Source: Macrostomum lignano (taxonomy: Eukaryota). From it: 64,000 nucleotides of DNA. The notes below the pieces were generated by a model. That model did no database searches. It had not been told where the DNA came from and worked only from the letters and a program-made list of their open reading frames with translations. The translations under genes and the position numbers were made by a program. Of the stretch, positions 1 to 64,000 are shown in pieces. The DNA is taken from NCBI GenBank assembly GCA_002269645.1, contig NIVC01002011.1, forward strand, positions 149,505 to 213,504, in the 5' to 3' direction. Each line of letters starts with the position of its first letter. Position 1 is the first letter of the stretch.

Positions 1-28
1 GTCTATGTTCTAATGGTTTATTTCGTTC

Positions 29-84
29 ATCTGCACCGGTGCAGATAAATGATTTATTTGCACCGGCACAGAGTGCAAATAAAC
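29..84. repeat. Two adjacent short palindromes/hairpins (MITE-like remnant)
   Basis: Perfect 18-bp palindrome atctgcaccggtgcagat at 29-46, followed by the stem-loop tttatttgcac...gtgcaaataaa. Confidence 0.55.
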
Positions 85-210
85 GAGAACTTTATATTTT
101 AAAATGAAATCGATTCAACATGAAATTGTAACCATTTAACAATTGCACTTGTGCAACAGTCTAAGTTCCAGTGATATACGCAGAGGCTGACATGACGCAG
201 ATAACAGTGA

Positions 211-366
211 TTAGTCCTTGTTTACGAATATGATGGTCACCTTATTAGTGTCACCACAAGCCTCAATCCGCATTAGTTTGTGCGGTGTTCCTTGAACCAC
301 AGTAGTTTCACAGAAGTCCGTCCCGGTTGTAGCAGTACTGCCATCGGGTGTAGTCACAGTTGACAT
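211..366 (-). CDS. Candidate 51-aa small protein, unknown function
   Basis: ATG at 366 and TAA at 213-211 give MSTVTTPDGSTATTGTDFCETTVVQGTPHKLMRIEACGDTNKVTIIFVNKD. There is an in-frame stop just upstream and AATAAA on the minus strand at 53-58. Below the ORF-track length cutoff; no family recognised. Confidence 0.3.
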   Translation of the reverse strand: MSTVTTPDGSTATTGTDFCETTVVQGTPHKLMRIEACGDTNKVTIIFVNKD

Positions 367-923
367 GGTCCTTGTACTGATCTCACGAGTTTGACTGTCG
401 ACTTAACCGCATAGAATTGCGCTTACGGTTTTCTGCTTCGTGATAGATGGCGAGATATAGCGCTGTGTAAGCACTGAAATTGTGCTTACATCGAAGCGAA
501 AAAACAACGGCCTCCTCTCGTCTCAACCGGTTCTATCCAGCAGACCAGCTCTACACTAAAGGGCAGATAACAAAGCTGAGGTTCGAAGGCCAAGCCAGCA
601 GCCTGCGAACGCGTGACACAGTGGACTCGCAGCAATGCTTTGGGGGTGATATGGTTGCCTAACAACGGGACAGAGAAAAATGCTCGAGCGATAACCCTGC
701 CCCGCTCAAACTATGCATTGCTCTTCATTTTGTCAACTTAACCAGTTTGCTTGCTTGACTATAAAATACACTGTCTTGAACAATTTGTGGCACAGAGAGA
801 GAGTCGGAGATGTGAGCCTCACACTCATAACAGGGCCCTTGGAGGCCAGTGTGTTAGGAATTCTTTCTGACTTGTGAGCAGAAGATAACAGGAATAAAAA
901 CTGTTATACGCTGTGTTTGTTGG

Positions 924-966
924 AACCGACGTTCCTTCGATGAGTGAACTGACTTCTTCGTCAGTC
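924..966 (-). ncRNA. Degenerate Penelope-type minimal hammerhead-like motif
   Basis: Minus strand reads GA-CTGACGA-AG...C-GAA(GG)AAC-GTC-GG, i.e. a hammerhead core with a 2-nt insertion in GAAA. Confidence 0.25.
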
Positions 967-1133
967 AGATTGACAAATCTTTCGGTAGCCATTTTAACTA
1001 GCTAGCTAAGCCAAGCACTCGCGCTGTCTCTCTTCTTTTTACGAGCGCGTCTTTCATTTAGCGGTACAGTACCTAAATGCTAGTGTCTATGGCCATTTTT
1101 TCTTTTAGCTTTGTACTTTATGCTATTCAACTG

Positions 1134-1503
1134 AGGGATACATATAATATTCCCCACAATACCAAGTGTCTAGGGCAAAAATGCATTCGTGCCTCGCTTA
1201 TTGAACTCGGCTTCGCCTCGGTCAATAAACAAGTCACTCAAGCATGTATCCCCCTTTTGCCCCGGGCGAGTGTCTATGTGACGCATGTTTTCATTTATTT
1301 CCCTAGGTGAATAAATCATTTATTTCCCGCTGCCCCGCGGGCTGCTAAATTCGAGACAACAACCATAGACAACGAACGGGGGATACATATCATATTCCCC
1401 ACTCATTTAGCTGTCTAGGGCCAAAAGCACTCGGTGTCTCGATCATTGACCTCGGCTTCGCCTCGGTCAATAAACGAGACACCTCTTGCTTTTGCCCGCT
1501 AGA
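1134..1503. mobile_element. Two related hairpin MITE-like units with ctcggcttcgcctcggtcaata core
   Basis: Similar ~100-bp blocks at 1134-1230 and 1378-1503. The second folds as ctag-ggccaaaagca...ggtgtctcg...attgacc...cttcg...gtcaat...cgagacacc...tgcttttgccc-gctag. Confidence 0.6.
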
Positions 1504-1510
1504 CAACAAA

Positions 1511-3100
1511 ATAAATGGGGAATATATACCATTTACAACATTTTACTCTCGATTTTGAACAAGGAGAACTTCGAAACTGACAAACTCCTCTTCAATATTG
1601 ACACTATGGTCGGGCACTCAAAATCTACAATCAATATTGACAGATCAAGCTTCAATTTTGACAAACTCTGGTTCAATTTTGATAATGCACGTTTATAGTC
1701 AACTTCTCCTGGGAGAATTCGGTAACAAAGTAATCCAATGAAAGCCTGAACGGGGCTGAAGTGAGCTGTGCAAAATCAGCTTATTCTGACTTTGCTTTTT
1801 GGATCTACAAGTATTGATAAAATTTATTTTTCTCCATCCTTTAGACACAGAATAAAATAGCCTGACTGGTTGGGCTGCAAAGTCCGATTCTATTTTGACA
1901 GAGTTGCTTCAAAACTGACACTCTATGGTTTGTGTACCTAAAAAGTCCGCTTCATTTTTGACAACTCCGAATCAATATTGAACAGTTTACAATCGATTTT
2001 GACTAAGACATTTTTTGAAATAGATTTTAACAATTTTTACTAAGATTTCTCTCTTGAGGGGGGTACTTGCTATTTGGGAGAGGGGCTGCATGTATCTACG
2101 AGTACATGTATGGGAATCTTTCTATCCAGGGATGCTTGCTATCTGGGGGATGCTTAGTATCTGCAGGATGCTTGCTATCTGGGTGTATGCTTGCTATCTG
2201 GGGGATGCTTAGTATCTGCAGGATGCTTGCTATCTGGGTGTATGCTTGCTATCTGGGGGATGCTTAGTATCTGCAGGATGCTTGCTATCTGGGTGCATGC
2301 TTGCTATCTGGGTGTATGCTTGTTATCTGGGTGGATGCTTGCTATCTGGGGGATGCTTGCTATCTGGGTGGATGCTTGCTGTCTTGGGGTGTTAAATGAC
2401 CGGCCTTTTGCTAGAGTCTCTTGAGAGAGCAGGGACTCTAGCAAGCATCCCTGGATAGAAAGATTCCCACATGTACTCGTAGATACATGCAGCCAGTACC
2501 CCCTCTCCCAAATAGCAAGTACCCCCCCCCCCTCAAGAGAGAAATCTTAATAAAAATTGTTAAAATCTATTTCAAAAAATTTCTTAGTCAAAATCGATTG
2601 TAAACTGTTCAATATTGATTAGGAGTTGTCAAAAATGAAGCGGACTTTTTAGGTACACAAACCATAGAGTGTCAGTTTTGAAGCAACTCTGTCAAAATAG
2701 AATCGGACTTTGCAGCCCAACCAGTCAGGCTATTTTAGTTTTTGTGTCTAAAGGATGGAGAAAAATAAATTTTATCAATACTTGTAGATCCAAAAAGCAA
2801 AGTCAGAATAAGCTGATTTTGCACAGATCACTTCAGCCCCGTTCAGGCTTTCATTGCAGGATTACTTTGTTACCGAATTCTCCCAGGAGAAGTTGACTAA
2901 ACGTGCATTGTCAAAATTGAACCAGAGTTTGTCAAAATTGAAGCTTGATCTGTCAATATTGATTGTAGATTTTGAGTGCCCGACCATAGTGTCAATATTG
3001 AAGAGGAGTTTGTCAGTTTCGAAGTTCTCCTTGTTCAAAATCAATGGTAAAATGGTGTATTGCCCTAGCACTGGTATAAATGGGGAATATATACCATTTA
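1511..3100. mobile_element. Foldback element (~600-bp inverted arms) with central minisatellite, flanked by 25-bp direct repeats
   Basis: Arms at ~1539-2141 and ~2439-3054 are near-perfect reverse complements; the same peptide appears in ORF 1486..1698(+) and 2862..3071(-). ataaatggggaatatataccattta occurs at 1511-1535 and 3076-3100. Confidence 0.85.
2129..2390. repeat. ~17-18-bp minisatellite (gatgcttgctatctggg) in the foldback centre
   Basis: About 15 tandem variant units, derived from the inner end of the foldback arm. Confidence 0.9.
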
Positions 3101-3759
3101 TCTAACTGTAGCGAAACTACAAGTTTCTAGATTCTTGAGTCAATGTTGATTTGTATTTGCTTTGCGAGTAACGATAAAAAAAGGTTGGGGCACATACATG
3201 CACTGCAAGAAGCCGAGAACGAAGTGTAAAAGGAAATAGTCTATCAGAAAATAATGACTGGTGTATAGCGTATGGGTTTCACAAACTCGACTAGAGAGAC
3301 AAATTGAGTCGCAAATAAAAAGTACAACGAAATATCTATACAGTGCAGATGGTGCAGCTAGCAGATGAGAACGCTCCGGTCGTTGTGCTTCAGCGATACT
3401 CAACAGATCGACCGAGTTGATGTGGCAGCGACTACGTCAGCTGTTGCAATTTGGAAACGTAGTCTTCCACTGAAATTCAGACAGTCGAGAAAGGGTATCA
3501 GCTATTACGTTGTCTTGTCTGCACCGCGAATGTACTGCAGGACATCTGCCACGTTACTCGGACAAGACAGTATTAGTGTTGTGGTGCGATTGGCGTGGAA
3601 GGCCTGAGCTAGGGGTTTATGATCTGTGAACAAGCTCACGCTCAGTCAAGGCACGCATCAGTCTTAGGACGACCACAACACAGCTGAAGCGGCCCCTGCT
3701 GCGGGGCAGCCGCACGTCGAAGCCATGCAGCGGCCCGCCGCCGGCAAAGTCAGCCGCCC

Positions 3760-4900
3760 AGACTATGGAACCTATTTTCCCGATTACCCCACTTTCCAGT
3801 CGTCAAGAACGAGCGTTCGCACTCAACGAATATCCGCCCCGTCGTCGATGCCTCCGCCAGGACCTCTCTCACCGGTGCTACACTGAACAACTTCCTCGAG
3901 CCCGGGCCCAACCTGTTAAACTCGCTACAAAAGGTCCTACTCGTCCATCGGAGCCATCGCTTCGCCATCACGTCCGATCTCAAGGCCCCATTCTACCAAA
4001 TCGGTGTCAACGCGCCTCACAGTGACGCCCTCCGTGTCATCCTCCCGTATACATCACAAAACCACTCGTCCAGGGCAACTTCGAGATCTGGCGCTTCACT
4101 TGCATAGTCATGGGTGCCTCGCCCAGTCCTTGGATCCTGCTCGCAGTCCTTCATAAAGTTTGTCGGGACGCTATTATATCCGAGGATTCGGCCCTCATTC
4201 GCCTTGAAATACAGCGCATTATCGGCGGCCTCTACATCGACAACCTCGTCGTCGGTGCCAAAATTGAAGACGACTCTGCCCGCCTCGTCTACGGTCTCCG
4301 CGAGCTTCGCCAGCAACCTCCCTGTCTGCCCGACGAACAAAGCATCACAGGCAATTTTGTCGGCCTCTTGGGCCTATACCAACCTTCGACAAAATCTCAC
4401 TCAAAAAGCCCAATTTGTCGCGTCCCGAAGAGCTGACTTGCCGCACACTCTGTCGAGGTGTCTACACCTCCTACGATCCGGTCGACTACTGCATCACTCA
4501 TCCTTGCTGGTCGTCTTCTGTACCGTCAGGCCTTCCAGGTCTCCACTTCCTGGGACGAGGCGGCCAGCCAGGTGACCCGCGATGCTTGGGCAAAGCTCTG
4601 ATCTGCCCGATCTCCTCCGGCTCAACGAGATCGCCGCGTCCCCCACTTTGCTATTCAAAACGCCAGCCAGTCGGTACGCATCGTCATGCTCTCCTAGTGC
4701 TTACGGCTTCGCTGTCTACGTCCGGCAGGAACTCAGATCACCTGCGCCTCTCCTCTTCGCCAAGGCCCGCCTCGCCCCCGTCGCCAAGAAAGGCACCCGC
4801 GCTGCATCGGCTATCAAAGCCTACAACCGTTGGCCTTTCCAACGGCAGGCGTTGCGTTGGCCGGGCCAATGGAACAACTACCCCACCCGTCCGCTGGCTC
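3760..4900 (+). mobile_element. BEL/Pao LTR retrotransposon pol fragment (RT and RNase H), frameshifted
   Basis: Peptides VDASARTSLTGATLNNFLEPGPNLLNSLQKVLL, TSDLKAPFYQIGV, MGASPSPWIL, LYIDNLVVG and SAYGFAVYVR...LLFAKARLAPV are BEL/Pao hallmarks. Confidence 0.85.
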
Positions 4901-5759
4901 GCCCACCTGTCCGGTTGTCGGTCCGGCCTCCAACCTCACCGCTCGTGACTTCCGTGCCCTCCACCGTCAGAAAATCCGTGACGGCATCTTCGATGCCTGA
5001 TGCCCCGTGCACCTGCGCTTGTACTGTTGCATTAACCTAAACCTACGTTTGTTCAGAATAGACAACTGCTACGGGCTCACTTGCTAGTCCCCTCCGCCTC
5101 TGTTACCCCCCCCATCCTGCTACTATTGTACTTTGTTTTGCAAAAAAGCCTCATACTTTTTAGTTAGCCGACTCCCTTCGTCTCCCATGCTCTTCCCCAC
5201 AGATGTCGAGTATCTGCGTGCATGCACTCAGTGAGCATTGACTCATGTTTAAACTCTCATTATTTTTTTATTATTTTTAATGCTGGCTTGGCACGTTGGG
5301 TTCGAGTTATTTACAATTCGTGCAGGTTCAAATTATGTCATCGTTCACCTGCACGTAGCATCGCTTTACAATAAATTCGGACAAAAGAGCCGCGATAGCT
5401 GTCACGATTCTTCTACCCATTTTAAACAAGCAGCATAGCTTATCTATCACAATAGACCATCCCAACCGTTCATTTATTACAGTATTGCAGTTACCCTGTT
5501 CGTTATGTTAGCATAAATACAAGTTCGACTCGCGGCTTGAGCCCTTCACTTCGTTTTATTCCGTCCCCTTCTCTGCTAACCGTTCGCAATAAACTTATTC
5601 AATATTAGTTAATGGGCCCTGCGCCCACTTCTGCTCGTTTTAGTCTTACTATTCAATTTAACTCTTATTTAAATATTCTTTAGTTTAGGTCTATTTAATC
5701 ATAGATACGGAAATCAGGCTTGCGAGACTGAAAATTTTGTCTATGGTCGACACTCGTTG

Positions 5760-6236
5760 GCATAGCAGAGTTCAATTTAATCCTGGGGGCATCAGTTTGA
5801 TCATTATAATCATATAACGTTAGATATTCTGTGTTGAAACGAAATTCGCTTCCTCTGCAACCCTCTGTAGGACAAGGATTCGCCACTCTTGTAGCGAATG
5901 ACCATCAGGCGGAGTGTCCAGCTCTTCTTGCAGTTGGGGTTGAGCCAGCTGGCGTTTGATGGCTGCCTTCAGGCAGGCGTGCGCGTTCTCCACAGGATTA
6001 AGGAACTACGAGTAAGGAGGCAATGTCACCAGGCGCCAAACGGGCTAAAATTTATCTGGGATTGTCACTCCATGATGAAAACGGGCTCCATCTACGATCA
6101 CACAGAACTCCTCGCCATCAGGTACATCACCACGACTCGTCACGCTTTGCACCAGATCATTGATGAACGTCTGGAACCTGGATGCCATCATAGTCTCTCC
6201 GAGGATCATATGATGTAAAAGACAAGCTAAAAACAA
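5760..6236 (-). mobile_element. Tc1/mariner-IS630 (DDE_3) transposase C-terminal remnant
   Basis: FCVIVDGARFHH followed by LVTLPPYS*FLNPVENAHACLKAAIKR, matching the DNARFH / LPPYSPFLNPIE motif; contains stops. Confidence 0.75.
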
Positions 6237-6301
6237 GTTACCATGACAGTAAAAATGTGCATTGAGTGCATAGAATGATCAAATTGATGCCCCCAGGATT
6301 A

Positions 6302-8130
6302 TTCTGCAGTGGTTGGCTGCAGAACAAGGCTGCGGAAGTGCTATACAGCTATGTATGCCACAAGTCGAACTTTCTGTACGTCGAACTTGCTGTTCGTCGA
6401 ACTTGCTGTACGTCGAACTTGCTGTACAACTTCTTGCTGAACATGCCAAGAGGTGACGTTCTGGTTGAAAAGGTTTGATGCAGAACGGCACCAACACAGC
6501 CCGCTGAGGCATCAGTGTACAGGTGGTACGCAGTGCAGTTTGGATCCGGATAATGCAGCAATAATCTCTCTGAGAGAACTTGTTTGACGTTTTCAAAAGA
6601 GTTTATGTGCTGCTCTGTCAATTGGAAGTTTCCTGCTGACTAGTGATGCAGTGAGTAGGTCTTGCAGCGGACAGATGCGGTCAGCGAAGTTTGAAACGAA
6701 TCGGCGATGGAGACCGACGACTCCGAGGAAGCGCCGAAGTGCATTTGAATCAGTGGGTGTCGGCCAGTTAGTGATTATTTGAATCTAATTCTGGAGAGGT
6801 CTTATTCCTTCTGGAGTCACGCGGTGGCCGAGGAAATCTACCTCAGATTGAAAGAACTCGCATTTCTTCAGGTGAACCTGCAGTCCGTGTGTTCGTAGGC
6901 GGTCTAAAACTTGTTCCAAATGCGAGTAGTGGTCTTCCTAGTATTCGAGGAGATCAAGACATCATCGATGCAAGAGATGACGAATGACAGTCCGTCAAAA
7001 AAACAGAGTCGATGAAGCGTTGGAATGTTTGCGCTGCATTTCGCTGGCCGAAGGGCATTTGAGTGTACTTAAACAATCCAAACGGTGTGGTGATAGCGGT
7101 TTCGCAGATATCTTCTTCTACGAGTGGAATTTGATGAAAGGCGCGAACGAGGTCCAACTTTGAAAACACAGTGCTTCCGTAGGTACGTAGTGAAGGTTTG
7201 AAATTGTGGAACCGGATAGTTGTCCGGATTTGTTGGTTTGTTCAGTTCGCGATAGTCACCGCATTGACGCCAGCCCTTGGGTGCCATGTGGAGGGGTGAC
7301 GACCAAGCGCTTGAGGATGATCTGAGGTAGCCTGCATCGATTAGTTGCTAGAACTTCTGCTTTGTAGCCTGCATTTTTGCAGGGTGCAGTTGCCGGGGTC
7401 GCAAGTGAACCGGTTGTCCACTACCAGTGTCTAGCCGGTGAACAGTGTCGTGCTTGACCTCTGAAGCTGGCGGAGGGGCTCTGCCTTCAACTAAAAAAAA
7501 CAATCTGCAACAATTTGTGAACAGCGTACTCGTCCGAGAATCCAGGTTGGGTGGCAGTCCAACCGATACAGTGAATGGGCTACAATGAACATTTGAAATT
7601 GACCAGGTAACAGTAGATAATCCCGTTTCTGAGTCTAAATCGTGTTTGCGCCGGCAATAGACAACTAATCCATGGTGAGCCAAGAAGTGGTAACCAATGA
7701 TGGATTTTACCACTGAGGCCACGAGAAAGGTCCACCAGAAGGCGCGACGCAAACTGCGGATTGAGACATCCAGCAGGACCGACCCGCGAACTGGTATGGT
7801 GGCTCCGGTAGTAGTAATTAAACGAACGTTTGTATCTTGAACAAGTGCATTAAATAGTTGAGGTGAAACGATGTAAACCGAGGCTCAAGTGTCCACGAGA
7901 AACTTGTTGTAGGTTTTGTTTCTTTTAACGTCCAACTCCAAACTGGTGGTTGATGTTGTCTCGGCACTGCGTACCGCGACCACGGTTGCAGTGCAACTTT
8001 GTTTTCCGACTGTCGAGAACGCGATTGAGATGGCGCATTTTCGTTGGGATGCAGCACTCGAATCGGACGCGAGCTGTCCTTAGAAAACTGGCACCAGGTG
8101 CGACACGACCGAGCATGGCGGCCATAGGGT
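6302..8130 (-). mobile_element. Degenerate Ty3/Gypsy retrotransposon (gag, protease, RT, RNase H; no integrase or LTR pair seen)
   Basis: RT motifs [12 protein letters not shown] and [14 protein letters not shown]...[27 protein letters not shown]; RNase H LYTDASAGCVGAVLHQ...PLGMFSKKL; protease and gag remnants at 7800-8130; many frameshifts. Confidence 0.9.
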
Positions 8131-9011
8131 CTTCTTTAAGTTTATGCTGATAAATTTGTCGTAACCAGGGTCGGTCTGAGGGCCCAGTCCCGAGTACAAT
8201 ATAGGTTACATACATGTAATATAACAAGCGTAGTGACGCTCTGTCTAGTACTTATATGGATGCAAGCAGGCGTGACGACGCTCTGCGATAATAGGTTGCT
8301 CCGTCTGGTGTTGTGACACTCAGAGTTCGCGCTGCGGCTCGGTGTGGTGACACTCTCAAGTGCTTTTACAGTGGGTATATAGTATAAGTAGAGGTACAGT
8401 TTGGTACGAGCTATATGCTCCCGGCGTTATGACGCTCTGGCAAGAACTCCCTGCAGCCTAACAAGCTCCCCATAAAAGAATGAACTCAAGCAATTGGCTT
8501 ACCAGTGGCCAAATTACTGTTCGCACGTTTATTGATTTTGCTCGTAGGTCTCAAGCGCAGCTCGACTGACTTTTCAATTGGGGCTAAGTGACTAATGTTA
8601 ACCTTCCCAGATCGCTCGCAGTTTCTTTGATTTAGGTTGGCTAATTTCGCTGTTTCTTACTTGGTAACTTGAGTCAAGTCTCGCTTGCAATCTCGGAGCG
8701 CAACAAAAATCAACAAACGCAGGGCGAGGGCAAAACCCAGAGTCACGCAATAAATACTAACCAAACCCTGGGGCAGACGGCCCCATCGGCTAAGCCCCCA
8801 AAACGAGCAAACTACAAAAAAATAGAGACTGGCCGCGCGCCGGCCAGCTAATCAAAACCCCGCCAAGGGGGGGGGGGGTTGCACCCGCGCCAAAGCCCGC
8901 CCGGCCGAAGCCAACCAGCCCTGAGCACGGGGCAGGGGGCACGGCTGAGGAGGGGCACGAGCAAAGCACGGCCGCCTCATGCATGGTGGGTTCAGCACGC
9001 CTGTGTAGCAC

Positions 9012-10590
9012 GAGACAGACCAGGCCTACGAGCTACGAGGCCTACGAGGCCTACGAGCCTACACCTGCACCCCCTCTATTCTGGTGCAGGAATGGTAGGA
9101 GAACTCTCTCCAAGCTGACTCACAAGCCGACCCAGGGGTTTACGCCCCGCATGTGTTCAAGGCAGCTCTAGGGCTGCTGGACTGACTGGGCTCCGGCGGC
9201 AGCAACCCATCCGTGGCCTGTTGGCCAAGTTGGGTACGGGCTCCGCCCGGAAGTGAACCTGTCCGTATCAGGTACCACTGGCCACCAATACTGAGTTTCG
9301 CAACATTGGTGGAACCCCCACCTTTGACAACGGGCGATGGACGGAGGCCCTCGACGTTACCCTCGTCTCCCATGGCTTGACTCCTTTAGTCAAGGACTGG
9401 GAGGTTTGGGACGAAGAGGAATCTCTGTCTGACCTTGCAGACTTGCTCAGCAAGACCGTCCTGACAGCCCATGAGGCTTCCTGTCCTCTTAAAGCCTACA
9501 AAGGCAAAAAATCCGCCCCCTGGTGGCACCCGGCGCTTGGATCCCTCTGGCGCAAGGCAAAGTGCCTCCAACGGAAAGCTCGCAAGAGCAAGGACCCAGC
9601 TGACCTGGCCGCCTACCAAGAAGCGATCCGCGACTTTAAGCGTGAAACCAGGAAAGCCAAGTCCGACAAATGGCGCCAATACTGCGCGGAGTTAGAAGGC
9701 ACCCGCACTTCGCGCGTAGTTAAGGCTCTCACCCTCGACAAAATGTCAAAGCTCTCAGTCATTAAAAGACCGGACGGCCGGCTCGCTGAGAACCCTGGGG
9801 AATCGCTGGACATTATGCTCACCAGCTCTTTTTTCCCACGTGCCGCACCGCAGCTAGGCCCACCGGACCACTCTCCGGGCGGACAGATCCTGGCTTCGAC
9901 AATCATCACTAGAGAAAGGACGGCTCGCGTCGCAAAATCCTTCTCTCCTTTCAAGTCTTCGGGTCCTGACAACATTTATCCTGCCTTCCTTCATGAGGCA
10001 GTTAAAAATGACAGGCTTCTCGGCCAACTCTGCAACCTCTTTAAGGCCAGCATTACTCTCGGGTACGTGCCTAAAGCCTGGCAAGAGGCTACGGTAGTCT
10101 TCCTACCCAAGCCAGGGAAGGGAGACTATCACTCTGCCAAAGCTTACCGCCCTATCAGTCTGACGTCTTTCTTCCTCAAACTGATGGAACGGCTGGTGCT
10201 CTGGCGCCATCTCCTCGTAGAGCTGAGGAACTCCCCGCTCTCCCCTAATCAGCACGCCTTTCGTCCTGGACGCTCCATCGAAAGTGCGCTGCACGCAATT
10301 GTCGACAAGCTGGAGCGCGCCGTACTTTGCAGTGGATACGCGCTGTCGCTTTTCCTCGACATTGATGGTGCTTTTAATAATGTGCTCTTTGATGCCTTTA
10401 AGCGGGCCCTGGAATCCCGGGGCAGGCACGAGCACCTCACTCGCTGGATCATGTACATGGTCTCCCATCGTACTGCCACCTCCTGGGACACTCGCGCTCC
10501 GTGGAAGTCTAGAAAGGCGGAGGTGCAATACTCAGCCCGATCCTCTGGAATTCAGTCATGAACGAGCTGCTTGTTACAAAGAGTAAATAG
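9012..10590 (+). mobile_element. LOA/R1-group non-LTR retrotransposon, internally deleted and 3'-truncated
   Basis: Leader homologous to 36226-36500, endonuclease tail (IGGTPTFDNGRWTEALDVT), then RT ORF 9377..10561 (KSSGPDNI, YRPISLTSFFLKLMERL, NQHAFRPGRS, FLDIDGAFNNV). Confidence 0.85.
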
Positions 10591-10779
10591 CTAACGTTGG
10601 CTCACCATTATTATTGTAGTAGCAGGTTAGTGAACACATTAGTAGATGCAGTTATAGAATTAGTGCAGATATTTATTGTTATTGATTATTTACATAATTA
10701 ATTATTCGGCATGTAGATCATTCTATGTAATGACCTGCGAATTCAATGTATGACCTGTGGATGAGCCTACGAGCAAGTT

Positions 10780-11400
10780 GTGAAATCCTGGTATTGCGGA
10801 AATCCTTCTCAATGTGTTGAGTTTGGCAATGGTGTTGCCAGCCCGGAGAAGTGTTGCTTTAAATTTGGCTCCTTGTCGAGAGTGACACCCAGGAAGGTTG
10901 CAGAGTCACAGTACTGGATGTCATCCTTGCCTAATTTGAGCGAAGGCTTTTCAGGGCCTGCAATGCGATCACCTTTGTGTTTGAAGAAAGAGACTGCCTT
11001 TCCGTTGGTCGGGTTGGAGATGCCCAGCCATTTATTCAAAATTATGAAGTTACCCATTGAGTCTTTTGGCAGACATACGGGACTTTCTGGCCAAAGCCCA
11101 GACAGCAAGATCGTCTGAGATATGGCTAAATTTGACCCTATTGTCCAGAGGCCTTGGAATCGAGCTGACGTAGACAATGACGAGGAGGGGGACAGCACGC
11201 CGCCCTGAGAGACGCCAGCTGCTGGCTTAAGGAATATCGCATTCAAGGAATCGCCTAAGATAATTATGTCAGACTCCGTCAAAGGCACCCTTGACGTCAG
11301 GAAGACGCCAATGGTGTAGTTCTTAAGTTGGAGCATCTTCAGAACATCGTCTGTGACGCGTACAATGTTGTCAAACGTATAGTGGTCTTGTCTGTACGCG
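10780..11400 (-). mobile_element. Jockey/I-like non-LTR RT fragment
   Basis: DNIVRVTDDVLKMLQLKNYTIGVFL, GVSQGGVLSP and YCDSATFLGVTLDK in ORF 10809..11336. Confidence 0.7.
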
Positions 11401-11494
11401 CATTGGTCTTTATTTATAATTCATTTATTTTTAAGTATGCTTCGCAGGCAACTAAACTTCTCATAAATTTTTCACAGGAATGAGGTTGAACTTT

Positions 11495-11580
11495 TTGCAG
11501 GCAATCACTTTTCCAACGACTGCCCGAATGACACGGGCTTCAAGTGTGTCAACTGTGGCCTGGATTATCCAGCACAAGCT
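11495..11580 (+). mobile_element. Non-LTR ORF1 zinc-knuckle remnant
   Basis: FAGNHFSNDCPNDTGFKCVNCGLDYPA resembles tandem CCHC knuckles of ORF1 proteins. Confidence 0.5.
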
Positions 11581-11781
11581 CTTTTAAATGAGGAAAATTT
11601 ACATTGCAAATCAAATGGCCACAGAACGCGAGCACAATACAGTCCTAGAACTCAAAAATAAATCTGGGGGAATTTAGTCAGGGGGAATTTAGACAAGGAC
11701 TGGGACTGCAGGAGACCTTCCCCGTGTATCATGCTAGTGTGGCGGCGATGGCCGGGGCTGTTGCCCCCAGGACCCCAAGAA

Positions 11782-12268
11782 AACCAAGAAACAGTGTCCC
11801 CAACCAAGAGACACTGTCCCCAACCAAGAGACACTGTCCCCAACCAAGAGACACTGTCCCCAACCAAGAGACACTGTCCCCAACCAAGAGAAAGCATCCC
11901 TAACCAAGAGACCGCGTCCTCAGAAATAAGAGACAGCGTCCCTAACCAACAGACAGCGTCCCCAACTAATAGACAGCGTCCCTAACCAAGAAACAGCGTC
12001 CCTAATCAAGTGAAAGCGTCCCCAACCAAGAAACAGCGTCCCTAACCAAGTGACAGCGTCCCTAACCAAGAAACAGCGTCCCTAATCAACTTAAAGCGTC
12101 CCCAACCAAGAGACAGCGTCCCTAACCAAGTGACAGCGTCCCTAACCAAGTGACAGCGTCCCTAACCAAGAGACAGCGTCCCTAATCAAGTGAAAGCGTC
12201 CCCAACCAAGAGACAGCGTCCCTCACCAAGTGACAGCGTCCCCAACCAAGAAACAGCGTCCCTAACCA
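11782..12268. repeat. 20-bp minisatellite (aaccaagagacactgtcccc / aaccaagagacagcgtccct)
   Basis: About 24 tandem units with period 20 and two unit subtypes. Confidence 0.95.
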
Positions 12269-12933
12269 AAAGAATCCCAGGACAGTGGGTAATATCCCAA
12301 CTTGCTGCAGCAGCAGCAGCCACTGCCGTCGAACTGCACTCGGCCATCGACAATGAAGCCGATGAAGTGGACAGCTCGAAACTCCAACCTGCACTCTCCC
12401 ACAGACTGCAAGCCAAGTCAAGCTTGTTCAGATTCTGCTCTCTGGTTAAAAGACAATAAAGTATAAAATTTTAAAGCAAGTGGACGCAGAACTTCATTCC
12501 TGACACTTGTCGCTGATTTTATTGGAATTATCCACTTGATTGATTGGCTTGACTGGCTTGTACCGGCATAATGTGAAATAGAATTTAGGAAATAATAAAG
12601 TTCACTGAACAAGTATTGGGCTAGTTAAAAAACGTATTTAAAAGGAACAAAGGGAACCATTTTATTCACGGAGAAGCCAAAAGTAACAGTTTGCTGCTAG
12701 CGACATTTATAAGATATCAAGCTTCAGTTTTATATTTTTATTGTTCCAATTATGAAAAAAATTGCGTCTTAGAATCCGAAACAAAACTTTAACCAGTACT
12801 GTAACTGTAACAAAATTTCAAAAATTTTCGTTTAATTGTTTCGAACATGAATCTGATTTCTCACATAGCAGCCTTGTATTTTAAAAGCCAACTTTCTGAG
12901 TTAAAAAAGGCACATCAGCCGTGCAGTTGCAGC

Positions 12934-15900
12934 TCAGTCGGACGGCCGGACGTCCCATGGTGCGCTTTCGTCAGTGTTGATTACCTGGCGATAAGTAGAG
13001 AAGATGAGGATAAGCGTGTGTAAAAATGATGTAAATAACTGCGTAAAGGTGGTTTCTAACATGACCGACACTAAACAAAAACAGACAGGATCACCTGTCG
13101 TAACAGACAGGATCACCTTCTTAAGCTGAAACTTCGCAAAGTCTAAGCTGCACAAGATTAAAATTTCACATCTTCGAAAACAGAAAAATTCAGTCACTTC
13201 TACTCGCTCAAACCAAATTGTAAAAAAAAATTCGCTGTTACTTATGAAAGCTCGATTAAAACGAAATTCGACTTTCGAGTCACCGCTCCTCCAGGGAGAC
13301 CCGACAATTTTTAGCACCTGTAATATGTCAGGAGTAATAATGCGACAGGGCTCTACCCTGAGGTGCATGCGGCCAGCCCCATATATTGATAACCCCAGAA
13401 CCGGTTCGTGGTCAGGTTCGTCAGAGCAACCGGACGGGATTTGTACCCTAGCAACCCTAGCAATCAGAACAAGCTGTACAGGAAGGACCTCAGGACCCGC
13501 CCTGACTGGCTAGCTGAATGGGCGGAAGCTAGGCCATGATCAGCCATGATCTCCTTGGTCTCAACGAGCCCTCAACGGGTTTCCCCAGGCACTCACCTCA
13601 GCCACCAGCCCACCTCCACAGGCCAGGCGGATTCGCTCCGAGGTCGCCGGCGAGTCCAGCTGGAAGCTGAGCTGGCCCTGATGACCGTTCGGAAGCTCGA
13701 CCTGGCTGTCCAACCTGGCCGCCAGCACCGCCTGCCTGATGGCCGTCAGCACCGAGGCTGCCAGGTTCAGCGGCGGCTCGCCGACCGCCTTGGACGAGTG
13801 AACGGCTTTGGGGTGCTCGCAGCGGCTGCCTCTCAGCAGGCGGATGTTCAGCTTCTCCGGGATGTCAGAGAAGCCAGGAATTTTGTAAGCGCCGGGCCCG
13901 CGGGTCAAGAGGCGGCCATCGGGCGAGTAGCGAAGGTCTTCGATGGTGTACAAGCCGCAGCCCTGCGTGAAGGCGCCTTCCACCTGGCCGATGTCGACAG
14001 CCGGGTTGAGGCTGGCGCCGAGATCCATAACGATGTCGCAGCGTCGGATCACGTGATCGCCGGTCAGGGCGTCGATTTCCACCTCAGAGCAGGCGGCTCC
14101 GTAGGTGAAGTAGAGGGCAGAGTCGCCCCGGCCGCTGCGCCTGTCCGCGTCCTCCTTGGGCGGATTGAAGCAGAAGCCGCAGGCCGAGAGGCTGACGCCA
14201 GCCAGGTAGGCGGCGCCAACCCAGTCCTCCCAGGCGGCGGTCGGGTTCGCCTCGACGAATGGCGCCAAGCGTCGGCGCAACTGCAGGCAGGCGTCGAGAA
14301 CAGCCGGAGCGTTGATGTCGGTTGTTATGGAAGCGGCCGATGACGTTGTGTTTGGAACCTGTAAAGAGGCGTTGATAATTATTTGTAGTGCACAGAATTA
14401 TTCCCGCCCGCTTAAGAGTGCATCAATGACAAAAGCGCGAGTACGAGTGAGGTACATGTACTAAAGCACGGCTTGGTCGTGTGTCCACGCCCATAGACAC
14501 TCGTGCGCTACGCGCACTCGTGTTATGAGCGTTGCTACACTCCGAGCCGTGCTTTAGTTACATTGTTTTTCTGTCCGTGCATCAATGCCGTCCTTAAGTT
14601 TTTCTTATTTTGCGTTTTGTCTATGGTAGTGTTCAGCGCCGTTCCGGGGGTGTGGGGCGGAGCCCCCACATAAGCCAGCTAAAATTTAATATTCAGAAAA
14701 ATTGTATGTATATACTTATGTCTATGGTATGAACTAAATGGTTCGTACTATTTCACTTTTACCAGACCATAGACTATGTCCTACGAAACATTGCTATATA
14801 GATAGTGAGTTAAGGAAACGAGAAAGGATTTCTCAGTTGACGAGCTGTAAAAATGACTACGGCCCGGCTTCCTCATTGGGACGCTTTCCCTGGCGGAATG
14901 ATAAGTGGACTTACTGGCGCCGAGATCGAGAAGTACATGGATAATTCGTTCCTGTCCTTTTTCTCTCTCTCTCCACCCTTCTCTGTGACCCCCCCCCCCT
15001 GGTCCAGCCGATCAGCTCTGTCCTGCGCGGCACGCTGATTGGCTGGGCTTGACTATCGTCTGCTCTGTCTCTTCCCCGTTTTGGGTATTTATTATGCCAT
15101 CTGGGTTCCCCAGTCCATGCACTAACTTGGGCTCCTGTGGCGATTTGCTCTGACTGTACCACATCGACCGTCTCTAACTGCCAATAAACAATCGAACCCA
15201 GTAACAGCCAGCTATAAGTACACGACCGGTAGGCTCTGTCTCCTGCGATCTTTCGGGATTGTCATATCCGCTACTAGGTCTCATACATGTATGTATTTAT
15301 GATAGGGTCACTATATACCTTTTTTATATTTGATCGCCTGAGCATCCCAATGCCCCGCTTAATACAATCGTAACACTAATTTATTTTATAGTACTGGGGC
15401 TGAAAACCCAAATTAACCCTCGTTACTAGAAAGTCATCTACTATACTCAAACCAGAGCTATTCTGTCTCAGCTATGCTCAAACCCTGCCTCTGCTATCGC
15501 TGTCTCTAGATCAAAAGAATCCAACCTTGTCCGTGGAAGTCTCTGCAATGTACAGCCGCCCGATGGGCAGTTGAAGAGCCCTGGCGGCTACCTGGAGCAG
15601 CTTGGTGTGCACCCCCTGGCCCATTTCCACTCCGCCGTGACAAATCAGCACGGAGCCGTCCAGATAGATGTTGACAGTGGCTCCGCTCTGCAAGAGGAAT
15701 TTTTTGCCCATGCTGATGCTGTAGGCGATAGGGCAGAGGGACAGACCGCGTTTCTTGTGCCGGCTGGCGTGATTGAAGACCTCAAGCTCGCGCAGGCGGC
15801 CATGATAGTCGGAGGCGGCCAGGCACTCCTGCCAGCAGCGCCACAGGTTGTCGCTCTTCACCGGAGCTCCGTTCGGCGTGATCTCGCCGGAGCGGAACAG

Positions 15901-18900
15901 GTTCAGCTCGCGAATCTGGCACTGCGAGAGGCCCATGGATTCGGCCAGGTGTGACACCGCCGTCTCCATGATGGCGCAGGCCTGCGGAGTGCCAAACGCC
16001 CGGAAGGCCGTGTTGGAGGCGAGGTTGGTGCGGCACAGCCGGATCTCAATGCTCAGGCTGGCTAGCCGGTAGGTCTCCATGCAGGCGTGCAGCATCCGTC
16101 CAGCCACCTGTTCGGACATGTCCAGCGTACAGCCGGCGTTCAGCAAGATGAGCAGGCGCAGCCCGATCAGCCGGCCGTCTCTGTCCGCTGCCAGCTTGTA
16201 GCGCGCCTTGACTGGGTGACGACCTCCGGACACCGCCATGTCGTCCCAGCGGTCCAGTACGGCCCGCACCGGCCGGCCGAACTTCAGTGCGGCCACCGCA
16301 GCCGGAGTGGCGAGCTGGCTCGGCCGCGTCTCTTTGCCGCCGAAGCCGCCGCCGATCCGCTTGACCTTCACCACGATGCGATTCCTGGCCAGCCCCGTCA
16401 CCTTGGACAGGTCGCTCTGCATGCCGCTCGGGTTCTGACTGGTGGCGTAAACTAGCAGCTCCGAGCCGCCGTCCTTAGGCTCCACCAGGACGGAGAAGGG
16501 CTCGAAGTAGAAGTGCTCCTGGCCTCCGACATTCATCTCGCCCTCAACGCAGTGCTCAGCCGTGGCGAACGCCTCGTCAACATCGCCAACAGTCAGCTGC
16601 TTCCAGTGTTCCTCCGGAAAGAAGCTGTCGTAGGCGGCCGCGTTTGAGATGGTGACCACAGGCAAGCGCTCCGCAGGCCCGTACTGCACGCGCACTAAAC
16701 GGGAAGCTCGACGCGCCGTGTCGCGGTCCGCGGCCAGCACACCCGCCAGGAACTGGCCAGTGAACATCACGTCGGAGCTTGCGAAGACCGGCTCGTCATC
16801 GAATGCGTAGCCGTACAAGTTGCTGCCCGGAACGTCTCGGCTGTCCACGAAACCGGCCACGCCGTCCATCGCCAGGGCGTCCGTAAAGTCGATGCCGACC
16901 ACCGTCGCTCTGGCCCGGTCGCTCATCACCGGCGCCAGGAACAGCTCGCCGGTGGCCGCCTGTGCGTCGTCAGTGTACATGGCTTCTCCCGTCACCTGGG
17001 CGATAGCGCTAGCGTGGGAAACTGGCCGCCCCACGAGGTCCTCGATCGGTTGGTCTGCCGGGACGGACTCAAACACCTGCGTGGCCGACAGTGGTCGTCG
17101 GTCGAGTTCGTCTACAGCGGACACGTCGAACGGAAGTCCGACGTCGCGGCAGACGCGCTGGTAGAAGCGGAACAGCATCGAGGCGGCTAGCGTAGACCGG
17201 TAGGCGGCCTGTCCTCCCGGAGCGCCCCAGGCGACCGCAGCCTCTGTCTTCAGCTGGCGCAGGCCCGCCTCCAACGCGTCGCCGTCCTCCCAGCGGCGCC
17301 CGACCATGGCGGCGGCGGCCTGTCCAGCCGACAGCACAGTTGGCGCCAGACCGCCGAAGCAGAGACGAGCGGCGGCTACTTGATCTCCGCCGGGCCCCAG
17401 GTCGACCCAAATTGCTGCGTTCACGATGGCGATGTCGTCCTCTTTTCGCCGAGCCTGCTTGACGGCGTAGCAGTGCTGCCGCTCGGAGCAGAAGGGTATC
17501 GACACACTGCGCAGTACCTCGTCAGGCCTGGCCGCCGTGCGTCTGTAGCCGACGAAGAAGCTTTGGTCCGCTGCCACGTTGCGCTCTCCGCCTGCGGGCA
17601 AAGCAAGGATCCTTATGGGTTGTCATGGGGCTCTGCGGTTTATGAACATGATGTGGTTTAATGAAACGGTGCATGTTCTCGTAGAGATGGCTTAGACAAC
17701 AGCTCAGACTCACGCAGCGACGCCAGCGTCAAGGTGGCTCCTAGAGCTCCGAGAAGAGGAATCAGGTCCGAGATCGGGCTGGCTGTCATTACATTGCCGC
17801 CGATTGCCTGCAGAAAAAGCAAAAGTCGGTCAGTTTCCAGATGAAGGCGAATCAGGCCGACAGTTGACTCACAGAGACCAAAGAGTCAAGCAGTCTTGCC
17901 CGTTCCCCCGCCCATCTCAATTACCGCAACGTTGCGGATCTGCGGCCCGGCAAACTGGTCCAGCATATCCAGCAGGGCCCGGCAGCCGCGCTTCTGGTGC
18001 TCCAAGGACAGCCCACCGGCCTTGGCATCCGAGCACAGGCGCCGGCACAGCTGCGCCAGGCGTGTTAGGCTTACGCTGGCGCCAATCACAAAGCCGGCGG
18101 GTGTCGCCTCCATTGACGTCAGCTCAGGCACGCCGGAAGTGCAAATTAGATGCGGATAAATGGCGCCCTTCTGCTTGGTCTCGATGCCTGGGCATGGTTC
18201 ATTCGGTGAGGTGCATTGCATTTATCTAAGATACTGAAATTCATTCTACAGATATGATATTGGTACTACTGACAAGAAAGCCACATATATTGGTGCAACT
18301 GACAAGATAGCCACAGATTTTGATACTGTTGACACGATACCCACTGATATTATCGGTACTAATTACAAGATTCCAACTACCAGTAATCCTACTGGCAAGC
18401 ATTCATGATCTGTGAACCAAAACTCACCAATCTCGCTATTTCCCACAACCAGCTTAGCTTCGGGGTGCTCAGATTTGAGCTGCAGAAGCCGCTCCAGGCT
18501 GACTGGCCGATGCCACGTGACCCGATCTGAGGTGAAGCGTAGCTCACTTGCGTCGTACCGGTCCGTCAGCTAGATGAATTTAAATTGGCGATTTGGTTAA
18601 ACTAAATTCCAGAACAAATGCACAGCTTTCAATCCCGGTTCGAAATCGAACAACCTGCAGCTCGCTGGGGAACAGCGGCTCCTGGCTGGGATCGTAAGGC
18701 AGCAGGTCGGTCGTGTCAAACAACTCCGTTGCCACCCCGGAGCCCTTTGCATCCATGCAGCATCCGGAGGAGCCTCGGCCGCCGCCGCAGCAACCGCTGC
18801 TGTCGCCGCCGCCACCGCAACGCAGAGACCTCAGGCCGTCCAGTATGGGTCGATAGCCGGTACAGCGGCATAGGTTGCCCTGAAGACTGGCCGTCAGCTC

Positions 18901-21900
18901 GGCGTCTGTAGGATGTGACCGCTCTCGCAGCAGGCTGTAGGCGGACATCAGGACGCCGGGCGTGCAAAAGCCGCACTGGGAGCCGTGCGCCCTGGCCAGG
19001 CGCTCCTGCACAGCGTGCAGCGCCCCGCTTCGCCCGATGCCTTCGATAGTGGTGACGGAGGCGCCGTGCACCGAGCAGAGGGGCGCCAGACAGGCGTTGA
19101 CGGCGAGGTGCAGCGGCGAGTCGGCCCGCCGGTCCCATCGAGAGATCATCACGGTGCAGGCGCCGCAGCCGCCCTCTCCGCAGGCGAGCTTTGTGCCGGT
19201 GAGATGCACTGGGGGCGGAGCGGGTGAAGGGCAATTTACTGTTAGCTTGGCAGAAGGCCAGGTTTAAGCTAGTCCGAGAAAAGACGAAGTGGCTAAAGCT
19301 AAGCGAGATATTTTATATTTTATAGTGCCGTCTACGCTAGAGAATGTGCACTGAGAATAAAACAAATGAGTGGACGAGCACAGGAGAACGAAGATGATGT
19401 TTCCTAATTGAGAATGAAGATTGAGAATTGAGAATGGATAAAAATGCAGATTTAACTAATGTTTCAATGCGAGCGGCGACAGGTTTGTTCGACTAGAACT
19501 GCCTAACAAAAAAATTAGGCGGTCTCCGATTCTTCTCAGAGCGACGACGCCCAGCAGTCGTCGACTCGTCCAGCAGTTCGTCCAGGTCCGTCGCGCTTTA
19601 ACAGTACTGGGCGGCCGACCGTCTTCTGCTGCATGCGGGCCCGCTCTCCCTTGTTCAGGACTCGGACGCGTATGTTATGGGAAATTCGTGCAGCTTGCTG
19701 AGGACGCCCGCAAAGCCCCCTGCTGCTATCACAGCTAGCACAGACGGAATCCCTTGTAGAATTCCGGAATCTTCCGCACTGGAGGCGCCGAAAAGCGCTG
19801 ACTTCAGCTTCTGTAGGGCCAGTTTGCACTCCGTATTTCACCGTAGCTGCCGCCCCTTCTGAGCTGTTTGATGTAGTGGATTTGCGATGCTGGCCAAGTG
19901 TGGGACGAATTGGGCAGAAGCTCATCGTACCAACAAGCCGATGAATGTCTTCGGCGCAATCAGGAGTTGGGATGGACTGGATGGCGCTGATCTTGTTCTG
20001 AGTTGGCTGAATCCCCTTGGCAGATGTTTTTTGTCCCAGGTACTCAGCTCCGGGTTGATTTTGAATCCAACCTATTTATCAGTTTCTTCATCAGATCCTT
20101 GAAGCTTTGCAGCTTCAAATTTGTTAATTGCCTGATTAGAGCTCCAAACTCAGGCGCTCAGATTGCAGACGTCCACTGGCAGGTTGCCATCAACGCTTGA
20201 CACCACGAGCGCCCTGTTCGGCAGCAGGCCCGTCTTGTCGATGAAATCAGAGCTGGGCTTAAACTGATCCTGCTCGACGGACGACGGCACCTTTACCGGG
20301 ATTATGACGCAGACAGGTATCGTCACAGTACTGGCAAATCATTTGGGCACCACTCGGCAGGCTGGCGCGGGGCTTCTATCATGAAAAATGGAGATCCTGG
20401 TTGACCCAAGCTGAACAGAAGACATCCGGAGGTCCACTATGAAACTTGAGCATATCTTGCCGATGGCGTCGAAGCCGAGTACGCATTTCTGTTGGATATC
20501 GACAACCACCGTCCGCTGATGCTCTGTTGGCGGCAGACCACCGGCGGCAGGCCAGCGTTGCACTCCCTGGAGACTCCAAGCGTTGGCGTGCAGATGTTGG
20601 ATAGCCACCTAGAATCAGTTGAAGAATCTTCCTGGATGCTGCCCCTGTGTCAGGCTCATTTTCCTCTTTCACGTGAATTGCCGCGGCTGCTGATTGTGGT
20701 GACTGGTCGCGGCCAGGTCTGCCAGCTGCTCCTGCATCTGCTCCAGTCGATCAGATACTTGATTGCTAACTGATATCAACGCTTGCAGAGGCTTCCTTGC
20801 TGCCGATGCTCTTCAGCTTTGTAGCAAATAGGTTAATTCCATGGAACTTAAATGCACTTCAATTTCAGAGCTGACTTTGTCACAATCGGGCTCTTTCGGT
20901 AAAACTTCGAGAATTCTCCCTAGGTAGCAGTGCTACAAAATCTTCGAACATCTGCAGCCACATGTTAATGTTGGCATCGTCTGCACACAAAAAATTAGGT
21001 GGCAAAAGTTCATTCACATGCGCCATGAGTGAGCCGGCTCGAGTTAGAGACCGCTGCCACCGATGTACGACCCTAGCCAATGTACCCTGAGTAAAAACAC
21101 AAAACTGCACGCTCACACGAGAGAGCGAAATTGATGTCGTTTGCGGTACGAAGACGGCTTGGCTGTCAAATCGCCGTTGGAGGCAATTTAAATTGGGAAA
21201 CGGTTTTGTGTAGAAGGGTGTAGAATGTCTTTTAGATATTATTCGTATTAGAGTATTGGCTGATTATCTAAAGTTCAATTAAAATAGTTAATAATTAAAT
21301 GTACTTTTATGCATAACAAGAAAAAATAGCAAGTGTTACATTTTCGCCGCAGATACGAGATTAACGTCTCTTCCGGATCCGGTGCGGATTCCACAATCTG
21401 AAAAAATAGAAGTACGATACTCTATACGCACTACTTTCACAAAAAACAGTAGTATTTATGACCTATCATATTGCCTGTCTTGTTTTTTCTAGTATTCACA
21501 GAGACTAATTTATTTAAGTAGCTGATAATACTACATAAAATGGTTTCCAGCTCCTAGGGTCACTGCAGTTTGAAGGCCCAAGCTATAGAAGTGCACTAGA
21601 AACTAAGAAAAACGAAAAAGAAAATTTTCAGCGCGACGTTCTGGGTCGATAATATTCATGAACTCAGCGTGCAAACGTGCAGTACACAGTTTGGCACCAC
21701 TGACTCCCAATTAATCTCCCCTGACACTCAATTAGGTACCCCTGGCACTCAGTTAAGTGCCCCGTGACGCTCAATGACGCCCCTGACACTTAATTAGGCG
21801 CCCTCTGGCAATTAGGCGCCCCTGACACTTAATTAGGCGTCCTCTAGCAATTAGGTGCCCCTGACAATTAAATGCATCTGACACTCAGTTAAGCGCCCCG

Positions 21901-22032
21901 TGGCACTCAATTAGGCGCCCCTGACACTAAAGTTGCTACTATTACTAACCCTGGGTTTGGCCATCCGGAAGAATTTCGTCAATTCAAACTTACCTTCATC
22001 TGATTAACATAGAATACGAGTTTGGTCTCCAT
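12934..22032 (-). CDS. xdh: Xanthine dehydrogenase/oxidase-like molybdo-flavoenzyme, paralog A (9 exons, 1342 aa)
   Basis: Exons 22032-21994 ([13 protein letters not shown]), 21397-21340, 19208-18655, 18569-18428, 18187-17925, 17807-17714, 17591-15526, 14358-13597, 12984-12934 (APWDVRPSD*). All junctions are GT-AG and phase-consistent, total 4029 nt. Motifs: 2Fe-2[31 protein letters not shown]; [27 protein letters not shown]; Moco [40 protein letters not shown]. Confidence 0.95.
14460..14558. mobile_element. ~100-bp MITE in XDH-A intron 7
   Basis: TIRs actaaagcacggcttgg / ccgagccgtgctttagt. The interior ccatagacactcgtgcgctacgcgcactcgtg recurs at 22698-22735. Confidence 0.7.
14960..15206 (+). 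mobile_element. 3' part of a solo LTR in XDH-A intron 7 (homologous to 29935-30416)
   Basis: Clear homology to 30170-30416; ends aataaac...cccagtaaca. Confidence 0.6.
19240..21180 (-). mobile_element. Highly decayed Gypsy-like remnant in XDH-A intron 2, absent from paralog B
   Basis: Protease-like [14 protein letters not shown] and RT-connection-like FIGLLV...[15 protein letters not shown]...[13 protein letters not shown]; no counterpart in 34681-34951. Confidence 0.6.
21700..21935. repeat. ~21-bp minisatellite (caattaggcgcccctgacact) in XDH-A intron 1
   Basis: About 10 degenerate units; an orthologous array lies at 35455-35635 in paralog B. Confidence 0.85.
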
Positions 22033-22102
22033 GTCCAAACGGTCTCCGAGTAGATTCAGATGTATCGACTGAGTTTCAATAGAGTTAAAACAGAATATTA
22101 CA

Positions 22103-22122
22103 GAGTTTAAATATTTAAACTC
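22103..22122. promoter_or_regulatory. Palindromic AT-rich element ~70 bp upstream of the XDH-A ATG
   Basis: Perfect 20-bp palindrome gagtttaaatatttaaactc; the 18-bp core is conserved at 35811-35828 upstream of XDH-B. Confidence 0.35.
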
Positions 22123-22697
22123 ACTCTAAGTCAATCCCACCTTTATCTGTAGTCATGGAATACTAGACTTAGAGACGTCTGGCTTGCCCCCCCATGCATC
22201 TTGTAGGGCCCTGCATAAGAGTGGCTGTGTGCGTCGCCACCTTATGAGTGGCCCTAGGAGAATGACTGCTAAAGTAACTGCGCTTAGATTTAGCGCAGCT
22301 ATAAGATAACGAACCACATGCCAGTTATATTACTCTTCGTGCTAGTCTCCGCTCAGTGTTCGTTGCTCTCGTTTTATGATAATCGGCTTTTAATTTCCCA
22401 TTTTTTCATTCCTTGTACGCAATTGAAGTGCATTTAAGTTCCATGGAATGTACCTATTTGCCAGCCGATACTTTACTCACGAGTCGTTTCCCCACCGGGT
22501 GTTACCCACCCGCCGGTAAATTGCTTTATTGTCAATTTCAAACAATGATCGGTCATTGCTTGACATGTCATTGCCTTAACGTAAATTACCATAGAAATTT
22601 TGAACAATGACGCATTAATGCACGCTAATTGATCTTTCATATGGTCTTCTCAACAGTTGGCAATTCGATAGATGCACGGCTTGATCTTGCAATAATG

Positions 22698-24048
22698 CCA
22701 TAGACACTCGTGCGCTAACGCGCACTCGTGGTCTAGGCATCGTTACACTCTCAAGCCGTGCACTATCTCTCCATTGTTTGAAATTGACAATGGAGGAATC
22801 TAGCACGCTGACGAGTGCGTCAATGGCTGAAACACGAGTGCGCGTAGCGCACGAGGGTTTTTGCCATAGACGCACAAGTCAAAGTGCTTGATTCCCATTC
22901 TTATTTGATCCAACATGTGTGGCTAAAGTAGACAAGGGTGGAGCTGGGGGTGTGGAGGTAGACTTGAACCATAGACAAAATATGCGCGAGCTAGTCTGAA
23001 CATTCTTGCACGATTGAAAGAAGATTATGCTTGTAGTCTATGGCTGTTATGCTAAATATAGAAACATTGCGCATTACATTCTTGCACGATTGACATTCCT
23101 GCACCGAGTGCACATGCAAATTCAAGGTGCTTTTACCATAGACACTTGCATTTCTGCACGCATATGGCGACTTCCAAAGCATTCTTGCACGCTGGATCAA
23201 ATAAGAATAAAGCAATTTACCGGCATATCATTTTAGAAAACGAACGAGTCTATGAGCGTAAAATAAAATAGTCTATGGTTGCAAGTGGCGGGCTTCGCCC
23301 CCACACTCCCATTCCCTCTTCCCACTCGGATCCTGATGGAAAAATTGACCAATAAAGTTAGCTGGAAATGAGAAAACATGGTAATGGCCATAGACACTAG
23401 CAGCGATACTTCCAGACAACCCCCATTGTTTAGCAATTTGACGATCATTATTCACATTTTTAATGCAGAACAATCCATTACTACAAACAATGCATTGTCT
23501 GTAGGATCGTCAAACAGAAAAACAATGCAAAGAATCAGCGGTCGCAGTGTTTGAGCGTATGAGCTCCTACCGGCGCTCGCCAGACAATCGTTGTCACGCA
23601 CTGGGACCGCTGATTATTTATTTATCCATTGTCTGCACGCTGATTGACGCTTCAGTAGCCAGCATGCAAAAATGCAAGATTGTCTGCACGCTGGTTGATT
23701 TACCAAGATTTTTATATAAAGTGCTTTAACGTCTATGGTAAAAATCATGATTAACTGCATTCACTTGCTGGCTATACCATTCGGCAACGACGGCCAAATA
23801 GTACATTAATACCCATGCTTTGCGGGCGTTAATAAATCAGAGGGCGCCCTCTGATTTTCCCATTAACGCCCTTAAAGCATGGGTATTACTATTTTTGTGC
23901 CATAGACATTTGTGTCCTTGACAAAGTGGGACAGAATAATCGGGCGTTAAAGTGAAATACCGACCCCAAACCCATAGAATATCTTATACTTAACTGCCCG
24001 CTAATTTCGATATTTCTTTCCTGCAAGCGGGCTTAAATGTAGTCTATG
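22698..24048. mobile_element. Cluster of small units bounded by CCATAGAC / GTCTATGG
   Basis: CCATAGAC at 22698, 22864, 22969, 23136, 23388, 23900; GTCTATGG at 23036, 23271, 23731, 24041. Confidence 0.6.
23797..23893. mobile_element. ~97-bp near-perfect hairpin MITE
   Basis: aatacccatgcttt..gggcgttaat..atcagagggcgccctctgat..attaacgccc..aaagcatgggtatt, with a central 20-bp perfect palindrome. Confidence 0.75.
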
Positions 24049-24214
24049 GCATTAAAAGGCAAGAATAAGTGCCCAGCGGGCACAAAGGTCATGGTACAAT
24101 GTTTAACCTCCGATGTTTAACCCGCCGCCGACGTTTACCACGTTAAGTAGATCAATTTTAGCCTAGGTCACTTAACTTTAGCGAAGATCAAAAGTCTGAT
24201 CTAGCTAGTATTAA

Positions 24215-24560
24215 ATCTATGAAAACTCTTTCAGAAGCAGCTTATTGACCGGCAATGCTTTGAAACCGCCCTTACGAGTGTAGTTTACCGCAAGGAATGA
24301 AAAACTTGGCTGCCAACCATTCGCGTGTCTGATCCTGTAAAAATTGCGTGGGGTTTGATAAGAAATTTTTAAGGAGTACATTGGGTATGTGGGGCATGCA
24401 GATCGTGTGACTCTTCCTGGGCGGGTGTTCTCAGTCACGAGATGCTAGGAAACTATTGCTAACGCATGAAGGTCACACAGCTATAGAAGATACTCATTGA
24501 CTCAAAAACCAAGGATCAACTTTTTATGTAGGTTTAAATATTCGAGCTTGTGAAGATTAC
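24215..24560 (+). mobile_element. Non-coding interspersed repeat, homologous to 41608-41915
   Basis: Shared blocks tctat(g/t)aaaactc, gcagcttattg, ttaccgcaagg, tattgctaacgcatgaa, aaaaaccaagg, ttcgagcttgtgaaga. Confidence 0.75.
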
Positions 24561-24660
24561 AGCTGGCGAAAATTCGATTTCTAAGTTTGAAATCTATAGA
24601 ATTTGCTATAGAATTTAGCTGGCCTTTTTTTAAACGCTTATCTCCTCCTGATAGCTGCGC

Positions 24661-25071
24661 CACTTCTCATTAAGTTCGCAGGACTAGTCTCTCCCACTTC
24701 TCACCAAGTTCGCAGGACTAGTCTCTCCCACTTCTCACCAAGTTCGCAGGACTAGTCTATCCCACTTCTCACTAAGTTCGCAGGACCAGTCTATCCAACT
24801 TCTCACTAAGTTCGCAGGACCAGTCTATCCAACTTCTCACCAAGTTCGCAGGACTAGTCTATCCCACTTCTCACCAAGTTCGCAGGACCAGTCTATCCCA
24901 CTTCTCACCAAGTTCGCAGGACCAGTCTATCCCACTTCTCACCAAGTTCGCAGGACCAGTCTATCCCACTTCTCACCAAGTTCGCAGGACTAGTCTATCC
25001 CACTTCTCACCAAGTTCGCAGGACTAGTCTATCCCACTTCTCACCAAGTTCGCAGGACCAGTCCATCCCAC
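24661..25071. repeat. 34-bp minisatellite (cacttctcaccaagttcgcaggactagtctatcc), 12 copies
   Basis: Period 34, highly homogeneous, no unique spacers. Confidence 0.95.
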
Positions 25072-25559
25072 GCCGCTTCAACTTGGTGCGTCAATTTGCC
25101 GCATTATGACAGCAGTTTGATTTTATACATTTTATCATTTTTATGAGTTGAGTAGCCTCATTGACACATGAAGTAGAAGGAAACTAAATTTTATTTTGTT
25201 TCAAATGAACTAAGCAATGCACGGTACCTATGTTTTGATCTATGTTTTGCAAAAGTTGAGCCGAGAAATTTCGCCACAGGACTGCGCACTCGGCCATGGA
25301 CAATAGAGCCAATGAACTGGGCAGCTCGCAATTCTCAGCCGTACTCTCAGACAGACTGCGAACCAAGCCAAGTTGCTTAGGATCTGGGATGGTGGCCCAG
25401 CTATTGAGGATCTGAGAACCTGGTAGCCCACTTCGGGCCCAGGTTAGCTAAGTTGTGTATTGTTAATAATTATTTTGCTCTATTTTAGTCACGCGTTTTG
25501 CAATGTACTTTTTGATAGTTAGAGTTTCTTTTTAGTGTAAACAGGCCAAAACAGCTAGA

Positions 25560-26260
25560 CGCAAATTACCAGTCAAGAGTGACTCAGCGGAGGGTCGACA
25601 GTTCCAGTGTACCCCGGCTTAGCGCGGCCAGCCAATCACAATCGGCCTGGACCCCTGGCACGCGGCAAAACAAGTTTTACCCGGCCTGAGAGAGCGCCGC
25701 GATTCGGCTTAGCGAGCGGCCGGCCAGACACCCACCACCCGGCTTGAGGGGGGGGGTTGAAAGGTTTGGAAGTGACTATATAGGAAAGTGTGTTTTGGCG
25801 GTCGGATCTCATGCTCGTTTTCTCTTATGTTTGGCTCCTCTGGTTTTTCCCATTTCCCGGCCGTTCTACCTTTTGTCGCGCTTTGAGGCGCTCGATTTAA
25901 ATCGACCCCCGGTCTTTGCTTTGTTCCCCCGCCCAACCGCAATAGTCTTGCTGGCGTAACGCTCGCGATAACCTTGTCCAGAGAGCGTCGTTGGCAAGCG
26001 CGGTTAGATAGGAACTGACGGTTTTGACACAGTACGTGGCCTCGACCCCGAGGGCCTCAGTGTTGCACTGAAGGGCAGAGCTGGTAGGACTTGCCAGAGC
26101 TCCGCTGAACTGTCAATCCGTCAGGGTCCTCGCCTGAGAGTAGGCTTTGGGTTTAGGCCGGTGGTTAGGGATCTTTCTCCGTGGTCCTGTGTTCGGTTCT
26201 CTTTCTTCCGTCTTCTTCCAGAGCTGAGATCCGCTCACCAAGTTTGCGTCAATCATATTT
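25560..26260 (+). mobile_element. GC-rich LTR-like non-coding segment
   Basis: CCAAT-like and ctatatagg motifs plus a pyrimidine-rich tract as in retroelement LTRs; termini not defined. Confidence 0.25.
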
Positions 26261-26609
26261 TGTATTATTATCATTCGAGTTTAACTGCGTTGCGAATTAC
26301 GTTATTAAGAATTGTGTAACTATAACTTGAATTAACTAAATTAAAGCGTCAAGTCTCGTTATCAGTCATTATCAATTAGGATTATCACTCTCTAAATCTG
26401 CCTGGAACCGCTTTCAATCGCGTTCGTTATTTACTTGTACCGTACCTGCGACTATTGCAGAAAGTCTGGTAGGACTCGCCGACCGGCGATAGGCAAATAG
26501 GACTACATGCTCCAACATAGGTTTGTCTAGGGCCTAATCTATTTGCCGTATCGCATTTATTTCATCACACAGACCAATTTGTCTTTTTGCTGAATCAGGC
26601 CCGGGCACA

Positions 26610-27167
26610 CCCTAAAAGCCCAGAAGTAAAGTATACCACAGAGTTCTGCTAGTTTCTGTTTAAACCTTTTTTACCCACAAATGGATTCTAAAAGTGAAGC
26701 TTAAAGAAAAGGAAGTGAAGAAAAGAAAAGCTAAAAAAGGACGCCCTGCACAGAACAGACTACATGGAACTCGATTCCCGATTCGGAAGACGCATTATCA
26801 ATGGACGACTCGAAGCAGATTAAGTCAGAAACGGAGTCGGAAAGCATGGATTCAGAATCTGATGAGAGCCAAGATGAGGCGACTAATGGGTTGAAGTAGC
26901 CCCTGGAAATGACAACTTGTTTGACTTACATGTAGACGGGGTGCCGAAACTCCCAGGGTTTTCGACAATCAATCCAAACATCGATCTACCAGAGAATGCA
27001 GACGAGGGTATAACAGACTTTTTTCACTTTCCTGAACTGAAGAGTTTCTCAACAGTCTTATCACATGGAAATACATGATGGTCTTTTTCATACTGGGCAC
27101 TTGCTTTAGTGAATGGGGAGATGGTTTTTGATGCCATAGGAATTTTTTAATCTCTGGGCTTTTGGGC
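26610..27167 (+). mobile_element. piggyBac-like transposase N-terminal remnant with imperfect inverted repeats
   Basis: Acidic tract (SESMDSESDESQDE), then WVEVAPG...PKLPGFSTINPNIDLPENADEGITDFFHF. IRs ccctaaaagcccagaag (26610) and ctctgggcttttggg (~27153); no clear TTAA ends. Confidence 0.45.
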
Positions 27168-27190
27168 CGTTTTGGTATGGCATGCGGTGC

Positions 27191-28082
27191 ATTTTCCGTT
27201 CAATTTAAACAAAACTCGCATTCTATTTCGGCAAGCTGATATTCGATTTCATTATTCGACATTTAGCGACTTCAACCGTCATTCGAATTCGGCAAGGACC
27301 CATTCAATTTCGGCAAGCAACATTTAATTTTGGCAATTAGATATTCTATTTCAGACCATAGAAAGATATTCTAGTTCATTCTGTCTATGGACAAAACTTT
27401 CTCCTGATTTCCCATTCAATTTCGGCATGCAGCAGTCAAGTTCAGCACAACACTTTGGCGCGCTGTTTTAGTGTACTGTATAATCTTCAACAGCCTCCCT
27501 CTCAAACTAAACAACAATACTGTACCTGTCTATGGCCCTCTCTATAGCATCCCTCTTTAAACTGAGTGCTCTCCTTGAAGTTCGTTTCCAGAAGACAGAA
27601 GCTTCATGTACGGGAGCATGCACTGATTTCATTTTTGAAGATATATAGCGAATAAGAAGAAGAATGAGCGACGAGAAGTTCGAAGAAACAGAAGAAGAAG
27701 ATATCGGTGACGAAGATGATGAGATTGAGCCCCGAGGGCCATACGGACGAATGCCTGATGGAGACAGAGCCCACCTTGACGCACACGAGAACAGGCAGGA
27801 TTATGTCCATCTGGCGCAACTCAAGAAGCCGCCTCTGCATCTGCCCTCGTACCTTCGGCTTCATGTTTAAATTGAATGCTGCATACCGAAATTTAATGGG
27901 AAACCTGCATGCAGGAGCAAATTTTGTCCATAGACAGAATGAACACCGTCACTATGGTATGAAATAGAATGTCCATCAAAATTGGAATGACGGTTGATCG
28001 AAGTAGCTAAATATAGAATGATGAAATTGAATGTCATTTTGCCGAAATATAATTCGAGATTTGTTGAAATTGAACGGAAAAG
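27191..28082. mobile_element. ~890-bp non-autonomous DNA transposon with ~100-bp imperfect TIRs
   Basis: Left ttttccgttcaattt...ctatttcggcaa...ttcaaccgtcattcgaatt mirrors right aattggaatgacggttga...ttgccgaaata...aaattgaacggaaaa; internal acidic ORF remnant 27664-27870. Confidence 0.75.
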
Positions 28083-28717
28083 GTGTGGTGACATTTAAAT
28101 TAAGTATTCTGGTCTCAGAGCTTCATTTTTAAACTTGCGTGCTGATTTTTAATTGAACGTACAATCCGCTGGATTGATTGACTTATTAAATCACTTTTAT
28201 ACTGTTAAGTACAGTTTAAAAGTAAATACGGTTCCCAGAAAAAAACAGTTAACATATTAAATATTGCTCACAGGATGAAACAGAGTTCACAGAAAGTATC
28301 ATTTACAAATTTAACACACAAAGTTCACGGAAAAAGCACTGTCGTATCGGTTGACAAAACAATTAGCAAGTGAAAAAAGTTTACTTAAATTAATGATATT
28401 TTTCTTCATTTTAATACCTAAGAAGTCAAATTAATTTTATGCCTGGCGAATATTTTTAACCAAAAGTAAGTTTATTTATAAGATATAAAACTTCACTTGT
28501 ATAATTTTTATTCTCGAATTACTCGGATACATAAATGAATTAAATTTTTGTCCCAGGATCTCTAAAAAACAAAGCAGCACGGCAACAAAAAATGTTTGTG
28601 CACCAAGTTCCTTTCTCATGCATATGCCTCTGATTTATTGCATAGAAACGAGCATTGCATTTTAATTAAAAGCCAGCATGCCAAGTTTCCTACAAATAGC
28701 ACAGCGGCCCGTGCAGC

Positions 28718-31700
28718 TCAGTCGGACGGCCGGACCTCCCATGGGGCGCTTCCGTCAGTGTTGCTCACCTGGCGTCAATTGATGAGGGTAAAGGCATGAG
28801 TAAAAATGATGCGAAGGATTGCAAAAACTATTATTCTCACATTGCCAACGATGAATAAAAAAGGATTGTGATGGATGGGGTCACTTCAAATTGTCAAAAA
28901 CAATCGCTAAAGTTACTTTCAAAAGATCGGTTTCAACAAAATTTCGAGCTTCAAGTCACTGCTCTTGAAACTCGACGTCTGGACAATTTTTTAGCATCTA
29001 TAATATTGACAGGCTGCTCCGGCCCAACCATGCTTTACCCTGAATAAATCGTCTTTTGGCCATGGACAAATCGTTTTGGTTTAAATGAGCCCTCAACGGG
29101 TTTCCCCAGGCACTCACCTCAGCCACCAGCCCACCTCCGCAGGCCAGGCGGATTCGCTCCGAGGTCGCCGGCGAGTCCAGCTGGAAGCTGAGCTGGCCCT
29201 GATGACCGTTCGGAAGCTCGACCTGGCTGTCCAGCCTGGCCGCCAGCACCGCCTGCCTGATGGCCGTCAGCACCGAGGCTGCCAGGTTCAGCGGCGGCTC
29301 GCCGACCGCCTTGGACGAGTGAACGGCTTTGGGGTGCTCGCAGCGGCTGCCTCTCAGCAGGCGGATGTTCAGCTTCTCCGGGATGTCGGAGAAGCCAGGA
29401 ATTTTGTAAGCGCCGGGCCCGCGGGTCAGGAGGCGGCCATCGGGCGAGTAGCGAAGGTCTTCGATGGTGTACAAGCCGCAGCCCTGCGTGAAGGCGCCTT
29501 CCACCTGGCCGATGTCGACAGCCGGGTTGAGGCTGGCGCCGAGATCCATAACGATGTCGCAGCGTCGGATCACGTGATCGCCGGTCAGGGCGTCGATTTC
29601 CACCTCAGAGCAGGCGGCTCCGTAGGTGAAGTAGAGGGCAGAGTCGCCCCGGCCGCTGCGCCTGTCCGCGTCCTCCTTGGGCGGATTGAAGCAGAAGCCG
29701 CAGGCCGAGAGGCTGACGCCGGCCAGGTAGGCGGCGCCAACCCAGTCCTCCCAGGCGGCGGTCGGGTTCGCCTCGACGAATGGCGCCAAGCGTCGGCGCA
29801 ACTGCAGGCAGGCGTCGAGAACAGCCGGAGCGTTGATGTCGGTTGTTATGGAAGCGGCCGATGCCGTTGTGTTTGGGACCTGGAGAGGTGTTGAAATCTA
29901 TTGCAATGCACTGAATAGCCTGTCTCAGAAGCCCTGTTACATTGTGGTGCCTACGCACTTATTGTTGATTTGGGGTGCCTGCGCACTTGTGCTGGCGCTG
30001 GATAACCTTCAGCTCTAGTCCGTGCTGGCTGGTCGCCAGTCGATTGGCTGGTCCGGGGGCTCCCTCGCTCTCTCTCTGTTTCTCTCAGTTTCTCTCCCTC
30101 TGTTTGGGACCCGGCTTTCCTTCCCCCCAGCTTTTCTGCAGTTGATTGGCCAGTCCTCCCTGCCCTTTTTCTCTCTTTCCACCTTCTCAGTGACCCTTCC
30201 TCTTGGTCCAGCCGATCAGCTCTGCCTTGCGCGGCGCGCTGATTGGCTGGGCTTGGCAGTCAGTCGTCTGCTGTCTCGCCCCAACCTTTTTTGGTATTTA
30301 TATTGCCGTCTGTTCTCCTCCTCCCCCTTCGCTACCTTGGGCTCCTGTGGCGATTTGCCCTGCTCTGTGCCGTTTGACGGTCTTTTACTACCAATAAACA
30401 ATTTAACCCAGTAACGGCCAGCCATAAGTAATACGACCAGTAAGCTCTATCTCCTGTGTTTTGTCCTGTGTATGAGATTGCCAGATCCGCCACAAGTTCT
30501 CATATGTATTAAGTATATATGTTGGAATGTGCTCAGGCTTGAAACATTTGAGCTGGAGCTCGCCAAGATCATAAAAATTGTTCTAATAACTAGTAGGTCT
30601 ATTGCGCGTCCCAACGCTTCTGTACCCAGGCTGTACGAGCTACTGGGCTAGGAACCCAAATCGACCACCGTTACTACGCAGTCGTTTGCTATGCTCAAAC
30701 CTGCGCTGTGCTGTCTCTGCTATGCTTAGCTCATAAGCTGCCTTTATACTTTTAGCTATGCTTAGGTTCCATATGGAAGAACTTCAAGCAATGTCCCTTT
30801 GTCTCAAAAGAATCAAACCTTATCCGTGGAAGTCTCTGCAATGTACAGCCGCCCGATGGGCAGTTGAAGAGCCCTGGCGGCTACCTGGAGCAGCTTGGTG
30901 TGCACTCCCTGGCCCATTTCCACTCCGCCGTGACAAATCAGCACGGAGCCGTCAAGATAGATGTTGACGGTGGCTCCACTCTGCAGGGGGAATTTTTTGC
31001 CCATGCCGATGCCGTAAGCGATGGGGCAGAGAGACAGGCCACGTTTTTTGTGCCGGCTGGCGCGGTTAAAGACCTCAAGCTCTCGCAGGCGGCCATGATA
31101 GTCGGAGGCGGCCAGGCACTCCTGCCAGCAGCGCCACAGGTTGTCGCTCTTCACCGGAGCTCCGTTCGGCGTGATCTCGCCGGAGCGGAACAGGTTCAGC
31201 TCGCGAATCTGGCACTGCGAGAGGCCCATGGATTCGGCCAGGTGTGACACCGCCGTCTCCATGATGGCGCAGGCCTGCGGAGTGCCAAACGCCCGGAAGG
31301 CCGTGTTGGAGGCGAGGTTGGTGCGGCACAGCCGGATCTCAATGCTCAGGCTGGCTAGCCGGTAGGTCTCCATGCATGCGCGTAGCATCCGGCCGGCCAC
31401 GTTCTCGGACATGTCCAGCGTACAGCCGGCGTTCAGCAAGATGAGCAGGCGCAGCCCGATCAGCCGGCCATCTCTGTCCGCTGCCAGCTTGTAACGCGCC
31501 TTGACCGGGTGACGGCCTCCGGACACCGCCATGTCGTCCCAGCGGTCCAGTACGGCCCGCACTGGCCGGCCGAACTTCAGCGCGGCCACCGCAGCCGGAG
31601 TGGCGAGCTGGCTCGGCCGCGTCTCTTTGCCGCCGAAGCCGCCGCCGATCCGCTTGACCTTCACCACGATGCGATTCCTGGCCAGCCCCGTCACCTTGGA

Positions 31701-34700
31701 CAGGTCGCTCTGCATGCCGCTCGGGTTCTGACTGGTGGCGTAAACTAGCAGCTCCGAGCCGCTGTCCTTTGGCTCCACCAGGACGGAGAAGGGCTCGAAG
31801 TAGAAGTGCTCCTGGCCTCCGACATTCATCTCGCCCTCAACGCAGTGCTCAGCCGTGGCGAACGCCTCGTCAACATCGCCAACAGTCAGCTGCTTCCAGT
31901 GTTCCTCCGGAAAGAAGCTGTCGGAGGCGGCCGCATCTGAGATGGTGACCACAGGCGAGCCCGCCGCAGGCCCGTACTGCACGCGCACCAAGCGGGCAGC
32001 TCGACGCGCCGTGTCGCGGTCCGCGGCCAGCACACCCGCCAGGAACTGGCCAGTAAACATCACGTCGGAGCTTGCGAAGACCGGCTCGTCATCGAATGCG
32101 TAGCCGTACAAGTTGCTGCCCGGAACGTCTCGGCTGTCCACGAAACCGGCCACGCCGTCCATCGCCAGGGCGTCCGTGAAGTCGATGCCGACCACCGTCG
32201 CTCTGGCCCGGTCGCTCATCACCGGCGCCAGGAACAGCTCGCCGGCGGCCGCTTGCGCGTCGTCAGTGTACATGGCTTCTCCCGTCACCTGGGCGATAGC
32301 GCTAGCGTGGGAAACTGGCCGCCCCACGAGGTCCTCGATCGGTTGGTCTGCCGGGACGGACTCAAACACCTGCGTGGCCGACAGTGGTCGTCGGTCGAGT
32401 TCGTCTACAGCGGACTCGTCGAACGGAAGTCCGACGTCGCGGCAGACGCGCTGGTAGAAGCGGAACAGCATCGAGGCGGCTAGCGTAGACCGGTAGGCGG
32501 CCTGTCCTCCCGGAGCGCCCCAGGCGACCGCAGCCTCTGTCTTCAGCTGGCGCAGGCCCGCCTCCAACGCGTCGCCGTCCTCCCAGCGGCGCCCGACCAT
32601 GGCGGCGGCGGCCTGTCCAGCCGACAGCACAGTTGGCGCCAGACCGCCGAAGCAGAGACGAGCGGCGGCTACTTGATCTCCGCCGGGCCCCAGGTCGACC
32701 CAAATTGCTGCGTTCACGATGGCGATGTCGTCCTCTTTTCGCCGAGCCTGCTTGACGGCGTAGCAGTGCTGCCGCTCGGAGCAGAAGGGTATCGACACAC
32801 TGCGAAGGACCTCGTCAGGCCTGGCCGCCGTGCGTCTGTAGCCGACGAAGAAGCTTTGGTCCGCTGCCACGTTGCGCTCTCCACCTGCGGGCAAAGCAAG
32901 GGTCCTTATGGGTTGTCATGGGGCTCTGCGGTTTATGAACATGATTTGGTTTAATGAAACGGTGCATGTTGTCGTAGAGATGGCTCAGACAACAGCTCAG
33001 ACTCACGCAGCGACGCCAGCGTCAAGGTGGCTCCTAGAGCTCCGAGAAGAGGAATCAGGTCCGAGATCGGGCTGGCTGTCATCACATTGCCACCGATTGC
33101 CTGCAGAAAAAGCAAAAGTCGGTCAGTTTCCAGATGAAGGCGAATCAGGCCGACAGTCGACTCACAGAGAGCAAAGAGTCAAGCAGTCTTGCCCGTTTCG
33201 TTGACCCCTAAGCTTTTCCATTTACTTTAGTACATTCCCTGCTGCCCTCATGGGCGAGAACTGCACAAGCATCACAGCCTAATTCATGTTGGGCTCGAGC
33301 CCCAAATTACATGTGGCTGCGCACAGAATCGAGTCTAACTACTTTGAACGCGTCAAACGCGTTAATCACTGAGCTACCCTGCTAACTCGCAGTTTGAGCT
33401 GGTTCCCCAGCCCATCTCAATTACCGCAACGTTGCGGATCTGCGGCCCGGCAAACTGGTCCAGCATGTCCAGCAGGGCCCGGCAGCCGCGCTTCTGATGC
33501 TCCAAGGACAGCCCGCCGGCCTTGGCGTCCGAGCACAGGCGCCGGCACAGCTGCGCCAGGCGTGTTAGGCTTACGCTGGCGCCAATCACAAGACCAGCGA
33601 GTGTCGCCTCGATTGACGTCAGCTCAGGCACGCCGGAAGTGCAAATTAGATGCGGATAAATGGCGCCCTTCTGCTTGGCCTCGATGCCTGGGCATGGTTC
33701 ATTCGGTGAGGTGCATTGCATTTATCTAAGATACTGAAATTCATTCTACAGACATGATATTGCTACTACTGACAAGAAAGCCACAGATTTTGATACTGTT
33801 GACACGATACCCACTGATATTATCGGTACTAATTACAATATTCCAACTACCAATAATCCTACTGGCAAGAATTCATGATCTGTGAACCACAACTCACCAA
33901 TCTCGCTATTTCCCACAACTAGCTTAGCCTCGGGATGCTCAGATTTGAGCTGCAGAAGCCGCTCCAGGCTGACTGGCCGATGCCACGTGACCCGATCTGA
34001 GGTGAAGCGTAGCTCACTTGCGTCGTACCGGTCCGTCAGCTAGATGAATTAAATTGGCGATTTGGTTAAACTAAATTCCAGAACAAATGCACAGCTTTCA
34101 ATCCCGGTTCGAAATCGAACAACCTGCAGCTCGCTGGGGAACAGCGGCTCCTGGCTGGGATCGTAAGGCAGCAGGTCGGCCGTGTCAAACAGTTCCGTTG
34201 CCACCCCGGAGCCTTTTGCATCCATGCAGCATCCGGAGGAGCCTCGGCCGCCGCCGCAGCAACCGCTGCTGCTGTCGCCGCCGCCACCGCAACACAGAGA
34301 CCTCAGGCCGTCCAGTATGGGCCGATAGCCGGTACAGCGGCATAGGTTGCCCTGAAGACTGGCCGTCAGCTCGGCGTCTGTAGGATGTGGCCGCTCTCGC
34401 AGCAGGCTGTAGGCGGACATCAGGACGCCGGGCGTGCAAAAGCCGCACTGGGAGCCGTGCGCCCTGGCCAGGCGCTCCTGCACAGCGTGCAGCGCCCCGC
34501 TTCGCCCGATGCCTTCGATAGTGGTGACGGAGGTGCCGTGCACCGAGCAGAGGGGCGCCAGACAGGCGTTGACGGCGAGGTGCAGCGGCGAGTCGGCCCG
34601 CCGGTCCCATCGAGAGATCATCACGGTGCAGGCGCCGCAGCCGCCCTCTCCACAGGCGAGCTTTGTGCCGGTGAGATGCACTGGGGGCGGAGCGTGGGCG

Positions 34701-35738
34701 GGTCTACTTATAGTGTACGGAGACGGATGGGTGTAGAGCTGTGAGATTAGAATGGCAATGTACATTGCGGACGGGTGGATGTATAGAGCTGTGAGGGGGA
34801 ATGGAGGCAATGTGCACTGAAAAGCGATTTGGTGTAAAGGGGTTTAGCCTGTGTTGGGACATATTAGAGTATTGGTCGAATTATCTACAGTTCAATTGAA
34901 AGGGCCCGTGTACTTTTATGCATAACAAGCAAAAATAGCAAGTGTTATTACATTTTCGCCTCAGATACGAGATTAGTGTCTCTTCCGGGTCCGGTGTGGG
35001 TTCAACGATCTGGAAATTATATAATTAGAATATTTTAGTGCTAGCTTGTACTACTTTTCAAAAACATACAGTAGTATTATGACGCTATCACAATGCCTGG
35101 TTTCTTTTTTTGAGTCTTCACAGTGACTAAATTATCTAAGTAATTGATAACAGTACATAAAATCGTTTCTAGGGTTACTGTAGGTTGAATTCTCAAATTA
35201 TAGTGCACTGAAAACGAAGAAAAACGTAAAAGAACATTTTGAGCAAGATGCGCTTGTTCGATAAATTCATGAGCTCTGGTTGCAAGCCTACAGTACGCAA
35301 GTGAGCTATATAATGGGTTAGGGGTTAACAGTTGAGTGAGAGATAACGCGAGATAGAGGCGCTTCAAAGAGCGAGCGATAACAACAGGTGGGGGGCTGCG
35401 AGTAGCTGTCGCAGACCCTAAAACTAAGAGTACAAGACAGTGGCAGCTCCTATCCTGACACTCAGTTAGGCACACCTGACTATCAATTAGGCGCCCTTGG
35501 CACTCAATTAGGCACCCCTGACGCTCAGTTAGATGCCACCTAACACTTAATTAGGCGCCCTTGACCCTCAATTAGGCGCGTCGTGACAAATCAATTAGGC
35601 GCCCCTAGCACTCAATTAGGCGGCCCTGGCACTAAAGCTGTCACTATCACTAACTATTAGTATTGGCCATCCAGCAGAAAGTTTTCAATCCAAGCTTACC
35701 TTCATCTGATTAACGTAGAATACGAGTTTGGTCTCCAT
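28718..35738 (-). CDS. xdh: Xanthine dehydrogenase/oxidase-like molybdo-flavoenzyme, paralog B (9 exons, 1343 aa)
   Basis: Exons 35738-35700, 35009-34952, 34680-34124, 34039-33898, 33687-33425, 33100-33007, 32884-30819, 29879-29118, 28768-28718 (APWEVRPSD*). Same intron positions and phases as paralog A, total 4032 nt, no stops or frameshifts seen. Confidence 0.95.
29935..30416 (+). mobile_element. Solo LTR (~480 bp) in XDH-B intron 7, antisense to the gene
   Basis: Begins TGTTAC and ends GTAACG (GTAACA in paralog A); AATAAA near the 3' end; flanks gccc / gcca approximate a 4-bp TSD. Confidence 0.65.
35455..35635. repeat. ~21-bp minisatellite in XDH-B intron 1
   Basis: caattaggcgccc units, orthologous to 21700-21935. 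Confidence 0.85.
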
Positions 35739-36225
35739 GTCCATCGGTCTCAGAATAGAATCAAGTGTATCTATAGAGTTTCAGTATAGAGTTAAAACAG
35801 AGTATAACGGAGTTTAAATATTTAAACTAAACTCCAAGTCGATCCCGCCTTATCTTTAGAGCACAAATTTAACCACCCTGTCTTAAATTACACCTGCAGT
35901 CATGGAATACTAGACTTCCATGGAACGACTGATAAAGTGCTGGCCTCTGAACTTTGCCAGTTTAATAAGCATTCAGTAACTTACGAGAGTAGAGTTGCGC
36001 AGTCAAAATGGAAAATTCGCTGTGAATAATGACGTAAAATTACGCTCGTAAGATTAACGAAACACATGCACGTTCAACCGTTCATTAGAGGACTGCTCCT
36101 TTGAAAGATAGTCTCCTGCTCAGATTTTCATTCCCGTACGTTTTCCAAGTCGACTCCAACAATAACAGGCAGACGAAACCCGAGCTCGTGAAGGCGTATT
36201 CAGCATGCCAGTAAAGTACACGTAT

Positions 36226-39200
36226 GAGACAGACCAGGCCTATGGACTAAGGTCTGCGATGCTCCACGCCTGCCCCTATCTTTAGCAGGTAAAGGCTGGT
36301 GGGAGGTCTGCACCCTCTATTTGCCTCCGGCAGCCGCAGACCCCCACGCTGTCTCGCAAGTCGACCGAAGGGTACTCGTCCCCGCGTATGTTCAAGCGAG
36401 ACCCTAGGGCTGCTGGACAGTCTGGGCTCCGGCTCTGGTTAACCATCCAGTGGTTTTGGCGGAACTTGGGTTTGCTGGTCTGGCTCGCCAGTCCGCAGGT
36501 CATGGTACTGCTTAACGTACCCTCTTAATGCCTAAGGTGTTTGACCGCGCCGATGGGCTAGAAGGCCGGGAGTAGTCCGGTCGCTAGCGGTCCTCCTTTT
36601 TTGTTCCTTTCTTCTCTTCCTTGTGACTTGCTCACTCCTTTCCGCTTTCACGCTGCAACGAGCGGCGACGACGACACGACAGGGAGGCTGCGGGCTGGCC
36701 ACCTGCGGAGGGGGAACCTCAGAGGGTGAGGCTACTGCTGTTGAGCTGAAAGGAGCCATAGCAACCCTTGCCTCCCACCCCCCCTTAGGAAACACCCCCA
36801 GCTGGTGTGCCACCCAGCAAACCTTCCATCAGCGCAGTCGGGCCTTCGGGAGCCGGTGGAGGAGCAGGACCTTACTGCCGATCAACTCGACAGTACCTGG
36901 CGCACCATCAACGCAGCGCTTATTGACCAGCTCCTGGCAGGCCGCTCCGTGGGTGTAGTCAGATCAGCCAAAACCGACGGCTACATTTTCATCTGTTGCA
37001 ACTCGGAGGAGAGCAGCCGCAGTCTACGCGAGCTTCTACCGAAACAGGCCTAAGAAGCTCGGCAAACTCGTCTTCGTTAGCGAGGGCAAGCGACAAAAGA
37101 CCCTGCGCTTTCGCGTATCCCGGCCGGCAGTGCCATTTAGTACCATTGTCCTGCTGAAGCTGCATCCTGACCTCGAGGTCAACGGGCTCCTACACCACGC
37201 CACTTCCGGCAAGGAGAAGGGGGCCACTGTGATCTTAGGGCTCTCTCACGATTGGGCTAAGCGCTTGCCGCCTAAGTCCACGATCCATCTTGGTCTGACT
37301 CAGCTGACCATACTCCGTTGCGAGGAGCGAAAAGCTGACGAAGCATGCTGAGGCTTCTGAAACCGGAACTGGGGCCCAGGCACCTCCGACAAAGAAGCTG
37401 AGACAAGCGGCTGACCCCAGCCCGGAAAGGCAGTCCGCGCTGCTGAAACCGGCAGCCGAAACCGCAGACCTGCCAGGAGCACCCGAAGGTCGGGTCTGAT
37501 TCATCGCGCGCTGGACCAGGCCAGGAGCCTCCGGGCGCATCTTGAACGGGTCCGCACTTCTCGCGCTCCCAACAGCCAGAAGGTCGGGCTGAAAGCGGGG
37601 AGGCGCTGACTGACTGGTTCGAGGCTGTCACTCACTAGAAGGCTGGCGTCACCCGCATCGACCTGACCAACGAGGCGGAGGGTCTGGGTAGTGACGGCAC
37701 CGAAGCACGTAGGGGAGGCGACGGTTACGTCCACGCTGGGCTCACGCCCGGGGAGGACTCCACAGCCACCCTGACTGCCGAGGACGCTGAAACTCGCATT
37801 GGAGGTCTGCGGGCCAACCAGCTCTGAAAAGGAGGATGACCTGCTCCACGATTCCCCAACTGTGAAAATGATCAGCAGCCAGGGACTCCGGTGTTTTCAG
37901 ATCAATCTGCAGCACTGCGTCACAGCCTCTGTCAACATTATGCGTTATGCCGAGTTCGACATGCCGGGGCTCATCCTCGTCTGGGAACCCTGGACCCTCA
38001 AAAGTAAGCCTCAGAACGCCGGCACGTCCACGGATAACCCACGGGAAACGCTTGATATAATTCTTTCTGAGTTTTTCCCTAACGAGCCGGCTAACCGACC
38101 ACCCCGGATCACTCTGAGGGAGGTCACGCGCTCGCTGCCTCTATCATCACGAAGAACCGCATCGTTAAAGCAGCTACCTCATTCAAGCTCGTCAAAGCTC
38201 CAGGACCTAACGGTATTGTACCTGCTTCTCCTAAGAGGGGCGGTTAAATGCCCAGGCTTCCTGCGTAAACTTTGCAGCCTTTTACGGGCATGCATCACGC
38301 TTGGATGCGTCCCACGGGCTTGGACCGTGGCAAAGGTGATTTTCATCCCTAAGCCAGGCCTACCATGACTACCATTCTATCAAATCCTTCAGACCGATCA
38401 GCCTGACCTCCTCCCTGGTCAAGCTGATGGAGAGACTGGTGCTTTGGCGCCTTCTCTCTGTGGAGCTGAAGAACAAGCCTCTCAGCGAGAACCAGCACGC
38501 TTTTCGGGAGGGTCGCTCCACCGAAAGCGCGCTGCACGTCCTGGACGGTAAACGTGAGAAGGCTATGCTTGGAAACGGCTTCACTCTGGGGATCTTCCTT
38601 GATATCATCGGCGCCTTTGATAACGTTCCCTTCGAGGCGTTCCTGAGAGCCCTCTGTGAGAGGAAAACGCACTCGGCATCTCACCAGGTGGAATATGTAC
38701 ATTATCAGCCATCGCACGGCCACTGCCAGTTTGCTGGGCTACCAGAGGACGGTCCTCGTCTGCAAAGATAGCCCGCAAGGTGGGATGCTGACTCCAGTTC
38801 TATGGAATATGGTCATCGATGAGCTCCTTCCGGATACTCGGCCTGACTCGGCCTGAAAGTAGGATATGCGGACGATGTCGCCGCGTTGGCATCTGGTCCG
38901 TCCCCTGACACCCTCAGGGACTTCCTCCAGAATTTCATTTGCGCCCCTGAGCAATGGGTGGATCGTTGCGGTCTAAAACTCTCTGAGACTAAGACCGCAG
39001 CGATCATGTTCACCAGTAGGACAACGTGGCAAATTCGGCCGCTCACGCTTTACGAGAAATCCCCTTCTGCAAGCAGACTAAATGTTTTGGGATTACCCTA
39101 AACCTCAGGCTGAACTGGTCACCTCACATTCAGACAAAAGCCAAGAGGGCCCTCGCAGTTCTCACGCAGCTGAGCAGGGCCGTCGGCACCACCTGGGGGC

Positions 39201-40530
39201 TCACCCCAAGCGCCTCTGGTGGATCTACACTGTAATGGTTAGGCCTGCAATCTTGTACGGCGGCCTGATCTGGGCTAGCGCCCTGCAGATGAAGAGCGCA
39301 AGGGCGCGCATGCCGCATGATCATGAGCGCCCCCGTCTTCTCCTTACGATGGCCTCAACGCCTTCCTCAACACCCCCGCTGGACATATTCGTCCGCAGTG
39401 AAGCTGCTTAGACTGCCCGCGGTCTGATTGACGCTGGCATTCGTTTCCTGCCCCATAGCGCCATGGCAAAGCGCAAGCTCCTGCCTCACACCGACCTCTG
39501 CCTCAAAGACTTGAGAGACGGCGGCGGGCTCCACGTCTTATCTGACGGTGGACCCGCACTCTCTTTCAGCGCCACAAGGTCACCATTCCCTCAAGGGGTG
39601 CTGCCACTGACTACTGGAATTTCCAAGAGGTCCACTATTACACGGACAGATCCATCAAAGACGGCTACGCCGGCTTTTGGGTCTGCATCATAATGAACAG
39701 TCGCGTCATTGCCACGCATGCCCAGCACACTGGCAGACTCTCCATGATCTTCCAGATAGATCAGACTCTGACCAGACCAGATCAGACCAGACCAGACTCT
39801 AGATCTAGATCAGAGCAGACTCTGACAGCCAAGCGTCCTTACAGGACCTTTGCTACACCACTACGAACTCCCGGACATTCGCTGACTGCGCCCGGCAGCT
39901 CAACCTCCTGGCCAGTAGCAATACTATCGGGCTGAAGTGGATCCCAGGTCACGCAGGGTTTCCGGAGAATCACCCTCGCCAAGAGGGTTGCTCTGGCTCC
40001 TTACTAGACCCGCAGCCCCTCGATCATCAATCGTCAGATCGATGCCTGGGCCGATTCCCTTCACAGGGACAGATAGGTGGGCTCCCAGACTGTTAGTCAT
40101 CACATGCTGCGATTCCGTGCACCTCTCACACGCAGACTCAGGAACATCCTCTGAACCAAAATGGGAAGGATATTCGCACCCTCGTCATGACCCTTACCGG
40201 CCATGGCTACCTCGCCAGGCACTGCGTCCTCCGAGGCGACCGAGTGAACTTTGCCCTTTTTGCGAATACGACAATGAAGTTGCTCAGCACTTTGTTTGTC
40301 ACTGCCCTTTCTTTACCAGAGACCGGCTACGCTACCTCGGGCCGAACCCGTCGGTTCGGGCATCCCACGGCTCATCCAGTTCCTTCTGGCGACAAGACGA
40401 CGAGACGCCTTCAGGGGCTAGCGGAATGGGCGACCCTCGCCTCCCCGCTGTGTCTATGGACACTTACTTGGCAGCTGAGTCAAAGTACGAGCTAAGTCAA
40501 TACCAAACCTGACAAAACGAAAAAATTGCC
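36226..40530 (+). mobile_element. Near full-length but degenerate LOA-clade non-LTR retrotransposon (leader, ORF1, deleted APE, RT, RNase H, Zn finger)
   Basis: APE start FQINLQHCVTAS...LVWEPW; RT FRPISLTSSLVKLMERL, FLDIIGAFDNV, PQGGMLTPVLWN, GYADD; RNase H YTDGSIKDG and LKWIPGHAG; C-terminal CPFCEYDNEVAQHFVCHCP. Many frameshifts; an accag microsatellite interrupts RNase H at ~39755-39830. Confidence 0.9.
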
Positions 40531-40899
40531 GAGCTGATTGAGTGGCAATTCTATGCTAATTGGCTGCTTGTTCACTGAATGAAGTTGCACTCTGGCTGTG
40601 GTTGTCTGTCTGAGCTGAGATTTTGTCATGATGCTGGACTCAACTAGTGAGTGCTTGTGATGACGTACAGTGTAGTTGTGTTGTGTGAGAGGGGTTGAGG
40701 GGAAGTGGGGTAGGATTGTTCTTTGTCGCGATGCGTCACCCATTGCTTGCTTGTTCGTTCCTTCCTTTTCCTTTTGCCCCTTTTGCTTTGCGTACATGTA
40801 TGAGAGACCCTCGAGGGTCTTTGTTGCTTGTGTACGGTGCTTGCTAAATATATAGAAGCAACTGGCTCTTTCGGGGCCTCAATCTTTCTTCCGCAGTAG

Positions 40900-41440
40900 A
40901 CACGGTCTACAAAAGTGCTGGCTTCCGGTGTCGCGCCTTCAACGCCTACACAATCCTGTCATCAAGATTGCACTCACACTGCGATAGTCTTTCGGGCGCG
41001 ACGCTGTACCCGTTGAAGACTATGAGCGCTGGTGTTGAAGCCGGCGCTGCTGGGCCCGCAGTTACTGCAGGCCGGGGTTGCTGCGGACCCGCACACCCCA
41101 GCCTCTGGCGTTTCCCGCTGTCGCCTGCCGTAGCAATCTCAGGCAATGCGGTCTTGTCGTGATGCTTGTTCTCACTCTGCAGGCTGCCAGCTGCTGCAAC
41201 TGGGAATTTTGTGCTCACCGATGCCTGCAGACTCTGCATAGTGTACCGCAGCTGCTGAACTTCGTTGGATTAACTCGTTTGGGGTTGCACCGCTCCTGCT
41301 GGGATGCTTGGCGAGCTGTGCTGCATCAGTAGCTGGGCTTTTTGAAGCGCTTGCTCTGAGGTCTACCAGCTTACAGATTCGGGAAGGCCGCAGACGAACT
41401 GATGGAACAGCAAAACCTCTTGAGCATCTTTTTTTTCCAC
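40900..41440 (-). mobile_element. LTR-retrotransposon gag-like remnant
   Basis: DAQEVLLFHQFVCGLPESV...QALQKAQLL resembles Gypsy gag capsid C-termini; contains stops. Confidence 0.4.
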
Positions 41441-41607
41441 AGAAGAGCTTTTAAACATCTTATTCAACTCATATAAGTACATGCGTAGAGTCTAATTCGA
41501 TAAGATCTTGGGTAAAATTGGGTCTTATCGCATTGGTTAGATTTAATCTTCAAAGAAACTTTACCAAAGTGCGTAAAAGCAAAGACAGGGGGTAGCCGAC
41601 GCACCAA

Positions 41608-41915
41608 GTCTATTAAAACTCATTTAGGAGCAGCTTATTGTCGGGCAATGCTTTAAAACTGCTCTCAGTTACCGCAAGGCAATCCTGTAAAAGTTGTTTG
41701 AAATTTGATAATGCACATTTGTTAAAAATAAGTGCCTGGGGCATGTGGGGCAGGTCGCGCGACCCTTTCCGTGCGGTGTGCTCGTCACTAGACTGCTGGG
41801 AAATTATTGCTAACGCATGAAAGTCACAGAGCTAGATCTCAAGAGTAGAATTACTCATCAAATTAAAAACCAAGGGTCAACTTTTGTGGAGATTTAAATT
41901 TTCGAGCTTGTGAAG
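41608..41915 (+). mobile_element. Second copy of the interspersed repeat at 24215-24560
   Basis: Colinear homology running directly into the 16-bp array. Confidence 0.75.
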
Positions 41916-42810
41916 AGTCGAGCTTGTGAAGATTGGAGCTTGTGAAGAGTCGAGCTTGTGAAGAGTCGAGCTTGTGAAGAGTCGAGCTTGTGAAGAGTCG
42001 AGCTTGTGAAGAGTCGAGCTTGTGAAGAGTCGAGCTTGTGAAGAGTCGAGCTTGTGAAGAGTCGAGCTTGTGAAGAGTCGAGCTTGTGAAGAGTCGAGCT
42101 TGTTAAGAGTCGAGCTTGTGAAGAGTCGAGCTTGTGAAGAGTCGAGCTTGTGAAGAGTCGAGCTTGAGAAGAGTCGAGCTTGTGAAGAGTCGAGCTTGTG
42201 AAGAGTCGAGCTTGTGAAGAGTCGAGCTTTTGAAGAGTCGAGCTTGTGAAGAGTCGAGTTTGTGAAGAGTCGAGCTTGTGAAAAGTCGAGCTTGTGAAGA
42301 GTCGAGCTTGTGAAGAGTCGAGCTTGTGAAGAGTCGAGCTTGTGAAGAGTCGAGCTTGAGAAGAGTCGAGCTTGTGAAGAGTCGAGCTTGTGAAGAGTCG
42401 AGCTTGAGAAGATTGGAGCTTGTGAAGAGTCGAGTTTGTGAAGAGTCGAGCTTGAGAAGAGTCGAGCTTGTGAAGAGTCGAGTTTGTGAAGAGTCGAGCT
42501 TGTGAAAAGTCGAGCTTGTGAAGAGTCGAGCTTGTGAAGAGTCGAGCTTGTGAAGAGTCGAGCTTGAGAAGAGTCGAGCTTGTGAAGAGTCGAGCTTGTG
42601 AAGAGTCGAGCTTGTGAAGAGTCGAGCTTGTGAAGAGTCGAGCTTGTGAAGAGTCGAGCTTGTGAAGAGTCGAGCTTGTGAAGAGTCGAGCTTGTGAAGA
42701 GTCGAGCTTGTGAAGAGTCGAGCTTGTGAAGAGTCGAGCTTGTGAAGAGTCGAGCTTGAGAAGAGTCGAGCTTGTGAAGATTCGAGTTTGTGAAGAGTCG
42801 AGTTTCTGAA
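41902..42810. repeat. 16-bp satellite (tcgagcttgtgaagag), about 56 copies
   Basis: Period 16; occasional variants (ttgagaag, gagtttgt, gattggag). Confidence 0.97.
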
Positions 42811-43473
42811 GGGTTCTGTATTTTTCTCTCTCCTTTTCCTCTCTCTGTCAATGGAGATTCCACAGCCGAACAGACTTGGTACCAGTTTAATTATGTAGAA
42901 CGCTTCGTGAATCGTACAAAAATCGCTTAAGAAGTTTTTTATACGAGTGTATATTTAAAATTTGAAATCTGTCGTCCCGATCGGCCGACTTCTTCGAGTA
43001 GGCTAGGCAGAATATTTTGAACAGATTTTGTGAAGCAAAGTTGTTTTGTTTTTCTTTGAAAAAATGGTAATAAGGTAAATTAAGATTATTAAAACACTTA
43101 AGTTTATGGGCAGTTTTCAGGGAAACCTGTTGCTTGTCAATTAATGTTCTTTGTTATAATCGAGTTTTTTCTGTAATCTTTGGAAAAATTCAATTGTCTT
43201 CGTATAGTATTTTCTTTTATTTTTTATTATACAACCAACAAGCAACATGGCCTGGTCCAATCTGTAGGAATCAGAATCTCAAAAAATCTCAAAACATATA
43301 AGCTATATAAAACTCACATCGTAGGAGCTGGCATATAGTCAATCCTCTCTCGATAGTTAAAAAACCAACTTGCAGGCAGCCAAAATAGAAATAGTTTTTG
43401 TGGTGAAAGTCAACAAAATATTAAGTACTTTTACACGGTTTGATATAAGCTACAGTCACGTGACAGCGCGGTA

Positions 43474-46400
43474 TTAATCATCGAGCTGGCAAAGCAGAGC
43501 GCAGCCTCGCTTCACCCAGTGCGACGGCTTCTCGGTGCAGTTGAGCAGGATTGGCAGCACAAAGTTGGTGCTGTGACCTGTGGTGGACAGAACGCCTCGC
43601 CTCTCGGAGGTCTTGTATACCGGGCAGGTGTACCGATTTGAATTCTCGTCAATCTCTTCTCGTTTCATCGGTCGAAGCCAGATTACTGGCACGTGATCGT
43701 ACAGAATCTTTGGCAGTTGCTCGGCTAGGCAATTTCTGAATTGAATTAGAAGGGTCGGGACCATAGACAGTGTAAAAAGCTGAACTGAGGGGTCGGGACC
43801 ATAGACAGTGTAAAAAGCTGGACTAAGGGGTCGGGACCATAGACAGTGTAAAAAGCTGGACTAAGGGGTCGGGACCATAGATAGTGTAAAAAGCTAGAGT
43901 GAGGGATCGGGACCATAGACAGTGTAAAAAGCTGGACTGAGGGGTCGGGACCATGGACAGTGTAAAAAGCTGGACTGAGGGGTCGGGACCATAGACAGTG
44001 TGGACAGTTGGTCTAAAAAATTCTCTGGAAAGATTTTTAAGCGCACAGTATTTAATGGGGTTTTACCATAGACTATTTAAGGACGAGAACAATCCGTGCA
44101 GTAAAAATACACGAGGGAGATGGGAACGAGTACTGTAACATATAATCCATCTATAATATATTGTAAGCAACTTATTTTTTGACGCCATCTTCATATATTT
44201 CTATCTCAACTTTTTTGTCTACTTGATCGCTAAACTACTAGTAAGTACTATTTAAGGGTATAAGCTGAAGTTTAATCCTAGATTATAATTACAAAAATCC
44301 GGTTGCTGCTAGAGAACTGTATTAGGTATCGCCTACTAAAGAGTAGCTCGAAGTACGAAGTACGAAAGAAGCCAATATTTTATATTTTGAGCAAATATCA
44401 AGCGCACAGAACTTCAAACAAGTGTATTTATAGGTGAAGACCAGCTGACGAAGAGTAAAGACTCAAAAAAGCAGTCCTGGCCTTTGAGTTTGGAGTTCTA
44501 ATCCCGGACCCCGGTTGTAGAAGATCCTAAACTTTTTTGCAGAGTTTACTTATTGCAACAGACTAAAATTTTGTGATAGAAGCAGTTACTAAAATATTTG
44601 ATTTATTTTTGTTATAATCTGCAGCTACTTTCTTTTTTATGACCATTAAAATCTACTAGCATCCCGGACTCACCTGTCTCGATCCCACCTGGCCCCGTCC
44701 AGGTAAAGTCCAATAACGTAGGCGCCATCCTTCGGCGCGGTGGACATGCTGTCCACGGCCAGCACCTGGAAGTCGAAGCCGAGCAAGTCGATGGGGATGG
44801 TGTACTTCCTAGCGTAGTTCTGCGTCACACCCGTCAGGAAGGCCTGCGTGAAGAAGAAGCCAGCGATCCAAAACACCGCCGGCTTGTCCTCGTCGTACCA
44901 CTTCTTGAGGAACTTCAGGCGCTCCAGCAGGTCGTTGATGTAGCTGCCCAGCGGCTTGAGGCTCGGGTAGGAGGCGCGCATCCACAGGGCCGGCACCTTG
45001 CCCACCGCCAGGCTGCCGCCGAGGGCCTCGAGGTCGGCGTTCATCACCACCAGACCCTTGATGGCCTTCTCCAGGGACTGCAGCGAGGAGCGGACCGTGC
45101 CAACCAGCTTGTTGAATCGCTCCATCTCCTGGGTGAGCACGGTGTTCATGCTCTCCGTGTACACCACCGGGAACTTGCGAACCGCCGCCTCGAGGTCAAA
45201 GTTTGGCGGTAGCTTCTTCAGAATGTCGGTGGCGATCTCGTTCAGGTAGGAGTCGCTCTGGCCGGCCTTGCTCGATCCCGCCTGACCGAGGGTGAGCAGC
45301 ACCGAGTCGAACAGGCCGCGCGTCTCCTGCAGCTCCCGGCTGATGTCAACATTCTCGTGCATACCGAACACCTCCGGGTGCTGGTAGGCCGGCAGCTTCT
45401 TGATGAACTCCAGGTAGTCGGCGTAGTCCATCTTGTTGGGGATGTAGTAGTTGCCGGATGGGCTCAGCTTGTACTTCTGCTCGGTGACCACGCCGGGGTT
45501 GTAGAAGTCGGCCAGGATCGTCATGAGGCAGCGCCTGTCGCGGTCGTCGGTGACGCGGCCGCCATAGTTGCACTCGCCAGTCAGGTAGGTGATGGCGTCG
45601 TAGGGCACCTGCTCGTACTCGTTGACGAACATGCGCAGTTGGCGCACGGAGATGCTCAAGTCAGAGTCGTTGAAGCCGTAGGGGATATTCCAGCCCATCG
45701 GGCCGAACTTCCGGCGCTCCTGCACCAGCGCGTGGAAGAAGCAGAGGCTGTACAGCAGCTTCTCGAACGTGGCCTCTTTGCCGGGGCAGCCGTTGAAGAA
45801 TGATGGGTCAGAGATGGGATCGTTGAGGTACGACTGCAGCAGGTTCTGCCGCAGGCCGGTCGGCGGCTCGTTGGTCATCTTGACGCCGTTCTGCAGCACC
45901 GTGACGGGGAACTTCGGACTCGGGTAGCTGGTGAGCCACAGGCGGAAGTCCTGATGCGTGTTCTCCCTGGCCAGCCACTCCTCGCAGATCTTCTCCAGCT
46001 CGCCCATCCAGCTGACGGCCAGGTGACAGTTCTGCAGCATGATCCAGCTGCCATCCTCCATGGCCTTCTCAATCTTCCTGGCCGCGATGGGTCCCTGGCC
46101 CTGGCCGAGCGAGATCGAATCGAACTTGTTCCCGCTGAAGCCCATGTCGTCCACGAATTTCAGCAGCGCCATGGTGGGATCCGCGCCCGGCGACAGCACA
46201 AAAATCATCGGCACATCGCGGCGCGAGTCCTGATAGGAGCGGCTCAGATCGAACGGCGGCGGCTCCACGAATTTTGGGCCGAGCTTCTCTCTGACGTACT
46301 GCGTCACCATTGGGATGATCTTGTCTGGCCGGATGCAGCGGACCACGATGATGCGCTTGAACTCGTCCAGCTTGGTGTGCCACGGCTCGGGCAGGGTCGC

Positions 46401-49400
46401 CTCGTGCGGATCTTTGCTCTCGTAGAACTGCTTCCATTCGGAGATGTGGTCGCAGAAGTGTTGCCTGGAAAATTAACAGAAGTGGCTGTGTGCTCTCCAG
46501 GCCTTGCCCACCGGATTTTGACCAGCTGCCCCGATTCCATAGGTAAAGATCTTCGTTGGATTACCTGAAGATACGCTCCAGGAACACCTGTTTCCAGCTA
46601 TACCTGAGTGATCAGCACACCAGTTTCCAGCTATACCTGAGTGATCAGCACACCAGTTTCCAGCTATACCTGAGTGATCAGCACACCTGTTTCCAGCTAT
46701 ACCTGAGTGATCAGCACACACCTGCACGGAGTTACCCGGGTTCACCCGTTCTCACCTGAATCCCTTGAACGCGGGCAGGTCAGACATGCGGCAGATTTCG
46801 TCCCAGCTCTTTTCGGACAGCCAGGACGGGTCCGGATTGGGCAGCTTGTTCTCCAGTCCGACTCCGCCAGTGAGGAGGAACAGCAGCTCCTTCTCGTCAA
46901 GTTCGCCTCGAGCACTGCAAAATGGGTTTTGAGCAATGGCGATGACTAGAGCAGTTCCAAATGTTCTGGTACTAGTGAATCAACCATATTGATTGCGTGA
47001 TTGTGTGAATCAAGCTCTGATTTTCTTGCTTTTTCAATCTCTCTACCAAAGTGCTTGAAGTATACTACTTACAATAGAGCATTAAATAGACTGTGAATAT
47101 TTTTTTGTTTACAAAACTTAGGCAATTGTGATATAAAGTGTTTTATACAAACTAGCCGATAAATTTGATTGCAAAACAACTGTACCGGAAAGGTGACATG
47201 AAGCACTGCAATCGGTAATGTGCTTAACAAAAGATCCAATTAAAAATAATAAAAAAGAGCAACAAAAGCTCAGATTAGTCCTCACAGCGCAGTGTTATAG
47301 TGGCAGGTTGGATAAGTATAGCATGGACAGTGGCTGGAGCAGCGAAGAGACAGAACTATTTTAACTCGGAAGAAGAAGAAGAAGTATTTCAAAATAGTCT
47401 AAATTAGCTTGCCAAGCTTCATTAGACCGGGGGTTGGGGCTGAACTTACGACATGAGCTGGGTGGTCATTAGAAATGAGAATAGCAGCTTATCGGTGGCA
47501 AATAGCGACCGACAGACATTAGTATAGAGCGATATGGTGAAGTGCTCAATCAGATAGCGGATTCGCTTCTCCAGAATGCGGCTCTTATTACTGAAATGAC
47601 GGTGGAAAGCGTTGGCCAGGCGGGCTGGCGCTACTAAGCTACTAATAGTTAGTTAAATAGCAAATTAATCACTGTTAGTAAGCGTATATTATATACATAA
47701 TTATTGATTAATAGCCGTGGTTAATTGTTATTAATAATAATAAAATCAATCAATGCTAGATTAGCGGGACCGCAATCATATTGCCGAAATCGATTCGGCC
47801 TCAGAGCTTTCGTCATCATAATCCATATCTACGAGCTGGGATTATGAACTCGATCTCACATCACTAAATTGGTGCAGAGCTTTAATGAGAAAAGCAGCTT
47901 GTCCTTGGCGAACAGGGAGCGGCACACATTCTCGTACAGATTGTACTGAAAATGGTCCTTCAGGTAGCGAATGCGGCGCTCCAGAATCTTTGACTTGTTG
48001 CTGAAAATTATTTTAACTAATTGTTTTAACTTCGTGATGGATTGAATGCACGACTTTATTACATATTGTGAGTTAAATTTATGCATCTTTCAGTGACGCG
48101 TACATTTGGGAAAAAGTGATGCAAACGATAAAATTAAATATAAGTTATGCATGATGTATGATACTCGTAGTAATACTAAAGCACTGAAATATACATGATA
48201 GGCATCGCGTGAGAGAAGTTGACTGATCTGACAGCCAATCAGCTTGAGTGGAGTGAGGTGGGTGCCCATGAGAGGTAGAAAACGACTAGGCATCATTTTT
48301 CCAGCCAATCAGCATCACGTTTGTAGACTAGAACTCTCTAGCCAATATTGTGTGAGGAAAGGAGGAGCTTCAAAGGAGGCAATAAAATCACCAATATTCT
48401 CACCTTTCATTGATGGAGCTGATGTAAAGGTTGACAAACCAGATCAGCGAGTACTGGTACATCGGATCAATGTTAGGCAGATCCGTGATCGAGAAGAACA
48501 GTATCGATGAGTGGTTTGCAATTGGCGCGTAGTCCATGCGGGCCGCATCAATTTTCTCTTGAGTTTTCTCTGCCACCTAAATTAAATATCAAATGTGCAG
48601 TTAGTATAAAAATTCACTAGCGACATAGGACTTGTGCTGATTTTATCACTAATATAATGTATTGATTAGCAATTTCTTAACTTCTAGACTTCCGCAGATA
48701 AGTTTAAGATTTAGGGCCATCTTAAACGTGCTATTCAGCTGCATGCTAACCGTAACCAACTCTGTTTAACTTTTGCAGTAGTGATGGTGGCGAATGCGCT
48801 AGGCCACTAGGCTAGCGACATAGTATAAGTGTACATGCTTGAAAGCACCGCCTCACCTTCTGCTTCTTCTGAATGTCGTCGGACAAGATCTTGGAAGAGT
48901 CGAGAATCTGGATGGCGCTCTCGTTCTCCAGGATGTTGCCTTCGGCCTCGGCCAGAGTGGCCAGAATCTTGTCCTCGATCTCTTTCAGCTGGCGCCGGTT
49001 CTGCGCAGTCATCTTAATCAGCGACTGCCGCTCCTCCTCCAGGTCCGGCCTAGCGGGATTGATTTGAATTGGAAAATGCGTTTGAGCCTACTGATAGTAG
49101 AATTCACAGTAATCAGCCATAGCTAGCTAAAACAGGTGTGTCTAAACCACCACTCACTTCTCCTTAGCAACCACGATGCCAAGCAGCTGGTCCTCCAGAC
49201 CCTCCGGCGTGATCATGAAGTTCAGAAGGGACACCTTCACGGCGATCTCCGGTAGGTAGTGCGGGTTCCTCAGCTTTGTGGTGATGAAGAACTTGAAATC
49301 TTTCGAGTATTCGATGGTGGTTTCGCCCAGACGGATCATGTCGACTCCACCTAGAGGGATTCGATCATTTTTAAAGTATAACTAACTGCAATAAATGTTC

Positions 49401-52400
49401 CTCATTCCTGTGCGTTCCAAAGCAAAGCTATGAAATTAACGATGAAAAAATATATTTTGCTCTAAAAGAAATAATTCAATATTAAAGGTGAGTGACTTCT
49501 GTGAAAATGGAATTTCAAGGGATGAACAAGTGCACAAAACTTTTACACTCAATCTCCAATAGTCTTCACATGCCAAACTTAAGGAATCGTGCCTTGGTGG
49601 AATTCTCAAAGCCCTCTATCTCGATCCTTCGGCTCGGTGACACAGCCCTCTATCTCGATCCCTCAGCTCGGTGACACAGCCCTCTATCCCATCCCGATCC
49701 CTCAGCTCGGTGACACAGCCCTCTATCCCATCCCGATCCCTCAGCTCGGTGACACAGCCCTCTATCCCGATCCCTCAGCTCGGTGACACAGCCCTCTATC
49801 CCGACTCCATGCATTATAAATTATGATAGTTTATTTAGTAGTTTCTATTATCTGTCGCCAGTGGAATCATGCAGATGCAAGACCGAACACATGCGGACCA
49901 AAGAAGCTGCTCATGCACCGCTCATGCACCGGATGCGCAGACAGACGGCCTCATCGTGCAGCCGTGCAGCTGGTTATTATGTACTTTTTGTAGAGCCGAC
50001 ATGCGAGCTCACCGAGGCCGCGAGTCAGGCTGGAGGCTGACGCTGAGATGTCGTACCGGCTGCCGCTGCTGGCTCGAGATTCGTCTAATATTTTTTGCCG
50101 AGATTAAATTAGCTTTGGTATTCTACGAATAATTCGCTTTGTGCTTGGCTCAGTTTTATTGTGGGAACAGTTTTTCTTATAGAGTGGCCCGCTGGGTGTA
50201 TTCAATCAATATATGCAGTGTATGCTCGTACATACGTAACTCTAGTCACACACAAACTGTTTGTGAATTGCCGACTCGAAAAAATTGAACTAAACAAAAC
50301 TAAGGTGACACGGTTTTGTTCGCAGGGTAACCAAATATAATTCTATCTGTTGTTATAACTGGAAAAATGATCGTCTTACTCTGTCCTCTAGCTGAAATAT
50401 TCGATAAGTTTGTTATTTTCAATGATTAGTAATGCTGTTATGATTATGAGAGACATGCATTCCTGACATTACCAATAGATATATTGTCATGCATTATATG
50501 GTTTGCTACTGTTTTGTTTTTAATTAGCAAAAATTAGATATTAATATATTATCAAAGACAATGGTGGTTTATCTCAGCTATCGTGCCTGTAGCTTCAATA
50601 AACAAAAGCCGATTCTTTGAACTGTCGCGAGGCAGTGCAGAAAACCTACTGAAATATTGTGTCTAAACTCACTCTGCTTGAACGTCTGCTTGAGCAGCAC
50701 CGGTTCCAGGCTGGGGTCCAGCTCCTCTCCGACATTCTCTAGTAGCAGCGGGTTGCCGTAGCTGATGGCCATCTCCATCTGGCGCATGTAGTTCGAGTCG
50801 CTCAGTTTGATCACGGCGAAGCCTGGCGTCGACTTGTATGTGTTCTTGATCCACTTGTTGGCCTGGCCTTGCGGATCGATCATGAGCGGCCTAAACGTGT
50901 CGATAGTAAGCTTACGTTAAATCACGTGACAGCAGAATCAACTGAGTTCCTTTGGTGAAGACCAGGGAGTAGCGGCATCCCATCGATGGACTGGGGGAGT
51001 TGCGGAATCCCATCAATGGACTGGGGGAGTTGCGGCATCCCATCGATGGACTGGGGGAGTTGCGGAATCCCATCAATGGACTGGGGGAGTTGCGGAATCC
51101 CATCGATGGACTGGGGGAGTTGCGGTATCCCATCGATGGACTGGGGGAGTTGCGGCATCCCATCGAAGCAACGCTTTTACGCAAAAACCGAATTTGTGCG
51201 TCTTTGCACTGTCGAGATTCAAAATGGTATATTACAATCGATTGCTTAGCACTCACCAGCGCCTGGAATTGGACACAATGACCGAATTGTCAATGGAGAA
51301 CGCGTCTCTCGGCAGGCCGGCAATGTTCCAGGCCTGGATCTGCACGGGATCACCCAGACAGACGGTCAGGGAGAAATTATCCGAACAGGGAATATTCTTT
51401 TCTTTGCACAGCTTCACCCACTCGTTGGTGGTCTGGGACCTGTAGATCATGGTGAATGGGCCCAGGTAGGCAATAACACCTGCGGATATGAGCACATCGC
51501 CAAGCAGGTTGTCGTAGATGCTCTGCAGGTTCTTGGCCGCCTGATCCCAGCGGTCCTTCTCCCCTCCAAGGCCGCCGATGAGCTTCTTGGCTCTGTCCAG
51601 CTTCTTGGCGCAGAGATCGACCTCCATCTCTAGGCGCGCCTTCTCATTCTGCGCGTCCTCCAGCCGCTGCTTCAGCTGGGCCAGCTTGTCCTGCACGGCG
51701 CGCAACTCGCCCTGCTTCTGCGCCAGAATCTCCATGTTGCTCTTCAGCTCAGACTCGGCCTCGGCCAGCTTGGCCTTCTTCGGGGCCACCACCTTGGCGA
51801 CGCGATCGTAGACCTCCATGGCGAGGATCCACTTGCACAGACCTTCAGCTGCGGACGATGCACGTGACACCTTGCTGGGCTCGAACTCGGGATTTGGTAT
51901 GTACTCCTTGCGGATCTTTGTCATCACCGCGACGGGTATGTTGTCTTTGTCATACTCTTTCAGATAATTCAGGAAATTCATGTCGTTGATCAGCTTCTTG
52001 GACGGGCCCCAGTAATCGAGCACCTTTTTGGGTCCGCCTGCCGGGTCTTGAATCTTGTCGGGCGGCACCTGGCGCATTACGCACACGGCGGCCATCACGA
52101 TCTTTACGCCTTCGGGAGGATTCTGCATCGTTTTCACGATGGTGATATCACTGGGCTTCAGGGTATTCAGCGCCTCCAGGGCGGCCTCAAGAGCTGGCAG
52201 GGCCTCAGCCAGGTCCGCTTCGCATTCATCCTTTAACGCACGCGAGGAGGCCGCCTTCTCGTTAACCATCGCCTCCTCCTTGGTCACCTTGTCCTCCTGC
52301 TCGGCAACTACAACCGATTCGTGCTCGATAACTTTCATAAGCTCAATGTTCTCAGCGCTGGCCTGCACCAGCTGCGGCTGCAGAGCCTCCAGCTTCTCCT

Positions 52401-55400
52401 GCATGTCCTTCACTTGCTCACCAGCGAAGGCCAGCTTGTCCAGACCATTGACGTAGCGCCGCTTTTGGCGCATCGTTTCCTCCTGTTTGGCATTGATGAG
52501 GCCTCGGAAGCTGAGGATAAGCTCTAAATAGGAGGTGGGCGTCACGTATGTCTTACGTCCCATCTCCGTCAAAAACTTTTCTGACAGCAGTCGAATGCTG
52601 GTGTGGAAATTCTGCACAATCTTCACCACGTCGGTCCTGTGGTCATCCTCCATATCGACTGACTCGAAGGACTTCATGGCCACGCGTTCCAGAGCATCTG
52701 GTGGCCAGGGCTGGAACCAGTCAATTGTGCAGCAGTTGATCAGGCTGGGAAACTTCCGTAGCCGATTCCTGAATGCGTCGCCAATAGGCGAGAAGGCGAT
52801 CACAATGTGCAGGTTCTCTCGCACCCGATTCACGAAGAATGCGTACAGGGCGATTGGAGAGAAGTCGGCGTTCTTGTCGCCAGCTTGGGCAAATGGCCGC
52901 ACGGTCTCCATGATCTCAACCTTCTCGTCGTTGGGGAAAAGGTTGGGAATTTCTCCCGTGTTTAGCAGATTGTCAATGTCCTCCAGGAAGGTTTCCTCTT
53001 TGATCTGCGTGTCGGCCATCAGGAAGACGGTTTTCTTTCCTTCAGCACCGGCTTTCTTCATCATCTTCTTGACGTCCTCGCGCCACTCGGTCATGCCGTA
53101 ATTCTTTGAGATTTCCGGCTGGCAGATGATGTAGCCAGCCATTGAGGTGGCCAGCCGCGTTAGCGACTGTCTACCAGAGCCGCCGACGCCGACAAGAAGG
53201 GCGTGACCTCCTGGCGTCCTGAGGATGCGGCAGATTCTTGATAGATGCTCTAGTACGTAGCGGAAGATGACCAGGTGCATCTTGTTCTTTTGAATGTTGT
53301 TGTACTCGTCCAGAGCCTGCTCGACAATCGGGTACAAATCGTCAATGCTCTTTGCTTCTTCGTACACCCGCTCATCAGGCTCAAGATCCGGGTTCATGAA
53401 GTCGCCAAAGATCAACGATCTGACGTCTTCCTCGCTGACTGACCCCTGCCCGGTACCGCCACCGGCCAGATGCTCAAACACGGACTCGAAGCTGTCCTTG
53501 AAGTGGTTCTTTACTGAGTCCTGCAGCAGCTTGAATAGCCATTTCCTGTCCGTGTCGTCTGTTAGACGATCGTAAAAGACGCGCATCACCTCGTGGCACC
53601 ACAGGCGAGTGAAGACGCGTTTCTCTGTCACCTGCTCGCGCTTAATCAGACAGACACCCAGGATGATTCGGCTGAAGTCGCGCAGGTTGAACACGTAGTG
53701 ACTCTTAGCCGGCGTTGGCAGGAGATTCTTGATAGCTGCCTTGTAGACCTCCATGGTCGAGTGCACGATGGTACTGCCGATGGCGAGGAAGTCCGATGTG
53801 AAGCCTTGCGTCTTCATGTACGTATTCATCAGAGCTGTGAAAATGCGAATCATTGTGTCATCGTTAAATGGCGTCATTGAGACGATGTTGAAGTGTCGCA
53901 TGAAGCGCGGCGTGATGTCGTTGCGGCCGCCACCCGGTGGTCCCATGGCGGCGATGAAGTAAACATCCTGAAGGATGATCTTGGAAGTGTCCTTCAAGTC
54001 GTACCAGTTGCCGTGGTCAAAGTACTGGCGAAGCAGCTCAATGGGCGGCTGGGCTCCGTACACCTCCTTCTGCGGCATATTGATGTCGTCAATGAAAATG
54101 ACAGCCTGCTTGTTGATCGGCGGTCCGAAGATTCCCTTGCGGCGCCTGTCCAGCTTTGACATGATGACGGTCTGCGTCTGATTGGCGCTTGTCTGAGCAC
54201 TGAAATTCACGAAATGAGGCACAAATTTGTCCTTTGACAGCTCGTTCATCATCTTGTCCTGGACGTAGACGGATTTTCCCGTGCCGGTAGGGCCGACAAA
54301 CATAAGCGGCCGTGATTTCTCAATGCAGAGATCCATGATGAACTTGTAGCGTGCGGTGTCCATGGTGGGCACCAGGATCTCGCGGATCTTCTTGCCGGCA
54401 AACAGATCCGCGCCGCGAATCAGATCGTTCCAGTGGCGCCACTGGCCTCTGGCCTTGGTCTGCAATGGCAACAAAGGCAGTGCTTGCTCTACTTCCGACT
54501 AAGTCAGATTTCTGCTGCTGACCCTATGAAAATGCGTGTGAATTCTTGAAATAAAGCATTTTCATAAAAAAGATAAAAAAATCTTTCCTCTTTGTGACTG
54601 GCTGAAAAAACACATTTATATGAAATTTGACACAAATAAAATCGTGATTCTAGCCACTGTGACTGTGCCACTTTGGTCATGACAATTAACTTACAACAAG
54701 GTTGAGCCTATTAAACTGGAAGTTTGCACATGATAGAAGAAATTGTTTGTTAGCTTGCGTTATGCTTTGTTAGACAGACTGGCAGAATTGAAGCTTAGTT
54801 GTAGCAAGTGCATACCTCGTACATGTAGTCATAGACCATTCCATTTTCTGGGAACACGGTCTCAATCTTGCCTATCTCCTTTGGTATCGGGTTAGCCTCA
54901 TTGCGACCACTGATGAGTTCGCGGAAGAACTTGTCGAATTTTTCTCGACTGTCGACGTCCAGAATGCCGCCGATGGACCACGGGATGGCAAAGAGCCAGG
55001 CAGCTACAATCCACGTCTTCAGGTGCTTGTTGTCCTTGGCGTTCTCGGCGTTGACGTGCTCGTCCATGAGCATGTCGATGAAGAACATGCATGACCGCAC
55101 CAGATTAGTCTGGCTGCTGTTGATGTACTCTCGGCAGCTCTTGCGCACAAAGTCCAGGCAAGGATCAATGGCCCACTCCATGAGGTGCGACATCACTTCT
55201 TGGCTGCCGTCCTTGATCAGCACCTCGGGGAAGCTTTCGATCCAGGACTTGACCAACGGGCGCCAGCCCAGAGTGCTGGGCTCGAGGTAAATCATGCCAC
55301 ACCGGCTGACAGTGGCCGGGGACGCCTGCGACAGGTCCATGGTCTCGAAGATGAGACTCATGACCTTGCTCATCTGGATGATTTCTCCAGACATCAGACA

Positions 55401-58400
55401 CAGCTTCTTGTTGTCGTCTGCAATTAAACAAAAATATTGACAGTGCCGTTGAATATTTCACATTTTATTGATAAATTGTGCTATCTATTTAATCCAAGCT
55501 CACCCAGAACAGTGTTCATGGACTCAATCCACAGCGTATCGATGGGCCCATCGAAAATGACCCACTTCCGGTCGGGTGTGTCGTTAGAAGCGAATTCTCG
55601 GAACGTGTTGGCTGTGATACCGTCGGTCCACTCGTGCGACACCGGGTCGAACTGGCCAAACAGCTGGCCCATTGTGATGGCTTTGGGATTGATGGTCCGG
55701 TACATGACCTTCTCGTAGTCTTCCGAGTAGCCGGCCTCGTTCAAATTGGTCATCGTCTCGGCCAGAACATGAAGCACACTCGTCTTTCCACCGAACGGTT
55801 CGCCCACCAGCATGAAGCTAAAATAGGAAAGCATTTATTGTGTACTGTTTGCTCATACGATAAACAATCAGCAAAAGCATTCACTCGGCAACTCACCCGT
55901 GACGTACGATCATCATTTCGTAGGTCTGGATGATTTTCTCGGTAAAGAAGTCAACACTCTGCAGTTTGTGAGCCTCGCATACGCGACGAATTTCGTCGAG
56001 GAAGATCCTGTAGTCCGCTTCGGGCCTCTTAACTCCCGGAAACAAGTCGCTGATGATGCCCTCAAACAGTGGAATATCGTGCGACAAGAATTTTGGCAAG
56101 TTCACATCCAGGATGGAGCGTAGCAGCAGGATGTTCTCATCGTCATCTGGAAACTTCAGCTTGAGATTTCCGGCAGCTGAGAGCACAGCCTTGACGGCAC
56201 GCATTCCGTAGTCGTAGTGGCTCTGCGAACTGAGCAGCTCGGAGCTCAGTCGGTAAGTGGTAACAATCTTCACGGCCAGGTTTCGAGCGTCCATGAAGCC
56301 GAACGAGTAAAGAGAGATCTCTCCGATCATGGCATAGTCTGGCACCATCATAGCCACCGGCCGGAACAGCACCTTCAGGTTGTCGGGCAGCTCGGAGCGG
56401 CCGGCATATCCGGGGTTCATGGTGATGCACACGTAGCAGTTGGGGTTGAGCTTGAGCAGGGTGCCCTCGAAGTCGAACTCAGAGGCTTTGCTTCGCACGG
56501 CGATGATGATGCTGAGAATCTGCTGCGCCACCACAGACAATACTTCGAGCTCGATTCGATTGAACTCGTCGAAGCAGGCCCAGGCGCCGCTGGATGCCAG
56601 GCCCTTGAAGAACTTCCCCATGGCAATGTAGTCCAGGCCGTCCGAGCAGTTAAAAACAACACACTGTACAGCCAGAGCCTTCGCCAAATCCTTTGTTGTT
56701 TCCGTCTTGCCCGTACCGGCTGGACCCTCGGGAGCGCCATTCAAATTGAGGTGGTACGCGCCGATCAGAGTGCGATAGCACCTGTCCGTAAGCGGCGTGA
56801 TGACAAGACGCGGCGAGTTGCCCAGGTACTCGTAGGCGTACCGAACTTTGGCGTTGGTCAGGCGGATGAACACGTTCTCGTCCTCCCAGTAGTAGCGCAT
56901 CTGCGCCAGCCAATTGAAGTCGTTTTCATCGGACACGCCCTTCTTCACCATGTCTTCCACCACGTCCCGGGAGTGCACATCGATAACGACCAGCGCACCC
57001 AGAGTGATGCGCTGCTGCGCGTTCAGCTTGCCACGAACCAGCACAACGATGTCAGATAGCTGGTCGGACAGCTTCTTGTAGTAGTCCTTAAGACCCTGGA
57101 CACCGGCGCTTAGCGAGTCGTGCACCTCGGCTGTCCAGTAGATCTGGGAGACACACAGGACTACCTGTCCAGGCCAGTCACAGACCCACTTCTTTCGGGC
57201 CTCAATAGCATAGGCCTATAAAGAGAAAACGGTTGAGGTGACCTTGCAGTTAATGAAGATTGATTAATCAGCGCACACAAAAACATTTTATGGTTTGCAT
57301 GCGAAGGGAAGGAAATATGTGATTTTCAATACTGTTATTGATTGAGTCATTTAACCGACAAAATTATTAGTACGAGTAGAATTTCGTGATTAAAAACAAA
57401 AATAGACAGTGACTTGACAATTGATACACTGGGAAACAGCAAGGATTGATTTTGGCGTCTCGGGATGGCACTGGTCAAACATTCAATTTCAAACTTCAGT
57501 TCACCAACAACTGAACAAAAACAAGCACGACAAATTGAGAAATTACATGCGTCGTGTCCGCTGACAAGAGCGACGGATATTTCTGAAACGTTGGCATTCA
57601 GTGCGACAATAACTGCATCTCATCGTATTGTATAAAAAGTACCGATCGAACTGTACATCGTGACAGCCTAATAGTTTACCATGCTTAGTGACATATATCG
57701 GACGCAACGAATTAAATTTACTCGTACTAGCAAATATGACCAGAGAAAATGCTTAAGCTATTGATGCTATTGTGTGCCCAATAAAATTAAATAAACAATT
57801 TTAAAGCTTAGAAACGTATCAGCTCATCGGCGGGACTAGACGCAAACATGATGTTGTTGATTCGTTTGTCACACAAGTCCTAAAAAACGATTTTACGATG
57901 GTTGAGTTGTTGCCGCTCTGACGGAATCTATTATAAGAGAAAGATCAAACGCTACGAATGGAACGGAGATTTGCTCAATTTTTTGTTTAAATAAACTCTA
58001 AAAATGGATTAGCTGAGGGAGAGAGAAACAGGACTTACGTCGTAGGACGCAGCGATAACATCGCGCATGGACATCAACATGACGTCCTGCACCTGAAGGA
58101 GCCACTTTTCAACCGCTCCTCGCGCCTCAGACGTGCTGATGGTCTGGCTAAACTTGATCTTCTCTCCTTCGCTCGAATACATCCCGTGAATGTCCAGCGC
58201 ACTATCGAACTCCAACTTCGCGATGCCCTCAAAGCACTTCTTAAGATGCGGCTGGACGCGCAGCGGGTCCTTTGTCTCGGACAGAATCTCCAGCATCTCA
58301 TCGTTCGACAGGAAGAAAAATCGAGGGAAGAAAAGACGCTTCTTTTCCAGGTAGGAGTTCAGACCCTTCTGGATCTTGTCCAGCAGATCGTTGGAGTCTT

Positions 58401-61400
58401 TCAGTTTCTCCAGGAGGCCGGGCATGTCGGTGGCCTTCAGCAGCTTGGGGTCCTTGGCAGTGTTCTTCATGATGTCGCGCCAGTTGCGATCCACAGTTTG
58501 GAACAGGCGGCCCTGTTCCGGCATCTGCTGCATGATGTCCTCAGAGCTGAAGATCGGCTCTAGGTACAGCCAGTTCGCCTGCACCTTCAGCCACTCGTCG
58601 ATGGTCTCCTGAATGCGCAGCAGGCGCTCTTCCCACTCTCGGATTTCCTTTTCAAATGGCCGGATGAACGGCGAGCCACGCATCGTCTGCGTGCGCATGA
58701 TCTGGTCGTCGAGCTGGGTTTGAATATCGTCAACACTGGACAGAATGTTGATGCCGGTCTCGCGGTAGGGGATCAGGGAGAAGCTGATTGGCTCCCAGTC
58801 TTCGATCATCTTCTTCATGCCTGAAATGCCGGTATGTGGAATGCGTGTAATAACCACGAACTAGAAATTTGATAGAAGCCAAATCTGAACTCACCCTTCT
58901 CAAGGCTGTGCTCTTTGTAGCGGCAGCGGATATCTGGCCGAACTCCTCCATGAAGGCGTCCAGCTTGAGCCCGAGCACCTTGATTAAAGTTGTTCCAGAA
59001 TCCGGGGTGATGTCGAATCCGCAGATGCTGGACATTTTTTCCCAGTGACGCTGCCGGATGCCCGGGTTGCACAGAATTTCGATGACGTTGATCTTCTCCT
59101 TGAACTCGCGGATCTTCTCCGTTAGAGTGTTGCAAATGTCCAGTGCAGCGGGCGGCTTAACTTCCTCTTCATCATCTTTTTCCTCCTCGCCACCCTCACC
59201 TTGAGTGTCTTCCTCCAGCTTCTTTCTCTTCTTCTTCTCGCGCTCCCGCTCTTCCTTTTCGGCCTGCATCTTCTTCAGCCGGTTGTTGAACACCTTGGAG
59301 ACGCGGAAAATTTCGCGGCTAATTTCATCCACCTCTTCGGCAATGCGCTCGGCATCCAGGGCGAGGAATTCACCTTTCAGCCACCTGAAGAGAGAGATAA
59401 AACATTACGCTAAAGTATTTCCATGGTTCGATAAACACTATTTCATGCACTTACTGGTTCTCCTTATTCAAGTATCGGAATGTGTTCTTAAAGATGCTAA
59501 GGAACGGCTGCATCAGGTTAGTCAAGTCGTCGATATCTGGGAATGGCGTCACGGGTACTTGTACAGCTGCTCCTCCTTGTTGATCCACTCGGAGTCGGCC
59601 CGAGCGGTGTCCAGGCGCTGCTGAACTTTGTTGACGTCCTGCACGTACTGGCTCATGATCTCGAGATCCATCTCGCCGTAGTCGTTGAATTCATCCACTC
59701 GGTTGCGGATGCGCTGCAACTCGGCAATTAGCTTCTCCTTGCGCTCAATCAGAAGCTTCTCACCTTGAGTCTTGGACTCCTCTTGCAGCTGGAAGAGTTA
59801 TTTGATTGAAGCAAAGTAACTCAATGCGTACTTTAATTTATCATATTCAGCAGCTACTTACCGTCTCGTTTTCATCGAAGATTGGCGAGATCCTCTTCGG
59901 CCAAGTCAGGACTTCACTGTTCAGCTGGAGATCGTCGTCGTTGAAGATCCAGACGTCCAGCAAGTACTGCAGGCGGTTTTGTGATTCCTTGATCTTCTCA
60001 TTCAGCGTCACCATGCCAGTGCTACGAGCTTGCTCCATAAATTTAATCATCTCCATGAGCTCCTCGCTGGTCTCCGGTTTCTTCTGAGCTCTGGCCTTGA
60101 CGTAGTCGAACTGCTGGCAGATTTTTGTGTTCTCAGCACGGTGGTCACGCACCACCCGCTCCAGCAGGCGGTCGGCGTAGCCCTGAGCCACTTCGGCGAG
60201 GCCGTTCTTCAGCTCCTCGACGTTCAGCCGGATGAGATCGTAGAACTCTATGGTTGGATTACGCCGAATGGCGTACGAGATGGCGCGATACTCTTCGATC
60301 AGCTCGCAGTACTCGGCGAACGTGTGTTCCTCGGTTAGGAACTTCTCTACTCGAGAGTTGGCCGTACCGTCGACCAGGTAATCGTACCGCTCGTGGTACG
60401 ACCTGAGGCTGTTCTCTACGCTTTCAAAGTAGCGCGCAGCAGCGGATTTTAGTTTGGCTTTGGCCAACTGCACGATGTGCTCCGCCAGCTCCGTCGGGAC
60501 GTTCACATTCGGCGTGGCTGACAGCTGCGAGCTCACTGTGGGAATCGAGCTTAGGCTCTTGTTCACCTCATCTACAACCGAGAGTAGGAGGTCCTCGTAC
60601 ACCGCGTACTCTGGATCGACGCTCATTTGGCGATCTTGGAAGGACAGGAACATGTTGAGCTGCGGCAGCCTGAAGCGCTGCTCCTCATCAAAGAGGAGAA
60701 CCCACGCATTGACGGTTTCCTCTTTGAGCAGCTTGAGCTGGTTTGACATGAGAGTGGTTACGCAGCTGTAGAACGGCTCCTGAAGGTCCACACGAAGCAC
60801 TGAAGTTGTGCGTTCAGAGAAGATCTTCATCACCTCCCGGTACCAGTGGCCGAGTAATCGCTCTTCCATCTTTTCGCATTCGTAGGTAACATTTGTGCGC
60901 AATGTCTCAAACTCCATGGGGCTTTCGGCCTTGTACTCAGCCAAGTCCAGAATTATCTGCTGGCCGAGCTCACGCTGGCACAGCTCCAGCAGCTTTGGCA
61001 TTTGTGGATACAGAATCATCAGCCGGTAAGAAATTTCTCGCTTATTCGCTACGAAACTCTCGTGCCACTCCTTTGAGAAATCGAGTCCTCTGAAAATTTT
61101 ATTGAGTTCGAAATCGCTTACTTAAATTTTAGGCTTCTAGGCTAGGCTTACTTAAATTCTCTCAGTGATCAGTTAAATTAAAGTTGATGACCTACACTGG
61201 TTCCTCTGACGGTTCCACTAGATCATCGTCCTCCAGGCCAGGGACATCAGGCTTCTTCAGAGACAGTTGAACTAAAATCGATGTTTCAGCTCGTAAAATT
61301 AGATAATCTGCATTGAAAGCAACCCCTTTCAAGCGGGTTTTAGTTTAAAAATTTTGAATTACTCACCAAGAGATTTCTTCATGCTTGTGTCAAAGTTCTG

Positions 61401-62396
61401 ATTTACTTCAGCCAGCACTTCGTTCAGAAAATCGTCCTTGCCTTCGCGAAGATGTTCGGCAATCTTGTGCTTTATGTTGACCAGCCATTCCGGCGACATG
61501 GGCGGAATCGGGCTGCTTTCAACGCACTTTCGTAGGAATTCGTAGTTTAATCGCACTTTTCTGTCATCGCTCATCATCTGAAAAGTAGTTTTTTGCCTAG
61601 CTAAAGTTCTATAAGCAAGACAAGTATTTGCAGAGATTGAAAATCATCTCAAGCCAAAATAAAACACAGTGGAAAGGCGCACCTCCTGTGGATACTCCGG
61701 CGGAGTTGGTTTCGACAGATCTTTGTTGTCATACTTCATTTCGTGCTGTGTTTTCAGCGCCCTCTCGATTCTAATTAAAAATGAGATTAGAGTTAAAATA
61801 TAATTTTTCAGATATGAAATTTAGATACCCCAAAATGTTTGAGTATAAATTTTTGATACTTAACAATAAATTACTGCAAATTGCGTTCAGAGAAAGAATG
61901 TTGCAGTATGTACAAAATATACCCTGTTAATATAGAGTAAATTCACAGTTTTAGAATCTAATATTTTTGGTGAAATCCAACGTACCATTATTAAGGCCAC
62001 ATCCAATGTTTTAGGTTGCAAGTAAAATACAACTTATAACCAATTAAGCATATATATAGATGTCTAAGTTTCTAAATACATATATGTAAATTTGATAGTT
62101 AGATAAATAGTGCAAAATTGAAATGCAGATCAACGATCTAAACAGAAAAGGATCAAAGTATCGATTAAACACTAAAATTTATCAACTGGGGCAGCAAAAG
62201 TCAAGCTTTAACCACCAAATAATGTCACTTACAAGAACTGTTGCAACTGATCTCTTTTCTTGTCGGCCAGGCGGTAGTTATGCAAATTAAGAGCGGCGAA
62301 TTCACCCTCTTCAACTCCGGATTTGCTTTTCACATCATGCTTTCCATTAGATCGTTTCTCCCCCGCGATTGGGGGGAGTTTTTCGTTGCTGCTCAT
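43474..62396 (-). CDS. DNAH12: Axonemal inner-arm dynein heavy chain, DNAH12-like (DNAH3/7/12 group), ~3,980 aa; two apparent 1-bp frameshifts in this sequence
   Basis: Exons 62396-62233 (MSSNEKLPP), 61770-61683, 61577-61367, 61271-61196, 61089-59862, 59788-59455, 59384-58895, 58820-58039, 57215-55897, 55817-55504, 55417-54816, 54459-51257, 50890-50673, 49350-49158, 49049-48857, 48576-48404, [48000-47860 or 47590-47450], 46914-46756, 46464-44674, 43735-43474. P-loops [33 protein letters not shown]; C-terminus [15 protein letters not shown]. Family is certain; the DNAH12 orthology rests on remembered motifs ([23 protein letters not shown]). Confidence 0.9.
43751..44001. repeat. 38-bp minisatellite (ggggtcgggaccatagacagtgtaaaaagctggactaa), ~7 copies, last dynein intron
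   Basis: Tandem units starting ~13 bp from the acceptor; each unit carries CCATAGAC or a 1-nt variant. Confidence 0.92.
44441..44480 (+). ncRNA. Minimal type I hammerhead ribozyme motif (Penelope-like element type), probably inactivated
   Basis: CCAG-CTGACGA-A-GAGT-AAAG-ACTC-AAAA(AA)GCA-GTC-CTGG: stem I CCAG/CTGG, stem II GAGT/ACTC, GUC triplet; G12 reads A. Confidence 0.55.
46584..46721. repeat. 33-bp minisatellite, 4 copies, dynein intron
   Basis: tttccagctatacctgagtgatcagcacacc(a/t)g units. Confidence 0.92.
47450..47590 (-). CDS. Dynein exon 17b (alternative, tandem duplicate of 17a)
   Basis: tttcag acceptor, gtaagt donor, 141 nt, phase 2-2: [46 protein letters not shown]. Confidence 0.88.
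47860..48000 (-). CDS. Dynein exon 17a (alternative)
   Basis: tttcag acceptor, gtgaga donor, 141 nt, phase 2-2: [46 protein letters not shown]. Confidence 0.9.
49612..49806. repeat. 33/39-bp minisatellite, ~5 copies, dynein intron
   Basis: ctcagctcggtgacacagccctctatcc(catcc)cgatcc units. Confidence 0.9.
50965..51165. repeat. 30-bp minisatellite, ~6.5 copies, dynein intron
   Basis: gcggcatcccatcgatggactgggggagtt units. Confidence 0.92.
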
Positions 62397-62927
62397 GGCA
62401 CCATATACAAAAATCCAAGAAAAAAGACTGTGATGTAAATTCTTACAGTTCTAAATGTTACTAAAATCTCACAAAAAATTGAAATTAAATTTACTTCGTG
62501 CTCGCTAGCTACGACTAAGTTATAACAAATTTTTGACATTTGTTCTTAGTTTATCGTGTTATGTATAACTTTTCGCGCAAAAAAATATTTATAATTTTTT
62601 TAAAACAAAATAATAAACCTCAAAATTTTCGTTTGTTTATGAATTTATAACGCACAACCACGCCGCTGCGTTGTCGAATAACATTCAAAGCATGTGAGTC
62701 AGTTTGAACTAAATTTACAAAAATTTTCACTGCGATCCTGTGGTAATAAACCTATTTGTCCTGCTAGGTTGATATAGTCATTTTTAGAATAGAAAATCTT
62801 CTGTTGTCCGGAGTTAATTGCTGTGTTTTTGTTCTTGGTCTTGACTTGATATATAGGGCCTGGGCAAAATAAGTATCCTAATCCTAGGAGTAAGGACCTA
62901 GTCATTCCTATTATTTATAAAATAATT

Positions 62928-63170
62928 ATGACTAAACTATCGCCTAGTCCTTTCAACACTATGAGCTCGCCTTGGATGAAATCTACTACCTATTATGTTA
63001 ATCCAACATCATCCGTTCCAGTTCCAGCTATTTATCCAACAGCAACGTGGAATAATAAAGTAAACTCTTTTGTTCTAGAAAACAAACAAACACTACTAAA
63101 AAGTGCAGTGATTTTGTGTGTTCTTACAGCCCTTGTGCTGTTGTTCTTTGTTGCCAAGTCTGTCATGTAA
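62928..63170 (+). CDS. Candidate 80-aa small membrane protein with C-terminal hydrophobic helix
   Basis: Intronless ORF ending SAVILCVLTALVLLFFVAKSVM*; tataaaataatt lies directly before the ATG; divergent to the dynein ATG 531 bp away. No homology recognised. Confidence 0.3.
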   Translation: MTKLSPSPFNTMSSPWMKSTTYYVNPTSSVPVPAIYPTATWNNKVNSFVLENKQTLLKSAVILCVLTALVLLFFVAKSVM

Positions 63171-64000
63171 GTTGTAAAATATTGTTCTTATACATTGGCA
63201 ACATTGATTGATTTTTAGTTTTGGAGTACTTAGGCTATTCATTTTAGAAATGGCAACTATGTCTATAAGGTTCAAGCTTATAGGCACATCTGCCAGTGCC
63301 ATGTATGTTGTAAGCACATATGGTACAATTGCTTTAATTTTTGGCAATAAAGAGACTGCCACTGTTTCCAATGTTGAATGGATTGTATAGGCCTAGGCCT
63401 AATAGGGACATAGCCACCCTCTAGGCCTATGTTTTTCATAGTCAGGAAGGTGCCTTTTTGCTTGAAAATTCCAGTGTGCATTAGCCCTTCATAGTTCATT
63501 TGTATGCATGTTTGGCATGCTTAAATCTTAAAAAAAATTATTTGGCATATTTTATACAAAGCAAACCACTTTTTTAGCATATAAAAAGTGGTATACAAAG
63601 CTATTTGAAAATAAGTGCAAGTTTCTATAACAAAGATAAAACATTTCAAAGAAAAAGGTTGCAGTTAAGAGATGACGGATGATGGGAGTGCAAATAAAAA
63701 AAAGAATAAATATTAATTGGATATAAAAATATAATGATTTAAAGAATTTAAGTATCAGAACTTTGCACAAGTATGTAACTACAAATTATTTATAAAGGAA
63801 AAATAGACACAACACTTATTTTGTTATATATAAATATCAAATGTAACAATAGAAAAAAGGTCTATTATTGTTGCAGCACAAAAGTAAAGTTGCATAATTT
63901 TAAGGCAGTGCTTATCCCCACGGTACCGTAGGAATAATTTCTGTCTTATTCCAACGGTACCGTGCAAATAATTTTCTGCTTATCCGCACGGCACACTGAG

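Follow-up and report, generated by a model that had tools for sequence, protein, structure and literature searches.

Mosaic divergence between two tandem XDH-type genes of Macrostomum lignano: probable interlocus gene conversion and short divergence islands, two of them at the predicted substrate pocket

RESULTS

A tandem pair of XDH-type genes with an atypical pocket

The window, i.e., the whole 64-kb stretch of DNA analyzed, carries a tandem pair of intact nine-exon XDH-type genes, both on the minus strand, whose products have 1342 (copy A) and 1343 (copy B) amino acids. Copy A lies at positions 12934..22032; in its spliced model all introns are GT-AG and the ORF is intact, with exons 1 to 5 at (high to low) 22032-21994, 21397-21340, 19208-18655, 18569-18428, and 18187-17925 and exons 6 to 9 at 17807-17714, 17591-15526, 14358-13597, and 12984-12934 (stop included). 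Copy B, also with an intact ORF, spans 28718..35738, with exons 1 to 5 at 35738-35700, 35009-34952, 34680-34124, 34039-33898, and 33687-33425 and exons 6 to 9 at 33100-33007, 32884-30819, 29879-29118, and 28768-28718. Exon lengths differ between A and B only in exon 3, by a 3-nt indel; exon 7 is offset by 15,293 bp, and a gap-free match extends over 2394 bp at 97.4% identity. The proteins differ by 29 replacements and one codon indel, in keeping with the roughly 30 amino acid differences given in the initial annotation, and both intact genes are under purifying selection (omega 0.14). No third XDH copy was found in the 64-kb window. High GC3 is a genome-wide property (0.73 to 0.90 in dynein).

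Seven Pfam domains, all exceeding the cut-off, follow one another in the spliced 1342-aa copy A protein in the order Fer2, Fer2_2, FAD_binding_5, CO_deh_flav_C, a/b hammerhead, MoCoBD_1, and MoCoBD_2, the architecture of canonical eukaryotic XDH (bovine, rat, and human XOR; 1FO4, 1WYG, and 2CKJ). Copy A matches rat, human, and bovine XOR over the full length (E=0); among solved structures it comes closest to rat and bovine XDH (1249 bits), AOX1 and AOX3 scoring 1066 to 1087 bits. The closest database protein shows 44% identity or less, and the closest metagenome loci show 37%. None of the NCBIfam cut-offs was reached (mam_aldehyde_ox, 1125 versus 1912; xdhB, 665 versus 849.5; xdhA, 466.7 versus 467), a result of limited weight because the models were built for mammals and bacteria.

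The canonical residues Q767, E802, R880, F914, A1078, A1079, and E1261 (bovine numbering) are all kept in both copies. They correspond to the invariant molybdenum-site residues Q769 and E1266 (bovine Gln767 and Glu1261), to F916, A1080, and A1081 (Phe914, Ala1078, and Ala1079), and to E804 (in GGKETR) and R882 (in VAGRML), the counterparts of Glu802 and Arg880, with which the bovine enzyme binds and orients purine substrates. The Gln767, Ala1078, Ala1079, and Phe914 states are kept in 109 to 120 of 120 homologs, and E1261 is kept in 68, with 47 gaps that reflect partial sequences. Unlike canonical XDH, A and B alike carry Met1009, Gly1010, Lys1011, Gly771, and Met873 in place of F1009, T1010, V1011, K771, and L873 (bovine numbering). 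Phe1009 and Thr1010 form the substrate sandwich/hydrogen-bond pair of the XDH type; the 120 homologs have F (108) or Y (9) at the former position and T (102) or G (4) at the latter, and Met at F1009, Lys at V1011, and Met at L873 are absent from all of them. Given Met and Gly at Phe1009/Thr1010, we therefore speak of an XDH-type lineage, xanthine dehydrogenase being unproven, and, to judge from these residues, the substrate of A and B may differ from xanthine or hypoxanthine.

Homogenized blocks separated by diverged introns

Exons 3 to 8 and the short introns 3 to 6 are 96 to 100% identical between A and B, indels aside, and form two homogenized blocks on the minus strand. Block 1 (exons 3 to 7 and introns 3 to 6; A 15511..19222, B 30804-34694; self-BLAST matches of 97.4% and 94.9%) has its edges 13 to 15 nt inside introns 2 and 7. 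Block 2 (exon 8 with 30 to 40 nt of each flanking intron; A 13555..14398, B 29076-29916) is 97.6% identical over 845 bp. Exactly as first reported, there are 7 differences among the 762 nt of exon 8, and the only change in intron 3 is a single indel, with zero substitutions; introns 3 to 6 pooled show 12 differences in 510 positions. The proportion of synonymous differences (pS) is 0.059 for the whole of exons 3 to 8 and 0.04 (38/940) when islands 1 and 2, described below, are left out.

The initial annotation had emphasized long identical tracts interrupted by islands of divergence. Its 293-bp tract (minus strand, A 15791..16083, B 31084-31376) indeed contains 0 differences. When the islands are removed, a background of about 1.4% divergence is left that is nearly Poisson (dispersion 1.3), and at this background identical runs of 388 and 293 bp are not significant (P=0.15). 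The unusual feature is thus the islands and not the identical tract. The residual divergence of the homogenized parts is uneven, between 0.9 and 2.4% (2.4% versus about 1%; chi-square P=0.009), and therefore points to more than one conversion event, of at least two ages; the description of conversion as ongoing is not borne out by parts already this far apart. A footprint of GC-biased conversion was looked for, and none was found.

Introns 1, 2, 7, and 8 were confirmed to be much more diverged, with 60 to 70% identity and many indels (all positions on the minus strand). Intron 7 (A 14359..15525, 1167 nt; B 29880-30818, 939 nt) is the diverged spacer that separates the homogenized blocks; a forced alignment gives 60% identity with 17 gap events, and only a 295-bp core is alignable, at 80%. 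Intron 2 (A 19209..21339, 2131 nt; B 34681-34951, 271 nt) contains an additional stretch of about 1.9 kb in A, and its identity breaks off sharply 13 nt upstream of exon 3. Intron 8 (A 12985..13596, 612 nt; B 28769-29117, 349 nt) shows 64% identity and 10 gap events, and the segment comprising exon 1, intron 1, and exon 2 (A 21340..22032, B 34952-35738) is unhomogenized. As a yardstick of duplication age we used exons 1 and 2 plus exon 9 (A 12934-12984, B 28718-28768). Identity is 86% in exon 2 and 90% in exon 9, and the three exons pooled have a pS of 0.28 (9/33) and a dN/dS of 0.13. The alignable noncoding sequence of the two copies has 77 to 78% identity.

Four divergence islands

The differences between A and B are strongly clustered. 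Uniform divergence, named beforehand as the outcome that would speak against a mosaic, was rejected by the index of dispersion (4.2 to 4.5), by permutation (maximum window counts matched in 0 of 5000), and by a two-state HMM (1.3% versus 15.9%), which the BIC favored over a uniform rate (898 versus 932). Synonymous differences alone also cluster, at aa 983-1027 (0 of 10000 permutations) and aa 877-886 (P=0.006). The HMM recovers the three islands described earlier plus a fourth in exon 5; the four are 24 to 136 bp long, with 12 to 27% divergence amid the 1.4% background.

Island 1 (minus strand, A 15655..15790, HMM 15672-15783; B 30948-31083) has 17 differences in 136 bp and encodes aa 984-1027 (bovine ~982-1025, spanning F1009-L1014), with 13 synonymous differences and four replacements (H991R, S1008G, S1010G, and L1016P), a pS of 0.42, and a dN/dS of 0.065. 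Island 2 (minus strand, A 16084..16113, HMM 16081-16114; B 31377-31406) has 8 differences in 30 bp and encodes aa 877-886 (bovine 875-884, around S876/R880), with the replacements Q878N and H885R and five synonymous differences, a pS of 0.63, and a dN/dS of 0.11. Island 3 (minus strand, A 16631..16706, B 31924-31999) was set by the HMM at 9 differences in 76 bp, the initially delimited 16640-16700 having 7 in 61 bp; here, as for islands 1 and 2, the original counts were reproduced. It is replacement rich (six replacement codons; pS 0.14, dN/dS 0.79; replacement cluster, P=0.002) and lies at aa 679-704, after the hammerhead domain and, as had been cautioned, outside the pocket. Island 4, an HMM high state (minus strand, A 18089..18112, B 33589-33612; 5 differences in 24 bp), falls in the FAD domain (exon 5, aa 290-298), with M290I, P294L, and F297L and two synonymous differences.

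Islands 1 and 2 pooled contain 18 synonymous versus seven nonsynonymous differences. Their pS (18/39) far exceeds that of the rest of exons 3 to 8 (38/940; P=6e-14) and does not differ from that of the never-converted exons 1, 2, and 9 (9/33; P=0.14). Being dominated by synonymous changes, as old as those exons, and diverged ten-fold more than the rest, the two islands are therefore probably ancient, never-converted remnants and not fast-evolving patches.

Overlap of the islands with the substrate pocket

Islands 1 and 2 cover two strands, bovine 875-884 and 1005-1014, that line the substrate pocket. The pocket peptides (20 and 22 protein letters), their bovine numbering, and the S/A difference at position 1076 of that numbering were correct as originally assigned. 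Eight of 20 published pocket residues, taken from PMC8348919 and PMC8154014 in a list drawn up after the differences were known, lie inside islands (P~0.008). Of 24 replacements, three fall on pocket positions by a broad list, which takes in less canonical contacts (P=0.005), and two by a strict list (P=0.04). In bovine numbering, the A/B differences in the pocket are Q/N at 876, S/G at 1006 and 1008, and L/P at 1014. Several of these states are rare among the 120 homologs: P at L1014 and Q/N at S876 occur in none and S at G1006 in one. Judged against the same homologs, island 1 has derived states in A (S at G1006) and in B (G at S1008 and P at L1014). When steady neutral conversion was simulated, the island pattern arose in 0.2 to 1.5% of runs.

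The proposal that selection protects specificity-determining segments is thus favored by the pocket residues, the pocket replacements, the simulations, and the rare copy-specific states. The remaining measures do not support it: of the four islands, only two reach the pocket (P~0.09), islands 1 and 2 have a dN/dS of 0.07 to 0.11, and their seven replacements compare with 5.5 expected for an old segment (P=0.32). With low dN/dS and background-level replacement counts, nothing inside islands 1 and 2 demands selection for divergence, and selection guarding the pocket segments is suggested as plausible only.

DISCUSSION

The contrast between the homogenized parts (pS 0.04, introns 3 to 6) and both the yardstick exons (pS 0.28) and the flanking introns makes interlocus gene conversion very likely to be the homogenizing process, as was originally put forward. 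An old tandem duplication in direct orientation, with copies about 15 kb apart and an age corresponding to a synonymous divergence of 0.3 to 0.5, would have been followed by repeated nonallelic conversion wherever homology was continuous, that is, over exons 3 to 7 with the short introns 3 to 6, exon 8 being exchanged separately. The long introns 2, 7, and 8 would have gained large indels and repeats and then left the exchange, so that the converted blocks stop 13 to 40 nt past the splice sites. Two short segments (112 to 136 bp and 30 to 34 bp) of the 2-kb exon 7 would have escaped overwriting and kept the full duplication age. Conversions across islands 1 and 2 may have been purged by selection (the Innan/Teshima "divergence peak" mechanism), because the pocket differences between the enzymes would otherwise be lost. 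Whether selection is the cause of their persistence seems to us evenly poised. For a mosaic known from one sequence pair of one genome, duplication, conversion, and selection-kept islands 1 and 2 together make up the best overall explanation, held with middling confidence.

It is possible, though rather doubtful, that the islands are neutral, i.e., spots missed by a few large conversion events, their overlap with the pocket being a coincidence. Each might be a gap left between independent tracts or a short patch restored by mismatch repair of a long heteroduplex, perhaps then stabilized by a dense mismatch cluster that blocks heteroduplex extension. The low dN/dS and background-level replacement counts of islands 1 and 2, the two islands outside the pocket, and the island-count test (P~0.09) all fit neutrality. 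The near-Poisson background, moreover, varies less than expected of a steady process and thus favors a few large events, in which gaps or patchy repair come naturally, over a steady rain of tracts. Against neutral islands stand the pocket enrichment of residues and replacements and the rarity of the pattern under the steady neutral model. Large conversions would also be mechanistically hard at 15% divergence, so homogenization was probably continuous, with the islands escaping each time.

The islands could also be imports, i.e., pieces of a third XDH paralog, more divergent than these two, that short conversion tracts carried into one copy ("outer-sequence" fragments in GENECONV terms). Sharp edges, short lengths (30 to 136 bp), high pS, low dN/dS, and the lack of indels are what such patches would show, but we consider this improbable: the window has no third copy, the island pS is statistically that of the never-converted exons of the same pair, and the derived states in both A and B of island 1 speak for long independent evolution and not for a one-sided import. 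An assembly or polishing artefact, in which reads of a paralog or haplotype corrected the other copy or haplotypes were joined, is very improbable, even though near-identical paralogs are a known polishing trap. Both copies, with intact ORFs, share a single gap-free stretch without any N, their intron lengths and insertions differ, and a 6.7-kb diverged spacer separates them. A uniformly diverged pair, furthermore, would map uniquely and hence not be homogenized, and a uniformly similar pair would not gain islands of 13 synonymous and four replacement in-frame changes. That there was no conversion at all, exon similarity being due to purifying selection and the islands to mutational hot spots or positively selected patches, is hardly credible and was rejected: similarity edges do nearly match exon edges and island 3 is replacement rich, but synonymous sites and introns 3 to 6 are homogenized too, synonymous changes dominate islands 1 and 2 and cluster on their own, and genome-wide high GC3 cannot account for a ten-fold contrast inside one exon.

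The reading with conversion and selection-kept islands has a precedent in the red/green opsins OPN1LW/OPN1MW, conversion-homogenized tandem paralogs whose divergence peaks in exon 5, at the spectral-tuning sites (PMC3924837). Like the opsins, A and B are tandem direct repeats tens of kilobases apart, with very low divergence across most of the gene, some introns included, and with narrow peaks. Innan (2003) reportedly treated such a selection-maintained peak under conversion, and Teshima and Innan (2008) are said to have worked on the opsin divergence peak. Unlike the opsins, in which introns are more homogenized than exon 5, A and B have four peaks, two of them at the active site, and long introns that escaped homogenization; and whereas the opsin peak sits on function-determining residues, the A/B peaks are derived from sequence in a single genome. 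High/low-divergence mosaics have also been described in the copepod Tigriopus californicus, for the paralogs GOT1p1/GOT1p2 (PMC3728101), and in Arabidopsis halleri, for the tandem HMA4 paralogs (bioRxiv 10.1101/2025.10.29.685298). As we propose for A and B, interlocus gene conversion was invoked for those mosaics, along with possible selection where the paralogs diverge, but both studies covered several populations or species and showed on-going exchange, whereas A and B are a single pair from another enzyme family.

Duplicated genes for molybdo-flavoenzymes of the XDH family, often in tandem like A and B, occur as Arabidopsis XDH1/XDH2 (At4g34890/At4g34900), which are adjacent loci, and as Bombyx mori XDH1/XDH2, and the vertebrate AOX cluster is derived from XDH. 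In the literature searched, we found no XDH paralogs described as mosaics of gene conversion. Divergence peaks of the opsin type are a known phenomenon, to which the A/B pair adds a new example from an atypical XDH lineage.

The gene pair and its encoded protein

The XDH-family genes copy A (12934-22032) and copy B (28718-35738) both lie on the minus strand, and each was modeled from homology and splice signals as nine exons of 39, 58, 554 (A) or 557 (B), 142, 263, 94, 2066, 762, and 51 nt, numbered as in the initial annotation and separated by GT-AG introns. The open reading frame is intact in both (1342 amino acids in A, 1343 in B), and the spliced protein has the complete domain order of a molybdo-flavoenzyme (Fer2, Fer2_2, FAD_binding_5, CO_deh_flav_C, a/b hammerhead, MoCoBD_1, MoCoBD_2). 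Its alignment to the solved XOR of rat, human, and cattle runs from end to end and scores 1249 bits, compared with 1066 to 1087 bits for aldehyde oxidases. No close outgroup or sister sequence was found, the best match in the protein search being 44% and that in a metagenome contig scan at most 37%. The Fe-S and FAD domains are joined by a Gly/Cys/Ser-rich linker in exon 3 (A, 18700-18830; B, approximately 34170-34300), which in the alignment is longer and richer in Cys than that of rat and which holds the sole coding indel between the copies, one more Ser codon in B, as well as the replacement R162C.

Both copies retain Gln767, Glu802, Arg880, Phe914, Ala1078, Ala1079, and Glu1261 (bovine numbering; that of copy A is higher by 2 from about 767 to 1080), a set of the XDH rather than the AOX type. 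They also share states that few or none of the 120 closest homologs have: Met for Phe1009 (0 of 120; residues 1011-1014 of A are encoded at 15700-15712), Gly for Thr1010 (4 of 120), Lys for Val1011 (0 of 120), Met for Leu873 (0 of 120; residue 875 of A, at about 16120), and Gly for Lys771 (3 of 120). The Lys at P1012 is less unusual (14 of 120). Since the pocket is atypical and none of the NCBIfam models scored over its cut-off for the protein, the pair was filed as an "XDH-type lineage" of the XDH/AOX family rather than as an established xanthine dehydrogenase. Judged from these residues, the substrate may differ from xanthine.

Other features of the window

Weak similarity between the two regions persists beyond the genes, both upstream (24332-24556 of A and 41682-41916 of B, 76%) and downstream (12336-12426 of A and 25286-25375 of B, 80%), and suggests that the unit first duplicated was longer than the gene, at about 15 to 17 kb, and that it has since decayed except in the converted blocks. 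An RVT_1 ORF and related ORF fragments were found downstream of copy A (9377-10561, plus strand; 10809-11336, minus strand) and upstream of copy B (37799-38368 and 39937-40512, both plus strand). They look like decayed copies of a non-LTR retrotransposon; the two regions are connected by a match of 80%, and 9110-9197 resembles 36344-36433.

A gene for an axonemal dynein heavy chain, in which Dynein_C, AAA_lid_11, and Dynein_heavy domains were recognized, occupies 44670-61019 of the minus strand and probably extends further. Its exons are unusually long (ORFs of 558, 1073, 410, 282, and 390 amino acids), its GC3 is 0.73 to 0.90, and its best matches, at 63 to 67% identity, are DNAH7/12-like proteins of flatworms, a bryozoan, and vertebrates, which place the host among the metazoans. 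A 16-bp minisatellite (TCGAGCTTGTGAAGAG; about 57 copies, 95% matches) at 41902-42811 contains a repetitive minus-strand ORF of 328 amino acids with no Pfam match, which is probably noncoding. Further tandem arrays are located at 11782-12273 (20 bp, 24.5 copies), 24660-25071 (34 bp, 12 copies), and 43752-44001 (38 bp, 6.6 copies), and within or near the dynein introns at 46584-46719, 49610-49804, and 50965-51166. An inverted repeat, which has arms of about 610 bp (1534-2141 and 2439-3059; 95% identity) around a 300-bp spacer made up of an 18/55-bp tandem array (2129-2389), may represent an element of the foldback type. Scanning the window with Rfam and for tRNA genes gave no matches.

Differences between the copies are clustered

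The initial annotation had described long identical tracts interrupted by islands of divergence at substrate-pocket segments, and a recount confirmed this observation exactly, including the island peptides and their bovine numbering. With exon 7 compared at a fixed A-B offset of 15,293 bp, there are 17 differences in the 136 bp of 15655-15790 (island 1), none in the 293 bp of 15791-16083, 8 in the 30 bp of 16084-16113 (island 2), and 7 in the 61 bp of 16640-16700, within a third island. Exon 8 has 7 differences over its 762 nt and intron 3 has a single indel without substitutions, while introns 1, 2, 7, and 8 are much diverged (60 to 70% identity in forced alignments, with 6 to 17 gap events). 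The approximately 30 amino acid differences first reported comprise 29 replacement codons and one codon indel; synonymous differences affect 67 codons. Identity is 97% in introns 4 and 6, 96.2 to 98.4% in exons 3 to 7, 86% in exon 2, and 90% in exon 9. These values come from feature-by-feature alignment; a whole-locus MAFFT alignment misplaced the 5' part owing to the 1.9 kb inserted into intron 2 of A.

The clustering exceeds what chance would give. The differences had an index of dispersion of 4.24 in the block from exon 3 to exon 7 and 4.51 in exon 7 alone, and the maximum counts in 100- to 150-bp windows were reached in none of 5000 permutations. When synonymous differences alone were scanned, with weighting by the number of synonymous sites, 13 fell in the 45 codons of amino acids 983 to 1027 (0 of 10,000) and a second cluster remained at amino acids 877 to 886 (P = 0.006). 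A two-state hidden Markov model (HMM) with rates of 1.3% and 15.9% outperformed a uniform rate (BIC, 898 versus 932); adding a third, "very recent" class worsened the fit (BIC, 942). The model recovered the three reported islands (A 15672-15783, 16081-16114, and 16631-16706) and added a fourth in exon 5 (A 18089-18112), along with a segment of 12 mismatches in 23 bp beside the 207-bp indel of intron 5 (A 17901-17923), which is probably an alignment-edge effect. Without the islands, the background is 1.4% diverged and near-Poisson (dispersion, 1.30). This corrects the emphasis of the initial annotation: the signal is carried by the islands, but not by the 293-bp identical tract, such runs being insignificant at a 1.4% background, where even the longest, of 388 bp, is unremarkable (P = 0.15).

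Probable interlocus gene conversion between the copies

Synonymous sites and introns 3 to 6 are near-identical, while introns 1, 2, 7, and 8 are almost unalignable. Purifying selection alone cannot produce such homogenization of synonymous sites and short introns beside diverged ones, and the pattern is therefore that of interlocus gene conversion, which we consider very likely to have acted between these tandem direct repeats. This part of the original interpretation held up well. A footprint of GC-biased conversion was not upheld: GC3 is 0.80 in the homogenized exons, yet it is just as high in the neighboring dynein gene, the cohomogenized introns 3 and 4 have a GC content of 0.37 to 0.39, and the A/B differences divide into 44 S>W and 54 W>S. 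High GC3 being genome-wide, it does not explain a 10-fold contrast inside one exon.

The converted blocks stop where continuous homology stops: they reach 13 to 15 nt beyond the splice site in introns 2 and 7, and 30 to 40 nt in intron 8 and on the 3' side of intron 7. The long introns differ by minisatellites and large insertions, such as the extra DNA of approximately 1.9 kb that intron 2 carries in A (19209-21339, compared with 34681-34951 in B), and intron 5 of B carries a specific 207-bp insertion (about 33198-33401). In intron 1, related minisatellites of 21/39/64 bp (consensus ...CTGACACTCAATTAGGCGCC...) differ in copy number between A (21778-21871) and B (35454-35633), and their instability probably helped the first introns to leave conversion. 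The long introns would have left the exchange early and would now fence conversion in, with the short introns 3 to 6 presumably traveling along with their exons. Exons 7 and 8 must have been homogenized separately, as 0.9 to 1.2 kb of unalignable intron lies between them. Residual divergence is uneven, at 2.4% from exon 4 to intron 6 versus about 1% elsewhere (P = 0.009), which indicates no fewer than two or three events that differ in age. The description of conversion as "ongoing" was not borne out, as even the youngest parts differ by about 1%.

Islands 1 and 2 probably date from the duplication

By Nei-Gojobori counts, exons 1, 2, and 9, which lie outside the homogenized blocks, have a pS of 0.28 and a dN/dS of 0.13, and exons 3 to 8 without the islands have values of 0.040 and 0.11. 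In island 1, pS is 0.42 (13 synonymous and 4 replacement differences) and dN/dS is 0.065; in island 2, the values are 0.63 (5 synonymous differences and 2 replacement codons) and 0.11. Pooled, the two islands differ at 18 of 39 synonymous sites, compared with 38 of 940 in the rest of exons 3 to 8 (P = 6e-14), and show no significant difference from the never-homogenized exons (9 of 33; P = 0.14), which makes their DNA as old as the duplication. Both are under ordinary purifying selection within sequence about 10 times younger, and they are probably never-converted remnants. They do not represent local acceleration of protein evolution.

Island 3 (16631-16706) has a pS of 0.14, a dN/dS of 0.79, and six replacement codons among 26. 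These replacements are clustered (P = 0.002) and exceed in number what is expected at the divergence of the never-converted parts (P = 0.035); the island belongs to a stretch C-terminal of the hammerhead domain that is poorly conserved and prone to indels. Island 4 (18089-18112), in the FAD domain, carries M290I, P294L, F297L, and two synonymous changes.

Why the islands persisted

The initial annotation proposed that selection protects the pocket segments from conversion. The pocket list used here consisted of published bovine XO ligand contacts (PMC8348919, PMC8154014) plus the catalytic Gln767 and Glu1261. With this list, compiled after the differences were known, 8 of 20 pocket residues fall inside the four islands of the HMM, equal to 6.6% of codons (P = 0.008), as do 7 of 18 on a stricter list (P = 0.0095). 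Since pocket residues are clustered along the sequence, however, the fair count is that of islands touching the pocket, two of four (P about 0.09). Three of the 24 replacements in exons 3 to 8 are at listed positions (876, 1014, and 1076; P = 0.005), or two by the strict list (P = 0.04). In the alignment with 120 homologs, several copy-specific states are rare: L1014 is Pro in B (0 of 120), S1008 is Gly in B (8 of 120), G1006 is Ser in A (1 of 120), and S876 is Gln in A and Asn in B (each 0 of 120). Such states suggest that the two pockets were tuned independently.

The islands could instead be neutral leftovers. The evenness of the background (dispersion, 1.3) points to a few large events, which may leave islands without selection where separate tracts do not meet, where mismatches are repaired patchily, or where dense mismatches stop the heteroduplex from extending. 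Islands 1 and 2 hold 7 replacements where 5.5 are expected at equal age (P = 0.32), with a low dN/dS. Against this, a simple simulation in which conversion proceeded steadily and without selection, set to reproduce the observed young/old age ratio, yielded at least two never-converted islands over 1 to 10% of sites in only 0.2 to 1.5% of runs. Large conversions would be mechanistically hard between copies already about 15% diverged, so that homogenization was probably continuous and the islands would have escaped it repeatedly. The divergent patches could also have come from a third paralog located elsewhere in the genome, although the mixture of ancestral and derived states in both copies argues somewhat against such a donor.

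Protection of the pocket by selection is thus plausible: the enrichment of pocket residues favors it, but dN/dS is low and only two of the four islands are at the pocket. On the two sequences of this single A/B pair, we give selection an even chance of being what preserved islands 1 and 2.

Discussion

A narrow peak of divergence between converting paralogs is an established signature, modeled by Innan and by Teshima and Innan and known from the red/green opsins (PMC3924837), and it has also been described for the copepod GOT1 paralogs (PMC3728101) and for HMA4 of Arabidopsis halleri (bioRxiv 10.1101/2025.10.29.685298). Duplicated XDH genes are known in Arabidopsis, at adjacent loci, and in Bombyx, and no account of XDH paralogs forming a mosaic by conversion was returned by our literature search. 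The A/B mosaic is a clean example in an atypical XDH lineage, with a short list of candidate specificity residues, rather than a new principle. Exons 3 to 8 imply a synonymous divergence of about 6%, while the true age of the duplication corresponds to about 30 to 50%, and annotation and phylogenetic pipelines should avoid dating this duplication by exon similarity.

If the islands are neutral, the locus would be a mosaic of textbook quality, in which long, indel-rich introns fence conversion and short ones are dragged along. If selection preserved them, five or six residues, located on two strands of the pocket, would be marked as distinguishing two molybdenum hydroxylases. Specificity engineering in the XDH/AOX family would then have a short set of residues to test, and a clean case of a metazoan enzyme would be added to the small number of well-documented divergence peaks that have formed under gene conversion. 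A more far-reaching joint reading, which we regard as rather unlikely, is that the pair is no xanthine dehydrogenase but a lineage-specific, XDH-derived hydroxylase with a remodeled pocket (Met/Gly/Lys at 1009 to 1011 and Met at 873), split into two enzymes with different substrates whose differences (876 Q/N, 1006 S/G, 1008 S/G, 1014 L/P, and 1076 S/A) have been defended against conversion since the duplication. Were it true, the pair would be a natural experiment locating the specificity determinants of this enzyme family.

Follow-up and report, generated by a model that had tools for sequence, protein, structure and literature searches.

Are two neighbouring, similar exons of a dynein gene in Macrostomum lignano both used, and if so, together or one at a time? 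The two exons, 17a and 17b, are internal and directly adjacent, flanked by exons 16 and 18, on the minus strand of a 64-kb stretch of DNA, which was analysed at its full length (the window). A sequence-only reading of the window had described two 141-nt exons, 269 nt apart, with phase 2-2, canonical AG/GT sites and open frames, and this anatomy proved exact. Each exon begins after 2 nt of a split codon and closes with 2 nt of the next; since their phase is identical, either one links exon 16 to exon 18 in frame. As 141 is 47 x 3, double inclusion or double skipping would also be in frame. The explanation that we consider probable is that 17a and 17b arose long ago by tandem duplication of one exon and form an alternative cassette, with one exon taken into each mRNA of this DNAH12-type dynein.

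Features of the 17a/17b locus of M. lignano (positions in the window)
Feature	Position	Strand	Description
DNAH12-type dynein heavy chain, coding span	43474..61739	-	about 17-19 exons, about 3950 aa
Exon 16	48576-48404	-	173 nt; ends ...SINE + AG, donor gtgaga; product: last part of buttress helix H6, then helix H7 (AAA5S)
Intron 16/17a	48001..48403	-	403 nt, 37% GC
Exon 17a (a-type cassette)	48000-47860	-	141 nt; acceptor ttttcag, donor gtgaga
Intron 17a/17b	47591..47859	-	269 nt
Exon 17b (b-type cassette)	47590-47450	-	141 nt; acceptor catttcag, donor gtaagt
Intron 17b/18	46915..47449	-	535 nt
Exon 18	46914-46756	-	159 nt; acceptor ttttgcag, then T GCT CGA (ARGELDEKE); ends ...FKGFR; product: extension helices of AAA5S

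The identity of the gene was established by comparison with annotated proteins and solved structures. The gene model is 99.7-99.97% identical to the M. lignano proteins P0241 and P0361, and its top full-length matches carry the name 'dynein axonemal heavy chain 12'. The 1081-aa exon scored 1551-1576 bits with DNAH12, 1322 with DNAH7, 1246 with DNAH3, 930 with DNAH1 and 821-838 with DNAH6, and a 321-aa segment containing the cassette gave 480 bits against DNAH12 vs 414 against DNAH7. By these scores the gene is a DNAH12-type axonemal dynein heavy chain (single-headed inner-arm, IAD-3 group), and the earlier assignment to this type held, DNAH12 being the best-scoring solved-structure match. Pfam searches with P0241 and orthologues returned DHC_N2, AAA_6, AAA_7, AAA_8, MT, AAA_9, AAA_lid_11 and Dynein_heavy; together these predicted domains span the whole dynein motor, from linker and AAA1-6 through stalk/MTBD to the C-terminal region. 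Relative to a paralogous contig, the present gene copy has two apparent 1-nt deletions in its 5' exons, near positions 59553 and 58916, each of which would shift the frame.

We found that 17a and 17b have the same residue at 31 of 46 whole codons, or at 32 of 48 positions when the two split codons are counted, which reproduces the identity reported at the outset. At the DNA level the exons are 59% identical; among the 31 shared residues, 18 are encoded by different codons, and third positions differ in 31 of the 46. The substitutions listed from the letters alone (KD to IE, E to T, K to T and LKLC to FLMT) were all recovered. When the 17a or 17b peptide was searched against the whole window with tblastn, the sister exon was the only other match (E = 4.5e-18), and no second copy of any other exon of the dynein gene was found in the 64 kb. 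The exons are adjacent and homologous, agree in length, phase and splice sites, and encode the same structural element, as the MXE criteria of Pillmann et al. (2011, PMC3228551) describe. An assembly artefact was ruled out by the DNA identity of only 59% and by the presence of both exons in three M. lignano contigs and in other species.

An AlphaFold model (pLDDT 86) was used to place the cassette in the motor. In the 321-aa segment, helices are predicted at residues 128-148 and 153-170, and a hairpin (2-34/43-95) precedes them; the cassette forms two helices right after this buttress hairpin. The buttress is formed by H5/H6 of AAA5S (PMC4047620), and in the nomenclature of that paper the modelled cassette helices are H8 and H9 of the AAA5 small subdomain. 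The position suggested before any modelling, after the buttress coiled coil in the AAA5 small domain, agrees with this result. Residues 3057-3375 of the solved orthologous motor, DNAH12 (8J07 / 9FQR), align gap-free and end to end with the 321-residue segment (E about 1e-143). The solved protein has one cassette, b-like and ancestral-looking, whereas the M. lignano gene has two exon copies.

We then looked at other animals, and the pair was found again in a trematode and a cestode. In the trematode Paragonimus kellicotti, a lies at 9627-9767 and b at 9924-10064, with a 156-nt intron between them; in the cestode Dibothriocephalus latus, a lies at 4199-4339 and b at 5539-5679, with 1199 nt between them. 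All four exons are 141 nt long, with AG/GT sites and with the phase and a-then-b order of M. lignano, and exon 16 measures 173 nt in these two species too. Conservation in other flatworms, one of the checks proposed for the locus, is thereby provided by one trematode and one cestode. The signature KRIRYLI(D/E)(H/Y)FT is common to 17b and the b exons of Paragonimus, Dibothriocephalus, Opisthorchis and Taenia.

Outside the flatworms, RefSeq contains equal-length isoform pairs with the cassette as their sole difference in a nemertean and at least eight molluscs (at least nine species). Isoforms X1/X3 and X2/X4 of the nemertean Lineus longissimus differ by the cassette alone, and the mollusc pairs come from Haliotis cracherodii, H. 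rufescens, Gigantopelta, Argopecten, Magallana gigas, Ostrea, Liolophura, Dreissena and Physella. These 'dynein axonemal heavy chain 12-like' proteins share with the M. lignano gene the gene family, the 47-residue cassette, its position, equal isoform length and the a/b signature residues; examples are XP_064633434 (a) and XP_064633435 (b) of L. longissimus, X2 (a) and X1 (b) of M. gigas, and X1 (a) and X2 (b) of Physella acuta. The Lineus a cassette is 83% identical to 17a. A caenogastropod transcript contig from Logan carries an a cassette alone; it matches Batillaria at 94% identity, and the Batillaria gene model contains b. In all, at least four invertebrate phyla have kept the exon pair.

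Single copies were also encountered. A crinoid locus has one cassette copy, the proteins of frog, human, sea urchin and soft coral each contain a single b-like cassette, and no second exon copy was found in the vertebrate, echinoderm and cnidarian sequences sampled. In Opisthorchis viverrini, a gap-free 3.7-kb intron holds no a-type remnant, which implies that one form can suffice. The proposal that two isoforms are maintained thus gains strong support from the flatworm exon pairs and from the RefSeq pairs of nemertean and molluscs; for M. lignano itself, we infer that 17b is spliced in and that inclusion is exclusive.

In the annotation of M. lignano, some models include 17a alone and others the two exons together. 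The three NCBI transcript-guided models of the gene family (g8, g2 and g9) all use 17a, and the UniProt/WormBase models A0A1I8J266 and A0A1I8JJN8 carry the two exons in tandem. We found 17b in no transcript and no transcript-derived protein of M. lignano, nor in any fragment of the protein collection (best match 64-66% identical). These observations would fit a silent relic, i.e. an old duplication of which 17a alone is spliced and 17b persists as a pseudo-exon that has yet to decay; the GC3 of 17b (0.63, near the 6th percentile of the gene's 46-codon windows) and the loss of a in Opisthorchis, an instance of one-copy loss, point the same way. We consider this unlikely, however. The reading frame of 17b is intact, its acceptor has a pyrimidine tract, and its GTAAGT donor is nearer to consensus than the donor of 17a. 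Moreover, although synonymous sites are saturated, its b-specific residues recur in the b exons of cestode and trematode, and the two differences in 17b among the M. lignano gene copies are both synonymous; an unused exon would not remain open for so long.

The tandem models raise a further alternative, in which both exons are constitutively included and the protein carries an H8-H9 repeat, as A0A1I8J266 and A0A1I8JJN8 have it. The frame allows this, as do the canonical splice-site pairs and the spliceable 269-nt intron, and automated models of Taenia solium, Sinanodonta, Lingula (a brachiopod), Plakobranchus and Saccostrea (X3, RefSeq) read through both exons as well. Against it, the NCBI models of M. 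lignano have 17a alone, and exactly one cassette is present in each member of the equal-length RefSeq pairs, which are annotated in at least nine species. A single H8-H9 was also present in every non-spiralian orthologue sampled and in all solved dynein structures matched, and the five-helix AAA+ small subdomain has no room for a second copy (PMC4047620). Constitutive double inclusion is accordingly very improbable, and the tandem-exon models of M. lignano, Taenia, Lingula and some molluscs are probably wrong at this locus.

Returning to the one-exon-per-mRNA explanation, we asked what the substitutions say about the history of the pair. Synonymous differences are saturated (pS 0.58-0.99) vs pN of 0.09-0.32, and this combination of saturated synonymous sites with little amino-acid change shows, by its pattern, purifying selection acting on both 17a and 17b. 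The GC3 of 17a is 0.74, and the GC content of the intron is far lower (0.38) than the GC3 of either exon.

A neighbour-joining tree of the 46-residue cassettes gave low bootstrap values, 23.5% for all a-types together and 40% for 17a with the Lineus a cassette, and the neodermatan b exons nested among the a-types. This topology is what might be expected if the pair had arisen several times, in different phyla, from an exon that duplicates readily, or had been repeatedly homogenised. Position 33 of the cassette is His in both the a and b exons of Neodermata, which hints at gene conversion and would also suit such a history. On the other hand, exon length, phase and a-upstream order are the same wherever both exons were seen, the a and b copies of most species are not sisters in the tree, and the a-type states K/R14, Q/E18, E/D23 and A31 cross phyla, being common to M. 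lignano, Lineus, Lingula and molluscs. Recurrent origin therefore seems improbable to us. The tree of 46 residues is poorly resolved, and for that reason a single origin of the a/b pair is likely, not proven.

What might an exchange of 17a for 17b do to the motor? Exons 17a and 17b each encode a version of helices H8 and H9 in the AAA5 small subdomain, whose H5/H6 hairpin is the buttress that pulls on the stalk. If the choice between the exons swaps H8-H9, the result would be two motors that are the same except for about 16 residues in the body anchoring the buttress. Such a swap may alter the coupling of ATPase-ring movements to microtubule affinity, or the surface touching axonemal neighbours, and the a and b forms may serve different ciliated cell types or stages. 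Sperm flagella, offered in the sequence-only reading as one possible site of use, are inapplicable, because Macrostomum sperm are aflagellate.

We put forward, tentatively, a broader possibility: that the a/b switch is older than the divergence of flatworms, nemerteans, molluscs and brachiopods, and that the H8-H9 swap gives spiralians two mechanochemically distinct versions of the motor for different cilia. If this is true, the versions in Macrostomum could be those of, for example, locomotory epidermal cilia and protonephridial flame cells, an example chosen because its sperm have no axoneme. The two would then be a natural, evolution-tested pair of variants for asking how the buttress-bearing subdomain tunes the coupling between ATPase ring and microtubule binding.

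The diversity of axonemal dyneins is generally ascribed to duplicated genes, a species having about 7-15 that encode heavy chains. Here an inner-arm-type dynein would be diversified within its motor domain by alternative splicing, an arrangement apparently kept through the whole history of several spiralian phyla. The element swapped is small (two helices, about 16 differing residues) and belongs to the buttress subdomain thought to relay nucleotide state to the stalk, so that these natural variants could be a clean handle for structure-function work on the relay. The a/b variants could also be markers of cilia type in spiralian model animals such as Macrostomum, oysters and Lineus.

The pair is a real new case of alternative dynein exons, and the kind of system is known. 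In the Drosophila muscle myosin heavy chain gene Mhc, clusters of alternative exons are used in a tissue-specific manner, with kinetic effects shown experimentally. There too, interchangeable homologous exons of one motor gene replace a defined element of the motor domain. Mhc belongs to another motor family, and the experimental tissue and kinetic effects are its own, whereas the M. lignano pair is known from sequence. Mhc served as a test case in PMC3228551, and the same paper (Pillmann et al. 2011) reports that Schistosoma mansoni has a mutually exclusive exon in DHC1, a cytoplasmic dynein heavy chain gene. That gene resembles ours in being a flatworm dynein heavy chain with equal-length homologous tandem exons and split codons, and its exclusivity was inferred from an alignment of many DHCs (PMC3228551). 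Alternative splice forms in the motor domain of some DHC genes have also been reported (Kollmar 2016, PMC5100056). The DNAH12 cassette is described in neither PMC3228551 nor PMC5100056, and our literature search for a description of a DNAH12 splice choice returned nothing relevant. The earlier statement that no description was known therefore stands for the literature searched, but the isoforms themselves were already present, uncommented, in RefSeq for other spiralians, as automated annotations in other phyla for which we found no accompanying description.

Finally, we considered what could enforce the choice of one exon. In insect Dscam, 14-3-3zeta and Mhc, pairing between docking-site and selector RNA enforces exclusivity. 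Those genes, like this one, have a cluster of homologous alternative exons that needs a guard against double inclusion. The suggested search of the flanking introns for docking/selector pairings, however, gave nothing above shuffled controls: in the three M. lignano introns the best ungapped stems scored 23-26 vs a shuffle mean of 25-26, and a fraction of 0.35-0.88 of the shuffles scored at least as high; RNAduplex energies of the whole introns did not improve on those of shuffles, and the inverted repeats were short and AU-rich only. Unlike in the insect systems, competing RNA pairing was thus rejected here as unsupported, not disproved.

Three further candidates were excluded. Steric hindrance by too short an intron does not apply, 269 nt being spliceable and the corresponding introns measuring 156 nt in Paragonimus and 1199 nt in Dibothriocephalus. 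Frame shift with NMD is excluded by the exon length (47 x 3) and by read-through models that stay open. U2/U12 incompatibility is excluded by donors that are all GTGAGA or GTAAGT and acceptors that are all YAG, with no ATATCCTT-type donor. Exon choice may instead be made by trans-acting, cell-type-specific splicing factors, not by a built-in RNA or spliceosomal constraint. Three M. lignano gene copies agree throughout the 269-nt intron between 17a and 17b, and this was the one hint of constraint on intron sequence that we saw. The intron also contains a UACUAAC-like motif roughly 180 nt from the donor, and three CCAAT-like motifs lie inside the intron between exons 16 and 17a.

The exons designated 17a and 17b lie in a dynein heavy chain gene on the minus strand of the window. 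Every detail of the pair given by the sequence-only reading was confirmed: two tandem exons of 141 nt, 269 nt apart, with equal split-codon phase at both ends and 32 of 48 residues alike when split codons are counted (31 of 46 whole codons). Nucleotide identity was 59%, and differing codons were found at 18 of the 31 conserved residues. When either peptide was searched against the whole window (tblastn), the sister exon was the sole match (E = 4.5e-18), and the same search with the whole protein model found no second copy of any other exon of the gene. As 141 is divisible by three, double inclusion or double skipping would likewise stay in frame.

Coordinates of the exon pair and its neighbours in M. 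lignano and of the corresponding exons in two other flatworms
Feature	Sequence	Coordinates	Strand	Length and boundaries
Exon 16	M. lignano window	48576-48404	minus	terminus ...YISSINE + AG, then gtgaga
Exon 17a	M. lignano window	48000-47860	minus	141 nt; ttttcag upstream, gtgaga downstream
Exon 17b	M. lignano window	47590-47450	minus	141 nt; catttcag upstream, gtaagt downstream
Exon 18	M. lignano window	start 46914	minus	acceptor ttttgcag
a-like exon	Paragonimus kellicotti L002	9627-9767		
b-like exon	Paragonimus kellicotti L002	9924-10064		
a-like exon	Dibothriocephalus latus L001	4199-4339		
b-like exon	Dibothriocephalus latus L001	5539-5679		

A 3797-residue gene model, built over 61088-43474 from open frames and splice sites, was 99.7-99.97% identical to the M. 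lignano database proteins P0241 and P0361, in keeping with the flatworm source, and the exon 16-18 region was 100% identical to contig NIVC01002011.1 (assembly GCA_002269645.1). Against solved structures, the 1081-residue exon scored highest with DNAH12 (1551-1576 bits), followed by DNAH7 (1322), DNAH3 (1246), DNAH1 (~930) and DNAH6 (~830); the segment surrounding the cassette ranked them in the same way, with DNAH12 closest. Together with the name of full-length database matches in many animals ('dynein axonemal heavy chain 12'), these scores show that the proposed DNAH12-type identity was right. Relative to the paralogous M. lignano contig L005, two single-base deletions were seen in coding dynein exons (minus strand, ~59553 and ~58916; CCC-G vs CCCGG and ACAAAG vs ACAAAAG). 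Both deletions cause a frameshift, so the NCBI model for the contig (P0361) begins only downstream of them; they are either long-read homopolymer errors or signs of a decaying gene copy.

Both 17a and 17b behave as would be expected of constrained coding sequence. We compared a with b within species, and orthologous exons across M. lignano, Paragonimus and Dibothriocephalus; proportions of synonymous differences were 0.58-0.99, at or near saturation, and those of nonsynonymous differences 0.09-0.32. Over 1.9 kb, 15 and 30 events separate the paralogous M. lignano contigs L005 and L007, respectively, from the window; none lies in 17a and two lie in 17b, both synonymous and at third positions (47587, 47473). 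GC3 was 0.74 for 17a and 0.63 for 17b, and the GC content of the three introns 0.37-0.38.

Our main new result is that the a/b pair is old and widespread. A check for conservation in other flatworms found it in P. kellicotti and D. latus, where all four exons are 141 nt long with AG/GT sites and unchanged phase and order; all three species have a 173-nt exon 16. Unlike the lung fluke Paragonimus, which has both exons, the liver fluke Opisthorchis viverrini has a b-type exon only, and no a-type remnant was found in its gap-free 3.7-kb upstream intron (L003, 71563-75282). The missing a-type exon indicates a secondary, lineage-specific loss of one isoform. Beyond flatworms, RefSeq includes full-length isoforms of equal length that differ solely in the 47-residue cassette.

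RefSeq isoforms carrying the a-type or b-type cassette
Species	a-type	b-type
Lineus longissimus (nemertean)	X1, X3	X2, X4
Haliotis cracherodii	X1, X3	X2
Haliotis rufescens	X1, X2	X3
Gigantopelta aegis	X2, X3	X1
Argopecten irradians	X2	X1
Magallana gigas	X2, X4	X1
Ostrea edulis	X1	X2
Liolophura sinensis	X3	X1, X2
Dreissena polymorpha	X3	X2
Physella acuta	X1	X2

Both exons are read in tandem, a always before b, in models from the brachiopod Lingula (P0252), Sinanodonta (P0249), Plakobranchus (P0256), Saccostrea (X3, P0392) and Taenia solium (P0267) and in two M. lignano UniProt entries (P0366, P0367); D. latus P0004 also reads through both. Such readings, which add 47 residues, are probably annotation errors permitted by an exon length that keeps the frame. 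The Mya model P0272 omits the cassette entirely. A transcript-derived caenogastropod contig carries the a cassette alone and is 94% identical to Batillaria, whose model has b.

In cassette sequence, the a-type is the derived form and the b-type is close to the single cassette of outgroups, to which mean identity was 70% and 82%, respectively. M. lignano, Lineus, Lingula and molluscs have a-type states in common (K/R14, Q/E18, E/D23 and A31, cassette positions); between M. lignano 17a and the Lineus a cassette, identity is 83%. A lone b-like cassette is present in the proteins of frog, human, sea urchin and soft coral, and the locus of the crinoid Anneissia has a single copy between the exon-16 and exon-18 homologues. 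A neighbour-joining tree of 46 residues separated a from b in most species (mollusc a group, 82%) and left deep nodes unresolved, with all a-types together at 23.5% and neodermatan b among the a-types; that the pair arose once, before these phyla diverged, is therefore likely, not proven. In Anneissia japonica (L004) the exon 18 homologue occurs twice (37280-37429 and 38080-38229, 800 nt apart, identical peptide), through either assembly duplication or a separate echinoderm tandem exon duplication.

We used AlphaFold to model a 321-residue segment (exons 15-19, 50 aligned sequences, mean pLDDT 86). In the model, residues 2-34 and 43-95 form a long helical hairpin, followed by one helix (108-121) and then two more (128-148 and 153-170); the cassette (122-169) comprises exactly these last two and the intervening turn. 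As described by Gleave et al. (PMC4047620), the first hairpin of the AAA5 small subdomain (H5/H6) is elongated and forms the buttress, with H7, H8 and H9 following it, so that the cassette corresponds to H8 and H9 of AAA5S, supporting the earlier placement after the buttress. The AAA5s-AAA5L interface has been proposed to coordinate ATPase activity, microtubule binding and mechanics (Niekamp et al., PMC6600642), and a cassette swap could plausibly affect motor function.

All three NCBI models of the M. lignano gene family (g8, g2, g9) use 17a. No M. lignano transcript with 17b was found among NCBI gene models and the protein collection, and that collection contained no transcript-size fragments of the gene from this species. 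That 17b is used in M. lignano, and that it and 17a exclude each other, is suggested by cross-species comparison and by structure: every other dynein has a single H8-H9 pair, and the five-helix AAA+ small subdomain leaves no room for a second. We consider it likely that 17a and 17b function as alternative cassette exons in M. lignano.

Policing of exclusivity by frame shift and NMD is impossible because 141 = 3 x 47. U2/U12 incompatibility was rejected, all splice sites being U2-type GT-AG, as was steric hindrance, since the a-b intron is long enough to splice (269 nt here, 156 in Paragonimus, 1199 in Dibothriocephalus). The suggested search for docking/selector pairings found no complementarity among the three M. 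lignano introns beyond shuffled controls. The a-b intron (47591-47859) is identical in three M. lignano copies, although 10 and 18 differences occur in the flanking introns, whose rates predict 2.9 and 5.2 differences (P(zero) = 0.057 and 0.006, comparisons not independent). This invariance may reflect a constrained cis element controlling splicing, or local gene conversion. As a working assumption, cell-type-specific splicing factors acting on the a-b intron would choose the exon. In the intron between exons 16 and 17a, a 12-nt sequence, CAGCCAATCAGC, occurs twice without change, at 48232 and 48302 (+ strand), and with AGCCAAT near 48339 there are three CCAAT-box-like motifs in ~110 nt (48232-48345).

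The sequence-only reading set epidermal cilia against sperm flagella or protonephridia. Its sperm-flagella example is inapplicable to M. lignano: Macrostomum sperm are aflagellate (bioRxiv 10.1101/2021.03.28.437366), so any a/b contrast in this species would have to be between kinds of somatic cilia. A sperm-versus-somatic split is possible in molluscs and nemerteans. Mutually exclusive exons are reported in Schistosoma mansoni for the cytoplasmic dynein DHC1 (PMC3228551); Kollmar (PMC5100056) mentions in passing motor-domain alternative splice forms in some DHC genes. Literature searches found no published description of a DNAH12 cassette, as had been supposed, but the cassette already stands, without comment, in the RefSeq annotation of many spiralians. 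What adds to its interest is how old it is, how widely it is spread among phyla and where it sits, in the subdomain that bears the buttress.

Within the dynein gene, minisatellites occur in four introns (46584-46719, 49610-49804, 50965-51166 and 43752-44001; units of 30-39 nt, 4-7 copies), and a 16-nt unit is repeated 57 times just downstream of the gene (41902-42811). Elsewhere in the window, two genes of the xanthine dehydrogenase/aldehyde oxidase type are represented by pieces (13500-19300 and 29000-29900, minus strand) with Fer2_2, CO_deh_flav_C, Ald_Xan_dh_C and MoCoBD_1/2 domains, the 3' parts of the two genes being near-duplicates, and a retroelement reverse-transcriptase ORF lies at 9257-10558 (+ strand).
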